Part shown: one piece after another, positions 1-64,000 of the stretch
Layout: each line of letters begins with the position of its first letter
How positions within the stretch are numbered: the stretch's first letter is position 1
Source of the DNA: Bacteroidia bacterium
Lineage (GTDB): Bacteria; Bacteroidota; Bacteroidia; CAILMK01; JACPUW01
Assembly: GCA_049115495.1 (NCBI GenBank)
Contig: JAGDZV010000001.1
Location: 705,907 to 769,906 of the forward strand
Length of the DNA: 64,000 bases
Direction: 5' to 3'
The notes under the pieces: generated by a model
The model's input: only the letters and a program-made list of their open reading frames with translations
What the model was told of the DNA's origin: nothing
Databases searched by the model: none
Position numbers and translations under genes: made by a program

Positions 1-84
1 AAAAAACAATAACCCGTTATAAACCAAAAATTTAGATGCATAGCTTTGCATTGATGTTTTGGTATTAATCTAAACCATTATTTG

Positions 85-1344
85 TTAATCATTTAAGTTC
101 ATTAACGTGTACCCTCCATCTTTTTGGTTGTAAATACAATATAGTTTTCCTTTTAAGGCAAAAACTTTGGGATAGTTTGGCATGATTGAAGTAAAATTTA
201 TGTTACCCACTGGCAACCAAGATGTACCACTGAATTTATAAACTGACGCTTTGGCTTGATATACACTGCCATTAGCGGGTGCAATTCTTGCACTTATGTA
301 GTGTTCACCATTAAATGTGTGAGACCAATAATGCGTAAGGTTATCAGGAAGGCCGTTTGTTGGCAAAATCTCCCAAATTCCATTATTCAAGGTTCTGATT
401 TCATATTTGCCGAATTTTTCACCTTCGGCTCTTGCGTTGCCTGTAAGCAACATATAGTTTTCACCATCTCCTGTAAAAGAAACATTACTGTTTGTGGCTT
501 TAGTAATTGGAAAACCACCTAAATCAATTAGTTCCCCGTTTGAATCAACCTGCTTAATGCGGGGTCCAGTATTATCATGACCATAATCTTGGAAACTATA
601 GTAGAATTTGTTCTCAATTATTTGCCCGTTTTGCCCTGAAATACCCCCTTTTGATCCGTTTTCAGTATTGGCTGAACCCCATTTTTCATTTTCGTATTTG
701 AGCATCTTTAAATATGGGTCGCCATAGATAAGGTATAATGGGCCTCCTGTAATTCCTCCTAACTCAACATGTGTTAAGCCATTTCCTTTTTTTGCTGAGT
801 AAAACGCTTTGGTGAAGCCATATGGGGCAAACACTTTCCACATGTTATTTTCTGAATCCAATTCATAAATAATAATATGGGTTACAGGATTTCCTCCATT
901 GTTCGATTCTGATTTTTGTGCTGCAAGCAATAGTTTTCCATTCCATTTAGTAAGGCTTGTCGGTTTCTCGTCAAGCGGTATTTCGGGCATCCGAGATAAA
1001 CCTTCAGTTGTAATTTCATAAATTAGGCTTTCACAGCTTTTCTTCTTATTGAGTTTATTATTGGTTTTATCATAATTAAATTCAACTATGCAACCGCTTG
1101 CAGGAATCATGAATACCTGCTCTTCAAGAAAGAATAGCTCAAAATCTTCTTTTAATTTAGCCCCTTGTATTTGAGGTTCAACTGCGGTCCAATAAGTTTT
1201 CCGAATTTCAGTAGCAGTAGTTGAATTTGAACCGATATTGCTATTAACTGGCACTTTAGTAGCACATCCTGTTAGAAGTGACATACTAAAAATAAATAAC
1301 GCTGATTTCATCAAATTTTTAGATTTACTCAATTCAGTTTTCAT
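85..1344 (-). CDS. hypothetical lipoprotein
   Basis: 419-aa ORF with an N-terminal signal peptide and lipobox (SLLTGC). No recognisable catalytic motif. Confidence 0.5.
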   Translation of the reverse strand: MKTELSKSKNLMKSALFIFSMSLLTGCATKVPVNSNIGSNSTTATEIRKTYWTAVEPQIQGAKLKEDFELFFLEEQVFMIPASGCIVEFNYDKTNNKLNKKKSCESLIYEITTEGLSRMPEIPLDEKPTSLTKWNGKLLLAAQKSESNNGGNPVTHIIIYELDSENNMWKVFAPYGFTKAFYSAKKGNGLTHVELGGITGGPLYLIYGDPYLKMLKYENEKWGSANTENGSKGGISGQNGQIIENKFYYSFQDYGHDNTGPRIKQVDSNGELIDLGGFPITKATNSNVSFTGDGENYMLLTGNARAEGEKFGKYEIRTLNNGIWEILPTNGLPDNLTHYWSHTFNGEHYISARIAPANGSVYQAKASVYKFSGTSWLPVGNINFTSIMPNYPKVFALKGKLYCIYNQKDGGYTLMNLND

Positions 1345-1393
1345 TCCAATTGGTTTACTCCAGTGCCTATTTGTGCTTATTGCGCTAAACTAA

Positions 1394-1503
1394 GGTTTAA
1401 TGTCTTGAAATTTAGGGCTTTTAGGAGTAAGTTTCTATCTACCAGATAGAGAAAGTGCTACGAGAAGCGAACTGCGCCAAACCACAGAACCGCCCTATAC
1501 TTT
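1394..1503. promoter_or_regulatory. conserved ~110-nt upstream module, copy A (homologous to 7151-7255)
   Basis: Read in the minus-strand gene direction it contains TATAGGGCGGTT...CGCAGTTCGCTTCTCG...AAAAGnCCTAnATTTCA. This is shared almost verbatim with the region upstream of the 6159-7127 gene. TAnATTTC resembles the Bacteroidetes -7 box TAnnTTTG. Confidence 0.4.
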
Positions 1504-1529
1504 AGCTTGCTGATTTATGATGTTTTATC

Positions 1530-2051
1530 TTATTTGATTTTGTCGTTTTGAATGAAATAACCAAGAAAGTCAACATTTTTTCTCGGGTCGACAAATTCGT
1601 CGTTATAGTATTTGAATAACATATTGGGATATCCGAGTGATATTTCAATTGATTTTTCATGTCTATCAACAATACAAGTTATCCAGTTACAAGAATGTGA
1701 TGAAATTGGTAGAACCGTCCACGATCCAAAAATGCTCCTTCCATCAATTCCAAATACAATAGGTCTTGGATAAATGCCTGTTCTGAATGAGTCAAATTTA
1801 TCCATACCTGAGTCGGTTAGATAGATTGTAAAATCGCTTGTGTCAAGATATTTTATATCTTCAAGATTAAACACTACGGAGTCCCTATAACTATTTGGGT
1901 GATACTCGAAGTCGTCGCGTCTAAAATTGTCCAAGTTCCAGAAAGAATCATGAGGTATGCCAATCGTAAGTTCTTGTCCGAAAACGATTAAGCCAATAAA
2001 GTTAAAAATGCAAATAAGAGTTAGTCTTTTCATTCTGTAAATAGCATACAA
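1530..2051 (-). CDS. hypothetical secreted protein
   Basis: 173-aa ORF with a hydrophobic signal-like N-terminus (MKRLTLICIFNFIGLIVFGQ). The true start is probably the internal Met at 2033. Confidence 0.45.
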   Translation of the reverse strand: MYAIYRMKRLTLICIFNFIGLIVFGQELTIGIPHDSFWNLDNFRRDDFEYHPNSYRDSVVFNLEDIKYLDTSDFTIYLTDSGMDKFDSFRTGIYPRPIVFGIDGRSIFGSWTVLPISSHSCNWITCIVDRHEKSIEISLGYPNMLFKYYNDEFVDPRKNVDFLGYFIQNDKIK

Positions 2052-2189
2052 CGGTCTCTCTCGGCTATGAGTAGTTGCGTGGTTTAGCTGTTAACTTTGT
2101 AAGTACACACCAAGCTGAAAATCTGCGAGGATTTTCAGAAGTAGGCGAGAACAAGCAATTACTTATAGCCATTGCTGTGTTTAGTGTTT

Positions 2190-2768
2190 TTAATTCAGTT
2201 CGTTATATTTCGGTCGTTTTCTCCTTCCTGTCGCAACCGCATTTATCAAAGAGTGAACATTTTTATTTATTTCATCATTTGGTTCCATTTCCATTGCTTT
2301 TTGAATATAGGTTTTAGCTTCGTCATCATATCCTAAAACCATTAAATTCACAGCGTGATTACAATAAAGTCCAGCGTCATTTGATTCACGTTTAATTGCT
2401 TCTTGAGAGTATTCTGCAGCAAGTTTTACATTCCCAGAGTCCATTGCGGAAATCGAAGCTTCTCTGGGTAAATCAGGATTTGTCTTTTCTTCATCAACTG
2501 CTTTTTCGAAGTGCACCAAAGCTTTTTCATTTTCAGAAATTGCTTGATAAACTTTAGCAATTAACCAATTTGTCTGCCAATGATTTGGAATCATAGATAA
2601 ACATTCAGAATAATGTTTGATTGCCTTTTTAGCCTTTCTTTTATTCCAAAATCCAAGTTTTGAATTTCCTTGCCTTTTTATTATTGTCAAACCATTAGCC
2701 AATTCATTTCCTTTCTCAAAATTTGAGTTGAAAATCGGGATTTTATCTTCTGGTAATTCGTATTCCAT
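2190..2768 (-). CDS. TPR-repeat protein
   Basis: Repeating A/Y/L-rich helical pairs typical of tetratricopeptide repeats (AKVYQAISENEKALVHFEKAV..., YCNHAVNLMVLGYDDEAKTYIQKAMEMEP). Confidence 0.55.
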   Translation of the reverse strand: MEYELPEDKIPIFNSNFEKGNELANGLTIIKRQGNSKLGFWNKRKAKKAIKHYSECLSMIPNHWQTNWLIAKVYQAISENEKALVHFEKAVDEEKTNPDLPREASISAMDSGNVKLAAEYSQEAIKRESNDAGLYCNHAVNLMVLGYDDEAKTYIQKAMEMEPNDEINKNVHSLINAVATGRRKRPKYNELN

Positions 2769-2931
2769 TCGGTTTTTACATTAAACACAACGGTTCTGGC
2801 TAAGAAACGTGCGGCTTTCATACCGTGAATTTCATCGCCAAGATGAATTTGGTTTTGAAAGATACAATGTGAATGTTTACCAGTCACGGAGCATGTTTGC
2901 TTAGCCTATGTTGTGGCCAGTTTTTTCTTTT

Positions 2932-3429
2932 TTATTTCGGTTCTATTCCAACGCCCTTTTTAAATAGTACACAAAAGTTCTCGTCAGCAGTACCATAATA
3001 TTTTTCAAAATTGTTTAGCTCATTTAGGTACTGTTCAAGTTCTTGGTTGGTTAAAGTACTTTTCTGTTTTAAACTGTCGTACTTGAAAGGAAAGTTCTCT
3101 TTGTTTGGATTTGGTGTGTGTAAAAACAAAGCGTCACTCTCACTGTCGTAGTCAAGTATCACAGCGTAAAGTTGAAATTCCTTTTTGAGTTTTTCTGTCT
3201 CTGTTTCAAGAAGCTCAAAGTGACGAAATAGTTTGTCCAAATGCGGTTTTCGCTTTTTGAAACTATTGTTTCCAAATCCTTTCCAGTCAAAGTGCAAATG
3301 CCAGTTGTCAAACCACGCGTTTGGGTCATCGAGATCGAACCAAGTTGCCTTTTCTAGGTCGTTCTCGGTTTCGAGTCTTTGGTAGTACTTTTTAAGTCCG
3401 CGTTGTTTCTTCATCTTTAAATTGGCCAC
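2932..3429 (-). CDS. hypothetical protein
   Basis: 165-aa ORF with no recognisable motif. Copy 1 of the three-copy upstream repeat sits immediately 5' of it. Confidence 0.45.
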   Translation of the reverse strand: MANLKMKKQRGLKKYYQRLETENDLEKATWFDLDDPNAWFDNWHLHFDWKGFGNNSFKKRKPHLDKLFRHFELLETETEKLKKEFQLYAVILDYDSESDALFLHTPNPNKENFPFKYDSLKQKSTLTNQELEQYLNELNNFEKYYGTADENFCVLFKKGVGIEPK

Positions 3430-3488
3430 AACTTATTTATATCCGTATAAAAGTAACGTTTATCCCATTAAACATTAGGGATAAACCC
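3424..3488. repeat. conserved upstream promoter/operator-like element, copy 1 of 3
   Basis: CAACTTATTTATATCCGTATAAAAGTAACG...ATCCC-palindrome-GGGAT is shared with 8821-8903 and 10808-10896. A 9-bp inverted repeat GTTTATCCC/GGGATAAAC sits directly upstream of the start codon at 3429. Confidence 0.5.
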
Positions 3489-3545
3489 AACGCTGGTGCG
3501 AGCTTGTAGCTCGTATCCCACGAATCTCTTTGGAAAAAAACTTCA

Positions 3546-4094
3546 TTATCCAAGAATTTCAACATCAACGGGTACTTTGTTTCCGAAATAATCATTAGCG
3601 CTGCTAAATTGCCAATGCTCTGGTTCTAGTACAAATCCGGCTTCAACAGGGTTGTTGTGGATGCAATTAATTTTTTGGTCGATTACTTTTTTGCTCCAAA
3701 GTTCAATGGATTTGTCATGTTGTTGCCAAAGCTGATACTCTTTTACGTTCGAGTTTTTGCTTCCGGCTCGCTTCATCATCCATAGTATCCATCCTTTTCG
3801 GCTTTCTTGTGTGTTATCTGAAATGCATTTTCTTAGCCTTTTCGAGGAAAACATTTATAGTTTTTTGAGCATTTTAAATGGATTTTCAGCCCTATCAGAA
3901 AATATTAAATGGACATGACTTGGCATGATACAATACGAAAATAGAACCATGCTCTTATTGTTTGGGCAATGGTTAAGGCTTTCAGCAACTAGTTCAAAAT
4001 ATTGTTGTCTAACAAAAACATCAATCCAATAAACACAGGCAAAACTTACAAAGTAAATACCCTTGAGATCGTGCATTTTGTATTTTCTACTCAC
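3546..4094 (-). pseudogene. REP-associated tyrosine transposase (RAYT, IS200/IS605-like Y1 HuH transposase) interrupted by an in-frame TAA
   Basis: ORF 3855-4094 carries the HuH motif (MPSHVHLIF). ORF 3546-3854 carries the conserved C-terminal block (YQLWQQHD, NPVEAGFV). Both are in the same frame, separated only by TAA at 3855-3857. The pair resembles E. coli RayT/YafM (HMHCIW, NPVKHGWV). Confidence 0.6.
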
Positions 4095-4212
4095 AATTGC
4101 AATTCAGGAAACTGCTTTAAATCATTATCGCGGCCCTGCATGGTGTTGGCATCCCGAAAATCGGGACGCCAGCGGTTTATGTACTAGCGCTAGCGAGGGT
4201 AAATAGTTTTTA

Positions 4213-4998
4213 CTACTTTACGCCACACTCTATTGTCTTCCTTATGATATTCTTCTTTTCAAAACCAATATTAACAAGGCCGACTCCTTCTTCTAAATCC
4301 AAACTCCAGTCGCCGGTTGGTTCTACTACAATTTTATAATATCCAGGTTTCATAATCTTAAATTCAACCTCAGCACCGCCAGTTCTTACACCCATTGGGT
4401 TATAATAACTCTCAACTTGTTCCCACTCTTGTTTTACGTCTAATTCTTTTTTGTAACTTATGAAAATGTCAGGATTTGGACAACTTGCGGTAATAATCAA
4501 TCTTCGATATTTAACTTCATATTCATTGTCTAGGAAATATATAATGTCCGCCAACGATTCATTTAATATGGCCATATTATCCCTTAACAATGAGTAGTTT
4601 GTTTTTATTTTCTCGTCTCGCCCATCAAAAGAAGAAGTACCTTCTTCACATATTGCTTTAGAATTTTTAAAGATCTCTTGTGATTGGTAATAGCTCTGCG
4701 ACAAGTAGCGAACAAAATCTTTATACAAGGATATTTTTTCCTTTTGATTTGGATCATTGAAGTCAAATGAGTTCATCACTGAATTCAAACCATTTCCACA
4801 ATTTGTAATATGGCCTAAGATTTTCTCTGAGTACTTGCTAATGTTACAAAACTCTCCTCGGTACATTACTTCAACAGAAACTCTAAGGGAATCCATCAAA
4901 CTTTCATTCGAAATGTTTTTGAAATCATCAAATTCATTTTGAGAGTAAGTGAATTGGGTTGCTCCAAGAAACAGAATAATGATTATTGCTCTCATCAT
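4213..4998 (-). CDS. hypothetical secreted protein
   Basis: The ORF extends to 5085, but a signal peptide begins at MMRAIIIILFLGATQF (ATG at 4998). The conserved -7-like motif AAAAGTCCTACATTTCGTG lies inside the longer ORF, which supports the shorter start. Confidence 0.45.
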   Translation of the reverse strand: MMRAIIIILFLGATQFTYSQNEFDDFKNISNESLMDSLRVSVEVMYRGEFCNISKYSEKILGHITNCGNGLNSVMNSFDFNDPNQKEKISLYKDFVRYLSQSYYQSQEIFKNSKAICEEGTSSFDGRDEKIKTNYSLLRDNMAILNESLADIIYFLDNEYEVKYRRLIITASCPNPDIFISYKKELDVKQEWEQVESYYNPMGVRTGGAEVEFKIMKPGYYKIVVEPTGDWSLDLEEGVGLVNIGFEKKNIIRKTIECGVK

Positions 4999-5130
4999 TT
5001 TTAACTTTAAGGTTTGCCATGCTTCAAAGACACGAAATGTAGGACTTTTCTTTTCAAAGTCCTTCATGAATGCAAAACCTAACAAACAAAGTGCTTGAGA
5101 GAGCTCAAATGAGCAAATTACGAAACCGTT

Positions 5131-5838
5131 TTATTCTCTATTACTATCAATGGTATTGGCTACTTTATCAATTTTGTGATTAAATAATTCTACCGTTATT
5201 TTTTGGTTAAAACCTTGTAGCGTTTTAAACCGAATCCCTATTCCTTTTTCAAACTCATAATAATCATATTTATTCAAGTTCCATCCGCCAAACTTTAACT
5301 GTAAAACATCTCTGTCATTTTCTTTTAACAGAGTTTGCTCAAAGTAGATTTCTTCTGTGGTGCCATCAGCTAAGTGAAGAGAGAAAACCCAACTTGTATC
5401 TCCCGTATTTGTGTATAACATCGGAATAGCAACATCGTCATACAACTTCGAGTATTTTCTAACTAAAAAAACGATTTTATCCTCTTGAATATTGAATCTA
5501 TCCTTTCCAAAAGCCCATGTTTCATAAGTCAATATTGAGTTATGTCGTTTTGCTGAAAGAGTATCATAATGCACTACTGTATCAATGTTCTCCGGTTCTG
5601 TACAGTTAGAAACTATTATAGTGCTCTGATATATCCAATTCTTATTTGAATCTAGCGGTAAAAACGGATTAAAGGAGTTTGCATAACTAGCAGGCCGAAT
5701 TAAACTGGAATCATCAACAAATATTTCATCTTTTTCGCAAGAGAAAGTGGTCAATAGAATTAAGGTAAACCCTAACCTTCGGAGCATTAAGTTGAAATGT
5801 ATCAGCCAATTTTCATTTTCTAAATCTAGCCTAAGCAT
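5131..5838 (-). CDS. hypothetical lipoprotein
   Basis: Signal peptide plus lipobox (LLTTFSC). No known motif. Confidence 0.45.
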   Translation of the reverse strand: MLRLDLENENWLIHFNLMLRRLGFTLILLTTFSCEKDEIFVDDSSLIRPASYANSFNPFLPLDSNKNWIYQSTIIVSNCTEPENIDTVVHYDTLSAKRHNSILTYETWAFGKDRFNIQEDKIVFLVRKYSKLYDDVAIPMLYTNTGDTSWVFSLHLADGTTEEIYFEQTLLKENDRDVLQLKFGGWNLNKYDYYEFEKGIGIRFKTLQGFNQKITVELFNHKIDKVANTIDSNRE

Positions 5839-5921
5839 AATTAGTCTATGTTGATTGTTGTTGCTAGAGATTCAATTTGTAAATAAAAGGTTGTATAAAC
5901 GAATTACTGAAATCGATAAAA

Positions 5922-5950
5922 ACAAAAAAGCCGCTTTGCAGCGGCTTTTG
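5922..5950. terminator. bidirectional rho-independent terminator hairpin
   Basis: GCCGC-TTTGC-AGCGGC stem-loop flanked by an A-run on one side and a T-run on the other. It lies downstream of the minus-strand gene 6159-7127. Confidence 0.5.
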
Positions 5951-6158
5951 CGGTTTCAGGCCGACTTGTGCAGAGCGCTTCAAGTTCAAATTTTGCCAAG
6001 TGCCTTGAGTGCTGGTATATGTGCTACGGGACTCCAACCTCCATTAGCATTGGCTCCGACTAAACCTATGTTTAACTTTCTTTTCATTAAATTTCTCTTA
6101 ATCCTCAACATTAAGATTAAAGTACACTTCTATACATTCTACGTACTGGTGTAAACAG

Positions 6159-7127
6159 TTAAGTTTTAACAATAATTTTCCCTTTTGCATTATTGTCTTC
6201 CATGTATTGATGTGCTTTTGCCACTTCATCCAACTTGAATACTTTGTCAATATTCAAATTGATAATTCCATTTTCAACATCATCAATAAATTCCTGAAGT
6301 AGCTCTCTGGATAGGTTCTTTGATTCTCCCATGTAAACGGTCAACATACCTAATGAGGGAATATCACCCATTGGGGTGAACTCTTCCATAGTCCATTCAT
6401 TTCCTAATATTCCTGTCATGCATACCATTCCCTTGGGTGCAATGCATTGAAGTGAATCCTTCAAAGTTTTTGTCCCAATTAGTTCAAGTACTTTGTTAAC
6501 ACCATCAGGGCGTATTTGTCTGATCTGATCTTTGACACTTCCATCATCAATAGCCACATGGTCAGCACCATTTTCTAGAAGAGCTTGTTTTTTATTAGGG
6601 TTTCTAGTTGTAGAAATAACTGTTAAACCCTTAGCTTTTGCTAGTTGGCAAGACAACATTCCGATTGAAGATGTACCTCCTCTAATAAGCAGAGTTTCAC
6701 CTTTCTTAATTTCCAATGCTTGATTCAGGGATCCCGAGACAGTTTGAAACATTTCAGGGATTGCACCTAGTGTTTCCCAAGGTAGGTCACTTTTAAAGGG
6801 GAATACGATTTCAAGTGGAACAGAGGTGAATTCCGCATAGCCTCCGTCAAAAAAACGTCCCATACCACCCATAATAGCAGCAACCTGTTGCCCTTTTGAA
6901 TACGTGCCTGAAGCATCTTCTTCAATAACTCCAACACATTCAATTCCCTGGATACGTGGAAATACAACTCCTGGGGAATCACCTCTTCTTGTGAAAAGCT
7001 CAGATCTGTTTAAGCCAAATGCCTCTACTTTAATTAAGACCCACCCAGTCTTAACTTCTGGCTTTCCAACTTCCTGAATTTTGATAACCTCAGGGTCGCC
7101 AGCATTTGTTGTTATTGCTGCTCTCAT
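6159..7127 (-). CDS. MDR-family NAD(P)H:quinone oxidoreductase / zinc-type alcohol dehydrogenase-like
   Basis: GroES-like N-domain followed by a Rossmann GxGxxG-type region (LLIRGGTSSIGMLSCQLAKAKGL) and MDR C-terminal layout. 322 aa. Confidence 0.7.
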   Translation of the reverse strand: MRAAITTNAGDPEVIKIQEVGKPEVKTGWVLIKVEAFGLNRSELFTRRGDSPGVVFPRIQGIECVGVIEEDASGTYSKGQQVAAIMGGMGRFFDGGYAEFTSVPLEIVFPFKSDLPWETLGAIPEMFQTVSGSLNQALEIKKGETLLIRGGTSSIGMLSCQLAKAKGLTVISTTRNPNKKQALLENGADHVAIDDGSVKDQIRQIRPDGVNKVLELIGTKTLKDSLQCIAPKGMVCMTGILGNEWTMEEFTPMGDIPSLGMLTVYMGESKNLSRELLQEFIDDVENGIINLNIDKVFKLDEVAKAHQYMEDNNAKGKIIVKT

Positions 7128-7150
7128 TTTTTTTATTCTCTACAACGTTT

Positions 7151-7255
7151 TGCAAGCATGAAATGTAGGTCTTTTCGGAGCGATTTCAATTCCACCGATT
7201 AGAAAAGAAACTGCGAGAAGCGAACTGCGGATTACTACAAAACCGCCCTATATTT
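7151..7255. promoter_or_regulatory. conserved ~110-nt upstream module, copy B
   Basis: TATAGGGCGGTTTTGTAGTAATCCGCAGTTCGCTTCTCGCAG...AAAAGACCTACATTTCATG in the gene direction. The same module lies upstream of 85-1344. A TTG-N19-TACATTTC arrangement resembles a Bacteroidetes promoter. Confidence 0.4.
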
Positions 7256-8016
7256 TATGACTGCTGTTGTGGTTGCGCATTTATTTTTTCCAATTCATAT
7301 CCATTTTTAGTAAGGTTTAATAAACTATTCCCTATAAGTCGTCTATTATCTTTCTTTTCAAATTCTCGTATTTTCTGAAACTCGTTATTATCAAAATTGA
7401 AGCAAAAGACTTCCTTTGAGTTTTTCCAATACAACTTATTCTTTGAGTATGAAATGGACTCAACAAAGATGTCAATTGGTATTTGGAGTTCTTTAATCGT
7501 TAGAAAGTCAATATTCAATTCACAAATAGGGAATTTACCATATCCAAAGAAGATTACCTTATTCCAATCAGATTTCACAATTTGATAACAGTCCAAGATT
7601 TCGAATTCCGTATTAGAATTAAATCCCCACTTCATTTTCCCGTCCTTATTGAAAATAGCAAGACCTTCTTTGGAATATTCTTTCTGAGCCATTATTCCTT
7701 CGTCAAAGTAGGACACAACAAATTTTCTGTTAAAAACAACTATATCATTCACAGCGTCACCAATAGTGAAGGATTTTACTAATTCCTCATTACGATTATA
7801 AATCCATGCATTTTTTTCATTTTCATCAGAACGTGTATTGACAACAAGCACTGAATCATGGTCAATACGTCTGACTAGTGGAAATCGAAATTCATTTTTA
7901 GTATCAATCATCCAACTTTCTGTATGTATCTGTCCTTGTTTCGTCAATACAGAGTAAGAGACTGAATTTAAAAATTCGAAAGCTTTTATTTTACCAGAAA
8001 AATTCAATTTTATCAT
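7255..8016 (-). CDS. hypothetical protein
   Basis: 253-aa ORF with no recognisable motif. Confidence 0.45.
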   Translation of the reverse strand: MIKLNFSGKIKAFEFLNSVSYSVLTKQGQIHTESWMIDTKNEFRFPLVRRIDHDSVLVVNTRSDENEKNAWIYNRNEELVKSFTIGDAVNDIVVFNRKFVVSYFDEGIMAQKEYSKEGLAIFNKDGKMKWGFNSNTEFEILDCYQIVKSDWNKVIFFGYGKFPICELNIDFLTIKELQIPIDIFVESISYSKNKLYWKNSKEVFCFNFDNNEFQKIREFEKKDNRRLIGNSLLNLTKNGYELEKINAQPQQQS

Positions 8017-8157
8017 TACTTCTATGCACCAACGTTTTGGTTATGGACAGTAAGGGATTTCGAAGCGAAAACCTTTCAGCTTGCACTGAGCCAAAGCGTT
8101 GTATTTTGTTTTTATCTTATTCATTTTAAAAGCCAAATCAACGATTTGTCGGACTTG

Positions 8158-8808
8158 CTATGAAAACCAACCTTTCAATTTAGCAACCAACCCCTTATTG
8201 TGTATAGCCCTTGTTGGCGGTAGTTTTTTTATTTTTTCAAGTCGTTCGATTTCAGTTACGTATTCGTCATTTTCCACATACTTTTTAAAACAGTCTGGAC
8301 AAATTGAATGTCTTTGAGTCGAGTGAAATTCATTTTCGTTTTCGTTGCAGGAGATTACTGAATTACAGATTTCACAATGCTCGTGACCTTCACAATTTGC
8401 GTAGTCTTGATAAGTTGTAAATTCATATTCAGCTTTGTCGCTACGTGCTTCATGAACATTTTCAAGAACCCAATTAATTTCAGCTTCTGATTGGTCTTTA
8501 ATTTTAATCCAAGTGTCAAAGTCAGAAGTAGAGTACTTGAGTTTAAATCCGACAGTTTCAGCGAGTAAGTTGGCTTTGTCTGTCGAGTCATTCAGTTCTT
8601 TAGGAAAAAGCGTTATCCCAATGTAATTTTGAAGGTGCAAGGTCAATACTTTGTCTTTGATTTTGAAATCAAAATACTTTGAGTCCAAATCTTCAACTCT
8701 GTCAATAAGTTCGGCATTAAATTCCGATCTCAATCTGTCCGAAAGTGATTGGAATAGGTCACTATCAGGTTCATTACTTATCAATATTTCAGAGTATGTT
8801 TTCGTCAT
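8158..8808 (-). CDS. hypothetical protein with C-terminal Cys/His zinc-ribbon-like cluster
   Basis: CEGHEHCEICNSVISC...HSICPDCF near the C-terminus. Copy 2 of the upstream repeat lies immediately 5'. Confidence 0.45.
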   Translation of the reverse strand: MTKTYSEILISNEPDSDLFQSLSDRLRSEFNAELIDRVEDLDSKYFDFKIKDKVLTLHLQNYIGITLFPKELNDSTDKANLLAETVGFKLKYSTSDFDTWIKIKDQSEAEINWVLENVHEARSDKAEYEFTTYQDYANCEGHEHCEICNSVISCNENENEFHSTQRHSICPDCFKKYVENDEYVTEIERLEKIKKLPPTRAIHNKGLVAKLKGWFS

Positions 8809-8820
8809 TTTTTAATTACC

Positions 8821-8903
8821 GCCAACTTATTTATATCCGTATAAAAGTAACGCATATCCCTAAAAACTTTAGGGACAAACTGACCTTGAGCACAAAACAA
8901 TCT
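8821..8903. repeat. conserved upstream promoter/operator-like element, copy 2 of 3
   Basis: Shares CCAACTTATTTATATCCGTATAAAAGTAACG with copy 1. It has a perfect palindrome TCCCTAAA-AAC-TTTAGGGA at 8857-8875, followed by TGACCTTGAGCACAAAACAATCT, which is shared with copy 3. Confidence 0.5.
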
Positions 8904-9040
8904 TATTTATAACAGCCCCAACTATAACTAAGGTTAAACCATAGTTATCGAGGGAATCACCGAAGGCAGAGTTCAAAACTAGCTCAAATAAACTGCTGCC
9001 TTGCCGCAATGTATTAAAGTCTAATTGCTGTAACCAGTTA

Positions 9041-9625
9041 TTATTCGATTATTTTTTCTTTACTCGTACCGAGCCAATATTCAACAAATGAATCAAAACA
9101 GAATATCAATACAATAAATAAAATGGTAATTCCAAAAGTGATTAGTTTATTCTTAATAGGAATATTAGTTCTTAATTGAAGCTTGGTAAGCTTATTTACC
9201 ATATCGATCACAACTTCTTTATTGAAGAAAAGGATTAAAAGTAACATCAAAAAAACTATTAAAGCATTGGCTAATGCTGGATAGACATCAAGAAAAATGA
9301 TATCAAAAACGATAATATTTACCATCATAGGTATCAAAATCAATACACCAATCAATTTTGTTTTATTCCATAATAAAAGCCAAGCTCCTAAAAGCTGCAG
9401 GAGACCAACGAATAAAATATAAGCGTAAGAGTGTCCCATAAATGTCCATGCCAATGAAAATCCACTTGCTTCACCTAATGTCGTGTTTGCGACTTCGGTA
9501 GGTATTTTTCCTTTCATGTAGAACTGTCCACCTAATAATTTGGACACTCCATAAATGTTTAAGATAATAAAAACGCACTGACGAAAGACATGTTCAAATG
9601 TCCTCTTATAGTTGAATTGGTACAT
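9041..9625 (-). CDS. integral membrane protein (DoxX-like?)
   Basis: Multiple hydrophobic helices. It is the last gene of the apparent operon 10775->9041. Confidence 0.45.
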   Translation of the reverse strand: MYQFNYKRTFEHVFRQCVFIILNIYGVSKLLGGQFYMKGKIPTEVANTTLGEASGFSLAWTFMGHSYAYILFVGLLQLLGAWLLLWNKTKLIGVLILIPMMVNIIVFDIIFLDVYPALANALIVFLMLLLILFFNKEVVIDMVNKLTKLQLRTNIPIKNKLITFGITILFIVLIFCFDSFVEYWLGTSKEKIIE

Positions 9626-9658
9626 AATTACTTAAAATGAAATATTATTAAGTTGAGT

Positions 9659-10231
9659 TTAACTTAAGAATCGGATTAGCATTGGGTACTTTATCGATTT
9701 TCCATTATGATATCTCAAAGAATTAGAAATTGCAATGATAAAATTCATGAAATACATTACGCCTATTATCATAAATAGACCAGAAAAAGAAACATTTGAC
9801 AGCTCGAGTTTTGAAACAATAAAAAGGCCAATAACTATCACAAACAAAAGCAATGTCCAGGATAATTGAAAATTTAAAATAGACTTACCAACGCGATCTA
9901 TATTTTTTACCTTATCTTTTTTTGAGATCCAGATTATTAATGGGATTAATATCCCAAGAAATGGAAAAATTATAAAGCTCAGTTGGGACAGATTTAATCT
10001 TAAAAGGGCCTCACTATCTTCAGTAATTTGCCAATCCATTAATTCGTTGGGGGTGACACTTAAAGCATTTGACAATCGTTTAGTAGAATCTCCTGTAGGT
10101 TGACTTTCACCGTTTTCAACTCTTTGGATAGTTCTTAAACTTAAGCCTGATTCTTCAGCTAAAAACTCTTGAGACATACCTTTTTGTTTTCTCAATTCTT
10201 TTATCCTTGATCCTAAGAGATTCTTATTCAT
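9659..10231 (-). CDS. XRE-family HTH transcriptional regulator with C-terminal transmembrane domain
   Basis: N-terminal HTH_XRE signature (RIKELRKQKGMSQEFLAEESGLSLRTIQRVENGES), then about four predicted TM helices. Confidence 0.65.
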   Translation of the reverse strand: MNKNLLGSRIKELRKQKGMSQEFLAEESGLSLRTIQRVENGESQPTGDSTKRLSNALSVTPNELMDWQITEDSEALLRLNLSQLSFIIFPFLGILIPLIIWISKKDKVKNIDRVGKSILNFQLSWTLLLFVIVIGLFIVSKLELSNVSFSGLFMIIGVMYFMNFIIAISNSLRYHNGKSIKYPMLIRFLS

Positions 10232-10775
10232 TTTCTAATGTTTTAGTTCTAATGATAACTCCTGTTCTATTTCTCAATATAGCAAGTGTAATTGAACCTA
10301 AAATAAATCCTGGAATTATTTGAATTAGAGAGCCAAAGCCAACTTGATTTAGTATCGCTTGGCCAAAACTATTAAAAAAGTCTCCATAATGAGTCCCTAT
10401 TTCCCATCTAGTATCGATCCACCAAAGCAAAGCAACAGGAAATCTTGAAAAAGGCGAATACATCAGTAATGCTAGGAACAGAATAAGATAGGAATCTTTT
10501 GTATTGGATAATTTTACTCCCCAATAAATTGAAAATCCTATTGTAAGCCAGAGTAAACCAAAAATAAAAATGGCACTTTCTGGTAATCCATAGAGTTCGA
10601 GGCTAAAACGAATTGGGGTTAAAATAATCGCAATTAGAATAGCTTTTTTGGCTAATTGAAAGGCTTTTTCGAAGGTCGAATTTGAAATGTTACTGTTTAC
10701 TTTATTCATTAATATAAATATGATTAATTGTATGAAGCAAAAGTAAATTTGGTTGATAGACATTGATGTCGTCAT
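10224..10775 (-). CDS. integral membrane protein
   Basis: 183 aa with several hydrophobic helices. It overlaps the downstream XRE gene by 8 nt, so they share an operon. Copy 3 of the upstream repeat lies 5'. Confidence 0.45.
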   Translation of the reverse strand: MTTSMSINQIYFCFIQLIIFILMNKVNSNISNSTFEKAFQLAKKAILIAIILTPIRFSLELYGLPESAIFIFGLLWLTIGFSIYWGVKLSNTKDSYLILFLALLMYSPFSRFPVALLWWIDTRWEIGTHYGDFFNSFGQAILNQVGFGSLIQIIPGFILGSITLAILRNRTGVIIRTKTLENE

Positions 10776-10807
10776 CCTTATGACATCTTTACGTCATCTA
10801 TGTTTTA

Positions 10808-10896
10808 ATTGGCCACAACTTATTTATATCCCTAAAAAAGTAACGCAAATCCCTAAAAACTTTAGGGACAAACTGACCTTGAGCACAAAACAATCT
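10808..10896. repeat. conserved upstream promoter/operator-like element, copy 3 of 3
   Basis: AATTGGCCACAACTTATTTATATCC...AAAAGTAACGCAAATCCCTAAAAACTTTAGGGACAAACTGACCTTGAGCACAAAACAATCT, near-identical to copy 2. Confidence 0.5.
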
Positions 10897-10954
10897 TTAT
10901 ATTAAACAGGCCCGAATTTTGAATCAAAGATTTTTTCAAACATTGAAACGCCCA

Positions 10955-10981
10955 TAAAAAAAGCCGCTTTGCAGCGGCTTT
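10955..10981 (-). terminator. rho-independent terminator
   Basis: GCCGCTTTGCAGCGGC hairpin. On the minus strand it is followed by an 8-nt T-run, downstream of gene 11010-11435. Confidence 0.55.
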
Positions 10982-11009
10982 CATATTAAGGCATTATGAG
11001 GTGAGAGTG

Positions 11010-11399
11010 TTATTCTAGGGTAAATGTTGCAGTTGCCGTATGACTCTCAGTACAGTCATGGTCTTCGCATGTAACTGCTTCAAGAGTAAAGCTAGTTCCA
11101 GATGCATAAGATGATATATCTACAGTTTGCTTAAACACGTAGTTAGCTTCATGATCATGTCCATCATAGTCAATAATTAGCTCAGCAGGTGTGTCAGTTG
11201 GGTATAGCTTAATTTCTACTTCGTGAAGCTCTTCTTCACTTTCAAAGTCAATTTCAACTTCTAATGCAGCTGCATCAGCTGTTGCTACAACCGCACCGTC
11301 AGTAGGGTTGTGAAAATGTACTTCAACTTCGTGACTATCGCCACATGCACCCAAAAAAGCAACAGATACTATTAATGCTAATACAAAAAGGTTTTTCAT
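11010..11399 (-). CDS. His/acidic-rich lipoprotein, possible metal-binding
   Basis: Signal peptide plus lipobox (FLGAC). Two half-repeats containing HEVEVHFH, HEVEIK and DGHDHE. Start taken at MKNLFV. Confidence 0.4.
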   Translation of the reverse strand: MKNLFVLALIVSVAFLGACGDSHEVEVHFHNPTDGAVVATADAAALEVEIDFESEEELHEVEIKLYPTDTPAELIIDYDGHDHEANYVFKQTVDISSYASGTSFTLEAVTCEDHDCTESHTATATFTLE

Positions 11400-11487
11400 T
11401 TTAATTGAATTGTGTTTGCTTGCACAATAGTACAATTAAATTGTAAATGCAACAATGTTGCATTTACTATAACGCATTTTATTTTGT

Positions 11488-12198
11488 CTATTCCTTTGTT
11501 TGGTGCGCTATCACGTAGCCATCAATACCTTTTGACTTAACAGAAACTAGATAAAGTTCTGCACTTGCTTTGTTCTCAAAATTGCCCACAACTATTCTAA
11601 AGTACCTTTTACCTTTTACCATTGCCGTATTAACATACAGGTCAGGGAATCCCAGTTTTTCCAGTTCTTCTAGTTTCTTAAGCAGTGATAAAAAGTCAGT
11701 AAAAGAACCTACCTGCACCCCATAACCTAATAAACCAGATGTAGTACTTACGTTAACCTTAAAAGTGCCATCGCCACGTACTTTCAATCCTTCATATGGG
11801 TCTCTTTCTTCAACTACCTTTTCAATTGGTTTATCTTCACTTAACGCTTCTTTTTTCTCAATAATTTCAACCTTTACATCAACCACCCCGGCTGTTACCA
11901 TTTGCAAATCAATGGCGGCCTGTTTTGATAAGTCAATTATTCTCTGATCTTTTCCGAATGGTCCTCTATCGTTAATTCTAACCTCTACCGATTTTCCATT
12001 CCATAAATTGGTAACTTTTACCCAAGTACCAAAAGGTAATGTGCGGTGTGCAGCTGTAAATGCAAACTTGTCGTATCTGTCGCCAGAAGCCGTTTCGTTG
12101 CCGTGAAGCTTGTCGTTATAAAAACTTGCCTGCCCCTCATAAACCTGAGCCATTAAATAAGATGGTGCTAGGAGAAAAAACCAAATAACGTATTTCAT
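11488..12198 (-). CDS. rlpA: septal ring lytic transglycosylase RlpA-like (DPBB domain) with C-terminal SPOR domain
   Basis: A signal peptide is followed by the double-psi beta-barrel motifs (ASFYNDKLHGNETASG, RINDRGPF), then a SPOR-like C-terminus (YFRIVVGNFENKASAELYL). Confidence 0.6.
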   Translation of the reverse strand: MKYVIWFFLLAPSYLMAQVYEGQASFYNDKLHGNETASGDRYDKFAFTAAHRTLPFGTWVKVTNLWNGKSVEVRINDRGPFGKDQRIIDLSKQAAIDLQMVTAGVVDVKVEIIEKKEALSEDKPIEKVVEERDPYEGLKVRGDGTFKVNVSTTSGLLGYGVQVGSFTDFLSLLKKLEELEKLGFPDLYVNTAMVKGKRYFRIVVGNFENKASAELYLVSVKSKGIDGYVIAHQTKE

Positions 12199-12256
12199 GA
12201 AAAAAACTGAATGAATAATCAGTGGGCTACAATGTTACGCCCGAGTGATACAATTT

Positions 12257-12583
12257 CTATTCATCGCCCAAATGCTTTACCAAAATATTATGACAGTTAT
12301 CGTCAATCTTAATTTGGCAAGCAAGCCTAGACTCATCAGTTAGATTATATAAAGTATCAAGCATGGCCCACTCATCATCAGTAGCCGGTTCTCCTACTTT
12401 ATCAAATCCTTCTTTTACCGTTACATGGCAAGTAGCACATAGGGCCATTCCTCCACAAGTTGCCAGCACAGGATATCCACTTCCTTTAAGCACTTCCATT
12501 AAGTTGAGTGCCATATCAGTTGGCGCTTCTAGTTCGGCTATGTTGCCATCTTCTTCTTCAACTCTAATTTTAACTATATCCAC
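12257..12583 (-). CDS. 2Fe-2S ferredoxin (adrenodoxin type)
   Basis: Cys ligand pattern CGGMALCATCHV plus ...RLACQ. 108 aa. Confidence 0.7.
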   Translation of the reverse strand: MDIVKIRVEEEDGNIAELEAPTDMALNLMEVLKGSGYPVLATCGGMALCATCHVTVKEGFDKVGEPATDDEWAMLDTLYNLTDESRLACQIKIDDNCHNILVKHLGDE

Positions 12584-12662
12584 AAGGAAATTTTAAATTC
12601 TGAATTATAAATTTTAAATGAACCCATTAACTAATAACATGTAACAATTAACAAACTACCAA

Positions 12663-13670
12663 CTAAAACCCATTAACTCCATTTACTGTGGTGTACTTTA
12701 AATTGAATTTTCGATCTGGATTTAATCTTTTCCATGCGCTTTGAGCCATTAGTGCAGCTTCATGATAACCACAAAGAATCAGTTTAAGTTTACCGGGGTA
12801 TGTATTTATATCGCCTATGGCATAAACACCAGGCACGTTGGTTTGATAGTCTAATGTATTATCCACCTTTATCGCATTATCTTCAATTTCTAAACCCCAA
12901 TCGGCCAAAGGACCGAGCTCTGGCTTAAGACCAAATAATGGAATGAAATTATCAACCTCTACATGGGTTGGCCAGCCTTCTTTATTGGTAATTACCAAAT
13001 GATCTAACTTGCCGTTACCTTTTAACTCGGTAACATTTGAATCTAAATGAAGATTGATTTTGCCTTGCTCGGCGAGTTTAAAAACTTTTTCTACTGAATC
13101 TGGCGCACCTCTAAAACGCTTTGTTCTATGTACCAATGTTAATTCTGAAGCCAATTCGCTCAAAAACACTGTCCAATCTAAGGCAGAATCTCCGCCGCCA
13201 GCCAAAACAAGCTTTTTTCCTGTATATACTTCCGGGTCTTTCACAAAGTAGTCAACCCCTTTTTGTTCAAAGTCTATAAGGTTTTCGATAGGCGGTTTTC
13301 TTGGTTCAAAAACTCCTAATCCACCTGCAATTACAATAACTTTTGAGTGAATTTCGTCTCCCCCAGTAGTATAGGTCACAAATTCATTATCGCCTAATTT
13401 GTCCATTTTCTCGGCCTTTTGCCCAAGAGACCATGTTGGCTTAAAAGGCGCAATCTGCTCCATTTGATTTTTAACCAAATCACCTGCCAAAATTTCTGGA
13501 TAACCAGGAATATCATAAATTGGCTTTTTAGGATAAATCTCTGTTAATTGTCCACCTGGTTGAGGAAGTACATCAACCAAATGGCATTTCATACCTAAAA
13601 GGCCAGCTTCAAAAACAGCAAAAAGACCTACGGGCCCCGCTCCTATTATGCAGATATCGGTGTTTATCAT
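12663..13670 (-). CDS. ferredoxin-NADP+ reductase (thioredoxin-reductase-like FNR)
   Basis: Two dinucleotide-binding motifs (CIIGAGPVG, LAGGGDSALD). ~335 aa, matching YumC-type FNRs. It is adjacent to the ferredoxin gene. Confidence 0.7.
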   Translation of the reverse strand: MINTDICIIGAGPVGLFAVFEAGLLGMKCHLVDVLPQPGGQLTEIYPKKPIYDIPGYPEILAGDLVKNQMEQIAPFKPTWSLGQKAEKMDKLGDNEFVTYTTGGDEIHSKVIVIAGGLGVFEPRKPPIENLIDFEQKGVDYFVKDPEVYTGKKLVLAGGGDSALDWTVFLSELASELTLVHRTKRFRGAPDSVEKVFKLAEQGKINLHLDSNVTELKGNGKLDHLVITNKEGWPTHVEVDNFIPLFGLKPELGPLADWGLEIEDNAIKVDNTLDYQTNVPGVYAIGDINTYPGKLKLILCGYHEAALMAQSAWKRLNPDRKFNLKYTTVNGVNGF

Positions 13671-13762
13671 CTTCTAATTCTCAAAAATCGCACAAATGTA
13701 TGTGAGCCAAAGTTTATTGGAGCATGACCTGTATCAGCTTTGAATGTGATTTAGGCTACACT

Positions 13763-14470
13763 TTAGTTCAATACCCCTCTAATTACGTGCAGAGACTTCA
13801 ATTCTCTGAAGCCACCTACGTGATAGGCAAAAAAATCAATGAGTTTATCAAGCAATTGTGCTCTTAACTGCTTTGGTTTTTCATTTATTTTAGAATTAGC
13901 CATTAGCGCTACCAACAATTGTGTTTCATCACTACTCAAAATTTCTTTTTCTGATAATGGAACATTGGTAAACACCCCTTCTCTAAGATGAAAAAATCTT
14001 GCGGTTTGGGTTTCGGTTGGAGCAAAACCCAACAATTGTGCAAGCTCAATTAAAAACAAATGAGCCCAGTAGGTATTTGATTCTGCACTTACTTCAAGTT
14101 TCAATATTTTTTGATACAACCAATCAAAGAGTTCTTGATCTTGCTCTGTGTTATTTAAAACATTTTGAAGCACCTCACATGCAAAAATTGACAAACTTGA
14201 TTTTACAATATCAGTTTGTATACTAGCCATTGGAGGTGATGGCTTCGCTTCTTTTAGGGTGTGAAGCTGCCTATTCTCTTTGTAATAATAAACCAACTCA
14301 AGCAAGCTAAAAGATTGTAGCATTGAAACACTAATTCGAGCTTTTTTGCGATAAGCTCCTTGAATTATAAAAGAACACAAACCGTGATCTTTTGTAAAAA
14401 CCTTCGCAATTACGCTGGTATCTCCGTATTTAATAAAGCCCAGAACAATTCCAAAGCCATTTACGATCAT
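13763..14470 (-). CDS. recO: DNA repair protein RecO
   Basis: Size (~235 aa) and RecO-like N-terminal OB region (IVLGFIKYGDTSVIAKVFTKDHGLCSFIIQGA). Neighbouring genes are consistent with a housekeeping context. Confidence 0.55.
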   Translation of the reverse strand: MIVNGFGIVLGFIKYGDTSVIAKVFTKDHGLCSFIIQGAYRKKARISVSMLQSFSLLELVYYYKENRQLHTLKEAKPSPPMASIQTDIVKSSLSIFACEVLQNVLNNTEQDQELFDWLYQKILKLEVSAESNTYWAHLFLIELAQLLGFAPTETQTARFFHLREGVFTNVPLSEKEILSSDETQLLVALMANSKINEKPKQLRAQLLDKLIDFFAYHVGGFRELKSLHVIRGVLN

Positions 14471-16746
14471 TATCTAATGATCATAATTTTAGAAATATGA
14501 GTTTTTTTTCCATCTCTATCGCTAGAAAATGCGAGATAAACACCTGATGACACATCTCTACCACCAAAGGTTCTACCATACCAAACTGCTGTACCGCCTT
14601 GGGCAGTTGTCTCAAAAACCAAGTTTCCGTTTAGGTCTGTTATTTTAACATTAGCATTTTCTACCAAACCCGTAATGGCAATTGGCCCTTCATAACCTGG
14701 TTCTACAGGGTTAGGATATACATAAATACCTTCAGCATTTCCAGAGCCTTCTGTGGCCACTGCTCTATACGAGATAATGCCTTTATCAGTTGCTAAAAAA
14801 ACTTCGCCAGTACCACCATCAATGCCAATTCTTCTAACAACATTGCTCAGTATAGGACTATTCTCTGCGTTAAATCTGTAAATGATTTCATCACCATCTT
14901 CATTGGTTACAAATACACCATTATCAGTTCCAAACCATTTTTGATTTGCCCCATCAATGGTAATACAATTCACTTTTTGACCTTCAAGCAAATACCCCAC
15001 AGCATCTCCTTCTTGAATTAATGGTCTTGATGCATCAAAACTTGAATTACCATCAGTAGCAAATACATTTTGAGGAGAATAAATAACCGCTACGCCATCT
15101 CCCGTTCCTATCCAAATATCACCGTCTTTGTCAAGAGTCATACTATAAACATCTGATGCAGGTAAATTTCCGTTACCTACCGATTGGTCTACCCTCCTTA
15201 CCTTATCGTCGCTCTTATTCATTGGGGTGCCACCATCATTAAAAACATAAATTCCATCAAGGTGTATGGCTACCCATTTTTGTCCTTCAGCATCGCACAA
15301 TACTTCTGTAACCCGTTTTTCATTTCCTAAATTAAATGATTGCCATTTACCATTGGCTAACCTTACGGCCAATTGGTTTTCGGTGTATTGTAAGCTCATC
15401 CAAAGATTACCTTGGGTATCAAGGTCTATACCAGCCATCATAATCCATGCTTCAGGATCTGTGCTATTGTTTTGGCGTCCTAGAATACCTTCAGTATTAT
15501 CATAATCATATACCGTAATATTATCATCGGCATCAAATACGGCCAAGCCCTTGTTGTAACTGGCTACATACTTTGTATTTGTAGACGCATCAATTCTAAC
15601 CCTGTGTAAGTCTCTTAAAGGCGTAAGTTCTGTTCTATTTACCCCGTTAAAATTGAACCACCTTTGCTCTTTAAAAACGTAAATACCATTGTTTAAAAAT
15701 CTGGGATTATAGGCTAAATTAACGCCGCCAGAAGCTACCCAAAGTTGGCCATTGGCATAAGCAAAATCCCACGCCGATGGGCCCGCCGGACCATTTGGTG
15801 TAGCAAACCTTCTTTGTGTTTCAAGCTTAACCAATCCATTGGTTACGTTTGATATCCAAACCATGCCATTCTTATCTATTAGGCCATGGCTTGGTGAGTT
15901 TGTTTCAACGGAATCAGCGCTATAGTCTTCTTCAAAAAAGAGCAGATTAATTCTCTTAGTAACGGCTAGTTTGCCGTTTTGTATATCCATATGTCTAACC
16001 TGTGCCCATGGCATAGGTGCAAAATCTGTAAAGTTTGTGCCATCATATTGCAATACCCTATTATCTCCAAGGTGCATAATCAGCTTTTCATTAAAAACCT
16101 GCATGGCATGGCATTCCATACTCATTTCGGTACGCCAAAACGAAAAATCTAAAAGATTATCTTGCAAACTGCCAGAACGCAAACCTTGATCGGTGCTTAT
16201 ATACACCCTGTTTTGAAAAACTGCTACATCGTTAATGGCCAACTGATTGCCTCTTTCATCAAGATTTATGTATGATTCTCTAATTTCTCTTTTTTCAATA
16301 TCGTAAACTACAACCCCAAAGTTTGTAGCCATATAAGCCAATCCATTTGAAAAATAAAAGTTCTTTACCCTTTTGTCGCCAATTATTGAACTAGCATTTG
16401 ATATGTAAGGAATAGGCACAATATAGTCAGCTCCTAGCATATCTAGCTGTCCATCTTCATAGGCTACAAATACATTATTAGTTAAAGGGTCATAGTCTAT
16501 GGTTTCAATTTCAACCCCGCTTAGGCCATCAACACGGCTAAAGGTGGTCATGGTATTATCGGTTTTGTGAATATGAAAAAGACCATATTGCGTGGCGCAA
16601 TAAATAAAATCTTCGGCTTCAACCGATTTTTTAGCTGCCTTGTAGTTGAGATGAGAACGCCACTCTCCTATTTGCACTTGCGCTACTAAACCCGTAAATG
16701 TTAAAATGCTTGCTATGAAAAAGACTACACTTTTAGTTTTTATCAT
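14470..16746 (-). CDS. T9SS C-terminal-domain secreted beta-propeller protein (PorZ-like?)
   Basis: A signal peptide is followed by repeated beta-propeller blades (YxW/G-rich). The C-terminus carries a Por_Secre_tail-type CTD (GIYVYPNPVEPGY...VKITDLNGNLVFE...GVYLAFSSDRDGKKTHISKIMI). Confidence 0.55.
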   Translation of the reverse strand: MIKTKSVVFFIASILTFTGLVAQVQIGEWRSHLNYKAAKKSVEAEDFIYCATQYGLFHIHKTDNTMTTFSRVDGLSGVEIETIDYDPLTNNVFVAYEDGQLDMLGADYIVPIPYISNASSIIGDKRVKNFYFSNGLAYMATNFGVVVYDIEKREIRESYINLDERGNQLAINDVAVFQNRVYISTDQGLRSGSLQDNLLDFSFWRTEMSMECHAMQVFNEKLIMHLGDNRVLQYDGTNFTDFAPMPWAQVRHMDIQNGKLAVTKRINLLFFEEDYSADSVETNSPSHGLIDKNGMVWISNVTNGLVKLETQRRFATPNGPAGPSAWDFAYANGQLWVASGGVNLAYNPRFLNNGIYVFKEQRWFNFNGVNRTELTPLRDLHRVRIDASTNTKYVASYNKGLAVFDADDNITVYDYDNTEGILGRQNNSTDPEAWIMMAGIDLDTQGNLWMSLQYTENQLAVRLANGKWQSFNLGNEKRVTEVLCDAEGQKWVAIHLDGIYVFNDGGTPMNKSDDKVRRVDQSVGNGNLPASDVYSMTLDKDGDIWIGTGDGVAVIYSPQNVFATDGNSSFDASRPLIQEGDAVGYLLEGQKVNCITIDGANQKWFGTDNGVFVTNEDGDEIIYRFNAENSPILSNVVRRIGIDGGTGEVFLATDKGIISYRAVATEGSGNAEGIYVYPNPVEPGYEGPIAITGLVENANVKITDLNGNLVFETTAQGGTAVWYGRTFGGRDVSSGVYLAFSSDRDGKKTHISKIMIIR

Positions 16747-16807
16747 TTGCTTTAGTTTTTAGCGATACAGTAACGCCAAATGTTAATTTTTATTTGCTTG
16801 CACGAAT

Positions 16808-18079
16808 TTAATCATGAGCATGGTTCGAAAACTCGAAATATTTCAGGGCTTTGTGAGCATTCTGTTCTATTTCTAAGTTAAAATCTTGTTGAACTGTTCC
16901 TTCATTCAACGCTTTACCTAAATATAAACCTCCATTATTTGAGCGCATACCAGGATAAAAGAAAAACTTGGCGCCGCCTTTATAAAACTTGGTTGTATTC
17001 ATTTCGTCTCCAAAACTTGTTTTTGAAACAATTGAAGGGGCCATTGCATAGAAAACAGGAACCGCAAACGCAAGGCCATAAGATAGAAGCAGTCTAGATT
17101 TCTTTTTAGCAACAAAGTTGTTTACCAAAAGGCCAAACATAATTAGTAGCACAAAATAGGCTGGTAAAAAGAAAACGTGATTATCACTTACATTATACCT
17201 TGCTGCAAATCCATACACTACAAAACCTAGTATAAATAATCCCCAATGCAAGCTCTTTTCTACCGCTGGTTTAAAAGCTGCAATAATTAATAGGATGGCC
17301 AACGGACCAAAATTGAAAAACAAAAGTGCAAATGATTTTAACGTGCCGCTCAAAATGGTTTGCGCACTTAAATCTAGAACTTCATCTTTAAAGCTATTGT
17401 CAAACAGCACACTTTGAATGGTATTGGTTTCAAACACAATGGGTAAAACAAATAATATTGATGTGGGCACCAAAAATGACAATAGGTACCGAGCCCAATA
17501 TTTTGCCTTGAAACTAAACGCCAAATATCCCCAATAGGCCAAAAAAGGGAAATAAAGGAGCTGCTGTACATGTATCATCATGGCTACTCCTAAAAGAAAG
17601 GCCGACTGGAATAGATAGCGTTTATCTCTTTTTTTATGCCACTTTACGTACCATAATATGATGAAAGAAGTGAATGCAAGGTTTAACGTGTAAACCTCAA
17701 TTATTTCTGCATGGCGCCAAAAAGTGAAAGAGACACCCAACAGCAGCATGGTTAAAAACCTTATTTCTACTTTAACCAATAAGATTTTCAAAATTTTTGA
17801 AAGCATATAGAGACATAATACCGCGGGCAAAATTGATAACATTTGAAAAGCAAGATGAGATCCTTCAAAACCCGTGGGCCATGAAACCAAATGCAGTATG
17901 TTTATATATAAGAAGTGGTTGGTAGCGTTGGTTGAAATATCAAAACCGTTTAAGGCCGCCACTGAAAAACTAAGGGCATCGCCAAGTGCCGGCTCTTTAC
18001 TACGCTCAAAAAAATAAAGCGCCAAAAAAAGTAGCAATAACAATCTTTCACAATATGCACGGAACCAATATATAAGCAA
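16808..18079 (-). CDS. polytopic membrane protein, putative glycosyltransferase (DUF2723/PMT-like)
   Basis: More than 10 hydrophobic helices across 423 aa, in the general layout of GT-C-like membrane glycosyltransferases. Confidence 0.4.
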   Translation of the reverse strand: MLIYWFRAYCERLLLLLFLALYFFERSKEPALGDALSFSVAALNGFDISTNATNHFLYINILHLVSWPTGFEGSHLAFQMLSILPAVLCLYMLSKILKILLVKVEIRFLTMLLLGVSFTFWRHAEIIEVYTLNLAFTSFIILWYVKWHKKRDKRYLFQSAFLLGVAMMIHVQQLLYFPFLAYWGYLAFSFKAKYWARYLLSFLVPTSILFVLPIVFETNTIQSVLFDNSFKDEVLDLSAQTILSGTLKSFALLFFNFGPLAILLIIAAFKPAVEKSLHWGLFILGFVVYGFAARYNVSDNHVFFLPAYFVLLIMFGLLVNNFVAKKKSRLLLSYGLAFAVPVFYAMAPSIVSKTSFGDEMNTTKFYKGGAKFFFYPGMRSNNGGLYLGKALNEGTVQQDFNLEIEQNAHKALKYFEFSNHAHD

Positions 18080-18151
18080 AGGCGTCTATTCAACGTTATT
18101 TAACAACTCTCAAAGTAAGTATTTATAGATTTGCCAAACACAATTTAGATT

Positions 18152-18625
18152 ATGGAAATTAAGAATCTAGTAACACTTGTAATATTTAGCATAGTAGCAT
18201 TTTTATTGGCTTTTAGATACCCAAGCAACAAGGAGCTTGAATGGTATGATTGGAATGAAGGTTATGCCTTGGCAAAAAAGAACAACAAAATTATTTTGGT
18301 TGATGCCTATACTGATTGGTGTGGATGGTGTAAAAAAATGGATAAGGACACATATGCAAAGCAAAATGTGATCAGTTACATAAACAAGCATTTTGTTCCT
18401 ATCAAATTTAATCCTGAATTAAAGCAGAAATATAATATTGGGGAAAATGAAATTAAACCGAGAGAGCTCTTAGGAAGCCTTAGTGGTGGTCAAAATGTGG
18501 GTTACCCAACCACTTTTTTCTTAAGTTTAGAAAAAAATCAGGTGCAAATGGAAAGTGGTTATAAAAATGCTGAACAGTTTATGCGCATTCTTGAAGAAAA
18601 AGTAAAATGGGCTAAAGGCGAATAG
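18152..18625 (+). CDS. thioredoxin-fold protein (CxxC)
   Basis: N-terminal TM/signal segment, then YTDWCGWCKKMD, a thioredoxin-like CxxC motif. Confidence 0.55.
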   Translation: MEIKNLVTLVIFSIVAFLLAFRYPSNKELEWYDWNEGYALAKKNNKIILVDAYTDWCGWCKKMDKDTYAKQNVISYINKHFVPIKFNPELKQKYNIGENEIKPRELLGSLSGGQNVGYPTTFFLSLEKNQVQMESGYKNAEQFMRILEEKVKWAKGE

Positions 18626-18642
18626 CCTTATATCTTTGCGGC

Positions 18643-20052
18643 ATGGCTCGCAAAAGCAGAAATTTTGAATTAAAAAGCGTTGATGTAATTGATATTGACG
18701 CAAAAGGCCGCGGTGTTGTAAAGCATGAAGAAAAGGTAATTTTTGTACCAGATACATGCCCCGGCGATACCATCTCACTTAGAACTTTTAAAAAGAAGAA
18801 AAACTATTTTGAAGGTAGACTTCTTGAACTTGAAACTAAATCGAGCGATAGAGTTGAACCTTTTTGTGAGCATTACGATGATTGCGGCGGCTGCAAGCTT
18901 CAACACATTTCATATAAAAAACAACTTGAGTTAAAAGAGAAGCAAGTTTTTGATGCCATTACTCGCATAGCAAAAGTGCCTTACCAAGAGTTTCTGCCCA
19001 TTTTAGGCTGTAATGAAACCGAGCGATATAGAAACAAGTTAGAGTTCTCAGCTTCAAACAAACGTTGGATTACTAAGGCTGAATCGGCTACAGAAAAAGA
19101 TTTTCCTGAAGAGAATGGGCTTGGTTTTCACATTGCGGGCAGGTTTGATAAGATTTTACACGTAGAGAAATGCCATTTTCAACCAGAACCTAGCAATGCC
19201 ATAAGAAACTTTGTTTACCATTTTGCTGAAAAAAGCGGAGCTGACTTTTATGATCCAAGAGCACATCAGGGACAATTACGCTCAGTTTTGATCAGAAATA
19301 ATGAAGAAGGCGATTTTATGGTGTCCATTATGGTAACTAGCCAAGGTGTTGACTTTGCCAAAACTGTTTTAAGCGAACTTAAAAATGAGTTTCCACAGAT
19401 AAAATCGGGCCTTTTAATTGAAAACAATAAGGTAAACGATACTATTTATGATCTTGAACCAGAAGTTGTTTTTGGAGAAGCATACATTACCCAGAATATT
19501 TTTGGTCTTGAGTTTGAAGTTGATGCCAAATCATTTATGCAAACCAACTCAAAACAAACGCTAAAGCTTTATTCATTAGCTAAAGAATTTGCGGGGCTTA
19601 AAGGCAATGAAGTGGTTTACGATCTGTTTTGCGGTGTAGGTACCATAGGCATGTATTTGAGCAATAGCTGCAAAGAGGTAATTGGTATTGAAACTGTGCC
19701 TGAAGCCATTATTAAGGCCAATAAAAATGCCAAACACAATCAAATTGAAAACATAAAATTTGAAACAGGATCAGTTGAGCATGTAATGACTGATGAATTC
19801 AGAAATAAATATCCTGCACCTGATGTTGTAATTACCGATCCACCAAGAATGGGCATGCACCAAAAGGTAGTAGACATGCTATTAAAAATGGCTCCAGAAA
19901 AAATCGTTTATGTAAGTTGTAACCCTAGCACCCAGTCTAGAGATATAGCTTTATTAAACGAAAAATACGAGCTGGTAAAAGTGCAACCAGTAGATATGTT
20001 TCCGCATACGCCGCATATTGAGAGTGTTGCCCTTTTGAATTTGAAAATGTAA
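18643..20052 (+). CDS. rlmD: 23S rRNA (uracil-5-)-methyltransferase RlmD/RumA
   Basis: Three parts in order: a TRAM domain N-terminus, an Fe-S Cys cluster (CEHYDDCGGCKLQH), and a SAM methyltransferase region (DLFCGVGTIG) with the catalytic C-terminus (DPPRMG...YVSCNP). Confidence 0.8.
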   Translation: MARKSRNFELKSVDVIDIDAKGRGVVKHEEKVIFVPDTCPGDTISLRTFKKKKNYFEGRLLELETKSSDRVEPFCEHYDDCGGCKLQHISYKKQLELKEKQVFDAITRIAKVPYQEFLPILGCNETERYRNKLEFSASNKRWITKAESATEKDFPEENGLGFHIAGRFDKILHVEKCHFQPEPSNAIRNFVYHFAEKSGADFYDPRAHQGQLRSVLIRNNEEGDFMVSIMVTSQGVDFAKTVLSELKNEFPQIKSGLLIENNKVNDTIYDLEPEVVFGEAYITQNIFGLEFEVDAKSFMQTNSKQTLKLYSLAKEFAGLKGNEVVYDLFCGVGTIGMYLSNSCKEVIGIETVPEAIIKANKNAKHNQIENIKFETGSVEHVMTDEFRNKYPAPDVVITDPPRMGMHQKVVDMLLKMAPEKIVYVSCNPSTQSRDIALLNEKYELVKVQPVDMFPHTPHIESVALLNLKM

Positions 20053-20171
20053 CAGTTAGAAGTTTTAAGGATTTGTGATTTATAAATATTGATTTATTTA
20101 AAGACCTAAGTCTGCTCACCTAACTTAGTGTTTAATAAAGTGTTTGCAGTAGGTCAAGTTATTATCAGAAT

Positions 20172-20522
20172 ATGAAAAAAGATAAAGAAGCCAAACTACT
20201 AGAACTTAAGCAAGACCTTGAGTTTTACAAAGACGCCATAAAAACCATTGCCAATGAGATAATTGACAATGATGTGAGCCATTTTCCTGTTTTTATTGCG
20301 CATAAAGAGCCAATAGAGCTAGGCAGAAAAGTACTAGATGCCGAAGAGCTTGAAGCCAAGTGGGATATAAGTGCCAGCTTGCTTGAAGAGTTTGTAGCCA
20401 AAGGGTTAGTTGAAGAAGATAAACTCGATGAGTTCAAAGCCGCATTTAAAGATTCAAAAACGCACATGTGTGTGTTTGCGGCTGACAAAGAGATTGGGAA
20501 CTTTATTTTCTTGCCCTATTAA
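20172..20522 (+). CDS. hypothetical protein
   Basis: 116-aa acidic ORF with no motif. The antisense ORF 20225-20488 was judged spurious. Confidence 0.4.
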   Translation: MKKDKEAKLLELKQDLEFYKDAIKTIANEIIDNDVSHFPVFIAHKEPIELGRKVLDAEELEAKWDISASLLEEFVAKGLVEEDKLDEFKAAFKDSKTHMCVFAADKEIGNFIFLPY

Positions 20523-20565
20523 GACTGAAAAGCCCTTGAAAGTGGTTCAAGGACTAATTCAGCTT

Positions 20566-21729
20566 TTAACCTTTTAATACGCCTAGCGGCTTAAGCTCTA
20601 CCACTATTTCGGCTAGGTCTTTTTGGTTTTCCATTACTACATCAATGTTTTTGTAGGCCGATGGCGCTTCATCTAAATCTTTGGCATGACGCATGCCATG
20701 TACAACGCCTTGGCTTTCTAAATGGGCGATTTCAGCTTCAAGATTTAGCTCTCTTTGCGCTTGTCTCCTACCCATTTTTCTTCCGGCGCCGTGGCTACAA
20801 GACTCAAAACTCTCTGGATTTCCTAAGCCTTTTACAATGTATGAGCTTGTTCCCTGAGAGCCTGGAATCATTCCGAACTCCCCTTCTCTTGCTCTTGTAG
20901 CTCCCTTTCTGTGCACCAGTACATTGCTGCCAAAATGATTTTCCCAAGCTGCAAAGTTGTGGCTCTTGTTAATGATCTCATCGGTTTCAAATTCACCAAC
21001 CACCGCCTTTAGAGACTCAACCATTGAGTTCATCATGTGCTTTCTGTTGTTCAAAGCGAACTCAATACAATAGTTCATTTCGGCCAAGTAGTCTTTAGCC
21101 TCAAGAGATTCAATAGGAAAAAATGCAAGCTCCATTTTTTTGGTAACCACCGAATGAAAACGCTCATTGAGCCTTTGCGCTAAAATATTGTAATGCTTAG
21201 CCACCGCATAACCAATGTTTCTAGAGCCAGAATGAATCATAATCCAGATATGGCCGTCAGAACCCTTTTGCAATTCAACAAAATGGTTTCCGCCACCAAG
21301 TGTTCCCACTTGCTTTTGAGCTGCAACATAGTGTCTGTTTACTATTCTCAGTTCTTTTTCAGGTAACTCTGGCATCCAGCTTAGGTCTTGCTTCTCATCA
21401 TGTCGGTTCATTCCCAATGGAATCCTTTTTCTGGCTTCGCCTAAGGTTTTCTTGATGTCTTCAGTTTCAAGCTCGGTAAGTTCAGTTCTCAAGGCACACA
21501 TTCCACAACCAATATCAACACCTACCGCATTTGGCACCACCACATCTTTTGTAGCTAGAATTGAACCTATTGGCATGCCGTAACCTTGGTGGCTATCTGG
21601 CATCAACGGAATATGCTTAAACGCAAATGGCAAGTTGGCCAAGTTTTTAGCTTGCGCCAAGGCTCCCGGCTCTAAATCATCTAACCAAAGTTTAATTGGC
21701 TTGCTCTCAGTTGAAATTACTTTTTTCAT
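20566..21729 (-). CDS. rtcB: RNA-splicing ligase RtcB
   Basis: Conserved metal-site motifs PLMPDSHQGYGMPIGS, GVDIGCGM and GGNHFVE. The N-terminus aligns well with E. coli RtcB. Confidence 0.8.
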   Translation of the reverse strand: MKKVISTESKPIKLWLDDLEPGALAQAKNLANLPFAFKHIPLMPDSHQGYGMPIGSILATKDVVVPNAVGVDIGCGMCALRTELTELETEDIKKTLGEARKRIPLGMNRHDEKQDLSWMPELPEKELRIVNRHYVAAQKQVGTLGGGNHFVELQKGSDGHIWIMIHSGSRNIGYAVAKHYNILAQRLNERFHSVVTKKMELAFFPIESLEAKDYLAEMNYCIEFALNNRKHMMNSMVESLKAVVGEFETDEIINKSHNFAAWENHFGSNVLVHRKGATRAREGEFGMIPGSQGTSSYIVKGLGNPESFESCSHGAGRKMGRRQAQRELNLEAEIAHLESQGVVHGMRHAKDLDEAPSAYKNIDVVMENQKDLAEIVVELKPLGVLKG

Positions 21730-21740
21730 CTTAGTTAAAA

Positions 21741-21800
21741 GTTTAACGTTTAAGGTTTAAAGACTCTTTAAATTTTGAACTTTAAACTCTTAAACTTTTT
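21741..21800. repeat. AT-rich palindromic GGTTTAAAG-family intergenic repeat (REP-like), copy A
   Basis: GTTTAACGTTTAAGGTTTAAAGACTCTTTAAATTTTGAACTTTAAAC. It is related to the copies at 31105, 31371 and 33645. Confidence 0.45.
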
Positions 21801-21942
21801 TTGATGATTCAAAGATTTAGCACATGTACGCAGTGTATTTGCGGAGATAAAAAAAATCCAATTTTAACATAAAACTAAAAAATGAAACCTTTCAGAAAGT
21901 GCTTCTGTTAAACCAGCTACAAATAATTATTACAGCAGCTCC

Positions 21943-22500
21943 ATGCACTTGGCTCAATACTACCAACAGTTCGAAGATATTTTATCAGGCAATTACACTG
22001 AAGCTCCTTACCACAAAGAAGCCTATTTAGAATATGTTAAGCTTAACCGCTCTAGAATGAAACGCTGGAACAAAACGGGCAAAATTTTACCTGAACTTGA
22101 AGAAGTGGTTAGCCAAGTTGTGGCACCTCAGCATTGGCTTCTAATTACCGAGCCTTGGTGTGGCGATGCAGCTAACATTACACCGTTCTTTGAAAAAGTA
22201 GCTGGCTTAAACCCAAATATTAAGATTACCGTACAAAACAGAGATGCCGAGAACAGTGAAATTGAAAAGTACCTAACCAATGGCGGTAGATCGATTCCGA
22301 AGTTGATTATTAGAGATGAATCGGGAAAGGACCTTGCCGTTTGGGGCCCAAGACCAAAAGATGCTCAAGCGCTTTTCCTCAAGTTAAAGGAAGAAAACGC
22401 TGATTTTGAAAAACAAAAGGTAGCGCTGCTTACTTGGTACAATAAAAACAAAGGCTTGCAAATACAAGAAGAGTTGATTGATATTCTTCGATCCTTATAA
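21943..22500 (+). CDS. thioredoxin-family protein
   Basis: WCGDA redox-type motif in a thioredoxin-like fold context. 185 aa. Confidence 0.5.
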   Translation: MHLAQYYQQFEDILSGNYTEAPYHKEAYLEYVKLNRSRMKRWNKTGKILPELEEVVSQVVAPQHWLLITEPWCGDAANITPFFEKVAGLNPNIKITVQNRDAENSEIEKYLTNGGRSIPKLIIRDESGKDLAVWGPRPKDAQALFLKLKEENADFEKQKVALLTWYNKNKGLQIQEELIDILRSL

Positions 22501-22530
22501 AAAAAGCCCCGCGGCACACATTCCGCAGGG
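22494..22530 (-). terminator. rho-independent terminator
   Basis: GCCCCGCGG...CCGCAGGGC hairpin. In minus-strand orientation it is followed by a T-run, downstream of gene 22583-23737. Confidence 0.5.
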
Positions 22531-22582
22531 CAAAACACATAGATAAAACACAACTTTTAGTAGTTCATTGTTAGAATTTGAT

Positions 22583-23737
22583 CTAGAAAATTCTATATCT
22601 CAAGGTTAACAAAGCTTCATAATTGAAGTATTCTCTAAAGGCCAAAGTATTCGCTCTTTGATTATTAGAAAATCTTTTCATTAGGTCAAATTGAGCGCCT
22701 AAACTTATCTTTTCGGTAATACCCATTTCAGCTCTAAAGTCAATTCCTGTATAGAAATATTGAAGGTTTGCGCCCTCATTTGTTTTTAATTTGAAATGAT
22801 ATCTATGGGCAATTTTGGGATGGACACTTAAACTGATTTTATCGTTCTTATACTTCATCCTAATACCGAAATCATGTTGGGTGTAACCATATTTCTGAGT
22901 TGAGAAATCTAAGCGTGTAAAACTTCGAAGTGGTAGTTCTACATAGCCATTGGCGGTATACTTTCTTAATTTATATTCTGCCATTACATAAAACCAATCG
23001 CGTTCTTGTTCATTGTAATAACTATCATCATCAAATCCATCACCTTCATCATCAATTACTTCTACAGGGCCGGTGTAGTTTACATCATAGTACTTTCTAA
23101 AATGAGTTTCAAAGGATTTAAACACTTTGTATTCATTTTTACCCATAGAAAACTCCTTCTCAATATTTAGGTAAGTACCTACAGCATTATACATTAGGGA
23201 ATTGTTATCTGCAGTTGGATAGTCTTTGTATTGATAAAAAGCACCTAACCTTCTTACATAGCCAGACTTTCTTCTTTCATATTCTAAAGGAATTCTCATT
23301 TGTGAAAATGAAAGAGGTGTTCTTATAGCACCTTGCCTTTGGTCAACTCCATTTTGACGGTAAGTCGCAAATTGTGGCACCAATCTTAAGTATTTGTTTA
23401 CACCCAATTTGTATCTAATTGGCGCTTCAATTCTCATTCTATAGCTGTGCGCATCAGCATTTGTAAAAAACTGTTGCGTGCTTGCACTTGATTTCAGTTT
23501 GTAGTAGAATCTATCGGTTTTGTAGCTGGTGCTAAACCTTAGCTGAGAATAATAGAAAAAACCGTTTTGATACATATCCCATCGCTCAAGGGTATCATTT
23601 CCATCAAAATAGAATGAAGGATTTTTGAATATATTGGTCTCGTAACCAATTCCATTTTTAAAATCTAGTTTGCTCTGAGCGTAAGTTATACTGCCCAATA
23701 TGTTTAAGATTAAGGCTGAAATGATTCGCTTTTTCAT
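22583..23737 (-). CDS. outer-membrane beta-barrel protein
   Basis: Signal peptide, alternating amphipathic beta-strand pattern, and a C-terminal aromatic residue (…LRYRIF). It is the last gene of the Tgase/ATP-grasp/peptide operon. Confidence 0.5.
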   Translation of the reverse strand: MKKRIISALILNILGSITYAQSKLDFKNGIGYETNIFKNPSFYFDGNDTLERWDMYQNGFFYYSQLRFSTSYKTDRFYYKLKSSASTQQFFTNADAHSYRMRIEAPIRYKLGVNKYLRLVPQFATYRQNGVDQRQGAIRTPLSFSQMRIPLEYERRKSGYVRRLGAFYQYKDYPTADNNSLMYNAVGTYLNIEKEFSMGKNEYKVFKSFETHFRKYYDVNYTGPVEVIDDEGDGFDDDSYYNEQERDWFYVMAEYKLRKYTANGYVELPLRSFTRLDFSTQKYGYTQHDFGIRMKYKNDKISLSVHPKIAHRYHFKLKTNEGANLQYFYTGIDFRAEMGITEKISLGAQFDLMKRFSNNQRANTLAFREYFNYEALLTLRYRIF

Positions 23738-23739
23738 AG

Positions 23740-23904
23740 TTAAGGGTTTTTAGCTACTTGCTGGTTTATTAAAGGTTGAATCTCGAAGTGGTCAACAGAT
23801 ACTACTTGTACTTCTTGGGTGAGCCCAAGGTGATCTATCATGGCTAGGCCAATTAACGCGCCTAACAAAATGAGAAAGTGGATTTTTGGCTTTGTGATTT
23901 TCAT
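23740..23904 (-). CDS. 54-aa small membrane/secreted peptide, translationally coupled to the ATP-grasp gene
   Basis: Not in the supplied ORF track because it is under 60 aa. Its ATG overlaps the ATP-grasp TGA in an ATGA arrangement at 23901-23904. Sequence: MKITKPKIHFLILLGALIGLAMIDHLGLTQEVQVVSVDHFEIQPLINQQVAKNP. It ends 2 nt before the OMP gene start. Confidence 0.4.
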   Translation of the reverse strand: MKITKPKIHFLILLGALIGLAMIDHLGLTQEVQVVSVDHFEIQPLINQQVAKNP

Positions 23905-24773
23905 GCTGCGTGATTTTTATTGTTGATGATGGTTTTAAGTCCTTTTCTATTGGCCATTTGAATTCCCAAACCTGGCCTTACGTTTACCTCAATTACTCCC
24001 GGCCCTTCATGTTGATCTATGATCAAGTCTACTCCGAGATATTTTAGCGGAAACACTTTTGAAGTAGCCTTTGAGATTTTTATGATCTCATTCCAATGTG
24101 GCAAAACCTTACCAGTAATTATCTCGTGGCTGTCAGGGTGTACTGCTAGATATCCTTTGCCATTGTAGGCATCCATTAAAGTGCCTGTTTTAAGGTCAAT
24201 TCCTACTCCTAAACCACCCTGATGCAAATTTGCTTTGCCATCAGACTCATTTGTTGGTAGCCTAAGCATGGCCATTACAGGTGTATGCTTATAAGTTATC
24301 ACCCTAATATCTGGCACTCCTTTGCTGTATATTTTCCCAAAGAATTCATGCGGTATTATGCACTGCTCAATGATTACTTTATCATCGTCAGAGAAAGAGT
24401 ATAAACCGAATATGGTGTTGGCAATGTGGCTGAAAATTCTATCAAGAGAAAGCTCTTTATCGCCACTAAACCATTGATTACCTACTTTTTTCATGATTAA
24501 GATGCCAGAACCACCCCTACCGCATGCTGGTTTTAATACCAATCTTTGATGATGCTCAACTGAATTCCAAACTTTTTCAATCTCCCCTATTCTGTTTATA
24601 ACACCATAGGTTTCTGGAGTTCTAATTCTGTTTTTCTGTAAAATACCTTTTGCCAGTACTTTGTCATCGGCCAGTTTATAATGTTGCCTTGGATTGTTTG
24701 GGTAAATGAAGTTGATATTTCGCTCATTTATACCCATATACTCCTTTCTTATTTGCTTTAATTTCTTAAACAT
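23901..24773 (-). CDS. RimK-like ATP-grasp (alpha-L-glutamate ligase-related) protein
   Basis: ATP-grasp core motifs (LVLKPACGRGGSGI; GVIEVNVRPGLG). The size and arrangement match the RimK-related family that travels with transglutaminase-7TM proteins. Confidence 0.65.
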   Translation of the reverse strand: MFKKLKQIRKEYMGINERNINFIYPNNPRQHYKLADDKVLAKGILQKNRIRTPETYGVINRIGEIEKVWNSVEHHQRLVLKPACGRGGSGILIMKKVGNQWFSGDKELSLDRIFSHIANTIFGLYSFSDDDKVIIEQCIIPHEFFGKIYSKGVPDIRVITYKHTPVMAMLRLPTNESDGKANLHQGGLGVGIDLKTGTLMDAYNGKGYLAVHPDSHEIITGKVLPHWNEIIKISKATSKVFPLKYLGVDLIIDQHEGPGVIEVNVRPGLGIQMANRKGLKTIINNKNHAA

Positions 24774-24776
24774 GGC

Positions 24777-26315
24777 TTATTGATTTATTGGTTGAAAATT
24801 GAATCGATTGTACTCAAGCACTCTAAGCCCTATCCATTTGCCTAGCAGTAGAGAGATTCCAGCAACAAGCATTAAGGTTTCTGGAAAAGTGATGATGAAA
24901 TCAAGTATGATTTGAGATGAAACTATTAGAAAGCACAATACTGTAATCAGCAAAGTTTGTATGTAAAGTTTGGCAGCTTCGGTTAATCCATCTTCATCTA
25001 CTTTTTGGGCAAATCTTTCGGCTGTGAGCGTAAGTACTATTATTGGAAAGAACAGTGCCAGGTCACTTTTATTAAAGCTTATTAGGTTGAAAAAGTGGAT
25101 TGACACCAAACATGTGACCACAACAGCAGTGAGCATTATTACCACTTTTGGTGTATGTTGAACACCCCATTTATTTAGTGGACCGCTCAATAAACTTATG
25201 ATCACAATAATGATTGAGAACAATACTAATCCCTGAACAAAGCCTGTTTCTACAAGCGCTAGGGCAATGAGTACAGGTAGAAAAACACCAAAGCTTTTTA
25301 AACCAATAATATTCTTGAGTAGTGCAACGATCAATGCCCCAAGTGGTAGCATTAATAATGCTCTAAGTAGGTTATTGCTAAGCTTGTTCTTCATTATTAT
25401 AGACTTTAAGTTGAGCATGGCGTAGTTTGAAAAATGATTTACTTCTAAAGGCTCTATGTGATACCTGTAATCGAAAGACTGCTTTCCTGTTCGTGTTATT
25501 AGAAAATGGTCGCCGTTGTAGATCTTTAAATAGTTTACCGGCAAACTGGCAAAGTATCCGTTGAAAGGATCAAATGGAATCCATTGATCGGCTAATTTGA
25601 TCTCGGTCCATGCATGCGAAGTCTTTTTTTCGTTTCGTTCTAATATGAGCCCGCCCACCATTCTTGACTCAAAACCCGTAGCTCTAGCTAAGGCTACAAA
25701 CAATCTACTTTTACCATTGCAGCTAGCCTCGTTATTGTGCAAGGCCATAGTTGCACTTGTAAGTAGGCTTGTGCTCTTTTTGGGCATATCAAATACGTAA
25801 TTGTATAGTGCGTTTATACCTTCAATTGTATTGGTGCTATTTTCAGTTAAATACTCTGCCAGCAGCTCTATTGATGTATTTGTATGATCAATTAGCTCAT
25901 TATCAAAAAATGTGTTTTTAAAAGTAGATGTACTTGGCATCGGAATTTTATTGTCAAGCTCATATTTTATGGGCTTGGTAATACAATCAAATTCTAGCTT
26001 TATTTCTTGAGATTTTTGGGAAACACCAACCCATTCTATCTTGTGGTTTTCATTTTCAAAAAACTCTTTGTTAAGCGAATCACTTTTTGAGCTAAAAATG
26101 ATCTGTTGCCTTTGGTCATTAACTGGAATAAAAGTTGAAACCTTAAAGTCTCCTGTTCCTAATAGATCAAAGTTGTAAGAAACCTTATGCTTTAAAACCG
26201 ATTCCCACGGGTTTGATACTGAATCATTCTTTTTATACCTAAGTGAAATCAAAATCAGCGGAATGCTAATGAGCAGAAAGGCTGCGATTCTTACTTGTGC
26301 TATTGAACTTTTCAT
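24777..26315 (-). CDS. transglutaminase-like domain fused to C-terminal multi-TM (7TM) module
   Basis: Transglutaminase-like Cys/His/Asp core (NEASCNGKSRLFVALARATGFESRMVGG...SHAWTEI...FDP), followed by about seven hydrophobic helices. Confidence 0.6.
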   Translation of the reverse strand: MKSSIAQVRIAAFLLISIPLILISLRYKKNDSVSNPWESVLKHKVSYNFDLLGTGDFKVSTFIPVNDQRQQIIFSSKSDSLNKEFFENENHKIEWVGVSQKSQEIKLEFDCITKPIKYELDNKIPMPSTSTFKNTFFDNELIDHTNTSIELLAEYLTENSTNTIEGINALYNYVFDMPKKSTSLLTSATMALHNNEASCNGKSRLFVALARATGFESRMVGGLILERNEKKTSHAWTEIKLADQWIPFDPFNGYFASLPVNYLKIYNGDHFLITRTGKQSFDYRYHIEPLEVNHFSNYAMLNLKSIIMKNKLSNNLLRALLMLPLGALIVALLKNIIGLKSFGVFLPVLIALALVETGFVQGLVLFSIIIVIISLLSGPLNKWGVQHTPKVVIMLTAVVVTCLVSIHFFNLISFNKSDLALFFPIIVLTLTAERFAQKVDEDGLTEAAKLYIQTLLITVLCFLIVSSQIILDFIITFPETLMLVAGISLLLGKWIGLRVLEYNRFNFQPINQ

Positions 26316-26372
26316 ATCGTTGTGTTTAGAAGTGAAACAGTTCGATTTTAATTTACCCTACCCTTGTTTTAT

Positions 26373-26407
26373 GAGTTTTGAGTTTTGAGTTCTAAGTTTT
26401 GAGTTTT
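26373..26407. repeat. heptanucleotide tandem repeat (GAGTTTT-like x5)
   Basis: GAGTTTT GAGTTTT GAGTTCT AAGTTTT GAGTTTT in the divergent promoter region between the Tgase operon and the ECF sigma gene. Confidence 0.5.
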
Positions 26408-26499
26408 ACATTTTTCACTTCAACTTGATTATCAGTAAATTAGATGAGTTGAAAAACTTTGTTGACTTGATTTTCAGATATTTTCCTTTTGTTTGAGAC

Positions 26500-27021
26500 A
26501 TGAGAGTAGTTGGCGCAACAGGCGTTTGCGAAGAATCGGTTTACAATCAGGTTTTTAAAACAGAGTCTCCAGGGCTTTTTAGGTTCTTAACCTATAAAAC
26601 GGGCAGCGAAACAAAAGCCAGGGACATACTACAAGATAGCTTTGCTAAACTTTGGGAAAAGTGTGCTGATGTGCTGCCTGAAAAGGCGAAATCATTCCTT
26701 TTTACCATAGCCAATAATGCATTTTTAAATGAAGTAAAAAGAGAAAAGGTAAGGTTTGAATATGCTCCAATAACACATAAAAGTGATCTAGACATAGAGT
26801 CTCCAGAATACAAAATGCGTTATGATGAGTACAAACAGAGTTTAGAAGAAGCCATTAACAACTTACCGGAAGGCCAACGCGAAGTATTTCTATTAAACCG
26901 AGTTGAAAAACACACGTATAAAGAAATTGCTGAAATGCTCGATGTGAGTCAAAAAGCTATTGAGAAGCGAATGAGCAAAGCGCTTCAGAAGCTGAAGGAA
27001 ATACTTACCATTAAGGAGTGA
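26500..27021 (+). CDS. ECF-type RNA polymerase sigma-70 factor
   Basis: Region 2 (ARDILQDSFAKLWEK) and region 4 HTH (YKEIAEMLDVSQKAIEKRMSKALQKLK). The true start may lie downstream of the first ATG. Confidence 0.75.
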   Translation: MRVVGATGVCEESVYNQVFKTESPGLFRFLTYKTGSETKARDILQDSFAKLWEKCADVLPEKAKSFLFTIANNAFLNEVKREKVRFEYAPITHKSDLDIESPEYKMRYDEYKQSLEEAINNLPEGQREVFLLNRVEKHTYKEIAEMLDVSQKAIEKRMSKALQKLKEILTIKE

Positions 27022-27022
27022 T

Positions 27023-27056
27023 GAGTTTTGAATGTTGAATGTTGAATGTTGAATTC
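27023..27056. repeat. heptanucleotide tandem repeat (TGAATGT x3-4)
   Basis: GAGTTTTGAATGTTGAATGTTGAATGTTGAATTC immediately after the sigma stop codon. Confidence 0.45.
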
Positions 27057-27085
27057 TAAATATTTCTGGAGAACAAATTTTAAAT

Positions 27086-27427
27086 ATGAGAATGACAGTT
27101 GCCCAGAGTAAAAAAATAAGACTAATTCGTGTAGAAGGAATAGATTACTTCTGGACGGCAAAGCATAATTGGGATTCGGAAAAATTATTCCTAAGAATTG
27201 GACTTAAAGAACAGCCAAACTACTTTTTCACTTTAAGCCTGCCTATTAATTCCGAGCGCCTTTTCTTTCCAAATTATGAAACGAATAAATCTTTTGGTGT
27301 AGTAACACCTTCCCTCATTTCAGAGATAATAAAAATTGGAAATAAAAATTTAGATTGGAAAAACAAAAAGCCAAGCGTTCTTGATAATGCTCTTCTGGAT
27401 ACTTCAATTCAAAATCTAAAATCTTAA
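27086..27427 (+). CDS. hypothetical protein
   Basis: 113-aa ORF lying between the sigma and anti-sigma genes. Confidence 0.4.
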   Translation: MRMTVAQSKKIRLIRVEGIDYFWTAKHNWDSEKLFLRIGLKEQPNYFFTLSLPINSERLFFPNYETNKSFGVVTPSLISEIIKIGNKNLDWKNKKPSVLDNALLDTSIQNLKS

Positions 27428-27487
27428 ATTTCAAAGTTGGGTAGGGTAAATGAAAACATAGATGTTTAATGAGTAGAATGATTAAAA

Positions 27488-28423
27488 ATGAATGATTGGA
27501 ATAAAGACGATACTTTTTTAGCACGTTGGCTTAGCAACGAACTTACCGAACAAGAAAAAAAGGCTTTTGAAGCATCAGACGAGTATGCCGACTACCTAAT
27601 ATTAAAGCAGACTACTGATAGCATTAAACCTTTGGACTTTGATGTAGTTAGTGAACTGAGCGAGCTCAAACAGAAGCTTACCCCTAAAAAAGAAGTCAAA
27701 AAAACACGCCCCATAAGAACCTGGTATATAGCCGCAGCTTCAGTTGTGCTTTTAATTGGTACTTTTTTAATTTATCAATTGCTTACTGAAGGTAATGGTC
27801 CAGTAGTTACAGAATCACTTGTGGCAAGTAAATCGAGCCTTGAGTTGCCTGATGGCTCTTTTGTAAAACTCAACAGCGAATCAAAAGTGACTTACAACCC
27901 TAAAAATTGGGAAGAAAACAGAAGCCTAACACTTGAGGGAGAAGCCTTTTTTGAAGTAAGTAAGGGATCTAAATTCACTGTTTCAACCAATAATGGAAGC
28001 GTTGAAGTGTTAGGAACTAGCTTTAACGTAAAAGACCGAAATAGCAAACTAGAAGTTTTATGCTACACGGGTAAAGTTAGAGTATCTTCTAGTAGCAATG
28101 AAAAAATAATTACTCCAGGACAAGGTGTGGTAATGAATGGTTCACAAATTGAAGAATTGAATTTTAATGCAACCCAGCCGGGTTGGTTAAATGGTGTAAT
28201 TTCATTTAACAACACTTCTCTTAAAGAAGCCGTTGAAGAATATGAAAGACAGTTTGGATTTAGCGTTGATCTTCCAGAAGCGTTGGCCAACGAACCATTT
28301 AATGGAAGCTTTCCTAGTTCAGACGCTTCAGCGGCAATTGAATTACTCTTAGGTGGATTCGAAAATTGCAACTACTCAATTGATACTAATTCAAAGCGCA
28401 TTACGGTTAATCTAAAGGAATAA
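27488..28423 (+). CDS. FecR-family anti-sigma factor
   Basis: Single TM (WYIAAASVVLLIGTFLIY), then a FecR-like periplasmic domain. It sits between the ECF sigma and the TonB receptor. Confidence 0.65.
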   Translation: MNDWNKDDTFLARWLSNELTEQEKKAFEASDEYADYLILKQTTDSIKPLDFDVVSELSELKQKLTPKKEVKKTRPIRTWYIAAASVVLLIGTFLIYQLLTEGNGPVVTESLVASKSSLELPDGSFVKLNSESKVTYNPKNWEENRSLTLEGEAFFEVSKGSKFTVSTNNGSVEVLGTSFNVKDRNSKLEVLCYTGKVRVSSSSNEKIITPGQGVVMNGSQIEELNFNATQPGWLNGVISFNNTSLKEAVEEYERQFGFSVDLPEALANEPFNGSFPSSDASAAIELLLGGFENCNYSIDTNSKRITVNLKE

Positions 28424-28429
28424 TTTCAT

Positions 28430-31048
28430 TTGAAATACATACTAGCAATAGCTCTTTGTCTCTTTCTTGTTCCTTTTGCAAATGGACAGGATTACAAGCT
28501 CAATTGCGATTCTGAAACGCTTCCGCAAGTATTCTCAAAACTTGAAAAAGAGCATGGAGTTTATTTCTCTTACTCGGTTAATAGAATTGAAGAACAGAAG
28601 GTAACAGTAACTCTAAAAGCTAATGATCTAGGCTCTTTGCTAGATTCTCTTCTACACCCAATTGGTCTGCAAGCCAGAGAAATACGCAAAGGGTTCTACT
28701 TAGTTGAAACCCATAAAGAACGGCAGATTACTGTTAGCATTTTAGATGCTGAAACATCAGCGCCATTAGCCTTTGCAAATTGGCAAATTGGAAACAAACC
28801 TTTTGGTAGAGTTGCTAATGCAAAAGGCCAAGTTTACCTTACGGTAGAAGAGTTAAATCAAGACTTGCATTACGTCTCTTATGTGGGATATGAAACGATA
28901 GGTTTTCTAGTTGACCCAAACGAAATAGTTGAATCTACCATAGAGGTCAAGCTGCAAAAGGCCACGAAGGGTCTTGCCGAAGTTGTAATAATTGAATATA
29001 TAAACCGTGGAATATCAGTGCTTAGCGACTATACTACCACTCAAATTGACATTGAAAATCTCGAAATATTAGCCGGATTGCCTGAGAAAGACATTCTTCT
29101 TTCTACTCAAATGATTCCGGGGGTAGCTTCAAATGATGAAACCGCATCTGGTATAAATATTCGCGGTGGTGGTAAAGACCAAACCCTTATCTATTGGGAC
29201 CGTATTCCCGTATACCACGCTGCGCACTACTTCGGAAGTATTTCTTCGTTTATACCTTCTTCAGTTAATCAAATACAGGTGCATAGAAACTATATACCTG
29301 TGTACTTTAATGGAGCAACATCTGGGGTTTTAAATATCGAATCTTTTAACAAAGCGAATGGTGGTTTTGATGGTGATGTAAACCTAACAAGTACCCATTT
29401 AGACGCATCTGTTCATCTTCCCATTGCAAAAGGTTTAAAACTCTTTGCTGCAGGCAGAAACTCGTACAATCATTTGATTTCAACTCCTACTTTCAATTCA
29501 TTTTCTCAAAAAATGTTTGACGGCAGCAAAGTGGGCAATATTGCCAACAACAGTGAAGAAAACGACCTTGATTACTTATCGAGCCTTTTGTTTAAAGACT
29601 TGAATAGCAAGTTAATTTGGCAACCAAACAGAAATAACTTTCTATCTATTAGCCTTTTGGCTAACTCAAATAACTTGAACTTCTCTGCTGATAATGAAGA
29701 GTTTGAAAGGTTAGACTACCAGTTTCACGATGTGCTTTCAACTGGAGTGAACCTATTTTACAAAAGGAGTTGGTCAACCAAACTTAGCAGCGACTTTAGC
29801 TTAACAAGCACCAACTACCGAATGGAAAACCGCAGCAAAGAAGTATACCAAGAAGAAGGTGAACCAGAACAGGATGAGTTCATTAAAGAAATCACCAATA
29901 GCATGGAGAATATTGAAGGTAAACTTGGCATTACCTACTCATTTGATTCTTTGCACTTTCTAAGAATTGGTTATCAATACAACCAGATAAACAGCAGTCT
30001 AAATTATAAAGACAGCTCAACCTTTGACGATGAATATACGGACACCCTAGAAGCTGGCGGTTTCTTAAATGGTTTATATATTGACACTAGATTTGGTCTT
30101 GGAAATCGGTTAGAAATAAACCCACAATTCAGACTAGATTATTGGGTAGCAGGCGAAGAAGAGCGGGCCATACTTCCAAAACCATTGGTACACCTAACTT
30201 ACAAGGTAAATTCAAATCTTTCACTAAGGTCTTCTTTGGGAATCTATAGTCAATACATTAGAGCACTTGATGATCCAGAACTGGATATTACAAATATTTC
30301 TGAAAATATTTGGGTAGCCGCTAATGGTGAAGCTGTAGACCTACTGCGAAGTTCACAGGCCACTCTTGGGTTTATTTACGAGAATAAAGGATTTCTTTTT
30401 GACGCTGATGTTTTCTACAAACAGCTCGATGGGGTTATAGTATCAAACAAGTTCACTCAGGACGTAGAAGATGAAATTGAGTTTGCCGATGGAATGGGAA
30501 CGCTATATGGCTTAGACATAATGCTTAGAAAACGCAGCAAGTACTTTAGCAATTGGGTTAGCTATTCGTATAATCAAAGCAAGGTTGAGTTTGATGAATA
30601 CAGCAGCGGAAGTATAGTAGATTTCCTTAATAGACCACATCAACTTAGAATAGTAAGCGTGGCTACTTGGAAAAGACTTGAAGGATCAATTGGATGGATA
30701 TTTAAATCAGGAACACCTTTTACCGAAGCCGTAGGCGTTGTACAAAGGCTTGATGAAGAAAACGAGCCTTATACCGCCATTGAATGGGGCAGTATAAACG
30801 CTAGCCGACTAGAAAATTATCATAGACTTGACGCATCCCTTTGGTATGATTTCTCAAAAGAACACGCGCAATGGAAAGGTCGCGTTGGTTTCTCGGTACT
30901 AAACGTTTATGCAAGAGAAAATATTTGGAGCCGTAGGTACATTATTGAAGAAAACGAAGTAGGCAATGAGCTAACCTATGAACTCATAGAAGAAGAAAAG
31001 TTCTTTTTACCATTTACCCCAAGTTTTGCGTTTAGGGTATCATTTTAA
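28430..31048 (+). CDS. TonB-dependent outer-membrane receptor with N-terminal STN signalling domain
   Basis: A signal peptide and STN-like region (TLPQVFSKLEKEHGVYFSY) are followed by a plug region (IRGGGKDQTLIYWDRIPVY) and a long beta-barrel ending in an aromatic residue (…FRVSF). Confidence 0.7.
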   Translation: MKYILAIALCLFLVPFANGQDYKLNCDSETLPQVFSKLEKEHGVYFSYSVNRIEEQKVTVTLKANDLGSLLDSLLHPIGLQAREIRKGFYLVETHKERQITVSILDAETSAPLAFANWQIGNKPFGRVANAKGQVYLTVEELNQDLHYVSYVGYETIGFLVDPNEIVESTIEVKLQKATKGLAEVVIIEYINRGISVLSDYTTTQIDIENLEILAGLPEKDILLSTQMIPGVASNDETASGINIRGGGKDQTLIYWDRIPVYHAAHYFGSISSFIPSSVNQIQVHRNYIPVYFNGATSGVLNIESFNKANGGFDGDVNLTSTHLDASVHLPIAKGLKLFAAGRNSYNHLISTPTFNSFSQKMFDGSKVGNIANNSEENDLDYLSSLLFKDLNSKLIWQPNRNNFLSISLLANSNNLNFSADNEEFERLDYQFHDVLSTGVNLFYKRSWSTKLSSDFSLTSTNYRMENRSKEVYQEEGEPEQDEFIKEITNSMENIEGKLGITYSFDSLHFLRIGYQYNQINSSLNYKDSSTFDDEYTDTLEAGGFLNGLYIDTRFGLGNRLEINPQFRLDYWVAGEEERAILPKPLVHLTYKVNSNLSLRSSLGIYSQYIRALDDPELDITNISENIWVAANGEAVDLLRSSQATLGFIYENKGFLFDADVFYKQLDGVIVSNKFTQDVEDEIEFADGMGTLYGLDIMLRKRSKYFSNWVSYSYNQSKVEFDEYSSGSIVDFLNRPHQLRIVSVATWKRLEGSIGWIFKSGTPFTEAVGVVQRLDEENEPYTAIEWGSINASRLENYHRLDASLWYDFSKEHAQWKGRVGFSVLNVYARENIWSRRYIIEENEVGNELTYELIEEEKFFLPFTPSFAFRVSF

Positions 31049-31104
31049 GTAAGAAAACCCCACCCCCAAAGTGACAGTCATTTAACTCCAGAAATAGGGT
31101 TTCA

Positions 31105-31142
31105 CTAATTAGTTTAAAGATGAAAATTCAAAGTTTAAAGGT
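31105..31142. repeat. GGTTTAAAG-family repeat, copy B
   Basis: TAATTAGTTTAAAGATGAAAATTCAAAGTTTAAAGG. It is a direct repeat of the left part of copy C. Confidence 0.45.
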
Positions 31143-31170
31143 GGCTAACTTCTAACTTACCTTGTCTCCC

Positions 31171-31191
31171 TTCACGGATTCGAACCGAGAC
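31171..31191 (-). other. degenerate tRNA 3'-end fragment (T-arm-like), direct repeat of 33113-33140
   Basis: TTCACGGATTCGAACCGAGAC has a GGTTCGAATCC T-loop on the minus strand but only a 3-bp stem. No acceptor or anticodon arms could be built. Confidence 0.35.
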
Positions 31192-31370
31192 TTTTACAAA
31201 ATGTAAACAGCTGGGCTATAAATGCGCTTCCCTACTTTGATTCCTGTTCATTTCGGTGCAACTGCAAATTCTAGTCGTTAAAACGCGTAGTTTTAACCAC
31301 ATCAATCCCAGCACGCCGCGGTTACGAACTAGACTTTTACCGCCGCACTTCCTTTTATGCTAAAGGGAGT

Positions 31371-31445
31371 TTAATTAGTTTAAAGACTAGAGTTCAAGGT
31401 TTAAAGGAGTTATCTCTTTAAACTTTAAACCTTGAACTTTTAACT
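31371..31445. repeat. GGTTTAAAG-family palindromic repeat, copy C
   Basis: GTTCAAGGTTTAAAGGAGTTATCTCTTTAAACTTTAAACCTTGAAC forms a 15-bp near-perfect hairpin. It lies immediately downstream of the SPFH gene. Confidence 0.5.
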
Positions 31446-31450
31446 AGATG

Positions 31451-32551
31451 CTATCCTGATCCAAAAAGCTCTTTCAACTGGCCTGCTATTTGGCCACCAC
31501 CTGAAACAGAGATACCATTGATCTTTTCAGCGATTTTTTCAATGTATTCCATCTCTTTCAGTTTGAACAACATGCCGTTGTTTTCCATTAATTTGGCAGT
31601 GTTTAGCAAACTTCTAGTTGAAGCCGTTTCTTCTCTTCTGGTTATTACGTTAGCTTCAGCTTGTTTTTGGGCAATCAATACTTTGTTCATGATTTCTTTC
31701 ATGTCGCCATTCAAGATCACATCTCTCATACCGCTGCTCAAAACTTCTATACCCAAGGCTTTTGCTTGCTCACTTATCTGGCTTTGCACAAAACCTGAAA
31801 CTGCATCTTTTTTCTCAAGCAATTCGTCAAGGGTAAGCGCACCAACATAACTTCTCAAGGCCAACTGCACCAATACATAAAGTTGTTTTTGGTAGTCGTT
31901 GTTTTCGGTCAAAGCCTTTTCAATATCAACCACTTTGTATTTTACATCATAGTTGATTCTTATAGCAGCCTTGTCTTTGGTTAAAATCTCTTGGCCGTTT
32001 ACTTCTGCTTGCTGAGCTCTTATATCCGCTTTCAAAACTTCAATAGCAATCTCGTTTTTCCAGAAGTAGTAAGTACCAGCTCCAAGCGTTCTATCCAACT
32101 TACCGTCAATAAACAACAAGGCTTTTTGGTAGCTTTCTACTTTTACCTGTCTAATGTATTGCACCACGCCATACCTTTTCAATACTTCAAAGTCTACGTT
32201 TTCTGTAATCTCAACTTTGCTCAAATCGCAGTAAGTAAAATCGTACTCAACATAGCCATTCCAAAAGACATAGGTGCCAGATGTTAATACAGACTGGTAT
32301 CTACCATCTTGCTTACAAATAACAATCTGATTGTCTTTTACATCAACAACGGTTATGTAGTCTTGCAACAGCTCATGCATTGCCATTTGCTTACTATCCA
32401 ATTGTTTCAAATTGGCTCTTTCGCTCATTGATTGGCTAACAATGGATTCACCAAAGCCAAGCCAATAACTTCCTTCAGTTAGCACTCTCACTAACTTTTC
32501 TCTTTTAAACACAAGGCCTATAAAGCCTTGACTAATGGTTACTTTTCTCAT
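31451..32551 (-). CDS. SPFH/band-7 (stomatin/flotillin-like) domain protein
   Basis: Central SPFH block (ILTKDKAAIRINYDVKYKVVD...GMRDVILNGDMKEIMNKVLIAQKQAEANVITRREETA). No N-terminal TM helix is evident. Confidence 0.6.
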   Translation of the reverse strand: MRKVTISQGFIGLVFKREKLVRVLTEGSYWLGFGESIVSQSMSERANLKQLDSKQMAMHELLQDYITVVDVKDNQIVICKQDGRYQSVLTSGTYVFWNGYVEYDFTYCDLSKVEITENVDFEVLKRYGVVQYIRQVKVESYQKALLFIDGKLDRTLGAGTYYFWKNEIAIEVLKADIRAQQAEVNGQEILTKDKAAIRINYDVKYKVVDIEKALTENNDYQKQLYVLVQLALRSYVGALTLDELLEKKDAVSGFVQSQISEQAKALGIEVLSSGMRDVILNGDMKEIMNKVLIAQKQAEANVITRREETASTRSLLNTAKLMENNGMLFKLKEMEYIEKIAEKINGISVSGGGQIAGQLKELFGSG

Positions 32552-32593
32552 TTTATTGAGTTTTTAATTGGTTACTAATTCATTTTAAAGGTC

Positions 32594-32640
32594 ATCCTGA
32601 ACTTTTTGTTCCGAGATATTCGGGAGATTCAGGATCTTTT
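32594..32640 (+). repeat. nested hairpin with T-run (terminator-like), hairpin family member 1
   Basis: ATCCTGAA...(CCGAGATATTCGG)...TTCAGGAT-CTTTTG. The outer stem is the same as family member 3. Confidence 0.4.
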
Positions 32641-32694
32641 GATTGAGACCAAAATGTAGATTCTAAAATTCAAAATCTTGGTCCAATTGAGCAG

Positions 32695-32727
32695 ATTCCG
32701 GATCAAGTCCGGAATGACGTTTTTTTT
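32695..32727 (+). repeat. hairpin plus T8 (intrinsic-terminator-like), hairpin family member 2
   Basis: ATTCCGGA-TCAAG-TCCGGAAT-GACG-TTTTTTTT. The loop and tail are the same as member 3, but the stem carries compensatory changes. Confidence 0.45.
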
Positions 32728-33112
32728 CTAAAAAAGGCGGTACAAGCCAATGCTCCTTGCGTTGTGATGGAAACTGAATTGAGAAAGTGATGAAAGAGAG
32801 TTGGTTTCATCTTAATAGGCTTCTGATTTTCCACCAACCAGCGGAATGACAAAACCATTTCAATCAGAAATTCACTTCTTTATCAAAGTCGGTATCCTTC
32901 ATTTTCAAACCACAACATCAAGTGTTGTAAGTAGAACCTTCTGTCCTACTAATAACTGAGCATCAACCTGTGTGCCTTTGATCATTTGGTTGGCAGTGAT
33001 CATCTGCCGGGACATCCTGAGTTACTGTCAGGTGACATTCTGAAATCCAAATTCAGCGTCTTACACAACATGCGTTAACGGCGCACTGCTATACCACTTA
33101 GCTATCCGCATA

Positions 33113-33140
33113 TTCACGGAGTCGGATTCGAACCGACGAC
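33113..33140 (-). other. degenerate tRNA 3'-end fragment (T-arm GTCGG-TTCGAAT-CCGAC)
   Basis: TTCACGGAGTCGGATTCGAACCGACGAC. This is a direct repeat of 31171-31191 with a 7-nt insertion. The flanking 7-bp inverted repeat CTTAGCT/AGCTAAG does not give a canonical cloverleaf. Confidence 0.35.
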
Positions 33141-33250
33141 AGGTGTTAGTGCCTAATGCTTTTACCAAAAAGCTAAGGTTCATAATGAACCAGGGAGTCG
33201 AACCCAAAGGTTAAAGGCAAACCCTCAATACCAAAGAAGCATACAATTAG

Positions 33251-33275
33251 GTACTACCCATTGCACTATGGAGCC
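33251..33275 (-). other. tRNA 5'-half-like fragment (acceptor + D-arm)
   Basis: The minus strand reads GGCTCCATAGTGCAATGGGTAGTAC, an acceptor-like 7-mer plus a D-arm. No matching 3' acceptor strand is present. Confidence 0.3.
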
Positions 33276-33503
33276 ATACAGAAACTCACATCTGGTCAAT
33301 TGGTATTGATATTTTGAATGACCCCGATCCTGAGCCCGCCTTCCAGTTGAAGACGGGCAACAGTATTTAGAGTCAAATGCTCTTCTAATTCAAGAAATAA
33401 TTTTAGAGAAGGCTTCTCCTTTCCCCAGTTAGCCGTCTAAAAAGTCTTACGTTATTCCTAACTTGATTTGGAATCTGTTTATAAGTGTATTTCAATGTTT
33501 AAG

Positions 33504-33540
33504 ATCCTGAATCAAGTTCAGGATGACATTTTTTATTCTT
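33504..33540 (+). repeat. hairpin plus T-run (intrinsic-terminator-like), hairpin family member 3
   Basis: ATCCTGAA-TCAAG-TTCAGGAT-GACA-TTTTTTATTCTTTTT. Confidence 0.45.
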
Positions 33541-33565
33541 TTTAGACAGCTTCAGCTACATTTTG

Positions 33566-33639
33566 TGATCCCTATGGGACTCGAACCCATAACCCACTGA
33601 TTAAAAGTCAGCTACTCTGGCCAATTGAGCTAAAGGATC
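33566..33639 (-). tRNA. tRNA-Lys (anticodon UUU)
   Basis: The minus strand reads GATCCTT-TA-GCTCAATTGGCCAGAGT-A-GCTGA-CTTTTAA-TCAGT-GGGTT-ATGGG-TTCGAGT-CCCAT-AGGGATC-A. It has a 7-bp acceptor stem with one G-U, and the anticodon loop is CU-UUU-AA. No CCA is encoded. Confidence 0.8.
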
Positions 33640-33644
33640 TCTAT

Positions 33645-33715
33645 AGTTTTAAAGTGAAAAGTTTAAGGTTTAAAGGCTCTTTAAACATTGAACCTTAATC
33701 TTTAAACTTCTCTTC
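33645..33715. repeat. GGTTTAAAG-family repeat, copy D
   Basis: AAGTTTAAGGTTTAAAGGCTCTTTAAACATTGAACCTTAATCTTTAAAC lies between the tRNA-Lys 5' end and the WYL-PhyH gene. Confidence 0.45.
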
Positions 33716-33745
33716 GTCCTTCCGACGGTTCAAATATTTCGGCTC

Positions 33746-35524
33746 TTGTGCGCAGCCTATTTGCGCAATAAAAAAATAGGTGTATTTTTCTCAAAATTTT
33801 TTCTCGTGCCAGTAAATCGCAATGCGCTAATTAGATACAAGACCATTGATAAATGCCTGCAAAACCGCTACAGAAAGTGGACGCTAGATGATTTAATTGA
33901 AGCTTGCGGTGATGCACTTTATGAATATGAAGGCATAGACTCGGGCGTTAGTCGACGCACAGTTCAAGGCGATATTCAAATGATGCGCAGCGATAAATTA
34001 GGCTATAACGCACCAATTGTAGTGAAAGAGAAGAAATACTATTCCTATGAAGATGATGATTACTCAATCACCAATATTCCACTTACCGATCAAGATTTGG
34101 GTCATTTATCTGAAGCAGTTGAGTTCATGAAACAGTTTCAGGGTTTTTCGCACTTTAAAGAGCTAGACAGCATGGTGCAGAAATTAGAAGACCATATCTA
34201 TTCTCAAAAAACCAACACCCAAAGTGTTATTGATATAGAGAAAAATGAAAACCTAAAAGGTCTAGAGCATCTGAATACACTGTACAAGGCAATAATAAAT
34301 CAGCAGTGTATTAATATTCTATACCAATCATTTAAGGCTCGTGAACCTAAGAACTACGATTTTCATCCTTACCTATTAAAAGAATATAGAAATCGGTGGT
34401 TTTTGGTTGGCATGGTTGATAAACGAAGCGATATTCTGTTTTTGGCTTTAGATAGGATAATATCAATTTCAAAAAGTGAAAGAATCTTTAAAGAGAACCC
34501 TGAATTTGATTCGGAAACATTTTTTAAAAATGCCATTGGTGTTTCGGTTTCGCCAGGCTTAGAGCCTATTGAAGTTAAGCTTTGGATTAGTCAATTACAT
34601 GCCCCATATGTATTAACAAAACCGTTTCATCATAGCCAAAGGCTAGAAGAAAGAACACCATACGGAACCATAATTTCCTTTAAAGTTCTACACAATTTTG
34701 AGCTTGAAAAAGAGATTTTGGCCTTTGCCGATGGAGTTAAAGTGATTTCGCCACCAAGCCTAAAGCGCCGAATTGTGCAAAGGCTTAAGAATAGTGTTGA
34801 CATATACGATACCGAGCTTAGCGATAAAGGCATATTTAGCGCCAAAAAGCAATTAGAGCATAAAGGTTATGCCATTTTGAATAACATCTATTCGAGTAGA
34901 GACTTGAGAAAGATCAGCGGAGTTCTACAACACCAGGGCAAAAAGAATTACGGCCTTAGACAGCTATTCGAAAAATTTCCAGAGCTAGTAAAACTTGTTT
35001 TTAATGAAAACCTAAGAAAACTTGTAAAAGGAATTGATCCAAAATCTTTTGTGGTAAAATCTATCTACTTTGACAAACCGCAAGATGCCAATTGGTTTGT
35101 GCCATGGCATCAAGATATTCCGATTAATGTAAAGGAGAAAATAGAGACTAACGGGTTCGAAAAGTGGACTTTTAAAAAAGACATTCATAGCGTTTGGCCG
35201 CCTATTGAAGTAAACCACAACGCGTTTACAATTAGAATACATCTTGACAAGACAGACGCTAGAAATGGTGCGCTAAAAGTATTACCAGGCTCGCATAGAA
35301 AACGTTTTAGCAAAGAAGAGCAGAAATTGATTACCGAAAACAGCCAAGCCACCATTTGCGAAATTGAAGCCGGGGGTGTGCAGCTTATAAAGCCACTGCT
35401 TTTACATGCAAGCGATAAATCAACCACACAAAAAAAGCGAAGAGTAATTCACATTGAATTTGCTTCAATGGAGCTTGAAGGGGAGTTGGAGTGGTTAGAA
35501 AGGATTAACGACGCAACTTATTAA
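33746..35524 (+). CDS. HTH-WYL-WCX transcriptional regulator fused to a C-terminal PhyH-family Fe(II)/2-oxoglutarate dioxygenase domain
   Basis: The N-terminal ~350 aa form a complete PafC/YafY-like regulator. It has an HTH (YRKWTLDDLIEACGDALYEYEG-IDSGVSRRTVQGDIQMMRS), a WYL domain (HPYLLKEYRNRWFLVGMVDKRSDILFLALDRIISI) and a WCX end (ILAFADGVKVISPPSLKRRIVQRL). The C-terminal ~240 aa have the PhyH facial-triad motifs WHQD (HxD) and LKVLPGSHR. The real start is probably the GTG at about 33803 (VPVNRNALIRYK). Confidence 0.65.
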   Translation: MCAAYLRNKKIGVFFSKFFLVPVNRNALIRYKTIDKCLQNRYRKWTLDDLIEACGDALYEYEGIDSGVSRRTVQGDIQMMRSDKLGYNAPIVVKEKKYYSYEDDDYSITNIPLTDQDLGHLSEAVEFMKQFQGFSHFKELDSMVQKLEDHIYSQKTNTQSVIDIEKNENLKGLEHLNTLYKAIINQQCINILYQSFKAREPKNYDFHPYLLKEYRNRWFLVGMVDKRSDILFLALDRIISISKSERIFKENPEFDSETFFKNAIGVSVSPGLEPIEVKLWISQLHAPYVLTKPFHHSQRLEERTPYGTIISFKVLHNFELEKEILAFADGVKVISPPSLKRRIVQRLKNSVDIYDTELSDKGIFSAKKQLEHKGYAILNNIYSSRDLRKISGVLQHQGKKNYGLRQLFEKFPELVKLVFNENLRKLVKGIDPKSFVVKSIYFDKPQDANWFVPWHQDIPINVKEKIETNGFEKWTFKKDIHSVWPPIEVNHNAFTIRIHLDKTDARNGALKVLPGSHRKRFSKEEQKLITENSQATICEIEAGGVQLIKPLLLHASDKSTTQKKRRVIHIEFASMELEGELEWLERINDATY

Positions 35525-35532
35525 AATTGAAG

Positions 35533-38500
35533 CTACTTCACCCTATTAAGCACAACAAACACCACTTCATCGTCTACCGATAACCTTGCAATGTGCACAC
35601 CGGCGGCTAATAACCCAAGCTCATTCTTTAGTTGGTAATCGTGTATTCCTGCACCTAGTTTTGAATTGACCAAGGTGTTCACTACCCTGCCGTGCATATC
35701 TACAAGCTCTAGCTTAACTTGAGCCGGCTCGTTAATTACGTAGCTCAATGTAAGTTGTTTACTAAACGGGTTTGGGTAAGCATTAAGACCGAACGACCGA
35801 TTTAGTTCACTAACGGAGTTTATTTTAATACTCTTATTCTTTGAAACTATACTACTGCAACTTGATGCATTGGTTGATGTGCAGGTGATGTTATAACCTC
35901 CCTCAGCAGCAAATGTGTGTGTGGCCACCGCTCCCCTTGCTGTTGCTCCATCGCCAAAACTCCAAATAAAGGAACTCAACGAAGTATCTACTTGGCTCCC
36001 TACCTCAAAATTGAAAGTAAGTCCGGTTAAATTGCTATACGTCCATTCAGGTAATGAAGGTGATTTGAGAATAGTAATACTCAAAGAATCTTTATCAGTA
36101 CATTCATATTTCGATGTTGCTTCTAACACGACATTATAAGTTCCGTAAGCACCGTAAATGTGCGTTGGATTTTGTGCCGTATTTGAATTATTATCACCAA
36201 ACTCCCATTTAAACTGAGCTGCATCTTCTGATTCATTCAAAAAGAAAATGGTGTCCTTCTCACAAAACCCGGTAAAATCAAACTTGGCTATAGGCTGCAA
36301 GTAGGAGCTGAATTCATATAATACAACATCATTATTTTTATTGGTATCTCTTGAATATTCAGTATGAATAGTAAGATCCTGTTTTCCTTCGCTTATAAAT
36401 TCAATTGGGTTATTTAAAGCTATCCGTATTTCATCCATTGGTTTTAAAACAAAGGCATTTGGCATATTCAGCCATTCATAATCTTTAGCACCATTAACAT
36501 CACTATTAACTTTTAAAGAATCAGCGCTATAAACAATGCTAGGACCTTCATTTCTTATGACTATAGCAATAGAATCTAGATTGCCAATTTTTCTACATGA
36601 ATCAAGGGGCCCTAATACTTCAACTATTTTAATGTCTTTCCTAATTTCATCGGCTCCAATATCAGGGTTTGTATTTGACCTTTTATCACCATCCTTATCA
36701 TGCGCAACGCCAAATGAACCACCGCTCGCCATCAATGAAACAGCACCTGCATGTAAATCATCAATAGAAGTGAAATAAGGCTGGTCTGAAATTGAATGTT
36801 GATTCTGATCAACTGAAATTGATTTGATTTGGGCTAAATCTGTTTGCACTCCATTAATTTGAGCAAGGTTTTTGGCCCGCGGTGCGTAGTAATCATTATA
36901 GTCAAACATGCCTTTCAGATAGATGCCACTTGACTCTATTATTGCTTCGCCTTTACCCAAGGACATAAAAATATTATTGGCAACTGCCCCATTTTCAATA
37001 TTTAATAAACTTGTTGCTGCGCTTAAACTTGTTGAATCTGTAACCAATACACTGTTGTGCAAAATATCAATGTACCTTGAGTTGTTGACTTCAAGAGCAG
37101 CTTTTGCACTTTGACTACCTGAGGCTATTAGAAAATTGTTTGCAATAACTGATGTATCAACCCCACTTGAGTTTTCGCCCTTAATGCTGATTGCTTGAGC
37201 GGTTGAATTAATTGAATTGGCAATAATGTGATTTGCCGCACCATCTTGAAAACTTAGTGCAAGGGCATCGTTCCTTTTAAGCCCTTTGATTTCATTATTA
37301 GTAAATTGAGTATGCGCAACATTTGTAAAGGAAGCACCGAACTTATGCTGCTCAAAGAAAACATTTACAGCAAACTCATTGCCTTCAAGCATTTTTTGGC
37401 CCGTGTTTCCCATAAAAACAACTCCATAATATCCACCAATTATTTGATTGTTTTGCACTTTGTTATTATTAACATTTTTTGTTTCAGTTAATTTATAATC
37501 AGAGCCGCTTGCCACTACCGCCGCATTGTTAAGGCTATTTGTACTTTTTGAAGCGATAAGCTTGCAGTTAGTAATGCTATTATGTTTTGAGTTGTTTGCA
37601 AAATAAACAGCTCTGCCATCAGCATTTGACGTAGTTTGTATAGTAAGACTATCAAAAGTGAAGTAACTTACATTGCCTAGTTTTAATGTATGCAAACCTT
37701 GTTTCCCGTTGTGGCTAAGTATGGTACTATCGCTTTGCCCCACTATTCTAATTTGTGTTGTGTCTGATACCCCGCTTATAAATGGAACATTAATTTGCCC
37801 CTGATAAAGTCCTTTTTGTAGCCTAATAGTTAATGGTTTTGATATACCTGAACACTCAAGGTACTCAAATGCTTCATTTAAAGTTTCAAAATTAGCATTC
37901 AGCTTGCCTACACTAATTACACTTTTCTTTTCATCGAGGCAAAGGCTTTTACAAAAATGTTCTCTAAGCCTATCAGGGTCACTGTTTCTAAACCTTTTTG
38001 TAATGGTTGCGCAAAGCTGATACCCATTGCCCGTTGTTACGGTATCAGGCCTAAACGGCGTATCAAAAACAAAACTTACTGTATCGCGACGCAGAACTGT
38101 GCCGGTTTTAAAACTTTGCTCAACTACCACACCGCTATCTACAGTATATGCGAGCGATATTTGGTCATTAAACCAAGTCTTAATTCCATCATTCTTAACC
38201 GTAACTCGTATTTTATTTTCTCCATATTTAAAAGAGCGTGGTGCAACATCAACAATATCTGCATCATATTCAATTATGGCAAACTCATAAGCACCTATAT
38301 CAAAGTTCTTATCTCCTTGTGCAGGTCTTTTGTTACCGTAAAAATCTTTGGCAAACTTGTTTTCATTATAACCAGTATTATCTAATTGCCTTGCCTTGGT
38401 TCTTAAATCACCAAAGTCAAAATAGCGTGGGTTAACTGAAATTGAATGAGAGTCTTTTCTCGATACATTTACATATGAGGCCAATGAAGAGTGGTTACTC

Positions 38501-41500
38501 CAAGCATAAATAAAATTGGTGCTATTTGGCGCGTAAAAGTTATTGTAGTCCATTTCTCCAGGGTCAACTGCTGACTTTGAAAAAGCAAAACCTTCAAATT
38601 CTCTGTAAATGCAATTATTTTTTATTATTCCTGTACCTTCAAGCCTAAATGCCGCGGCGCTAACGTGATTGGTAGTTTTGCTTTTATTCCAAATACTGTT
38701 ACCTATAACATAAGTATTGACACCATAATAGTATAGAGAATGAACATTTTGGTTTGATGAGCCCGAAATCATATTATTCACCACATATCCTGAATCAAAA
38801 TCAGCAAGATAGACTCCGTGTCCTTCTACAACCACTCTGTTTGAAGCCACTGAATCGCCCTCACTCTCAAATATGTAGAAACCATAGGCGATGTTCTGAT
38901 TAACAGAGTCAATATCGTTTCCTACAAAATATTGATGCCTATTTCTTCCTGAATAAAAAACGATTCCGTTTTGATTCCTGAAAACGTTATTTATAAATGA
39001 ATTATGCTGATCGCGCTTTTGCGGAGAACAAACCCAATAAACGCCACTTCCTCCTTCAAGCCTATTATTCTCAAAAGTATTGAAGCTACCATTTCTTTCT
39101 CCGAAAGCTTCAATAATATATCCGCTATTATTTGCCCCCTTACTCTTAAGCGTTGAGTTTTTTACGACATTACTATCGCTGTAATTCTCAAAAATAAAAA
39201 CTTCGCCATCAGCGGCAGTCGTTTCTAACATTAGGCTATCGAAAATGAAGTGTTTAGCCCCATTTAGCTTAAAAGTAGTCTTGGTAACTTTTGAATTATT
39301 TGTAACTACACTACTTTGCCCAGCTCCTACAATGGTAACTGTGTTTCTGTAAGAAGCCCCCCTTATAAACCCCATTTTAACAAAATCATGAATACTATCT
39401 CTAGCAACTCTTATAGTGGTTGGCTGAGACAATCCTGAGCAGCTTAGATGATTAATGGCGTATGATAATTTTTTAAAGTCGGCACCAGAACTGCCAACCG
39501 TAATCACTGGGTTAATAAATTCAGAGCATATTGAATCGCAAAAAACATCACCTAAAGCGTCGGGGTCTTCTCCCCTAAAAGGTTTAGTAAATCTTATGCA
39601 TACCTTTCGCTTTTTTGCTTTCCCAATGAGGTAATATGGTAAAGTAAAGCTAAACTGCACAGTACTATCAGGCTTTACTATACCCGTTACTATGGTATCT
39701 TTCACGGCTGCTGCCGAATCAATCGCATATTCAACAAAAATGCTATCACTGTTCCAAGTTTTAGTTCCGTAATTTTCAATTACAACACCTATCGTATTAT
39801 TTCCCCTTGTTAAGTACTTATTTTCAATATCAACTATATCAGCGTCCCAAGGATATATATAGTACTCATCAGCGCCTATATCATAAGTAGAATCAAGCTT
39901 AATAGGCCTACTTTCTCCATCAAAATCAGACTTTAAAACACTCAGGTTTTTCCCCTTATTGTTTAGGTTATAACTTATGGTATGTAAATCTCTATCGCCA
40001 AAAAACTCGGGATTCACACTCAGTGAATGTTGATTTTGTGTTGAATCATCTTGTTGCCAATCTGCAATGGTTTTATAGCCTTCTCCATTCAAACGCGCCA
40101 AATAACTTCCATTAATACTGTAGTAGTTGTTATGGTCTATATAGCCATTTCTTAAGTCTCTGATAGTTGCATAAACTGGAAAACTATTTTGGCTTACTAT
40201 AATGTTATTTTGGATTTTTAAATCGCTAACTGATTCTTTATAAAGAGTTGTTTCAAATAACATGGTTGAGTTAGACAGTGTAACTCTTGGGCTCCTTGAA
40301 AAAAGACTGTTTCCAAGAAAATGCATTTGCTTTATTCTATCGCCATAAATGGTATTGCTTTTACCGTTTTGTTGACCTGACATCATATTGTTCATTACAT
40401 AAGATGTGTCGTAATCCCAATCTTGGTTTGCTCTGAGAAAGAACATTCCATAATTTGGTGTAAATACGGTATTGCCGCATAAACTGTCAGCGGCATTCTC
40501 CCTGCTATATATGCCAATTCCATCATCATGGGCAAGGCTATCTATTGTATTACCGATAATGCGCATACCATGGCAATGCATATAATAAATACTGTAAGCC
40601 AACTGATTATAAAACTCATTATGTTGAATCCAAAATCTAGTATTTGCAGGTTTTGATTTTGAATACCCCCTTATGTATAGCCCGTAATACCCGCCTGATA
40701 TCTTGTTGCCAATTAATTTAAAGTTTCTAATGGTTCTTTGATGTCCATCACCTCCGGTTGACGAGCCAGAAATATGAACCCCCGCAATAACACTTCTATT
40801 TATGGTCGGATTAACAAGATCGGCTGAAATATTGCAGTTTGTTACTGCATTATAATTTGAGTTTCTTTCTACCCAAATTACGCGACCGCCATTAGTGTTT
40901 GTGTTTTTAATGGCTAAGCTATCAATTGTATAAAAACTTGCGTATCTAAATGTTAAGGTAAAGTTTGCGGAGCTCGTAAGAACGGTTGAATCGGCTCCTG
41001 CTCCAACTATACGTATTGTATTTTCTTTGCTTGCTCCCCTAATTGGGTTTAGAATTACCTGTTCTTTATAAACACCTGGTTTTACCCTTATAGTTACTGG
41101 GCCGCACATGCCATTAATTCTTAGGCTGTCAATAGCCATATCTACTGAAGTAAAATCGGCACCGCTTGAACCAACGGTATAAAGCCCACTCATTGAGCTT
41201 GGTTTGTCAATTATAACTTCAAGGGTATCGTTGTAGCGAGATGAATCTAGAGTTCCATTAACAGAATCAATATAAATTTTGAAGGTGTCGTTAATGGCTT
41301 TAGAAAATGTATGATTCCCAATAAAAACAGAAGCCTTTTCTCCAGGTAAAATATTTGAATTAAAAACTGCAGAAGGCTGTTGAACGCCATTTATACTCCA
41401 CGAAATTTTACCCTTAGCAATTGTATTATTTCCTACATTGCTTAAAACTACGTTTACCGGAGAAGTTCCTACACAGCTAGGTTCAATTGATAATATACCT

Positions 41501-42129
41501 GCATTATTACCTAATTCTTCAACAATGCTTATATCATCAATACTAAATTCATTTGGTTCATTTTTGTCATATTCTAGCACTTGTGTAAATCGCAATTGAA
41601 AATTACTTCCTACGTCTTGATTATTCACGCGCAATATTGAGTCAATATCAACCTCTACCTTTTGCCAACCAGCGGTTCTATTTATATCTGTATTGCAAAC
41701 GGCAATCCAGTTGAATGTATCGTTTCCTCTAATCCAAACCTTATTCATAGAGTCAGAATTGGCGTTTCCGTTTAAATACCAAAAACTCAACTTTAGCTGA
41801 GATGAATCGTAATCACTTAAATCATGAGTAAATACTAATGAATTACTAGACTTGCCAGCTGGAATATTGGCCATAAATACATCGAAAGTGCCCGATCTAG
41901 AACCTGTACGATAAAAATCTTGACCTGGGGTAAAATACAGTCGCCCCATATTGTTGGTATTAAACTGCACATTGCTTAGGCCGTTTATATAGGATGTATT
42001 TGAAGCAACCGATTTAGCGGTTGTGTTTTCAAACCCTTCATACCAAGGCAAAGTGTTTTGCGCCTTAAGCGGGGTAACGATAAAAAAAATGCAAAAAACT
42101 ATAACTAATGACTGAAAAATTCTACTCAT
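35533..42129 (-). CDS. 2198-aa secreted T9SS cargo protein: three tandem beta-helix + Ig-like modules, two PKD domains, Por_Secre_tail CTD
   Basis: Signal peptide. Three ~450-aa modules start (Y/I)TVGSSGADF...TIRV and end with DIGA(D/Y)E plus a CARDB-like segment (YDIGADEYYIYPWDADIVD / FDIGAYEFAIIEYDADIVD / NPDIGADEIRKDIKIVE). Two PKD domains follow (WEFGDNNSNTAQNPTHIYGAYGTYNV; WSFGDGATARGAVATHTF). The C-terminus is a T9SS sorting domain (LNAYPNPFSKQLTLSY...). Confidence 0.7.
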   Translation of the reverse strand: MSRIFQSLVIVFCIFFIVTPLKAQNTLPWYEGFENTTAKSVASNTSYINGLSNVQFNTNNMGRLYFTPGQDFYRTGSRSGTFDVFMANIPAGKSSNSLVFTHDLSDYDSSQLKLSFWYLNGNANSDSMNKVWIRGNDTFNWIAVCNTDINRTAGWQKVEVDIDSILRVNNQDVGSNFQLRFTQVLEYDKNEPNEFSIDDISIVEELGNNAGILSIEPSCVGTSPVNVVLSNVGNNTIAKGKISWSINGVQQPSAVFNSNILPGEKASVFIGNHTFSKAINDTFKIYIDSVNGTLDSSRYNDTLEVIIDKPSSMSGLYTVGSSGADFTSVDMAIDSLRINGMCGPVTIRVKPGVYKEQVILNPIRGASKENTIRIVGAGADSTVLTSSANFTLTFRYASFYTIDSLAIKNTNTNGGRVIWVERNSNYNAVTNCNISADLVNPTINRSVIAGVHISGSSTGGDGHQRTIRNFKLIGNKISGGYYGLYIRGYSKSKPANTRFWIQHNEFYNQLAYSIYYMHCHGMRIIGNTIDSLAHDDGIGIYSRENAADSLCGNTVFTPNYGMFFLRANQDWDYDTSYVMNNMMSGQQNGKSNTIYGDRIKQMHFLGNSLFSRSPRVTLSNSTMLFETTLYKESVSDLKIQNNIIVSQNSFPVYATIRDLRNGYIDHNNYYSINGSYLARLNGEGYKTIADWQQDDSTQNQHSLSVNPEFFGDRDLHTISYNLNNKGKNLSVLKSDFDGESRPIKLDSTYDIGADEYYIYPWDADIVDIENKYLTRGNNTIGVVIENYGTKTWNSDSIFVEYAIDSAAAVKDTIVTGIVKPDSTVQFSFTLPYYLIGKAKKRKVCIRFTKPFRGEDPDALGDVFCDSICSEFINPVITVGSSGADFKKLSYAINHLSCSGLSQPTTIRVARDSIHDFVKMGFIRGASYRNTVTIVGAGQSSVVTNNSKVTKTTFKLNGAKHFIFDSLMLETTAADGEVFIFENYSDSNVVKNSTLKSKGANNSGYIIEAFGERNGSFNTFENNRLEGGSGVYWVCSPQKRDQHNSFINNVFRNQNGIVFYSGRNRHQYFVGNDIDSVNQNIAYGFYIFESEGDSVASNRVVVEGHGVYLADFDSGYVVNNMISGSSNQNVHSLYYYGVNTYVIGNSIWNKSKTTNHVSAAAFRLEGTGIIKNNCIYREFEGFAFSKSAVDPGEMDYNNFYAPNSTNFIYAWSNHSSLASYVNVSRKDSHSISVNPRYFDFGDLRTKARQLDNTGYNENKFAKDFYGNKRPAQGDKNFDIGAYEFAIIEYDADIVDVAPRSFKYGENKIRVTVKNDGIKTWFNDQISLAYTVDSGVVVEQSFKTGTVLRRDTVSFVFDTPFRPDTVTTGNGYQLCATITKRFRNSDPDRLREHFCKSLCLDEKKSVISVGKLNANFETLNEAFEYLECSGISKPLTIRLQKGLYQGQINVPFISGVSDTTQIRIVGQSDSTILSHNGKQGLHTLKLGNVSYFTFDSLTIQTTSNADGRAVYFANNSKHNSITNCKLIASKSTNSLNNAAVVASGSDYKLTETKNVNNNKVQNNQIIGGYYGVVFMGNTGQKMLEGNEFAVNVFFEQHKFGASFTNVAHTQFTNNEIKGLKRNDALALSFQDGAANHIIANSINSTAQAISIKGENSSGVDTSVIANNFLIASGSQSAKAALEVNNSRYIDILHNSVLVTDSTSLSAATSLLNIENGAVANNIFMSLGKGEAIIESSGIYLKGMFDYNDYYAPRAKNLAQINGVQTDLAQIKSISVDQNQHSISDQPYFTSIDDLHAGAVSLMASGGSFGVAHDKDGDKRSNTNPDIGADEIRKDIKIVEVLGPLDSCRKIGNLDSIAIVIRNEGPSIVYSADSLKVNSDVNGAKDYEWLNMPNAFVLKPMDEIRIALNNPIEFISEGKQDLTIHTEYSRDTNKNNDVVLYEFSSYLQPIAKFDFTGFCEKDTIFFLNESEDAAQFKWEFGDNNSNTAQNPTHIYGAYGTYNVVLEATSKYECTDKDSLSITILKSPSLPEWTYSNLTGLTFNFEVGSQVDTSLSSFIWSFGDGATARGAVATHTFAAEGGYNITCTSTNASSCSSIVSKNKSIKINSVSELNRSFGLNAYPNPFSKQLTLSYVINEPAQVKLELVDMHGRVVNTLVNSKLGAGIHDYQLKNELGLLAAGVHIARLSVDDEVVFVVLNRVK

Positions 42130-42470
42130 TGCCTTAACTCTTTATACGGATTCATTTTTAACATAGCTCCATCTACCCTTATAAATCCAAGCAAGTAGAT
42201 TTTACTTTCCCCAAACTAAAAAAAGTAAAACTCTTTTGATATTGGGAGGATTCACTTCGATATGATTTTTGCCCACAACAAGTATATTAACTTTTTCCCA
42301 ATTGTCAAATTCCACCCAAATTTTGACATCATCCACCCTATGGAATCTTTTTTATGCACCGCATCTGTATCTTTTATTTTGTTCCCATTTACTCTTGATT
42401 ATAAAAAAAATAACTTCTTGGGATAAACTAAGACTTAAAATAACCTTTAAAAATTCAATAGCTCAATACT

Positions 42471-44276
42471 TTAGCTAAGACTCTTCTCGTAAGCTTTTAT
42501 ATAATGACCAATCAGATTGCTCCAATCAAAGCGTTCAGAGAATTCTTCTAATCGTGTTTTGTATTCTAGCCTTGCTCGGCGACTACCTTTCGTAAAGTTT
42601 AAAAGATACTTGGCCAAATTCTCAGCGGCTTTTTCATCATCTTCTCCTCTTCTTTTGGTTACATGTAGACCAAGATCTTCATGATCTGCATCCATATCGG
42701 TTACAAAGTTTCCGAAACCTGAAAGATCGGATGTTACTGTAGGAACTCCACGAGCAATACACTCAAGAGGGGTATATCCCCAAGGCTCGTAATAACTCGG
42801 AAAAACACCTAAATGGCAACCACGAACAAATTCATCATAATCAAAACCGAAAAGGGGGTTTGTACTCTCGATAAAATCCGGGTGATAAACAACTTTAACC
42901 TTATCTAATGGGCTGTTGAGCAAACGATTATCTCTTAAATAATTAAGCACTTCATCATTCACGTCATCTTTAAGATTGTGCGTAACTATTATTGGCCATT
43001 CTTTCCCTTTCCAGTTCTGTAGTGTTCTCCTATATCGTAGTTTCCAATAATCATCTACCAAATCGTTCAACTCTGGAAGTCGATGGTCTTCGTCATCGCC
43101 CACCGCTTTATAAATAAGCCTTTGCTTAATCTGTTTAATGATTTGATCGCATGTTCTATCGATTTCTTCCATTACACCACGGCCTTCAAGCACATTGGGA
43201 TTTATACTCCAAGTGGGCTTTTTGGTAATCATAAAGAAAACAACCGTTCGGTCTACGTTTTCCTTAATCATATATTCATTAAGCCGTTTCAATGCATCAA
43301 GGGTAACATCATAACCTTTATTCCTATACTCATATCTACCTGAAGAAAACAAGTAAATTGTTTTATCTAAGTCAAAAGCGTAACTCTGAAAAAAGTGCCC
43401 CATGGTAAACCTATGAATCTTCGTTTTAGCTTCAATGTGCTTATTCTGAATTTCATAGTTAGCTAGATAACGTCTGATATTCAACCCATTTGGCGTAACC
43501 ACATCAGCTTTTAGACCGTATAGACTACCAAATTCATCAGATGTTAATGAGCTTACAGTAGTAAAAATATCGGCATTCTTTGCCCCTTGATATTCTAGAC
43601 TTACTTGACTAAATATTCCATAATTCCTGCTTTCTTGTCTCCAATCATAGCTATCAATTATATCGTAATAATTGGGCGTATTTGATGCTAAATACCTCCC
43701 TAAGAGCGTAGCATGTGTGGTAAAAACAGTTTTTACCGTGCTCTTTTTCATTTTAAGTTGAAGCAATGCTGGGGCCGTCATCCACTCGTGAAACTGAGCA
43801 ATTAGTGAATTACCTTTTGAAGTAACCTCTTCATTTGTAACGGTTAGAAATGTTTGAACTACATCTCCAAAAAGCAACATTTTTCTGGCCAGCTCATCTG
43901 CGGTAGAATAGTCAATATCAAAGCCTTCACTTAAGGCCTTTTCAATATTATCCATTCTATTAAAGGCAAAATCAGGATTTATAAGTACCACTTTTGGCCT
44001 ACCCGAAACCAGCCACCTACCGTAAACCACTTCATAACCCATGTTTCTAAGCCTTTGAACCGATTTAGAAATTTCATCAGTATCTGTATGAATCTCTTCA
44101 ATCTCGGCCATTATATTTCTATCTACATAAGGGCCAATTAAGAAGAAATTATCACCAAAAGCTTTCACCATTTCAGGCAATTTTGAGCGTATAACGGTAT
44201 AAATTCCGCCTTGCTGATTACATACCTCCCATGATATTTCTGCGAGAAAAGACGCCTTCAACTGATTTGATAACAT
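42471..44276 (-). CDS. glycogen synthase, GT3 (eukaryote-type) family
   Basis: Near-identical blocks to animal/fungal glycogen synthase: SWEVCNQQGGIYTVI, FHEWM, TTHATLLGRYL, VTPNGLN, VRGCHLGVFPSYYEPWGYTPLEC. Confidence 0.8.
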   Translation of the reverse strand: MLSNQLKASFLAEISWEVCNQQGGIYTVIRSKLPEMVKAFGDNFFLIGPYVDRNIMAEIEEIHTDTDEISKSVQRLRNMGYEVVYGRWLVSGRPKVVLINPDFAFNRMDNIEKALSEGFDIDYSTADELARKMLLFGDVVQTFLTVTNEEVTSKGNSLIAQFHEWMTAPALLQLKMKKSTVKTVFTTHATLLGRYLASNTPNYYDIIDSYDWRQESRNYGIFSQVSLEYQGAKNADIFTTVSSLTSDEFGSLYGLKADVVTPNGLNIRRYLANYEIQNKHIEAKTKIHRFTMGHFFQSYAFDLDKTIYLFSSGRYEYRNKGYDVTLDALKRLNEYMIKENVDRTVVFFMITKKPTWSINPNVLEGRGVMEEIDRTCDQIIKQIKQRLIYKAVGDDEDHRLPELNDLVDDYWKLRYRRTLQNWKGKEWPIIVTHNLKDDVNDEVLNYLRDNRLLNSPLDKVKVVYHPDFIESTNPLFGFDYDEFVRGCHLGVFPSYYEPWGYTPLECIARGVPTVTSDLSGFGNFVTDMDADHEDLGLHVTKRRGEDDEKAAENLAKYLLNFTKGSRRARLEYKTRLEEFSERFDWSNLIGHYIKAYEKSLS

Positions 44277-44339
44277 GCCTATGAAATTTGTCGCAAGTTA
44301 ACTTTGGATGTGCTTCCTTTTATGATCAAAAGCTACTAA

Positions 44340-44372
44340 AAACGAAAAAGCATCCCTCTCGAGATGCTTTCC
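44340..44372 (-). terminator. rho-independent terminator
   Basis: On the minus strand AAGCATCTCGAGAGGGATGCTT is followed by TTTCGTTTTT, downstream of gene 44394-45251. Confidence 0.45.
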
Positions 44373-44393
44373 CAATATTTGTCCGCGAAATGA

Positions 44394-45251
44394 TTAAAAA
44401 ACTTCTTCTAAAAACGCCATAAGCTTTGCCCATGATCTTTGATCAACATCGGCATTATAGGCCAAGGGCAAATCAAATTGCGCTCCTTTTTCCGTTGCCG
44501 CCGGATTAGTAAATGCGTGCACAGCACCCTCGTAATTAACAAACTCGTAGTCTACCTGTGCTGAATCCATTTCAGCTTTAAAGCTTGTTATAGCATCGGC
44601 ACTTACAAAAGGATCGTCAGCCCCGTTCATTACAAGCACTTTTCCTTTTACCGAACCAGGAGTCGCTTTTTCTATAGCACCAATGCTACCATGAAATGTG
44701 GCTACAGCATCAAGATCAGCTTGTTGTCTTGCCATGTTTAATACCACACCTCCACCAAAACAATAACCAATAGCACCTATTTGATCGGCATTACACATTT
44801 CTGTATTTCTAAGTACATCTAAAGCCGCGTTAAACCTTTCTTTAGCTCCCGCAAAATCATTCATAACGGCACCAGCAAAAGGGCCAGCATCTTTTGGATG
44901 TTCTGCTTTTTTACCATTACCATACATATCAAGTGCAAAAGCTATATAACCTTGTTTGGCTAGTTTTTCGGCAACAGCTCTAGAGTGTTCGTTGTGGCCC
45001 CACCACTCATGTACCACCAAAATACCAGGACGCTTTGTTGCAAGATTTTTGTTATAGGCCAAATAACCTTTCATTATTATACTATCGCCTTCATAACTTA
45101 TCTCTTCTCCTATTACCATTGGTTCAGAGCGCTCTACTTTTTCAGCGCTTTCGCTTTCTTCATTAACACTTTTATCAATTTGATTGATAGCAGTTGAACC
45201 ACAACTACTGAAGAATAAGGCAACCGCAATAATTAAAGTTAGGAATTTCAT
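44394..45251 (-). CDS. dienelactone hydrolase-family lipoprotein
   Basis: Lipobox (FFSSCG), an alpha/beta-hydrolase nucleophile elbow (GAIGYCFGG) and VVHEWWGHN, typical of DLH-family proteins. Confidence 0.65.
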   Translation of the reverse strand: MKFLTLIIAVALFFSSCGSTAINQIDKSVNEESESAEKVERSEPMVIGEEISYEGDSIIMKGYLAYNKNLATKRPGILVVHEWWGHNEHSRAVAEKLAKQGYIAFALDMYGNGKKAEHPKDAGPFAGAVMNDFAGAKERFNAALDVLRNTEMCNADQIGAIGYCFGGGVVLNMARQQADLDAVATFHGSIGAIEKATPGSVKGKVLVMNGADDPFVSADAITSFKAEMDSAQVDYEFVNYEGAVHAFTNPAATEKGAQFDLPLAYNADVDQRSWAKLMAFLEEVF

Positions 45252-45638
45252 GTTTGGTTGTTTGGGTAAGAAACAAGGTGATGGGCATTATGTTTTAGAA
45301 TAGCAGGTATTTGTGAATGAGCGGCGCTGCCAAATGGTAGCCTCTTTTAATTATTAATTAATGTCCAGCTTTGAACCAAGGAGCCAATGAATGCATTTTG
45401 GGTTTCAATTTCTCACCCTTTGAATTCAAAGAAGAGCCTTACCTAAAATAGACATAGGAAGCGAAATATGCATTGCTGAAAGTAATGATAAGGCGTGATT
45501 ATGGAAACATTTTGACTAAAAACCAAAATATGCGCTCAACCTCAAATAATTCCGCTACCAAACATTTGATTTCCTTTTAACCCTTATTTGTAGTTAGTTT
45601 AAAATGCTACTTTTAATATCGTGGCAAATCTTTTATAA

Positions 45639-46163
45639 ATGAGAATTTTAGTAAGCACCTTATTCATATTTATTTGTCAATTGGTTTTTGGCCAAACTAC
45701 AGTGAAAGAATTTGTAGGAAACTACGACGATACACGTTCATTCTTTCTATATCAAAGTACACTAAGAAGTTTTAGCGATGTAACTAGTGATGAGTTTAAC
45801 AAACTAATTAGAGACGTAGACAAAATCTCAATTCATATTTTACCTCAAAATGGAGTTTCTGAAGGTGAAATAGACGATTTAATTTTAAAATTAGAAAACG
45901 CAGGTCTTAAAGAAATGAAAAGCATATCAAAAAGAGCTGAAGGGGCTTCTTTCTACACTTCTACAGGAAAAAACTCACCTTTAACAGTGGGTGTTTTTTA
46001 TAGAGAAGGAATGGCGGGCGTGGTGCAGCTAGACGGCGAAATTGACATGAAATATGTGGCCGCGCTAAAAGATGTAAATCCCGAAAAAGTTAGCACCTTC
46101 TTTGGTTTTGAGCAGCTTAAAGAAGAATTTGAAAACAACCGAACCGAAGAAGAAAATGAGTAA
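45639..46163 (+). CDS. hypothetical secreted protein (DUF4252-like)
   Basis: 174 aa with a signal peptide. Size and pattern resemble the small secreted DUF4252 proteins common in Bacteroidetes. Confidence 0.4.
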   Translation: MRILVSTLFIFICQLVFGQTTVKEFVGNYDDTRSFFLYQSTLRSFSDVTSDEFNKLIRDVDKISIHILPQNGVSEGEIDDLILKLENAGLKEMKSISKRAEGASFYTSTGKNSPLTVGVFYREGMAGVVQLDGEIDMKYVAALKDVNPEKVSTFFGFEQLKEEFENNRTEEENE

Positions 46164-47058
46164 TGTTTTAGAAACTTTTGACCTTACTAAAAAGTACGGA
46201 CGAGTTACTGCTGTTAGCAATTTAAGCTTTTCAATAAAGCAAGGGCAGGTTTTTGGGATTCTTGGACCAAACGGAAGCGGTAAAACAACTACCCTTGGTA
46301 TATTATCAGGTGTTACAAATGCTACATCAGGAAACTTTGAGTGGTTTGGGCAAACAGGTGGGCATGAGATTAGACAAAAACAAGGTATAATTTTAGAGCG
46401 CCCCAACTTTTATCCTTATATGAGCGCCTACAAAAACTTAAAAGTTGTTGCTGCTATTAAATCTATTTCTAATGCTGATGAAAGAATTAATAGCGTTTTA
46501 AAACAAGTTGGGCTTTTTGAGAGGAGAAACGACAGGTTTAAGACATACTCATTGGGCATGAAACAACGGCTTTCAATTGGTTCGGCCTTACTGAGCAACC
46601 CTAAGGTTTTGGTACTTGACGAGCCCACAAATGGCCTTGACCCACAAGGTATTGCCGAAATTAGAGAGCTTATAATTCAAATTGCCAAAGAAGGAAAAAC
46701 AATAGTTTTAGCATCTCATTTACTTGACGAGGTGCAAAAGGTTTGTACCGACTTTATGATTCTTAGCAAAGGCAAACTAATGCATCAAGGTCCTGTGGCC
46801 GAAGTAATTGGCGAAACCCAAAAAGTAGAGCTTGCTTCAGAAAATGAAGAGGATTTAAATAAAGCATTAGATCAAATTGACTTTGTAGCGCATAAAAGCT
46901 TTGAAAATGGAGTTTTTAAAGTGGTGCTTACAGATAGCGGAACAGCCGCTGAACTCAATTCTATTTTAAATAACCAAGGAATCGCGCTCAATCATTTGGT
47001 AAAGGTTAAGCAAAGCTTAGAGCAAAAATTCTTAGAAATACTGAAGCAAAATGATTAG
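46159..47058 (+). CDS. ABC transporter ATP-binding protein
   Basis: Walker A (GPNGSGKTT), ABC signature (LSLGMKQRL) and Walker B (VLVLDEPTNGLD). Start taken at MSNVLETF, which overlaps the upstream stop codon (ATGA). Confidence 0.8.
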   Translation, partial: SNVLETFDLTKKYGRVTAVSNLSFSIKQGQVFGILGPNGSGKTTTLGILSGVTNATSGNFEWFGQTGGHEIRQKQGIILERPNFYPYMSAYKNLKVVAAIKSISNADERINSVLKQVGLFERRNDRFKTYSLGMKQRLSIGSALLSNPKVLVLDEPTNGLDPQGIAEIRELIIQIAKEGKTIVLASHLLDEVQKVCTDFMILSKGKLMHQGPVAEVIGETQKVELASENEEDLNKALDQIDFVAHKSFENGVFKVVLTDSGTAAELNSILNNQGIALNHLVKVKQSLEQKFLEILKQND

Positions 47059-47854
47059 GCTAATAAAAATTGAATTCTTAAAGCTAAAGGCATACAAGCC
47101 TTTTTGGATTCTTACAATTCTATATGCGGCTATAATAATTGGGCTCGGCCTTTGGGCGCCTAGTTTTTTAGACTGGTGGAGCGATAAAGGCGCAAGTTTT
47201 AGTGGTATTTTACCCAATACAATGCCAATATTTGAGTACGATGACGTTTGGCAAAACCTTACCTTTTTGGGCAGATTTTTTATGCCATTATTGGCATTTT
47301 TAATAATTACCATTGTTAACAATGAGTTTACTTTCAATACACAAAAGCAAAACATAATTGATGGTATGAGCCGTCTTGAATGGTTTGGTTCTAAGCTTAT
47401 ATTCTTACTTATAATAGTTGTATTCGCAACTTTTCTTCATTTTATTGTGGGTCTTTATTTGGGAGCCAATTACTCAAGTGTTCAAGGCGCCGAGTATGTG
47501 TTTAAAAATATTGCATTTATACCTGCATACGCCTTGCAAGCGCTCTCATTTCTATCGCTTGCTATGCTTATTGTAATCTTAATTAAAAAATCAATTTTAA
47601 GCTTTGGTGTTTTATTGCTTCTTTATTGGCCAGGCGAGCAGTTAATTAGATTCTTCTTACCAGATGCTACCGAAAGTATACACTTTCTTTTCCCTATAAA
47701 AAGTATGATGAACTTAATCCCAAACCCTTTTCCAAAGTACATATTTATGGAAGCTGATTTCAATGTTGACTTTCAGGCGGTATTAATTCAAGTAGCGTAT
47801 ATAATCGTATTTTGGACATTGAGTTACTTCATTTTAAAGAAAAGAGATATTTAG
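47051..47854 (+). CDS. ABC-2 type transporter permease
   Basis: Six hydrophobic helices, overlapping the ATPase gene. Confidence 0.6.
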   Translation: MIRLIKIEFLKLKAYKPFWILTILYAAIIIGLGLWAPSFLDWWSDKGASFSGILPNTMPIFEYDDVWQNLTFLGRFFMPLLAFLIITIVNNEFTFNTQKQNIIDGMSRLEWFGSKLIFLLIIVVFATFLHFIVGLYLGANYSSVQGAEYVFKNIAFIPAYALQALSFLSLAMLIVILIKKSILSFGVLLLLYWPGEQLIRFFLPDATESIHFLFPIKSMMNLIPNPFPKYIFMEADFNVDFQAVLIQVAYIIVFWTLSYFILKKRDI

Positions 47855-47856
47855 CT

Positions 47857-48240
47857 ATGACACAGTTTTTAGGTAATATGAAAAGAAACGACTATTTGGT
47901 TCTATTGCATGTATCTCAGTTTGCGGGGGCTATTGTTCCTATGGCTGGTTTTGTTGTGCCAATTCTACTATGGGCCACCAAAAAAGATGAAGACCAAATG
48001 GTAGACCTTCATGGCCGAATTATATTGAATTGGCTAATTTCAGCATTTATCCTAGGCATTATTGGAGGTGTATTATCAATGATATTTATTGGTATTCCAA
48101 TTCTAATAGTTGTGGGAATTTGCTCTATTGTTTTTCCGATAATTGGGGCTATTAAGGCTGCAAATAAAGAAACATGGCTATATCCGCTTAGCCTTGATAT
48201 ATTAGGTGTAAAGGAAAGAATGGTAGATCGCTGGTATTGA
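47857..48240 (+). CDS. small membrane protein (DUF4870-like)
   Basis: Two long hydrophobic helices. Start taken at MTQFLG, after the permease stop codon. Confidence 0.4.
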   Translation: MTQFLGNMKRNDYLVLLHVSQFAGAIVPMAGFVVPILLWATKKDEDQMVDLHGRIILNWLISAFILGIIGGVLSMIFIGIPILIVVGICSIVFPIIGAIKAANKETWLYPLSLDILGVKERMVDRWY

Positions 48241-48341
48241 TTACGTTTTTCTTAAGGTAGAATTATGGCAATAAAACTATTTTTTTAATTTTATTACTAC
48301 ATTTATAGTTACACATTTAAATATTTAGTTATGTTTGAAGT

Positions 48342-48716
48342 GTGAAAGAGTTAACCAAAGCCGAAGAAGAATTAATGAATGTACTATGGAAGCTTGAAAA
48401 AGCTTTTCTTAAGGACATTATTGAAGCATTCCCAGAACCAAAACCAGCGTATACTACGGTATCAACTGTTCTTAGAGTTCTTGTTAAAAAAGAAGTAGTA
48501 GGGTTTAATACTTATAGCAAAGTACATGAGTATTTTCCTAGAATAAAAAAGAAAGAGTATTTCAAAAACCACTTTTCTAGAATTGCCAAAAGCTTTTTTG
48601 GTGGATCGTACACATCGCTTCTTTCAAACTTTACTAGTGCAGATAATTTAAGCATAACAGATCTTGAAGAGATTAAGAGTTTGATTGATTCTGAAATAAA
48701 AAAGAAGAAAAAATGA
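48342..48716 (+). CDS. BlaI/MecI/CopY-family transcriptional repressor
   Basis: Winged-helix N-terminus (ELMNVLWKLEKAFLKDIIEAFPEPKPAYTTVSTVLRVLVKKEVV). It overlaps the start of the downstream BlaR1-like gene. Confidence 0.7.
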   Translation: MKELTKAEEELMNVLWKLEKAFLKDIIEAFPEPKPAYTTVSTVLRVLVKKEVVGFNTYSKVHEYFPRIKKKEYFKNHFSRIAKSFFGGSYTSLLSNFTSADNLSITDLEEIKSLIDSEIKKKKK

Positions 48717-50068
48717 TGGTTGAGCTTTTAATATCACTGCTAAAAGCCAGCATCATAAGTTTCTTTTTTTATTTGGCTTACATGCTGCTTTTGAGAAAAC
48801 TAAGCTTCTTTTCGCTAAATAGATTAATTCTAATGAGCATAATCCCAATTAGCTTGGCGATAGTACTAAACCCTTTACAAACTCAAATTGAACTACCTAT
48901 AACTCCATTAAATTTTGAGCCGGTAATAGAAGGTTTAATTTTAGAAAATGAAGTACCGATATCTGAAGTAGCCGACATCAACAATTCTATTAGCCCAGTA
49001 ATTTTTTTAATCGTAATCTATATAGTTGGTCTTATACTCACGCTATTTAGCACAATACGAAACGTTTTTTCGGTATCAAAACTTGTGCGTAAAAACAATA
49101 AAATAGAAAATTATGGCACCTACGTGATAGAAATTGATGGGATTAATCCTTCGTCATTTTTCAATTACATTTTTATAGGCTCTAAACTTGACCCTGTACA
49201 AAAGCAAGTGATAATTGCACATGAACAATGGCATTATCAAAAGCTCCATAGCCTTGATTTATTAGTATATCAACTATACAAATCCATCTTTTGGTTTAAC
49301 CCAATTGTATATCTACTCGAAAAAGAACTTAAACAGGTTCATGAATTTCAAGTAGACAAAAAAGTGCTTTTATCAGAAATTGAAAAATCACAATATTTAG
49401 CCTGCTTGGTAAATGCTATTACCTACCCAAAACTAAAATACACCCTAACACATCAATTTTATAATCACCCTTTAAAAAACCGCATTAAAATGATTTCAAA
49501 AACACCATCAAAACCAGTTCAATTATTCAAGTACACTACCCTTTTAATAGTAGTTGCGCTTTCAGCTTATTCTTTTTCAAGCCAAACACAACAAGAATTG
49601 TCACTTACACCTTTAGGCCTTGGTTACAATTTAAACTCGGCCGTTACCCCAACCGATGCTGATAAATACGGAAGTATTCCTTCTATTTCTCCTATTAAGA
49701 GCCCACATTATCTATCGGGTTTTGGCCAAAGACTTAATCCTATTACTAAAGAAAAACATCTTCATAGAGGTATTGATTTAAAAGCTTCAATTGGCACCCC
49801 CGTTTTGGCTACAGGAAATGGAATTGTAAGTGTTGCTGATACTGCTGATAAGTATGGAATTAGAGTAATGATACGAAATACTGAAGTATACGAAACCCAC
49901 TTTACCCATTTAAGCGAAATATTAGTTGAAGAAGGCCAAAAAGTAAAAAAAGGCGACGTAATTGCAAAGTCTGGAAATACTGGTTTAAGTACGGGCCCTC
50001 ATCTACATTACGAAGTAATTGAAAATGGTGAATTTGTTGACCCAGCTAAATTCATTAAGGAGCAGTAG
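48713..50068 (+). CDS. BlaR1-like M56 membrane metallopeptidase fused to C-terminal M23 (LytM) peptidase domain
   Basis: N-terminal TM helices with HExxH (IIAHEQWHY). The C-terminus carries M23 motifs (HRGIDLKASIGTPVLATGNG...GNTGLSTGPHLHYEV). Confidence 0.7.
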   Translation: MMVELLISLLKASIISFFFYLAYMLLLRKLSFFSLNRLILMSIIPISLAIVLNPLQTQIELPITPLNFEPVIEGLILENEVPISEVADINNSISPVIFLIVIYIVGLILTLFSTIRNVFSVSKLVRKNNKIENYGTYVIEIDGINPSSFFNYIFIGSKLDPVQKQVIIAHEQWHYQKLHSLDLLVYQLYKSIFWFNPIVYLLEKELKQVHEFQVDKKVLLSEIEKSQYLACLVNAITYPKLKYTLTHQFYNHPLKNRIKMISKTPSKPVQLFKYTTLLIVVALSAYSFSSQTQQELSLTPLGLGYNLNSAVTPTDADKYGSIPSISPIKSPHYLSGFGQRLNPITKEKHLHRGIDLKASIGTPVLATGNGIVSVADTADKYGIRVMIRNTEVYETHFTHLSEILVEEGQKVKKGDVIAKSGNTGLSTGPHLHYEVIENGEFVDPAKFIKEQ

Positions 50069-51046
50069 TTATTTCTTTCTTTCAATAGTAAATCGCACAA
50101 GCCCTTCAAGGCTATCTCGGTAAGGACCTGGCTCAAAGCTATTCAACACATCAAGTGCTTTGTTTTTGTATTCATGCATTTTTTCTACCGAATACTTTAT
50201 ACCTCCGTGGTCAAAAACAAATTGAGAAATTACGTTTAAGTCTTTCTTCTTGTTTTTAAAGCTCTTTATCCTCTTAATGATAGCCTTGCGCTCCTTCTCA
50301 TCTACGTTTTGAAGCGCATGAATGAGCGGTAAGGTCAATTTCTTTTCTTGTATATCTATGCCCCTTGGCTTGCCTATATCAGAGCCATCTCCATAATCAA
50401 AAAGGTCATCTTTTATCTGAAAAGCAATACCTACACTCTCTCCAAATACACGCATTTTGTCTAGAATTTCGTCATCTTCGGTATTGGAAGAAGCCCCTAT
50501 AGCACAGCAAGATGAAATTAGAGAAGCTGTCTTCTTGGTAATTATGTCAAAATAAACATCTTCGTTTGTATTTAGCTTTCTAGCTTTTTCAAGCTGAAGC
50601 AATTCCCCTTCTGCCATGGCCTTTACGGCTTCGCTTAAGATCTTGAGCATTTTAAACTCATTATTCTGAAGCGACAGCAACAAGCCACTGCTTAATAGGT
50701 AGTCACCAACCAAAACAGCAATCTTATTCTTCCAAAGTGCATTAACTGAGAAAAAACCCCTTCGCTGAAAAGCATCGTCAACCACATCGTCATGAATTAA
50801 GGTTGCCGTATGCATAAGCTCTACCAATGAAGCACCTCTATAAGTTCCTTCATGAATTCCACCTGTAACGCCAGCTGATAGTAAAACGAACATAGGGCGC
50901 ATTTGCTTGCCCTTTCGTTTCACTATATAGGTCATTATACGATCAAGCAAAGGAACTTTAGACGACATAGCAGCCCTAAACTCCTTTTCAAAAACCTTCA
51001 TTTCATTTGCAATGGGCTCTTTTATTTGATTAAGGCTAATGGTCAT
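50069..51046 (-). CDS. polyprenyl diphosphate synthase (IspB-like)
   Basis: First and second aspartate-rich motifs LIHDDVVDD and FQIKDDLFDY. Confidence 0.75.
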   Translation of the reverse strand: MTISLNQIKEPIANEMKVFEKEFRAAMSSKVPLLDRIMTYIVKRKGKQMRPMFVLLSAGVTGGIHEGTYRGASLVELMHTATLIHDDVVDDAFQRRGFFSVNALWKNKIAVLVGDYLLSSGLLLSLQNNEFKMLKILSEAVKAMAEGELLQLEKARKLNTNEDVYFDIITKKTASLISSCCAIGASSNTEDDEILDKMRVFGESVGIAFQIKDDLFDYGDGSDIGKPRGIDIQEKKLTLPLIHALQNVDEKERKAIIKRIKSFKNKKKDLNVISQFVFDHGGIKYSVEKMHEYKNKALDVLNSFEPGPYRDSLEGLVRFTIERKK

Positions 51047-51106
51047 TTAAACAGCTAATCGTTTATTTTTGGACATCGAAATTACTACCAAATCCAACAT
51101 TCTTCA

Positions 51107-51952
51107 ATGGAAATACTACGTAACTTAAAGCTTACTGGAGCTAATAACAAACCAATACTCGCTGATGTTTTCTTTAAAATGGATAGTTTTAATAAACCCG
51201 TGGTTCTCTTTAACCATGGTTTTAAAGGCTTTAAAGATTATGGCTGCTGGAATATGGTAGCAGAACACTTTGCAAGTGAAGGTTTTGTATTTGTAAAGTT
51301 TAATCAAAGTCACAACGGCACTACTCCAGAAAACCCTGAAGATTTTGCTGATCTTGACGCCTTTGGTAAGAACACTTTTAGCAGAGAGCTATACGATATA
51401 AAGCAAATGTTGAAGTGGATAAAAGGCAATACGGCGCTTCCAACTGATTTAATGAATGCCAACGAAGTTTCTATTGTTGGTCATAGCCGCGGTGGTGGCA
51501 CGGCCATATTAGCGGCAAATCAGAACGAAGAAATAAAACGAGTGGTAACATGGGCTTCATTTAAAAACATAGCAGAACGCTACACTGGGCCTTCTTTTGA
51601 AGAATGGCAAAAAAATGGCGTGGTTTACATTGAAAACTCAAGAACCAAGCAACAAATGCCATTGAGCTATGAGATTTACGAAGACTACATGGCAAATGCC
51701 GAAAAGTTTGACATTGAAAAAGCTTGTATTGAAATTACAAAGCCACAATTGATCATTCATGGCACCGAAGACCCTACGGTTATTTTTCAAGATGCTTTAA
51801 AACTTAAGAGCTGGAACAAGGAAGCCGAGCTATTCTTAATTCCAAATGCTAATCATGTCTTTGGTGCAAGTCACCCTTATAATGGAGAAGAATTGCCCCA
51901 TGATTTGGCAATAGCGGTTAAAGAGAGTGTTCGGTTTTTAAAGGGAAATTAG
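51107..51952 (+). CDS. alpha/beta-hydrolase (esterase/DLH-like)
   Basis: Nucleophile elbow GHSRGGG. ~280 aa. Confidence 0.55.
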   Translation: MEILRNLKLTGANNKPILADVFFKMDSFNKPVVLFNHGFKGFKDYGCWNMVAEHFASEGFVFVKFNQSHNGTTPENPEDFADLDAFGKNTFSRELYDIKQMLKWIKGNTALPTDLMNANEVSIVGHSRGGGTAILAANQNEEIKRVVTWASFKNIAERYTGPSFEEWQKNGVVYIENSRTKQQMPLSYEIYEDYMANAEKFDIEKACIEITKPQLIIHGTEDPTVIFQDALKLKSWNKEAELFLIPNANHVFGASHPYNGEELPHDLAIAVKESVRFLKGN

Positions 51953-52001
51953 GTTTACTTTAAGCCTGAAGATTCTAAGCACTTTATTGCGAAGTAAACA
52001 C

Positions 52002-52514
52002 TCATTCTACCACTTCAGAAACCTTCATTGGTAGCTCCGATTTTATTTCATTGATTTTGCTCTGATCCTTTAGCTCTTCATAGGCTTTGCCATACTTATC
52101 TAAAGAGCGTTCATTTCGCATTTCTCTGTAAGCTTTGGCAATTTCATTTTGCACTTGTATGTAGGTATTGTAATTGGCACCTTCATCAGAGTTTAAAGAT
52201 ATAATTGCTAGGTTAGGAGCTATGGGCCAGTTTTTATTTGATCCTTGATTAAGAACCACCTGTTTAATAATGTCCTTTAGTTCATTTGCTGGTACAACCA
52301 CATCATTTACCATCAACACATTATTAGAATTGAGCAATACAAACAACACATTTCGCTTTGGTACATCTACTCTTTCTGATTCTTGATTATTAGGCAACTT
52401 CCGCAGTAGTCCTTTGTCTTGCTCAATTGTTGTTGCAACTAGAAAAAAGATTAGAAGTAGAAAAGCAATATCAGCCATTGAGCCACTGCTAATTTCGGGT
52501 TTAAAACGTTTCAT
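52002..52514 (-). CDS. exbD: ExbD/TolR biopolymer transport protein
   Basis: N-terminal motif SGSMADIAFLLLIFFLVATTI, typical of ExbD/TolR. Confidence 0.7.
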   Translation of the reverse strand: MKRFKPEISSGSMADIAFLLLIFFLVATTIEQDKGLLRKLPNNQESERVDVPKRNVLFVLLNSNNVLMVNDVVVPANELKDIIKQVVLNQGSNKNWPIAPNLAIISLNSDEGANYNTYIQVQNEIAKAYREMRNERSLDKYGKAYEELKDQSKINEIKSELPMKVSEVVE

Positions 52515-52633
52515 AATTTTTTATTTATAAAACGTTTATGCTCTTTACTATAGCTTTTCATTTATAAATTGAAAAGGCACTACTATGAAAGCGGCGATTT
52601 ACTTTGGTAAAAGAAGAAAGGGCTTCTGCATAA

Positions 52634-52666
52634 AACAAAAAAAGGCCCTCGAAAATCAAGGGCCTT
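52634..52666 (-). terminator. rho-independent terminator
   Basis: On the minus strand a GGCCCTTGATTTTCGAGGGCC hairpin is followed by TTTTTTTGTTTT. Confidence 0.5.
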
Positions 52667-52687
52667 TGCTAATTAACTAATTAGTTC

Positions 52688-53149
52688 TTATTCTTCTAAA
52701 GCTTCGTTGGCGCTGTAGTTGATTTTAAGGGCTTCAACCTTACGCAACTCTTGCTTTACTTCAGTTACTATACCCATACGTGTATCAACATCCACCTTCA
52801 GCGACCAAGTAATTTTGGTTCTAAGCTTTGGATCAGTTTCAGCACGTTTTGCTTCAACAAATGCTTGCACATCGCCCACCTGAGCAAATGCATCATCAAG
52901 TTGAAGTCTTGGGGCATCTCCATACTTTTCTCTTTCTACAGGCGATCCCATATACAAGTATTCTGTCAATGATTTTTGCTGCACTTTGGTAACTTCACTA
53001 GCCTGCGGGCGTAGGTTTTTTACCAATAATGAGTTTTGACGAATTACTGTGGCCACCATAAAGAAGAAAATCAACATGAATACAATATCGGGTAAAGACG
53101 ATGTCTGTATTCCCGGGGTTTCTTTGGTTCTTTTCTTAAACTTAGCCAT
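52688..53149 (-). CDS. exbD: ExbD/TolR biopolymer transport protein
   Basis: LPDIVFMLIFFFMVATVI TM segment plus the periplasmic domain. Confidence 0.65.
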   Translation of the reverse strand: MAKFKKRTKETPGIQTSSLPDIVFMLIFFFMVATVIRQNSLLVKNLRPQASEVTKVQQKSLTEYLYMGSPVEREKYGDAPRLQLDDAFAQVGDVQAFVEAKRAETDPKLRTKITWSLKVDVDTRMGIVTEVKQELRKVEALKINYSANEALEE

Positions 53150-53153
53150 GGGA

Positions 53154-53744
53154 TTAATTTACGCTTTCAGAAATATTTGGTTCAGCTTCAGAAACACGCA
53201 TTGGATAAGCTTGCTTAACCTTTTTTACACGTTCTTTCTTTTTTGCTGCTACACTTTTCACTTTCTCGTCTTCAGCATCCTTAGTAAGATCAGCAAAGTT
53301 CTTACCATACAGTTGCATTGAATATTGATCTCTTAACTCTCTAAAGGCCGCAGCAACTTCGTTTTGCACAGCAATGTACATTTTGTAGCTGGTACCAATA
53401 TCATTTTTAAGAGATACAATAGCATCTTGAGGACTATCTGAAAAGTCAGGGTTTCGGCCGTTGTTGTCAACGAATGCTTTTACCGTAGATCTTAGATCTT
53501 CAATTTTAGAGGGCTCACCTTTTACCAAAAGGTCGTCATTTTGGTTTACCCAAACAAAAAGCACGTTGCGCATATTGGCCTTTACCTCTTGTGGAGGGTT
53601 ATTCTCATCAGGCATAGGCGGTAGCTTTCTTAGAATTCCTTTATCTTGATCAATGGTTGTTGCAACCAAGAAGAAGATTAGAAGCAAGAATGCGATGTCG
53701 GCCATTGAGCCTGAGTTGATTTCAGGTATTGCGCGTTTTGGCAT
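53154..53744 (-). CDS. exbD: ExbD/TolR biopolymer transport protein
   Basis: SGSMADIAFLLLIFFLVATTI N-terminus, a paralogue of the gene at 52002-52514. Confidence 0.7.
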   Translation of the reverse strand: MPKRAIPEINSGSMADIAFLLLIFFLVATTIDQDKGILRKLPPMPDENNPPQEVKANMRNVLFVWVNQNDDLLVKGEPSKIEDLRSTVKAFVDNNGRNPDFSDSPQDAIVSLKNDIGTSYKMYIAVQNEVAAAFRELRDQYSMQLYGKNFADLTKDAEDEKVKSVAAKKKERVKKVKQAYPMRVSEAEPNISESVN

Positions 53745-53747
53745 GCT

Positions 53748-54080
53748 TTATTTTTTAATCATTGTGTAAATGGACCCTACAAATCCGGCCAATAATCCAG
53801 CGGCAAGTAGCGTACTGGCTGTACCAATAAATGCTCCAATTAGCTTAGATGTTCCTGAGTCTACTCCGTACTTAAGATAAGATGGTAGTACTTCGTCGCT
53901 GGCAACTGAGTAGCAAATCAAAAAGATTACTAGCAGAAGACCTGTTCCTATTATTGATTTAAGTGCTCCTTTAAAGTCTGAAACTACTGTGAGTATGGCA
54001 AATCCTAGTGCCACCACAACACCCAGTACCAGAAGTACATACCCAAAAGGGAGCAGTATGTCTGTTACAAAATCTTGCAT
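53748..54080 (-). CDS. small membrane protein
   Basis: 110 aa with three hydrophobic helices, lying between exbB and exbD. Confidence 0.4.
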   Translation of the reverse strand: MQDFVTDILLPFGYVLLVLGVVVALGFAILTVVSDFKGALKSIIGTGLLLVIFLICYSVASDEVLPSYLKYGVDSGTSKLIGAFIGTASTLLAAGLLAGFVGSIYTMIKK

Positions 54081-54093
54081 TAATACTGGTTTT

Positions 54094-55023
54094 TTAGTCT
54101 TTCTTTACAATGTTGTACTTAATCATCATATCAATAAGATCGATTGATGCATCTTCCATTTTGTTTACTAGACCATCTACAATTGATGTAATTAAGTTGT
54201 AGAAAATCTGTAGAATAATTGCAGCTATCAAACCTGCAACTGTTGTAAGTAGTGCTACTTTAATACCACCGGCAACTGCTGATGGCTGAATATCACCCAT
54301 TGCTTCAATTTGGTCAAATGCCTGAATCATACCAATTACAGTACCCATGAAACCAAGCATTGGCGCCAATGATATAAATAATGATATCCAAACAAGGCCT
54401 TTTTCTAAAACACCCATTTGAACTGATCCGTAAGAAACCACTGATTTCTCTACTATATCAATTCCTTCTTGTGCTCTATCTAAACCTTGGTAATAAATTG
54501 ATGCAATTGGACCACGAGTATTTCTAGCAATGTCTTTTGCTTTTTCAACGTTTCCGTTTTTCAATTCTACTTCAATGGCATTTTTGAATTGGCGTACATT
54601 GATCCAACTTAGTATTAAAACAATGATACGACCGATTGCAATTGCCAAACCAGCAATTAAACAGATCAATACCGGAGTCATCCACTTCCAGTCACCTTCA
54701 ATGAATTTTTGTTTGATCATTGCATGTCCTGTAAGTTCAGTAACCTCAGGCTCCGCTGCCATTTCAGTTCCTTCATCTTTTGGCTCTTCTTTAGCTTCAG
54801 CTTCTTCTGCAGCTGCCGCTTCAGTTGAGTCTGTTGCAGTTGAGTCAGCTTCTGCTGCTTCTCCTTCGGCAGTTGCTTCATCTCCTTCAGCTGCGGTTTC
54901 TTCTCCTTCAGCCGTAGCTTCTTCTACTGCAGCTCCTTCGTTTCCTTCATCTTGAGCTCTTACTTCAAGTGTTACCAAACTTGCAAAAACTACAAGTGCT
55001 AGTGATAAAAAGATCTTCTTCAT
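54094..55023 (-). CDS. exbB: MotA/TolQ/ExbB proton-channel protein with acidic Ala/Glu-rich N-terminal extension
   Basis: Signal peptide plus a ~90-aa low-complexity E/A/T-rich region, then the ExbB core with three TM helices. Confidence 0.7.
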   Translation of the reverse strand: MKKIFLSLALVVFASLVTLEVRAQDEGNEGAAVEEATAEGEETAAEGDEATAEGEAAEADSTATDSTEAAAAEEAEAKEEPKDEGTEMAAEPEVTELTGHAMIKQKFIEGDWKWMTPVLICLIAGLAIAIGRIIVLILSWINVRQFKNAIEVELKNGNVEKAKDIARNTRGPIASIYYQGLDRAQEGIDIVEKSVVSYGSVQMGVLEKGLVWISLFISLAPMLGFMGTVIGMIQAFDQIEAMGDIQPSAVAGGIKVALLTTVAGLIAAIILQIFYNLITSIVDGLVNKMEDASIDLIDMMIKYNIVKKD

Positions 55024-55090
55024 GACCTGTTAATTTGGTTCTGTTAAAATTATAATTAGTTAATAGTAAACAATTTAAAGAAGTTTTCAG

Positions 55091-55178
55091 CGGAGAGAGA
55101 GGGATTCGAACCCTCGGTACCCTTTTGAGGCACACTCGCTTTCCAGGCGAGCCCGTTCGGCCACTCCGGCACCTCTCC
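55091..55178 (-). tRNA. tRNA-Ser (anticodon GGA)
   Basis: The minus strand reads GGAGAGG-TG-CCGGAGTGGCCGAACGG-GCTCGC-CUGGAAA-GCGAG, then a long variable arm, then GAGGG-TTCGAAT-CCCTC-TCTCTCC-G. 88 nt. Confidence 0.8.
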
Positions 55179-55340
55179 TCTTCAAAATTCGATTATCAAA
55201 GCCTTCTGCTTTTAATCGGCGCAATTTATAAAAATTTTAACACGCCTATTCAAGCTTACTCAAATAGGTAATTATACTTGTGTTAACAAATTGTTTAATG
55301 CCTTTTGTGCCTGAAATATTATCCAAAGCTAATTCAAGTT

Positions 55341-56111
55341 TTATAACCTGAATAACTCAATGGCATTTTTAGTGGTTTTTTCAGCTATTTCATCCAATCC
55401 CACTTCATAAATGGAAGCTAACTTTTGGGCTACAATTGCGGTATATGCGCTTTCATTGCGTTTACCACGATATGGCACTGGAGCTAAATAAGGTGAATCT
55501 GTTTCTAGAATAATCCTTTCTAAACCCAATTGTGGTAAAACAGCGGTATGATTACTTTTTTTAAATGTAGCTACGCCACCAATTCCCATATAAAACCCAG
55601 TTTCTATTACCCGCTTACCTTCATCTACAGTGCCTCCAAAACAGTGAAAAACACCATTTAGGCTTCCATCTTGTTCTTCTTCTACTATTGAAATTGCATC
55701 TTCAAAAGAATTTCGCGTATGAATTGCAACTGGCAACTTTAGTTGCTTTGCCCATTGCAACTGTTGAGAAAAAATATTCTTTTGCTCTTTTATAAAGGTT
55801 TTATCCCAGTAATAGTCGAGGCCAATTTCGCCAACCGCTATATAGCCACCACCAAACAACTCTGCTTCTATTTTAGAAATAGTATTGCTTGAATCAGCAT
55901 TTACAGAGCAAGGGTGCAAGCCCATCATACCGTAACAGTATTTTGGGTAATCCTTAAGCATTCGCTTTAGCGCTGCAATACTATCCAAGTCAATATTGGG
56001 CAAAAGAATATTTTTAATTCCCTGTTGCTTTGCCTTTACAATTACTTGGTCTCTATCTTCATCAAACTGTTCTGCAAACAAATGAGAATGTGTATCAATA
56101 AACGAGTTCAT
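55341..56111 (-). CDS. tatD: TatD-family metal-dependent hydrolase (DNase)
   Basis: IDTHSHL N-terminal motif and a TIM-barrel metal-site pattern (GEIGLDYY, HTRNS, ETDSPY). Confidence 0.75.
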   Translation of the reverse strand: MNSFIDTHSHLFAEQFDEDRDQVIVKAKQQGIKNILLPNIDLDSIAALKRMLKDYPKYCYGMMGLHPCSVNADSSNTISKIEAELFGGGYIAVGEIGLDYYWDKTFIKEQKNIFSQQLQWAKQLKLPVAIHTRNSFEDAISIVEEEQDGSLNGVFHCFGGTVDEGKRVIETGFYMGIGGVATFKKSNHTAVLPQLGLERIILETDSPYLAPVPYRGKRNESAYTAIVAQKLASIYEVGLDEIAEKTTKNAIELFRL

Positions 56112-56169
56112 AGATATTTGCGTTATTCTTGAAGTGCTCCTACTTAAAAAGCCAAAGTTAAACGCATAA

Positions 56170-57561
56170 ATGCTACCAAGAAAAATATTTGAAAGCGACC
56201 TTCAACTAATTCATAGCAGCTTTTTTGAATCGATTCCGGCAGGCGTTGTTTTTGACCCCGACGAAAATGTTGCAAAGAATGTTGAAGGGGATTTAATATT
56301 TATAACAAACGAGGAAGAATTGGCTATGGTGGCCAAAACAGCCAAAGATATTCTGCTATTTATTATTGGAGAAGTAGAATTGGATATGACTTTGCAAGAT
56401 TTTGCAGGTATTGTTACAACTACTGAAATAAAGGTAGAAGGTTTAGTTAAAAACACTATTAATTACCTTCAGGGCAACTTTAATACTATAAGATTTGCTT
56501 TTACTTCTAGTTTAAAAAAACCGCTTTTTTATAGAATTAAAGGAGACAAATATGAGTACCCTGTATATAAACAGTTTGCTGATGAACTATTAATGAAAAT
56601 GGGATTGAATTGGGCAGTAGCAGCACCAAAATTTTTTACATATAGTAAATCAGAAACAGATAATCTTATTAACAGCCCCTGTTTTGTAGCTGGCGAACAA
56701 TATGTTTTTACAAAACAAGCTTCGGTTTTTGAAACTGACAATAATGATATTATACAAGTAAAAAAGATTAGTGATAGCCAATATGCTAGGGAGCACCTTG
56801 ACAAGGAAGCCCGCATTATTGAAGGACTTGCTCCTTTGATATCTGGTAAAAAGCTAGTAATACCTAGTATAAATGGCGTTGATGGTCATCTGCTCTTGAG
56901 TAATAACTTTCCAGCTGGTGCTGAGATGACTGATCAATTAGAAGATTTACACATTGAAGCACTCAATGAGATTTATGAAGCAAATAGATCTCTAACTAAA
57001 GTAGGAGACTTTCTTATTGAGAATAACTATTTGCAATTGATAAAGGCTTTTAAATTAATTCTAGAAGAAGACTTGCACCCGAATGGTTTGAGCAAATCTC
57101 ACCTAGAAGACATTTCAATAGACCTTATTACTCTAATTAACAGACTTGACACCAGAGAGCCAATTTACACATCAATTTTTCATGGTGCTTTTGAACCGGC
57201 CAATTGTCTTAAGAAAAACGGTAAAATTCACTTAAACAACTTTGATAATTTTGAGCAAGACATGCCTTTGTTGTTTGATGCGTTTCATTACATTTTTTAT
57301 CAACTTGAAAAGGAACCAATGCCGCTAATGGGTGAATTGGATGATATTATGAAATATCTCTTCAAAAACAAATCATTGCTAGCCCTAATTGAACAACACA
57401 ATATCAACTTTAAATTGAATTTGGCGCTCTTTCATATTCATCATATCATTCATAAAGTCGAGAGCTTTTTAAAACAGCGGTTTATAAATCCAAATGCCAA
57501 CTTCACCCTTACTTTTTACAAGCAGGCTCTAGAAAGAATGAATTCAATTAAAGTGCAGTAA
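56170..57561 (+). CDS. hypothetical protein with C-terminal phosphotransferase (APH/kinase-like) fold
   Basis: HGAFEPANCLKKNGKIHLNNFDNFEQDMPLLFDAFHY resembles the catalytic-loop/DFG-like region of aminoglycoside-phosphotransferase-like kinases. Confidence 0.4.
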   Translation: MLPRKIFESDLQLIHSSFFESIPAGVVFDPDENVAKNVEGDLIFITNEEELAMVAKTAKDILLFIIGEVELDMTLQDFAGIVTTTEIKVEGLVKNTINYLQGNFNTIRFAFTSSLKKPLFYRIKGDKYEYPVYKQFADELLMKMGLNWAVAAPKFFTYSKSETDNLINSPCFVAGEQYVFTKQASVFETDNNDIIQVKKISDSQYAREHLDKEARIIEGLAPLISGKKLVIPSINGVDGHLLLSNNFPAGAEMTDQLEDLHIEALNEIYEANRSLTKVGDFLIENNYLQLIKAFKLILEEDLHPNGLSKSHLEDISIDLITLINRLDTREPIYTSIFHGAFEPANCLKKNGKIHLNNFDNFEQDMPLLFDAFHYIFYQLEKEPMPLMGELDDIMKYLFKNKSLLALIEQHNINFKLNLALFHIHHIIHKVESFLKQRFINPNANFTLTFYKQALERMNSIKVQ

Positions 57562-57562
57562 A

Positions 57563-58531
57563 CTAGAGAATAGACTGAATTATCTCTTCAATTGATATCC
57601 CCTCAGCTTCAGCTTTGTAGTTCTTAACAACTCTGTGTCTTAACACTTCAAGTGCAATGGCTTGTACATCTTCAATATCTGGAGAGTATTTACCGTGTAT
57701 AAGCGCGTGGCATTTTGCTCCGATTGTTAAATACTGAGATGCTCTTGGACCAGCTCCCCATGAAATATATTCTGCAACCTTAGAAGGAACATTATTGCTC
57801 TCAGGCCTAGTTTTATTTACTAACTGAACTGCGTAATGCAGAACATTATCTGGAACTGGAACTCTTCTTACTAGTTTTTGAAAATAAATGATCTCTTCTG
57901 CGGTGAGTACTGGCTCTAGTGCCACATCAATACCTGATGTGGTACGTTTTACAATTTCTATTTCTTCTTCTATAGTGGGGTAGCCTACATTAATATTCAG
58001 CATGAAACGGTCAAGCTGGGCTTCTGGCAACGGATACGTACCTTCTTGCTCAATAGGGTTTTGGGTGGCTAATACAAAGAATGGTTCTGGCAATTTATGA
58101 TGATGACCAGACACAGTTACATTCTTCTCTTGCATAGCTTCTAGCAAAGCCGCCTGAGTTTTAGGTGGGGTACGGTTTATTTCATCCGCAAGAATCACGT
58201 TAGCGAAAAGTGGACCTGGTACAAATTGAAACTGTTTTGATTCGGTTAATACTTCTGAGCCAGTAATATCAGATGGCATTAAATCTGGAGTAAACTGCAC
58301 TCTACTAAAATCCAAATGAAGGGCAGACGCAATGGTATTTACCAGTAAGGTTTTTGCTAAACCAGGAACTCCTATTAAAAGACAATGTCCCTTGCTAAGA
58401 ATACCGATTAGTGTAGACTTAACTACATCATCTTGGCCCACTATAACCTTACCAATTTCATTCTTTAATTGGTGGTACTTTTCTACGAAAGCATCAGCCG
58501 CTTCTTTATCGCTATTGAAATTTAAATTCAT
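57563..58531 (-). CDS. MoxR-like AAA+ ATPase
   Basis: Walker A (GVPGLAKT) and Walker B (LADEINR), with MoxR-family size and layout. Confidence 0.75.
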   Translation of the reverse strand: MNLNFNSDKEAADAFVEKYHQLKNEIGKVIVGQDDVVKSTLIGILSKGHCLLIGVPGLAKTLLVNTIASALHLDFSRVQFTPDLMPSDITGSEVLTESKQFQFVPGPLFANVILADEINRTPPKTQAALLEAMQEKNVTVSGHHHKLPEPFFVLATQNPIEQEGTYPLPEAQLDRFMLNINVGYPTIEEEIEIVKRTTSGIDVALEPVLTAEEIIYFQKLVRRVPVPDNVLHYAVQLVNKTRPESNNVPSKVAEYISWGAGPRASQYLTIGAKCHALIHGKYSPDIEDVQAIALEVLRHRVVKNYKAEAEGISIEEIIQSIL

Positions 58532-58532
58532 T

Positions 58533-59885
58533 TTACAATCTTTGGTTTTCGGCGATCAGTCTCTTTACCTGTTCGCAATTTCTATGACCTTCAGAAATAC
58601 TTATATACATTGAAGGGGCCTTTTGCCAAGTCCAATTTGCAATAAAACTCTCGCTTTTCGCTTGTTTAGCCATGTCTGAAATAAAGGCATAGTCTTGCTG
58701 AAGATTTGCTTTATGCTCTTGGGTTTTTCCTTTTAAATAAATTATCCGATATCCTTCTTTATTTTCAGGCGTTTTAAACCCCATAGGGCCAGTGATTGTA
58801 CCTACACTTAAGGTATCAAGAATCAAACTTAAATCGAGCCCGGCGGCTTCTTCAGTAATTTTGGTTGAGCCAGTATTTGGGTCAAACAACATTCCACCTG
58901 AGTTTTTAGTCTCTTCATCTTCAGAGTATAGGTAGGCTGCCGTTTTAAATGCTATACTATCTTTTAATACTAGTTTTCTAACACTATCAAGTTGGTTTCT
59001 AACAATTTTTCTATTTAACGGACGTGGTTTTGGTGAGATTAGTATGTGCTTCAGTTTTATTCTATCTCCTTTTCTGTCAATCATTTTAATTATATGAAAT
59101 CCAAATTGTGTTTCAACTGGTCCTGAAATGGAGTCTTTTTTTAATTTGAAAGCCGCCGCAGAAAACTCAGGCACATATGAATTTCTTGAAGCCCAGCCTA
59201 AATCTCCTCCTCTAGCCTTTGAACCTGGGTCTTCAGAATACAAGGTTGCTGCAATTGACCATTCAATGCTTCCTTCCATTATTTGCCTTCTCAATCTATT
59301 TAGTTTTCGCTTTACCCTTTTTTCTTCAATTTCTGAAACGGGAGTATTCATTGACACCTGACCAACCTCATATTGGGTATTGATTACTGGAACACTATCG
59401 GCAGGAATATCTCTGTAAAACTTTTTCACTTCGTTTGGCGAAACCTCCACATTGGCTAAAAGGTTAGATTTCATTCTATTCACCAACATTTGCTCTTCCA
59501 TGGTTCGCCTAAGTTTCGCTCTTATATCTTCAATTGACTCATTAAAGTAATTTTCAATTGCTTTTTGACTACCAAATTGACTTACGAAAAACGCCATTCG
59601 CTGTTCCATTTGCATATCAACTTCTTCTGCAGCTATGGCAATACTATCGCGCCCAGCTTGTACCACTAGCATTTTCTCTTGAAGCATTCTAAAGAACAAA
59701 TCGCACTTGGCTTCTTCAGAATCAACACCTTTTGCGAGCAATTCTTCTCTATACCTATACTCTAAGTCTGACATTAAAAGATACTCATCACCAACTTTAG
59801 CAATCGTTTTATCTAGCGTAACATCGGTAAAGGCCATAATGCCTCCTAAACCAACGATTAACAGTAATATGTAACTAACTTTCAT
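58533..59885 (-). CDS. SurA-like peptidyl-prolyl cis-trans isomerase (parvulin domains)
   Basis: Signal peptide, a SurA N-terminal-like chaperone region, and two parvulin-like blocks (FGFHIIKM). It lies in the typical Bacteroidetes PPIase-PPIase-MoxR arrangement. Confidence 0.6.
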   Translation of the reverse strand: MKVSYILLLIVGLGGIMAFTDVTLDKTIAKVGDEYLLMSDLEYRYREELLAKGVDSEEAKCDLFFRMLQEKMLVVQAGRDSIAIAAEEVDMQMEQRMAFFVSQFGSQKAIENYFNESIEDIRAKLRRTMEEQMLVNRMKSNLLANVEVSPNEVKKFYRDIPADSVPVINTQYEVGQVSMNTPVSEIEEKRVKRKLNRLRRQIMEGSIEWSIAATLYSEDPGSKARGGDLGWASRNSYVPEFSAAAFKLKKDSISGPVETQFGFHIIKMIDRKGDRIKLKHILISPKPRPLNRKIVRNQLDSVRKLVLKDSIAFKTAAYLYSEDEETKNSGGMLFDPNTGSTKITEEAAGLDLSLILDTLSVGTITGPMGFKTPENKEGYRIIYLKGKTQEHKANLQQDYAFISDMAKQAKSESFIANWTWQKAPSMYISISEGHRNCEQVKRLIAENQRL

Positions 59886-59891
59886 TTTTAA

Positions 59892-60737
59892 TTATTCGTA
59901 TACTTCAAATTGTCCTTTTCGTTCGGCTTCGTTAAAAACATCACCTTCCATCTTCATCAAAAAGTCAACCTTTTTTTTGTTTTTAATAATGCTTCTAATA
60001 GTGCCACGCGACATTTGTAAGGGTTTAAACTCTCCTGGTTCTCTTAGATCATAAATAAACAGAGCTGCTCCTCTCAAACTATCGTTGTAAATCAGTGGCT
60101 GTTCACTTTTTGTGATTTCAAAAGAAGTAGGCAGCAAAGCCTCACCCATAAGATCATCCAGAAAAAACCACTTATTATTATCTAAGTTGAACTTAACTCC
60201 ATATCTAAGGCAATATTTCTGCAGCGAGTCAGTATTTTCTGGTGAAAGGTCTTTTAGCCAAAAAATGGCTTGCTCTTGATTGGGAATGTCAGGTGTGAAA
60301 ACCAAGTATGTAGATTTACAAATTCTACGCTTTAGAATGAAACTTTCGTTGAATTGGTTGTAATAGTCAGTTATTTCATTTGAGGTAACAGTAGTATCAA
60401 GCTTTTGGTTGATCAAACCATTTTCGTATTCATACCTAATCAATGAACGATAATACAGGTCTAACTCTTCCTTTTTATCTTTTAAACTATCACTTAAATT
60501 GTTGAGCGCATTTTGAAAAAGCACTTCATCTCTCACCCATTTTTCAATATAGTTCTGTCTTAGTTTTAAACTATCCTCCGGCGTTTGAGCCGCACTAAAA
60601 ATGTCAGTAAAGTCTTCTTCATAAAGAACCTTATCCCCAACCTTAGCAACTTGAATCTTGCTATTTTTATTGCCCTGAAAAAGCTCACATCCACTTAAGA
60701 CAAAGAGCGGGATGATTATGAAGAATAGATTTTTCAA
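59892..60737 (-). CDS. hypothetical lipoprotein
   Basis: Lipobox (VLSGC). It is located between the two PPIase genes. Confidence 0.45.
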   Translation of the reverse strand: MKNLFFIIIPLFVLSGCELFQGNKNSKIQVAKVGDKVLYEEDFTDIFSAAQTPEDSLKLRQNYIEKWVRDEVLFQNALNNLSDSLKDKKEELDLYYRSLIRYEYENGLINQKLDTTVTSNEITDYYNQFNESFILKRRICKSTYLVFTPDIPNQEQAIFWLKDLSPENTDSLQKYCLRYGVKFNLDNNKWFFLDDLMGEALLPTSFEITKSEQPLIYNDSLRGAALFIYDLREPGEFKPLQMSRGTIRSIIKNKKKVDFLMKMEGDVFNEAERKGQFEVYE

Positions 60738-60743
60738 ATAACC

Positions 60744-62735
60744 CTATTCTTTAATCAAACTGTCAACTAACTGCTGATTTACTTCAACATCATATTTCTT
60801 CATTAAGCCACTAATCCAGTTCTGTTCAAGAAAGCTTTGATAATCAGCAATTACCAACCCTTTAATCTCATTTAGCTTTTTATATTCTGAAGCCCGTATT
60901 TCGTTTATTTTCACCAATGTGTAACGCCCTTTAAAGTCCTCAATAGCATGGTAACCTTCGCTCCATTCAACCATGTCAACAACTTCTTTATCTCCTTTTT
61001 CAATTAGATCTTTTGTATAGCTAAAGGTCATTGAGTTATCTTCATTCATGGCTTTATACAAATCGTTAAGATTTGCATTATCATTAGAGAGTTTCGATTT
61101 TATTTCATCAGCTACGGATTTATCGTTGCAATAAAACACCAAAACATCCGCTCGCTCGCCCCAAACATAATCATCTCTATTTTGGCTAAAGAACTCACGC
61201 TGTCCTACAGTGTCTTTCATGGCCTTGGTCCAAACTTCATCGTCAGTAATTTCAAAAAGAAGAATTCCTTCATAGTACTCTCTTACAATGTTCTTAAACT
61301 CAGAATATTTTATTTCAAGACGGCTATCTTCATAATCAAACACGGTTTCTTCAACAAATTGGCCGTACATGTAATCCATGGCATATTCAGCGTTTTGAAA
61401 TTGACCTTTGGTTTGGTTAGTTAACAACCAATTGGCAAAATCAGCTTGAAGTACTTTTTGCTTACCAATTAAAAACATTTTCTTTTTATACTTCTCCTTA
61501 TCACTTTTAACCCATGTGCCCTTCAAAATCAACGAATCGTAATCATTCTTAAAGTCATTAATAGACTTACTGTATTCTTTAAAGTTGTTTTCGGTTTTTA
61601 TCCTATTTAAAGCGGCTTTTGTACTTCTTTGAGACCTTGTATCCCTTTCTACTTTCTTTTTAAGCACTTCTTTCATTTCATCATAACCCTTGAGAGACTC
61701 AAGGCTAAGACGTTTTACAATATGCCAACCGTATTCAGTTTCAAATGGCTTACTAAAATCCTCATTATTTTCAAGAGCGTAAGCTTGGTCTATTATACCC
61801 ATTGGCAACCAAGAAGAAAGTCGGTTGAATGGTCTTAACCTACCACCTTGAGATGCGCTAGAAAAGTGTTGCGATTCTGTACGTGCCAAATTTTCAAATT
61901 TCTCTCCCTTTTGCAACCTTAAATAAATGCTATCAATTTTCCCTTTGGCTATTTTTTCGCCTTCAGCTCCATCTAAATCTGTTCTTATCATAATGTGAGA
62001 GGCCGTCATTTCACCCAAGTAAGGTCTTTTATCAGTAACCATAATTACATGGTATCCAAACCTTGTTCTTACTGGACCTACCGCTGAATTCATTTCTGAT
62101 GTATAACAGGCTGATTCAAATGGGTAAATCATATTAAAGGCTGTAAAAAAGCCTAGGTCTCCGCCTCTTTGCTCTAATGTAACATCTTTGGTGTATTGTG
62201 AATATTCTTTTGCTACTTCGGCAAAATCGGCACCTGCCTTTACCTTGTTTAGCGCTTCAACTGCTAATGTATAAGCTTTAAGTGTATCTTTTGGATAGGC
62301 ATCCTCAGCAACATCAATTAAAATATGACTAGCCCTTAATTCAAACTGCATTCTCTCATATGCTTCTTCAACAAGCTTCTCAGAAACTTCTTTATCCTTT
62401 AAGTAGGGCTGTGCCAGTTGATTTCTGTACGTATTGAATTCTTTGATAAACTTATCAGTTGTATCAAGTCCCAATGATTTGGCTTCTTGTACCTTTAGTT
62501 TAAACTTAATATAAAGGTCTAAGTATTCGTCAAGACTTTCTTTGGTATAGAGTTTTTCATCCTTTGCTATTGAGTTATTTTTCTCATATATATATTTAAA
62601 CTCTTCAAGCGAAACAGAACTTCCGTTAACTGTAAAAACAATGTCTTCTGGTATTTGAGCATTCACAATCAATGCAAACACTGCTGCAACAAACAAAAAC
62701 AAGCTTTTCTTAAGCATTCTAAGCAAAATTTTCAA
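60744..62735 (-). CDS. peptidyl-prolyl cis-trans isomerase (SurA/PpiD-like, parvulin)
   Basis: Parvulin motifs (ASHILI..., GDLGFFT..., FGYHVIMV; second domain YGWHIVKR). Confidence 0.65.
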   Translation of the reverse strand: MKILLRMLKKSLFLFVAAVFALIVNAQIPEDIVFTVNGSSVSLEEFKYIYEKNNSIAKDEKLYTKESLDEYLDLYIKFKLKVQEAKSLGLDTTDKFIKEFNTYRNQLAQPYLKDKEVSEKLVEEAYERMQFELRASHILIDVAEDAYPKDTLKAYTLAVEALNKVKAGADFAEVAKEYSQYTKDVTLEQRGGDLGFFTAFNMIYPFESACYTSEMNSAVGPVRTRFGYHVIMVTDKRPYLGEMTASHIMIRTDLDGAEGEKIAKGKIDSIYLRLQKGEKFENLARTESQHFSSASQGGRLRPFNRLSSWLPMGIIDQAYALENNEDFSKPFETEYGWHIVKRLSLESLKGYDEMKEVLKKKVERDTRSQRSTKAALNRIKTENNFKEYSKSINDFKNDYDSLILKGTWVKSDKEKYKKKMFLIGKQKVLQADFANWLLTNQTKGQFQNAEYAMDYMYGQFVEETVFDYEDSRLEIKYSEFKNIVREYYEGILLFEITDDEVWTKAMKDTVGQREFFSQNRDDYVWGERADVLVFYCNDKSVADEIKSKLSNDNANLNDLYKAMNEDNSMTFSYTKDLIEKGDKEVVDMVEWSEGYHAIEDFKGRYTLVKINEIRASEYKKLNEIKGLVIADYQSFLEQNWISGLMKKYDVEVNQQLVDSLIKE

Positions 62736-62797
62736 TAGCTGGCAAAAGTATAACTATGCTCCTACAATTGTGAATAGATTATTGTGGTTTAACCTTA

Positions 62798-63478
62798 TTA
62801 CACATTAATACTATAAAAGGCGCCTTGCTTAGACAATTCGAGATGCACTACTCCCATTCCTACAAGCTTAACCAACACATTGCCCACTTTTCTAAAGTTG
62901 ATTTTTAATGCTTTGGAGATCTGCCTTTGGGTTAGCCTCTCACTTTCTTTTAGATACTTGATTACTCGTTCATCAACCCCGTGATATTCTAGTTTAATAT
63001 CTTTCTTATGAAAATTATTTCTTTCTACCTGAAGCCATACCCAATTGGCTAAAACATTTGAGTCGTCTCTTCTAACAAAAGCCGTCCATTTTTTTTCTTC
63101 ATCAAGGCATAAATAGGGTTTACTCTTTCCCTCATCAATTTGCATACAAAGTATTGACCTGCCATCAATTTTGTGTTCGCTAATGTTAAAGTCCATTTGT
63201 GGTTTGCACTTATCAATTGCAGCTTCTAACATATACACTTCTTCTTGTATATTAATTTTTGCCGGTTTTCCATTATCCTTTACACCAACTAGAAGCACTC
63301 CACCCTTATGATTGGCAAAAGAAACAATGGCTTTAGCAATCTTGGAAATACTAGTTATGCTATGCTTAAAGTCAACTTTCTCACCTTCACCAGCTTCTAG
63401 CCACCTGTAAATATCTTGAGTATCAATAGAAAACAAAATATGAATTTTATTTGATGCCAAGGTAGCATATATGAGCAC
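62798..63478 (-). CDS. AlbA_2 (Schlafen-like divergent AAA) domain + C-terminal HTH putative regulator
   Basis: EGEKVDFKHSI...AIVSFANHKGGVLLVGVKDNGK matches the AlbA_2 signature. The C-terminus has an HTH-like segment (LTQRQISKALKINFRKVGNVLVKL). Confidence 0.55.
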   Translation of the reverse strand: MLIYATLASNKIHILFSIDTQDIYRWLEAGEGEKVDFKHSITSISKIAKAIVSFANHKGGVLLVGVKDNGKPAKINIQEEVYMLEAAIDKCKPQMDFNISEHKIDGRSILCMQIDEGKSKPYLCLDEEKKWTAFVRRDDSNVLANWVWLQVERNNFHKKDIKLEYHGVDERVIKYLKESERLTQRQISKALKINFRKVGNVLVKLVGMGVVHLELSKQGAFYSINV

Positions 63479-63506
63479 TAAAATTATATTTTTGTGCGCT
63501 CAAAAT

Positions 63507-63581
63507 GGTGATCGTAGCTCAGTTGGTTAGAGCGCCGGGTTGTGGTTCCGGAGGTCGTCGGTTCGATCCCGATCGTTCACC
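63507..63581 (+). tRNA. tRNA-His (anticodon GUG) with G-1
   Basis: G-GTGATCG-TA-GCTCAGTTGGTTAGAGC-G-CCGGG-UUGUGGU-TCCGG-AGGTC-GTCGG-TTCGATC-CCGAT-CGTTCAC-C. G-1 pairs with C73, as expected for His. Confidence 0.8.
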
Positions 63582-63586
63582 CTTTA

Positions 63587-63620
63587 AAAGAGCTGTCTAA
63601 CAAGACAGCTCTTTTTATTT
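63587..63620 (+). terminator. rho-independent terminator after tRNA-His
   Basis: AAAGAGCTGTCT-AACA-AGACAGCTCTTT followed by TTATTTTC. Confidence 0.6.
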
Positions 63621-63778
63621 TCAAGTTATGGGTATTTCAACTAGCTAATTGATATTCTCAAGTTGAAAATCAATTTTAGATAGCTTTTTGTGATTGCAAA
63701 GGAGTTAATAAGCTTAAAACCAGACGATAATTTTTGTTTAACAGCCATTTTTCTCAAGTTATGCCCTATAGCCATTAA

Positions 63779-64000
63779 TTATAGCTCCTTTCTCACTTTA
63801 TTCTTGCCAAAGAAGGTAAACCTGGTAAGGTTGTTGTTAGATTTTAGTTGCCCAAAGACTGCTTCTGTCTCTATGCATCTCTTTTTTCTGTGTTTAACCC
63901 CTTGAGCGCTCATTAATAGCTCTTTAGCTTCTTCTCTTAGCTCGTTTAACCTGTGATTTTCTTGTATTATTCTTTTCGGCTTTACTGTTATGGCACATTG
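63779..64000 (-). mobile_element. 3' end of an IS1182/IS5-like DDE transposase gene (truncated by window edge)
   Basis: The minus-strand frame reads ...KRCIETEAVFGQLKSNNNLTRFTFFGKNKVRKEL*. This matches the conserved C-terminal block of IS1182-family transposases (R..E..FG.lK.n.g..RF..rG..kV..E). It is open to the window end. Confidence 0.5.

Follow-up and report, generated by a model that had tools for sequence, protein, structure and literature searches.

A conserved operon encoding an intact-triad transglutaminase-7TM protein, an ATP-grasp ligase, a small anchor-like protein and an outer-membrane β-barrel in Bacteroidota

Introduction

Four closely packed genes in the 64-kb stretch of Bacteroidia DNA analysed here (the window) encode a transglutaminase-like membrane protein, an ATP-grasp ligase, a protein of 54 residues and an outer-membrane β-barrel. 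A first-pass annotation read the small product as a RiPP-like or membrane-tagging peptide that is modified and exported. The locus thus raises the question of whether this product is cargo or part of the machinery, and what such a machinery would make.

Systems combining an ATP-grasp enzyme with a transglutaminase were reportedly predicted to be amidoligase systems by Iyer, Abhiman, Burroughs and Aravind in 2009 (Mol Biosyst 5:1636). As far as the prediction is cited in PMC3495828 and PMC12096838, the ATP-grasp enzyme attaches peptide tags that the transglutaminase-like domain either binds or takes off again. The pairing had rightly been recognised as a known predicted system; it is now represented by RloB and RloC of Pseudomonas, which are partly characterised genetically (PMC12239564). 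The RloABC system (retropepsin-like osmotic stress tolerance) was described in P. aeruginosa / P. fluorescens (mBio 2025, PMC12239564), and RloB is reported to be 96% proteobacterial (PMC12239564).

Layout of the operon

The ORF check of the 64-kb window placed four minus-strand reading frames in the order and at the coordinates first assigned to them.

26315..24777, minus strand: gene 1, RloB-like membrane protein, 512 aa (ORF and domains)
24773..23901, minus strand: gene 2, RloC-like cytoplasmic ATP-grasp amino-acid ligase, 290 aa (ORF and Pfam/TIGR02291)
23904..23740, minus strand: gene 3, small membrane or secreted protein, 54 aa, MKITKPKIHFLILLGALIGLAMIDHLG... (ORF)
23737..22583, minus strand: gene 4, outer-membrane β-barrel, 384 aa (ORF)
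22531..22506, minus strand: intrinsic-terminator-like hairpin and T-run closing the operon (nine pairs, eight of them G-C, then TTTTTTTATA)

Direct reading of the sequence returned the same junctions and terminator. Between the TAA of gene 1 and the ATG of gene 2 stand the letters GCC (3-nt gap), ATGA is common to the end of gene 2 and the start of gene 3, and CT separates the TAA of gene 3 from the ATG of gene 4 (2-nt gap). Reading frames, junctions and terminator bear out a compact, co-directional operon. The same arrangement was found again in dozens of loci and is therefore not due to chance; this is a real, conserved four-gene operon.

The membrane protein, the ligase and the barrel

Gene 1 encodes, in this order, an N-terminal transmembrane helix, a periplasmic β-sandwich, a transglutaminase-like core and seven transmembrane helices. 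Pfam matches are PF01841 (7.8e-18) and PF14402 (1.3e-37), and the score against the NCBIfam model inact_TG_RloB is 119.6 bits (cut-off 900). By prediction, the transglutaminase-like domain is periplasmic. Its catalytic triad Cys199-His234-Asp249 is intact and aligns to the triad of PDB entry 3isr. The Pfam entry for the 7TM module, which builds on the 2009 prediction, describes it as 'usually fused to an inactive transglutaminase'. The intact triad had been overlooked before; the characterised RloB has none.

Gene 2 matches ATPgrasp_ST (PF14397, 2.2e-66) and RimK (3.3e-10) in Pfam. The match to TIGR02291 (E 1e-76) scores 257.8 bits, under the trusted cut-off of 314.2. The solved structures nearest by profile are those of RimK (7qys, 5zct and 4iwx; ~2e-6), and cyanophycin synthetase (2e-5) and TTLL6/7 are further relatives. 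The invariant residues include the motif E262-x-N264. In 78 of the 80 ATP-grasp-seeded loci the ligase gene adjoins the 7TM gene; in the other two the contig stops just upstream. Profile comparison shows the ligase to be closest to enzymes that polymerise amino acids on peptide chains (RimK, cyanophycin synthetase and the tubulin polyglutamylases). A poly-alpha-glutamate-like polymer is a candidate product.

For gene 4 a signal peptide and about 16 strands are predicted. No Pfam or NCBIfam family matched. The barrel family is small and of uniform length (~380 aa).

Two types of locus

The census comprises 145 non-redundant loci, with about 6–8 kb of flank surveyed per locus and 64 kb for the window locus. 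The 7TM proteins split into two types by the Cys-His-Asp triad, 89 loci being triad-bearing and 56 of the triad-less Pseudomonas type, and the window belongs to the intact-triad type. Every Bacteroidota locus, the window included, keeps the triad unchanged, as do L018, L021, L022, L039, L040, L048 and L072; no RloA-linked locus has it. Loci L085–L164 cannot test the triad as a predictor of other features because they were retrieved by triad-specific patterns.

The protease RloA was detected by HMM in 31 of the 56 triad-less loci vs none of the 89 triad-bearing ones. In the flanks of the latter, neither tblastn with three seeds nor a 31-sequence HMM gave a match, and the same searches found no RloA in the 64 kb of the window (best E 0.96). 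RloA could be encoded elsewhere in triad-bearing genomes.

The distribution of the barrel is the reverse. Among the 89 triad-bearing loci, 31 have a long TPR gene and a barrel, 24 a short gene 3 and a barrel, and six a barrel directly after the ligase. Six more have a TPR gene and no barrel found downstream, two are unrecognised and 20 lie on contigs too short to judge. A long TPR gene (330–1000 aa) takes the place of gene 3 in 37 loci. Neither gene 3 nor a barrel was found in any of the 56 triad-less loci, 46 of which have at least 3 kb downstream. For the ATP-grasp-seeded loci taken by themselves, and with kinship ignored, Fisher's test gives p = 1e-6 (RloA) and 3e-14 (barrel). The proposal that the additional genes stand in for the usual protease therefore holds as a distribution. 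The triad-bearing branch of the RloB/RloC envelope system is widespread and, as far as the literature consulted goes, undescribed, and the window locus is its Bacteroidota version.

The 54-residue protein

The reading frame of gene 3 had been called unannotated; in NCBI it has the entry JXQ87_03120 (MFY0672365.1), a hypothetical protein, and homologues were also called by the gene callers of four other sources. From its basic N-terminus the protein runs through a hydrophobic helix and a short β-like strand (QVVSV) to a variable tail; the first three elements form the conserved part. All five closest relatives (L081–L084 and L165) have homologues of 53–55 aa with the 4-nt overlap kept, and matches of the family HMM range from 1e-15 to 1e-21. 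When recurrence in homologous loci was tested, both the small ORF and the barrel recurred. The small ORF also carries a coding signature: frame, length and 4-nt overlap are kept at saturated synonymous divergence, omega is 0.17–0.41 where computable and mismatches at the three codon positions follow the pattern 0.51/0.27/0.61. Altogether, 26 distinct homologues from several families retain the frame, the length, the start overlap and the N-terminal motif. No tail residue is conserved across these 26 sequences.

The conserved part aligns with the N-terminal anchor of periplasmic TPR proteins of 620–1000 aa (hhalign 94.5%, E 7.5e-8), which occupy the same gene position in other loci. Conversely, an HMM of the TPR N-termini picks up small ORFs (L008, 4.4e-7), and genes of intermediate size (174 and 328 aa) are present at this position. 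The predicted topology is N-in, which puts the membrane between the variable tail, on the periplasmic side, and the cytoplasmic ligase. Gene 3 is absent from six otherwise intact operons. Judged by these profile matches, gene 3 is the stand-alone equivalent of the TPR-protein anchor. Since the operon has a small anchor and a barrel and lacks the usual secreted protease, the 54-aa product is most likely a subunit of a machine rather than an exported peptide.

Comparison with known systems

The window operon shares with RloABC the transglutaminase-like 7TM gene (PF01841 and PF14402) followed at once by the TIGR02291/PF14397 ATP-grasp gene, order and adjacency being equal; a search with the ligase of the window brought up the Pseudomonas loci L049 and L056. 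It differs from RloABC in four respects. The triad is intact in the window and absent in RloB. The RloA retropepsin is missing from the operon and from the 64 kb around it, although paralogues of RloA may lie elsewhere. Two extra genes, for the small anchor and the outer-membrane barrel, are present. Finally, both enzymes score under the NCBIfam cut-offs (120 vs 900 and 258 vs 314).

Synthase-dependent exopolymer secretion (AlgK/AlgE for alginate, PelB/PelC for Pel, BcsC for cellulose and PgaA for PNAG) offers a comparison for the envelope part. Gene 4 agrees with these systems in being an operon-dedicated outer-membrane barrel in the range of 16–18 strands. The fold match is unspecific, however, with ordinary porins and TpsB/Omp85 barrels scoring at least as high as PelB, AlgE, BcsC or PgaA, and the barrel and the TPR protein are two separate chains. 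A TPR scaffold is present in 37 related loci; the window keeps only the ~54-aa N-terminal anchor module. The candidate polymerase is an ATP-grasp amino-acid ligase, where exopolymer systems have an inner-membrane glycosyltransferase synthase that is usually activated by c-di-GMP, and neither a glycosyltransferase nor a c-di-GMP-binding domain was found in the four operon proteins with Pfam and NCBIfam.

RimK/RimB (S6 poly-alpha-glutamate ligase and retropepsin) resembles the locus in that RimK, among solved ligases, comes closest by profile and both systems pair a ligase with a hydrolase. Only short stretches of the ATP-grasp fold are similar. RimK/RimB is wholly cytoplasmic, targets ribosomal protein S6 and includes neither a membrane protein nor a barrel. 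The PgsBCA-E / CapBCA-E system of Bacillus is a membrane-associated machine that makes and exports poly-gamma-glutamate, and its accessory peptide PgsE/CapE is a single helix of ~50 aa. The PgsB/CapB ligase is Mur-ligase-like, not ATP-grasp, and the system is Gram-positive with no outer-membrane component. No search gave a sequence relationship of the window operon to it. In RiPP/graspetide clusters the modifying enzyme is always accompanied by a precursor gene, whereas six operons here have no gene 3. Their precursor is a soluble peptide with a recognition leader and a core of conserved modifiable residues, on which a cluster-specific ATP-grasp enzyme acts. Gene 3 begins with a signal- or anchor-type hydrophobic helix, its tail has no conserved residue, and the ligase here is of the RimK-related TIGR02291 family.

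Proposed function and alternatives

The reading tentatively favoured here, at somewhat less than an even chance, is an envelope-spanning machine that exports a peptide polymer made by the ATP-grasp ligase. On the cytoplasmic side of the 7TM protein, the ligase would assemble a peptide without ribosomes, probably an acidic one resembling poly-alpha-glutamate. The 7TM module would pass this product to the periplasm, where the active Cys-His-Asp domain would trim, release or transfer it. The gene 3 product would tether the inner-membrane complex to the barrel, through which the product would exit. The 54-aa protein would then belong to the structure of the machine, as what little remains of the TPR scaffold, rather than being its cargo. 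It counts against this model that the barrel fold is generic and that the TPR scaffold is gone in the window and gene 3 in six operons, so that a physical bridge is dispensable. Where the transglutaminase domain is dead, RloA would act in trans instead. Cells without the three RloA proteases die in low osmolarity unless rloB or rloC is deleted as well, and RloA cleaves runs of at least eight Glu in vitro, with no genome-encoded substrate found (PMC12239564). These observations fit a periplasmic product made by RloBC that needs removal.

A wider proposal is more doubtful. The triad-bearing branch might constitute an unrecognised envelope-spanning pathway that makes and secretes a non-ribosomal poly-amino acid in Gram-negatives, most plausibly poly-alpha-glutamate. 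Its layout would be a ligase, a 7TM conduit with a processing domain, a TPR scaffold or minimal anchor and a dedicated barrel, by analogy with synthase-dependent polysaccharide systems. If so, Pseudomonas RloABC would be a non-exporting derivative whose periplasmic product is destroyed by RloA, which would account for the death of protease mutants under hypo-osmotic conditions.

It is unlikely, though well within consideration, that the operon tags or cross-links instead of exporting a polymer. The ligase would add Glu or other residues to a defined protein, a lipid-linked precursor or a peptidoglycan precursor, the periplasmic Cys-His-Asp domain would be a true transglutaminase or endopeptidase acting on envelope targets, and the barrel would serve as anchor, target or porin. 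This leaves the conserved dedicated barrel and the long periplasmic TPR protein unexplained; the neighbourhood holds no conserved gene for a candidate target, and in Pseudomonas no poly-acidic periplasmic substrate encoded in the genome was found (PMC12239564). The small product itself could be a ribosomal precursor (RiPP or membrane-tagging peptide) that the ligase, the transglutaminase or both modify before it leaves through the barrel. Translational coupling to the ligase and a conserved N-terminal part before a hypervariable tail, as in leader and core, agree with this. In the closest subfamily, A-L-A|[DE]-H fits a putative signal-peptidase site, and the predicted cleavage would free a ~30-aa peptide containing Gln and Lys into the compartment of the active transglutaminase. 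The homology to the TPR anchor at the same gene position and the six operons without gene 3 argue against a precursor, as does the long TPR gene found instead in 37 loci. Furthermore, the hydrophobic helix and the N-in topology hold the tail off the cytoplasmic ligase, the tail has no residue conserved in the 26 homologues, the ligase family is RimK/TIGR02291-like, and a dedicated leader protease or ABC exporter is absent. A precursor is thus highly improbable, and of the first-pass interpretation the operon, the ligase/7TM pairing, the conservation of the small ORF and the protease pattern stood, while the RiPP-like reading did not. The small ORF might also be what is left of a decayed TPR gene and have no function, the operon then really having three genes. 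Its absence from some operons and the size series at its position (about 1000, 760, 625, 328, 174, 50–77 and 0 aa) are in line with decay, yet the features kept in 26 sequences at saturated synonymous sites, the omega values and the codon-position pattern make this scarcely credible.

Regulation

Adjacent to the operon lie the following features.

26333..26362, minus strand: promoter-like bipartite motif GGTAGGGT-N15-TGTTTCA; its end lies ~17 nt before the start codon of gene 1
26500..27021, plus strand: ECF-type sigma factor, divergently transcribed (Pfam Sigma70_r2, Sigma70_r4_2 and Sigma70_ECF)
27440..27469, plus strand: second copy of the bipartite motif, immediately upstream of fecR (motif search)
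27488..28423, plus strand: FecR-type anti-sigma factor (Pfam FecR 1.6e-19, FecR_C 3e-7; conserved synteny)
28430..31048, plus strand: TonB-dependent receptor (Pfam Plug 4.6e-6; conserved synteny)

The motif GGTAGGGT-N15/16-TGTT[TA][ACT]A has two matches in the 64-kb window vs 0 expected. The operon copy is kept at the same place in close relatives and across Bacteroidota families, and the fecR-side copy is also found in L003, L082/L085 and L095. The sigma factor gene adjoins the operon in L001–L007, L010, L012, L081–L083 and L165, and sigma factor, FecR and receptor are encoded together in conserved synteny. The presence of one motif before both operon and fecR points to control of the operon by the ECF sigma factor, which is its probable regulator on this sequence evidence; the receptor is the probable sensing partner of FecR.

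As a sub-case of the export model, the exported molecule (e.g. a polycarboxylate metal-binding or signalling peptide) might be the ligand of the adjacent receptor and raise expression of the operon via FecR and the sigma factor, analogous to the pyoverdine FpvA/FpvR/PvdS loop. The synteny of the trio with the operon across several Bacteroidota families, the shared motif and the lack of a SusD-like partner gene beside the receptor are compatible with such self-sensing. However, the receptor gave no match to a signalling domain, and nothing indicates metal binding. Beside L021 and L072, the proteobacterial members of this branch, the trio was not seen, although L021 has only ~500 nt upstream; the trio is thus more likely a lineage-specific regulatory add-on. 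Self-sensing is improbable.

No STN domain was found in the receptor at E ≤ 0.001 (Pfam). About 100 residues precede its CarbopepD_reg-like domain, for which the CarbopepD_reg_2 match scores 28.6 bits, below the cut-off of 32.2.

Organization of the operon

The four minus-strand ORFs proposed in the first-pass annotation are confirmed with exact coordinates:

26315..24777, minus strand: gene 1, ORF of 512 aa (RloB-like transglutaminase-7TM protein)
24773..23901, minus strand: gene 2, ORF of 290 aa (RloC-like ATP-grasp ligase)
23904..23740, minus strand: gene 3, ORF of 54 aa (small protein)
23737..22583, minus strand: gene 4, ORF of 384 aa (outer-membrane barrel)
22531..22506, minus strand: strong hairpin and T-run, 3' of gene 4

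The junctions read from the sequence are also as described. Gene 1 is joined to gene 2 by TAA-GCC-ATG, ATGA forms the overlap of genes 2 and 3, and gene 3 is followed by gene 4 in TAA-CT-ATG. The upstream neighbour of the operon is divergent and the downstream neighbour, which encodes a Thioredoxin_9 protein, is convergent. Thus, the transcription unit comprises these four genes. The sole inaccuracy of the earlier description concerns the 54-aa ORF, which had been called unannotated and is recorded at NCBI as a hypothetical protein. The window matches the NCBI metagenome-assembled 'Bacteroidia bacterium' with 100% identity. Its largest ORF by far (2198 aa) is located at 35533-42129 on the minus strand.

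Relationship of genes 1 and 2 to RloB and RloC

Genes 1 and 2 correspond to the RloB/RloC pair of Pseudomonas rloABC. This widespread gene pair is already known, and in Pseudomonas it has been linked to beta-lactam tolerance, biofilm formation, cell shape and survival at low osmolarity. The third component, RloA, is a secreted retropepsin that cuts runs of at least eight glutamates in vitro. Mutants without the three RloA paralogues do not survive low osmolarity unless rloB or rloC is deleted as well (PMC12239564). Genes of the RloA family fall under Pfam PF05618 and its relatives. RloB has been described as an inactive transglutaminase and as 96% proteobacterial (PMC12239564).

Gene 2 is an ATP-grasp protein of the ATPgrasp_ST / TIGR02291 type ('alpha-L-glutamate ligase-like'). 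Its nearest solved relatives in profile searches are RimK, cyanophycin synthetase and the tubulin polyglutamylases TTLL6/7, all of which add amino acids onto peptide chains. Single-sequence searches of the PDB with the ligase and the 7TM protein returned nothing, and the matches stem from profile searches only. A fold search with the 7TM module gave no informative match, and a PADLOC search for defence systems gave no match.

The transglutaminase domain of gene 1 contains Cys199, His234 and Asp249 within the motifs S-C-NGKS, TSHxWxE and WxPFD, respectively. In a profile alignment these residues fall on the canonical triad of 3isr. The 7TM protein further has a beta-sandwich at residues 41-113 and, in its cytoplasmic C-terminus, a conserved motif made up of W494, G496, R498, E501, R504 and F505. 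The alignment of the 7TM proteins shows the triad to be invariant in the window and in every Bacteroidota locus. It is likewise invariant in loci of Delta-, Gamma- and Zetaproteobacteria, Gallionellaceae, Spirochaetaceae, Omnitrophota and others, and is absent from every Pseudomonas-type 7TM protein.

Two branches of RloBC loci

Related loci were collected in three sets: 80 loci from species-representative genomes with the ATP-grasp alignment as seed, five contigs of the closest relatives, and 80 metagenome loci for which the triad-bearing 7TM protein served as seed and which were retrieved by triad-specific patterns. The resulting census contains 145 non-redundant loci, 89 triad-bearing and 56 triad-less; this classification by regular expression counts as triad-less two loci with a D-C-GGQ variant (L039 and L040), which are triad-positive in the alignment. 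The ligase gene directly follows the 7TM-transglutaminase gene in 78 of the 80 ATP-grasp-seeded loci, and the other two contigs end just upstream of the ligase.

Gene content of triad-bearing and triad-less loci
RloA in the fetched locus (HMM): triad-bearing 0/89; triad-less 31/56
Long TPR gene 3 and barrel: triad-bearing 31/89; triad-less 0/56
Short gene 3 and barrel: triad-bearing 24/89; triad-less 0/56
Barrel directly after ligase: triad-bearing 6/89; triad-less 0/56
TPR gene, no barrel found downstream: triad-bearing 6/89; triad-less 0/56
Unrecognised: triad-bearing 2/89; triad-less n/a
Contig too short to judge: triad-bearing 20/89; triad-less, 10 with <3 kb downstream

If only the ATP-grasp-seeded loci are counted, RloA occurs in 0/22 triad-bearing versus 31/56 triad-less loci (p 1e-6) and the barrel in 18/22 versus 0/56 (p 3e-14), both p values ignoring phylogeny. 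No RloA homologue is present anywhere within the 64-kb window. As far as distribution goes, the earlier remark that genes of this operon replace the protease therefore holds. The closest correlate of the missing protease may be the live catalytic triad, because a hydrolase or transferase built into the 7TM protein could act in cis where RloA acts in trans.

The two loci with the D-C-GGQ variant of the triad derive from Omnitrophota and an unclassified bacterium (L039 and L040). RloA, gene 3 and the barrel are all absent from their available sequence, and they may represent a third, minimal two-gene form. A planctomycetotal locus (L052, 2507-4134 on the minus strand next to 4382-9045 on the plus strand) encodes a 7TM protein with a Ser-His-Asp variant; the ligase gene and a TPR gene of 709 aa come after it. 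Divergently adjacent are a RimK-like ligase and a RimB/RloA-like retropepsin (E 5e-12), hence a cytoplasmic-type rim pair located beside the envelope system.

The outer-membrane barrel

A word-indexed search for barrel homologues retrieved only seven proteins. Since this was too sparse, an exhaustive profile search of 1.84 billion representatives was performed, in which the family has 131 members only. Nearly all of them are 360-420 aa long, with matches that span the whole protein. When a homologue with 41% identity was taken as the starting point of a look-up, the gene layout proved identical. The barrel family is thus small and dedicated to operons of this type. In fold searches, secretion barrels and porins were not told apart. 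As the fold is generic, it is not counted as evidence for polymer export.

Several loci encode a gene 3 product of about 1000 aa and have no recognisable barrel downstream (L048, 2556-4373, plus strand; L107; L141; L164). A PgaA/BcsC-like TPR-barrel fusion was considered for these proteins and rejected, as the TPR repeats extend to the C-terminus and the barrel HMM does not match. In L048, which is from a spirochaete, a 290-aa TPR-like ORF and a 243-aa ORF matched by the barrel HMM are instead located 5' of the 7TM gene.

Gene 3 and the TPR proteins

The 54-aa ORF is a real gene. Its product belongs to no known family. An ORF of 53-55 aa with the same position and the same 4-nt overlap is present in each of the five closest relatives, where it was called independently by the source pipeline; four of these relatives were measured and have a ligase 60-69% identical. 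Frame and length are kept despite saturated synonymous sites. Mismatches at the three codon positions are 0.51/0.27/0.61. Values of omega are 0.17-0.41 where computable; only seven of ten pairs gave a value because most pairs are synonymously saturated, and the dN/dS result is supportive, not decisive.

There are 26 distinct homologues of 52-77 aa. They share the pattern M-x-x-x-K-[SP]-x-x-[PH]-[FY], a subsequent hydrophobic helix and, about 10-15 residues past the helix, a short strand of alternating pattern, which reads QVVSV in the window. No residue is conserved in the C-terminal tail, whose length ranges from 0 to 40 aa.

In other triad-bearing loci, this position is occupied by a protein of 620-1000 aa with many TPR repeats (TPR_2 1e-82). 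The N-terminus of these TPR proteins is laid out like gene 3, with ...E-S-F-[IV]-P-V, a helix and ...V-T-[IV]-I-[ED]-I. When an HMM of 13 small ORFs was searched against all locus ORFs, the TPR proteins were not significant (E 1.8 and 7.2). The reverse search, in which an HMM built from the 60 N-terminal residues of 33 TPR proteins was run against 15,911 ORFs, matched only ORFs in the gene 3 position down to E 0.13. These include small ORFs of three related loci (L008, 4.4e-7; L014, 5.7e-4; L010, 2e-3). Profile-profile comparison of gene 3 and the TPR anchor by hhalign gave a probability of 94.5% and an E-value of 7.5e-8, with 40 columns in register. Furthermore, intermediate sizes of 174 and 328 aa were found. 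Gene 3 is absent from six operons (in Allomuricauda, Spongiimicrobium, Aquimarina, Croceivirga and others). Judged from these alignments, the 54-aa product is best read as the membrane anchor of a periplasmic TPR scaffold, present here as a module by itself.

The first-pass annotation had proposed that the small peptide is modified and exported in a RiPP-like manner. A processed product is conceivable, since the A-L-A-|[DE]-H motif of the closest subfamily (at the helix end in L081-L084) fits the -3/-1 rule of signal peptidase I. The small protein may accordingly be cleaved to a Gln-rich periplasmic peptide of about 30 aa. The RiPP idea is undercut by the match to the anchor module and by the positive-inside rule, which predicts the tail on the periplasmic side, away from the cytoplasmic ligase. 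A role as RiPP precursor is therefore highly improbable, and the small ORF should not be labelled as such in annotation. At the corresponding helix end, the window has G-L-A-M-I-D-H (23826-23840, minus strand; residues ~19-25), and distant homologues have G-I-P at the putative cleavage position.

Possible function of the system

An active domain accompanied by a TPR protein or anchor and a barrel stands against a dead domain that is often accompanied by a protease. This split suggests that the system places something in the periplasm that must be exported or degraded, which is a concrete and testable idea of RloBC function. The domain identities, the operon structure, the split into two branches, the kinship of gene 3 and the TPR anchor, the dedicated barrel and the shared motif are established; the model built on them is tentative. 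In it, the ligase would work at the inner side of the 7TM protein and join amino acids into a non-ribosomal peptide, probably an acidic one, which the 7TM module would carry outward. The Cys-His-Asp domain would then trim, release or transfer the peptide. The TPR protein or the minimal anchor would link the complex to the barrel, where the product would exit. Such an envelope machine follows the same logic as the synthase-dependent export of polysaccharides (AlgK/AlgE, PelB, BcsC, PgaA) and would account for the epistasis between rloA and rloB/rloC in Pseudomonas. Against it stand the lack of a characterised relative of the 7TM module, the generic fold of the barrel and the dispensability of gene 3 in some lineages. 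On balance, export of an ATP-grasp-made peptide through the barrel is a serious possibility that falls somewhat short of being probable. Tagging or cross-linking of envelope targets by the same enzymes is rather unlikely.

Leaving aside the founding comparative-genomics paper (Iyer et al. 2009), no account of a triad-bearing branch equipped with a TPR protein or anchor and a dedicated barrel was found in the searchable literature, and a literature search with the Pfam and TIGRFAM identifiers returned no papers. Newly identified here are the barrel family, for which neither Pfam nor NCBIfam has a model, the conserved family of ~55-aa envelope proteins and a candidate ECF-sigma promoter motif of Bacteroidota.

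Candidate promoter and regulatory neighbours

Genes for an ECF sigma factor, a FecR anti-sigma factor and a TonB-dependent receptor adjoin the operon divergently. The synteny of this trio is kept in loci of Flavobacteriaceae, Cyclobacteriaceae, Crocinitomicaceae and Saprospiraceae. The trio is absent beside the proteobacterial loci L021 (only ~500 nt of upstream sequence) and L072, which makes it look like a layer of control specific to certain lineages.

Close relatives have GGTAGGGT-N15/16-TGTTTCA in common in their upstream regions. Within the 64-kb window, the relaxed form GGTAGGGT-N15/16-TGTT[TA][ACT]A has exactly two matches, with 0 expected from shuffling:

26362..26333, minus strand: motif copy 1, ends ~17 nt before the start of gene 1
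27440..27469, plus strand: motif copy 2, just before fecR

In many Bacteroidota loci the motif is located ~50-60 nt upstream of gene 1, and several have a second copy before fecR. Besides the window, it is present in L003, L007, L008, L014, L081-L088, L093-L095 and L165. This bipartite motif is plausibly an ECF-dependent promoter and provides a candidate ECF-sigma consensus.

Just upstream of motif copy 1, a short run of imperfect AAACTC/AAAACTC repeats is found at 26370-26405 on the minus strand (aaaactcaaaacttagaactcaaaactcaaaactca); the shorter intergenic regions of the relatives do not contain repeats of this type. The gap between the ECF sigma factor gene and fecR is 466 nt in the window and ~45-120 nt in the relatives. 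It contains an ORF of 113 aa (27086-27427, plus strand) that has no Pfam match and, by tblastn, no homologue in any fetched locus. This ORF is either an insertion or spurious.

Follow-up and report, generated by a model that had tools for sequence, protein, structure and literature searches.

A gene in the window analysed here (the whole stretch of 64,000 nucleotides, from a Bacteroidia bacterium) encodes a protein in which a WYL regulator is fused to a PhyH-type Fe(II)/2OG oxygenase. We consider it likely, from sequence and genomic context, that this protein is a one-component regulator of the DriD/PafBC class which appears to control a Bacteroidota RNA-repair regulon and bears an extra, apparently competent PhyH-type oxygenase domain at its C-terminus. 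The fusion is a genuine, widely conserved architecture of the Bacteroidota; the RNA-repair role is proposed for the regulator half because of conserved neighbouring genes and a shared operator motif. The gene and its domains are laid out as follows:

33806..35524, + strand: wHTH-WYL-WCX-PhyH fusion gene, 572 aa, GTG start, stop codon counted in the end coordinate (ORF, domain matches, identical database protein)
33806..34048, + strand: predicted N-terminal winged helix-turn-helix, about residues 1-81, presumed DNA-binding (AF2 model and full-length Foldseek alignment to DriD)
34265..34465, + strand: WYL domain, residues 154-220, presumed ligand sensor (Pfam PF13280, E 4.8e-14, 52.6 bits against a cut-off of 21.8)
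34562..34792, + strand: WCX domain, residues 253-329 (Pfam PF25583, E 6.4e-11, 42.9 bits against a cut-off of 23.9)
34823..35521, + strand: PhyH-type Fe(II)/2OG oxygenase domain, residues 340-572

The preliminary description had placed a WYL regulator and a PhyH oxygenase in one uninterrupted frame, which is confirmed by the ORF and by Pfam; WYL, WCX and PhyH are the only Pfam and NCBIfam matches in the protein. Of the complete HTH-WYL-WCX regulator claimed there, the WYL and WCX domains were recovered with Pfam. The WYL domain matches the ssDNA-bound C-domain of DriD (7tzv) with a TM of 0.79 in structure comparison, and the WCX stretch gives profile matches to DriD and PafBC. No Pfam HTH model was found at E <= 0.1, and the support for the predicted winged helix consists of the AF2 model, in which this region forms three helices and a beta-hairpin (the wing), and of the Foldseek match to DNA-bound DriD, which runs over the full length and covers it. 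The gene start had been put at TTG 33746, but the true start is almost certainly GTG 33806 (MPVNRNALIRYK...). A database protein with 100% identity is 572 aa long, and this GTG gives the first residue in all 26 aligned homologues, save two with longer called N-termini; TTG 33746 was dropped because homologues begin at the GTG and because the conserved operator (33749..33767) would otherwise fall within the coding frame.

More than 120 full-length protein clusters (58-79% identical) share the architecture in Flavobacteriales, Cytophagales and Saprospiraceae, some of them on multi-megabase contigs; an assembly or frameshift artefact is rejected on this ground. In species-representative genomes, tblastn confirmed 588 matching stretches, fused and unfused forms pooled. 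Unfused orthologues, which are about 335 aa long and show 54-62% identity to residues 1-335, lie directly divergent from rtcB. A split-gene scenario, with an oxygenase gene beside the unfused WYL orthologue, was also discarded, since tblastn found no separate oxygenase gene within 10 kb of the regulator in the 44 loci (L037-L080) without a recognisable PhyH domain. Proteins joining HTH and oxygenase without WYL occur in two Echinicola species only, at a locus with neither repair genes nor operator, and the gene is probably decaying, because its 1258-nt range fails to translate to the query protein. In a Mucilaginibacter paralogue a Tpt1/KptA RNA 2'-phosphotransferase (PF01885, E 1.9e-47) stands in the oxygenase's place; an RNA-repair-related enzyme thus occupies this position there. 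As the preliminary description had supposed, the architecture does not seem to be a described family: its database names are generic ('WYL domain-containing protein' or 'YafY/ectoine hydroxylase-related dioxygenase'), and no description of the fusion was found in the literature on WYL with dioxygenase, RtcB, TROVE or RNA repair, or on YafY with RtcB.

The surroundings of the gene point to RNA repair. In the window, the features concerned are:

20566..21729, - strand: RtcB RNA ligase gene, 387 aa (Pfam RtcB, E 3.9e-109; tblastn)
21827..21845, no strand assigned: predicted operator 2, TACGCAGTGTATTTGCGGA, one mismatch, 98 bp upstream of rtcB
31451..32551, - strand: SPFH/Band-7 protein gene, 366 aa, downstream of the tRNA-like RNA (Pfam Band_7, E 1.1e-25)
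33072..33299, - strand: structured tRNA-like non-coding RNA of about 230 nt (Rfam YrlA RF02553, 42 bits, E 1.5e-7, under the gathering score of 69)
33565..33639, - strand: tRNA-Lys(UUU) (ARAGORN; Rfam tRNA, 68.6 bits)
33749..33767, no strand assigned: predicted operator 1, TGCGCAGCCTATTTGCGCA (TGCGCA-N7-TGCGCA), exact motif match, 39 bp upstream of the GTG start, between divergent promoters

The divergent unit headed by the operator comprises tRNA-Lys, the tRNA-like RNA and the Band-7 gene. The tRNA-Lys is probably transcribed from the regulated promoter, because it is placed between the operator and the tRNA-like RNA/Band-7 unit, on their strand. To judge from its sequence, the tRNA-like RNA is a relative of YrlA and of the predicted 'band 7-associated tRNA'. 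At the gathering threshold Rfam reports tRNAs only, both for the window and for nine related loci, and the YrlA match is sub-threshold; about 21 loci have a homologue of the RNA in the same place, with compensatory changes at 31 of its 44 predicted pairs. The rtcB gene, 12 kb from the fusion gene and not adjacent to it, is a putative distant member of the regulon. This distance, together with the mismatch in the operator copy before rtcB, counts against the main reading in the window.

Among 81 loci, RtcB is a neighbour in 41, Band-7 in 23, TROVE in 17 and RlaP in 10 and 9; PrfH is also found in related loci. The RNA-repair genes are almost always upstream and on the strand opposite to the regulator, and the Band-7 orthologues (23/81 loci) are always upstream and divergent. 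Markers of RNA repair (RtcB, Ro60/TROVE, RlaP, or Band-7 with the tRNA-like RNA) accompany 24 of the 25 loci whose oxygenase domain is intact, and at least one such marker is present in 28 of 42 unfused loci. The same opposite-strand position is taken in unrelated genomes, too, by a single tRNA or an entire tRNA array. This RNA-repair context, absent from the preliminary description, is the main functional clue. A preprint that cites Burroughs & Aravind 2016 describes an association of RtcB, Band-7 and a predicted 'b7a-tRNA' (bioRxiv 10.1101/312249). With the RtcB/Band-7/'b7a-tRNA' and RtcB/Ro60/Y-RNA/RlaP loci quoted there, the window has in common a Band-7 gene that follows a tRNA-like RNA and a tRNA, and it differs from them in that RtcB is not adjacent; related loci add RtcB, TROVE, RlaP and PrfH. 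It has been suggested that transcription factors with WYL and CARF domains recognise RNAs bearing cyclic-phosphate ends and control pathways of RNA repair (PMC9503650).

The predicted operator is a 19-bp inverted repeat, TRCGCA-N7-TGCGYA, which lies in fixed orientation about 39 bp before the regulator start codon and also precedes the tRNA-like RNA, rsr (Ro60/TROVE) and rtcB. Of 80 related loci, 67 have an exact copy of the motif. Of 79 regulator genes, 60 have it no more than 400 bp upstream, 36 of them at 30-50 bp from the start codon. Within 200 bp upstream it occurs before 28 of 46 rtcB genes and 14 of 17 rsr genes; among other ORFs the figure is 16 of 823. The 64-kb window contains only two matches, where 0.30 would be expected by chance, and two or more were obtained in 4 of 100 shuffles at a stringency admitting one mismatch. 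The promoter-leader regions of tRNA-Lys and rtcB are 81% identical and paralogous.

A mechanism can be proposed on this basis. The winged helix would bind the 19-bp repeat, which may cover the -33 region of two promoters placed back to back, with a -7-like box about 13 nt away. In analogy to DriD and PafBC, which bind ssDNA, and to the CARF domain of RtcR, which senses tRNA fragments, the WYL domain would recognise a nucleic-acid ligand arising from RNA damage, and ligand binding would switch on or de-repress rtcB, the tRNA-Lys/tRNA-like RNA/Band-7 unit and the regulator gene itself.

The closest scaffolds are those of DriD (Caulobacter) and PafBC (Actinobacteria), whose HTH-WYL-WCX layout is predicted for the fusion as well (Foldseek E about 3e-13 to 8tp8 and 9fnd) and which have a palindromic operator over an upstream promoter element, and a sensor presumed to bind nucleic acid, as is presumed for the fusion family. 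However, identity is only about 15%; DriD and PafBC respond to ssDNA and govern genes of the DNA-damage response, whereas the fusion family is linked to RNA-repair genes and has a different predicted operator (TGCGCA-N7-TGCGCA) and an added oxygenase domain of 230 aa. In regulon, a counterpart is RtcR of Proteobacteria, which, like most fusion-family homologues, is divergent from rtcB/rsr, RNA damage presumably leading to RtcB induction. RtcR is nevertheless an unrelated, sigma-54-dependent protein composed of CARF, AAA+ and Fis-type HTH domains, and neither a CARF sensor nor a sigma-54 AAA+ domain was found in the fusion protein with Pfam and NCBIfam. By analogy, the fusion may be read as a functional counterpart of RtcR built on a DriD/PafBC-type scaffold.

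The C-terminal domain has the double-stranded beta-helix fold of the PhyH subfamily and looks catalytically competent, with the following residues:

35108-35110, + strand: iron ligand H435, HxD motif WHQD
35114-35116, + strand: iron ligand D437, HxD motif WHQD
35405-35407, + strand: distal iron ligand H534, LLLHAS, invariant
35438-35443, + strand: R545/R546, by position the binder of the 2OG C5-carboxylate

The iron triad was assigned by motif position rather than by superposition. H435, D437 and H534 are invariant in an alignment of 27 fused sequences and in a set of 32 (the window domain and 31 homologues, mostly of about 230-280 aa); in both, R545/R546 are invariant or nearly so. The arginines lie about 11 residues past the distal His, a spacing compared here with that of H264 and R275 in PAHX. 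Of the iron ligands reported earlier, the WHQD stands as the HxD motif. The distal His had been placed in PGSHR; this residue (H497) is ruled out as an iron ligand because Gln replaces it in 3 of 27 aligned homologues, and H534 in LLLHAS takes its role. Identity to known PhyH-type enzymes (human PAHX, PHYHD1, EctD, SnoK/SnoN, AviO1/EvdO2, proline hydroxylase H11) is 14-21%; these are stand-alone proteins acting on acyl-CoA, ectoine, amino acids or antibiotic sugars, and none is fused to a DNA-binding regulator.

Most likely the oxygenase domain is a second module coupled to the switch. It could act on a small molecule, a sugar or a protein side chain tied to the damage signal; alternatively, it could provide an input dependent on Fe, O2 and 2OG. 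Either mechanism suggested in the preliminary description may also apply: the enzyme may act on the effector of the regulator, or a WYL-sensed ligand may gate the oxygenase. That the coupling is catalytic, the domain oxidising a damaged RNA terminus, a ribose or the RNA-derived WYL ligand, or making the regulon dependent on O2, Fe and 2OG, is an idea that we hold only tentatively. Were it true, RNA repair would have its first 2OG-oxygenase 'trigger enzyme', and a nucleic-acid-linked role would be known for a PhyH-type enzyme for the first time; the regulon under its control would include a ligase, a scaffold (Band-7 or Ro60) with tRNA-like RNAs, and perhaps spare tRNAs.

Trigger enzymes such as Ada, PutA, BirA and NadR combine a DNA-binding regulator and an enzyme in one polypeptide, and Ada couples nucleic-acid repair chemistry to the induction of a repair regulon; all four differ from the fusion in fold and chemistry. 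A corresponding role for the oxygenase in repair or signal processing, in which it oxidises a damaged RNA end, a ribose or an RNA-derived WYL ligand and so makes or destroys the inducer, with catalysis and regulation mechanistically coupled, is conceivable, if on the doubtful side. The conserved catalytic residues of the domain favour such a role, as do the RNA-end-modifying Tpt1/KptA at the same position in the Mucilaginibacter paralogues and several of the top structural neighbours, AviO1, EvdO1/O2, HygX and SnoK/SnoN, enzymes that act on sugar moieties. According to PMC9650030, the sensor domain of RtcR physically binds the repair enzymes RtcA and RtcB, a precedent for regulator-enzyme coupling. 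However, several observations argue the other way. We know of no PhyH-type enzyme that acts on nucleic acids. The domain does not have an AlkB- or TET-type fold with a nucleotide-recognition lid: in the fold ranking the AlkB and TET folds are far more distant, and an AlkB-like RNA demethylase finds no support there. Lineages with a catalytically dead domain apparently still function. Finally, the five unfused oxygenase relatives whose loci were examined are surrounded by neither RNA-repair genes nor any common theme, their neighbours being PorZ and RecO, SprB with PorP/SprF (two loci), DUF2480, and a GAF/SpoIIE protein.

Alternatively, the protein may be a regulator only, the oxygenase serving mainly as a non-catalytic or loosely catalytic module of sensory or structural kind (a ligand pocket or an oligomerisation surface), which we regard as unlikely. 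Catalytic residues are kept in most lineages and lost in several; they are gone in 12 of 37 fused loci, and catalysis is thus dispensable in some lineages. In the main clade, which includes the window, H435, D437, H534 and R545/R546 are nonetheless invariant at about 60% overall identity across orders, and the same residues are invariant in the unfused relatives, which argues for selection for catalysis in that clade.

Largely refuted, and very improbable, is the suggestion that the protein is a WYL switch of the defence/DNA-damage type, island-borne at the tRNA-Lys site and/or controlling a 2198-aa gene (35533..42129), described earlier as coding for a T9SS surface protein and having Pfam matches to PKD domains only: although defence and DNA-damage genes are often under WYL regulators (the structural matches DriD and PafBC; PMC4012209) and the fusion gene adjoins both a tRNA and this giant gene, the two genes converge tail to tail and neither operator copy in the window is near the giant gene, and no giant surface-protein family figures among the conserved neighbour clusters. 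Nor does the earlier notion of an insertion hot-spot hold, since no integrase or transposase was seen by eye or with Pfam in ORF translations from 14 to 44 kb, GC content is uniform (0.34-0.41), and the tRNA with its leader is part of a conserved regulated unit whose position recurs in RNA-repair loci.

The sensing of RNA damage and the induction of RtcB are largely uncharted outside Proteobacteria, and the one studied regulator, RtcR, is absent here. As a phylum-wide candidate regulator whose predicted operator is defined, the fusion family makes a Bacteroidota RNA-repair regulon directly testable. One promoter type would link the unvalidated Band-7-associated tRNA-like RNA, Ro60/Y-RNA, RlaP and, in places, tRNA genes. 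Were the oxygenase only an accessory sensor, hundreds of 'WYL domain-containing' proteins would still gain an improved annotation. Its attachment, like that of Tpt1/KptA in the paralogue, may mean that RNA repair is linked in a new way to oxidative or metabolic state, or that the oxygenase has a new, RNA-related chemistry.

The 572-aa protein that joins a WYL regulator to a PhyH-type oxygenase is encoded by a single uninterrupted frame, as claimed in the preliminary description: the frame is open from 33746 to 35524 (+), and Pfam recognises WYL (E 4.8e-14), WCX (E 6.4e-11) and PhyH (E 4.5e-12) in this order, each above its curated cut-off, while an NCBIfam scan of the protein found no domains beyond those of Pfam. 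The start formerly placed at TTG 33746 has been replaced by GTG 33806, giving a product of 572 aa. A database protein 100% identical to the fusion protein has the same length, and the aligned homologues begin with M-[PAS]-x-N-[RK]-N-A-L, except for two with longer called N-termini; the TTG start was rejected, as it would place a conserved operator (33749..33767) within the ORF. The HTH-WYL-WCX module was described as complete, which holds for WYL and WCX; the HTH has no Pfam match, and the predicted winged helix rests on a structure model and its match to DriD. Likewise, the proposed WHQD motif does supply the iron ligands H435 and D437, but 3 of the 27 homologues in the alignment have a glutamine in place of the PGSH histidine. 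The distal histidine that is invariant among them is H534 (LLLHAS), followed by R545/R546, a spacing like that of the His...Arg pair of PAHX. The initial observation is confirmed with these corrections, and its interpretation is partly supported.

Among some 5.8 billion proteins searched, more than 120 clusters of 570-600 aa match the query at 58-79% identity across 97-100% of its length, from sources including Flexithrix, Flavivirga, Catalinimonas, Lacinutrix, Wocania, Roseivirga and Limibacter; the records of 118 clusters list all three Pfam domains, those of the remaining two list two. Some homologues are encoded on multi-megabase contigs, and the breadth of this conserved family rules out an artefactual fusion. 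The database names of the fused homologues are generic, and in the literature searched neither the oxygenase fusion nor its operator or regulon is described; the preliminary description did not recognise the architecture as a described family either. A scan that took a single genome for each species gave at least 588 tblastn-confirmed stretches encoding relatives of the N-terminal core. Among 80 fetched loci (L001-L080), L001-L036 and L039 have the fused C-terminal domain (recognisable in L039 from the protein alignment only), L054 and L055 have a different one, and the remaining loci encode unfused proteins of ~335 aa, 54-62% identical to residues 1-335.

ORFs were called in these loci and the window (81 loci), clustered, and the recurrent neighbours named by Pfam. 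They comprise RtcB RNA ligase (41/81), a 366-aa SPFH/Band-7 protein (23/81, including the window), Ro60/TROVE (17/81), two kinds of RlaP nucleotidyltransferase (10/81 and 9/81) and a PrfH-like release factor (6/81). Nearly all recurrent RNA-repair neighbours lie on the opposite strand, upstream of the regulator. Of the 25 loci whose oxygenase domain is catalytically intact, 24 have one or more of these RNA-repair markers, as do 28 of the 42 unfused loci, where flanks are short in several cases. In the window the Band-7 gene is present, and rtcB is not adjacent to the fusion gene:

20566..21729 (-), rtcB
21827..21845, operator copy, 98 bp before rtcB
31451..32551, Band-7 gene
33072..33299 (-), structured tRNA-like RNA of ~230 nt, between tRNA-Lys and the Band-7 gene
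33565..33639, tRNA-Lys(UUU), 68.6 bits
33749..33767, operator copy, 39 bp before GTG 33806

The operator is a 19-bp inverted repeat common to the regulator upstream regions, T[GA]CGCA-N7-TGCG[CT]A (consensus ACTGCGCAGTCTTTTTGCGTAGT), with a spacer rich in T when read on the strand of the regulator. An exact copy is present in 67 of the 80 loci; 60 of 79 regulator genes have an operator within 400 bp upstream, in 36 cases 30-50 bp from the start codon. It also lies within 200 bp upstream of 28/46 rtcB and 14/17 rsr (Ro60) genes, versus 16/823 other ORFs. In Band-7 loci it precedes the tRNA-like RNA and not the Band-7 ORF, at 117-260 bp where no tRNA gene intervenes. With one mismatch allowed, the 64-kb window holds 2 matches versus 0.30 expected. 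Read on the minus strand, the stretches downstream of both are 81% identical over ~150 nt, within promoter-leader regions (21722..21870 and 33636..33790) that include the operator; in each, a -7-like AAnnTTTG box follows the operator at 13 nt and precedes a ~90-nt leader, which argues that rtcB and the tRNA-Lys unit possess paralogous promoter-leader modules. The shared leader is repeat-rich (AAGTTTAAAG..GGTTCAA..TTTAAAGAG.CTTTAAACCTTAAAC). Purely computational but strong evidence thus indicates that the fusion protein would bind this motif and control RNA-repair genes, including the distant rtcB. A Thioredoxin_9 family gene (21943..22500, +) is divergent from rtcB and may also belong to the regulon, since the operator lies in their common intergenic region.

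By nhmmer, homologous elements of ~210-230 nt occupy the position and strand of the tRNA-like RNA in ~21 loci, which are almost without exception Band-7 loci. Its consensus fold, from an alignment of 12 copies, comprises a conserved 5' box (GACCnGATGAGAGTTTCTGTATAGCTCCATAGT, with a CUGAUGA-like string within), two T-arm-like hairpins and one D-arm-like hairpin, with compensatory changes at 31 of the 44 predicted pairs. An Rfam match to YrlA, a Y RNA-like family, at 33059..33168 (-) is sub-threshold (42 bits, E 1.5e-7; gathering score 69). The window's element is probably the 'band 7-associated tRNA', a predicted, unvalidated RNA which bioRxiv 10.1101/312249 credits to Burroughs & Aravind 2016. 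Partial matches of its profile adjoin rsr in many loci, and ARAGORN calls 'tRNA-???' genes with odd anticodon loops at L045:7965-8051 (directly downstream of rsr), L026:12658-12743 and L066:10432-10517; these genes and partial matches are probably YrlA-type Y RNAs. The non-coding kilobase that separates the Band-7 gene from tRNA-Lys has recurrent short hairpin repeats of REP-type appearance (GTCATCCTGAACTTGATTCAGGATC, GTCATTCCGGACTTGATCCGGAATC; 32580..32720 and 33495..33530), noted by eye.

tRNA genes or arrays of 4-12 tRNAs adjoin the regulator gene in 19 of the 80 loci, as they do in the window (33565..33639), for example:

L005:9061-9861
L012:10383-10813
L017:12684-13177
L025:2792-4133
L026:12658-14731
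L056:3860-4613
L066:9826-10769

The loci contain 81 tRNAs in 1.3 Mb (~62 per Mb), several-fold above expectation for a Bacteroidota genome; tRNA-Tyr (10 copies) and tRNA-Lys (6 copies) are the most frequent beside the regulator, and some array members have low Rfam scores. In the window, L005, L006, L009, L015, L025 and L029, tRNAs share the strand of the tRNA-like RNA and stand between it and the operator, so that they may be induced together with the repair genes. Speculatively, the arrays could be spare tRNAs against anticodon nucleases.

These data do not favour the context first suggested for the fusion gene. tRNA-Lys, regarded as an insertion hot-spot, is an element of the recurring arrangement and not an integration scar; nor is there a sign of an island-borne origin, as the ORF translations inspected by eye or with Pfam from 14 to 44 kb include no integrase or transposase and GC is 0.34-0.41 throughout. 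The facing 2198-aa 'T9SS surface protein' is indeed convergent with the fusion gene, its Pfam content being PKD domains only, and its control by the regulator was abandoned, as no operator is found there and the genes converge.

What the oxygenase contributes is best considered from its variants. In the main clade the iron triad and the arginine are invariant, a sign of selection on catalysis in the clade of the window. In 12 of 37 fused loci (L019, L027-L036, L039) a domain of 190-230 aa, 22-36% identical to that of the window, is kept and the ligands (HxD, distal His) are lost; PhyH is no longer recognised by Pfam in L027, the one such case checked. Ligand-less and intact lineages are intermixed in a rough NJ tree, which implies that catalysis was lost repeatedly. 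In two Mucilaginibacter MAGs (L054:10001-11608, L055:1750-3354) the oxygenase's position is occupied by a Tpt1/KptA RNA 2'-phosphotransferase (PF01885, E 1.9e-47), so the C-terminal slot is open to an enzyme linked to RNA ends. Neither locus has an operator or a nearby SPFH, Ro60 or RlaP gene; 440 bp upstream of the L055 gene lies a co-oriented ORF of the RtcB cluster, and L054 is a paralogue of the unfused, rtcB-linked L052, as both come from one MAG. Unfused oxygenases (~235 aa, 35-49% identical, ligands intact) are common in Bacteroidota, and RNA-repair context is absent from the five such loci inspected. Three unfused relatives of ~240 aa (L081:8001-8720, L084:5881-6603, L085:6001-6717) adjoin gliding/T9SS genes, one immediately behind PorZ in a Chitinophagaceae MAG and two in Flavobacteriaceae after SprB/PorP-SprF/OmpA-like genes; the window's fused gene lies beside that of a giant protein with PKD domains. 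The adjacency may be chance, as only three loci show it and two of these are syntenic. An HTH-oxygenase form lacking WYL and WCX was found only in Echinicola (L083:8001-9258 in E. rosea, with one relative in E. strongylocentroti); the L083 locus lacks operator and repair genes, the translation of its 1258-nt called range differs from the database protein, and this form is probably a decaying derivative.

Among readings of the oxygenase we tentatively place first, though as less likely than not, a catalytic module, either a trigger enzyme coupled to the signal or one whose substrate would be a small molecule, sugar or protein. Second comes a domain serving as an Fe/O2/2OG-dependent input. Third is a largely structural or sensory domain, unlikely but not far behind the first reading. 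The fold neighbours argue against direct base repair.

In general terms, the sensing of cyclic-phosphate-end RNAs and regulation of RNA repair have already been put forward as roles of WYL transcription factors (PMC9503650). In our model, which as a whole we consider probable, the fusion protein would be a one-component regulator of the DriD/PafBC type and a functional analogue of RtcR. It would bind TGCGCA-N7-TGCGCA operators that cover the -33 region of promoters arranged back to back, its WYL domain would respond to a nucleic-acid product of RNA damage, and it would switch rtcB, the tRNA-Lys/tRNA-like RNA/Band-7 unit and its own gene. We lean towards activation, given the analogy with DriD/PafBC and because no obvious -33 element lies inside the operator; repression is almost equally probable. 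Strong comparative evidence points to a WYL regulator bearing an unusual enzyme fusion that would head an RNA-repair regulon of Bacteroidota.
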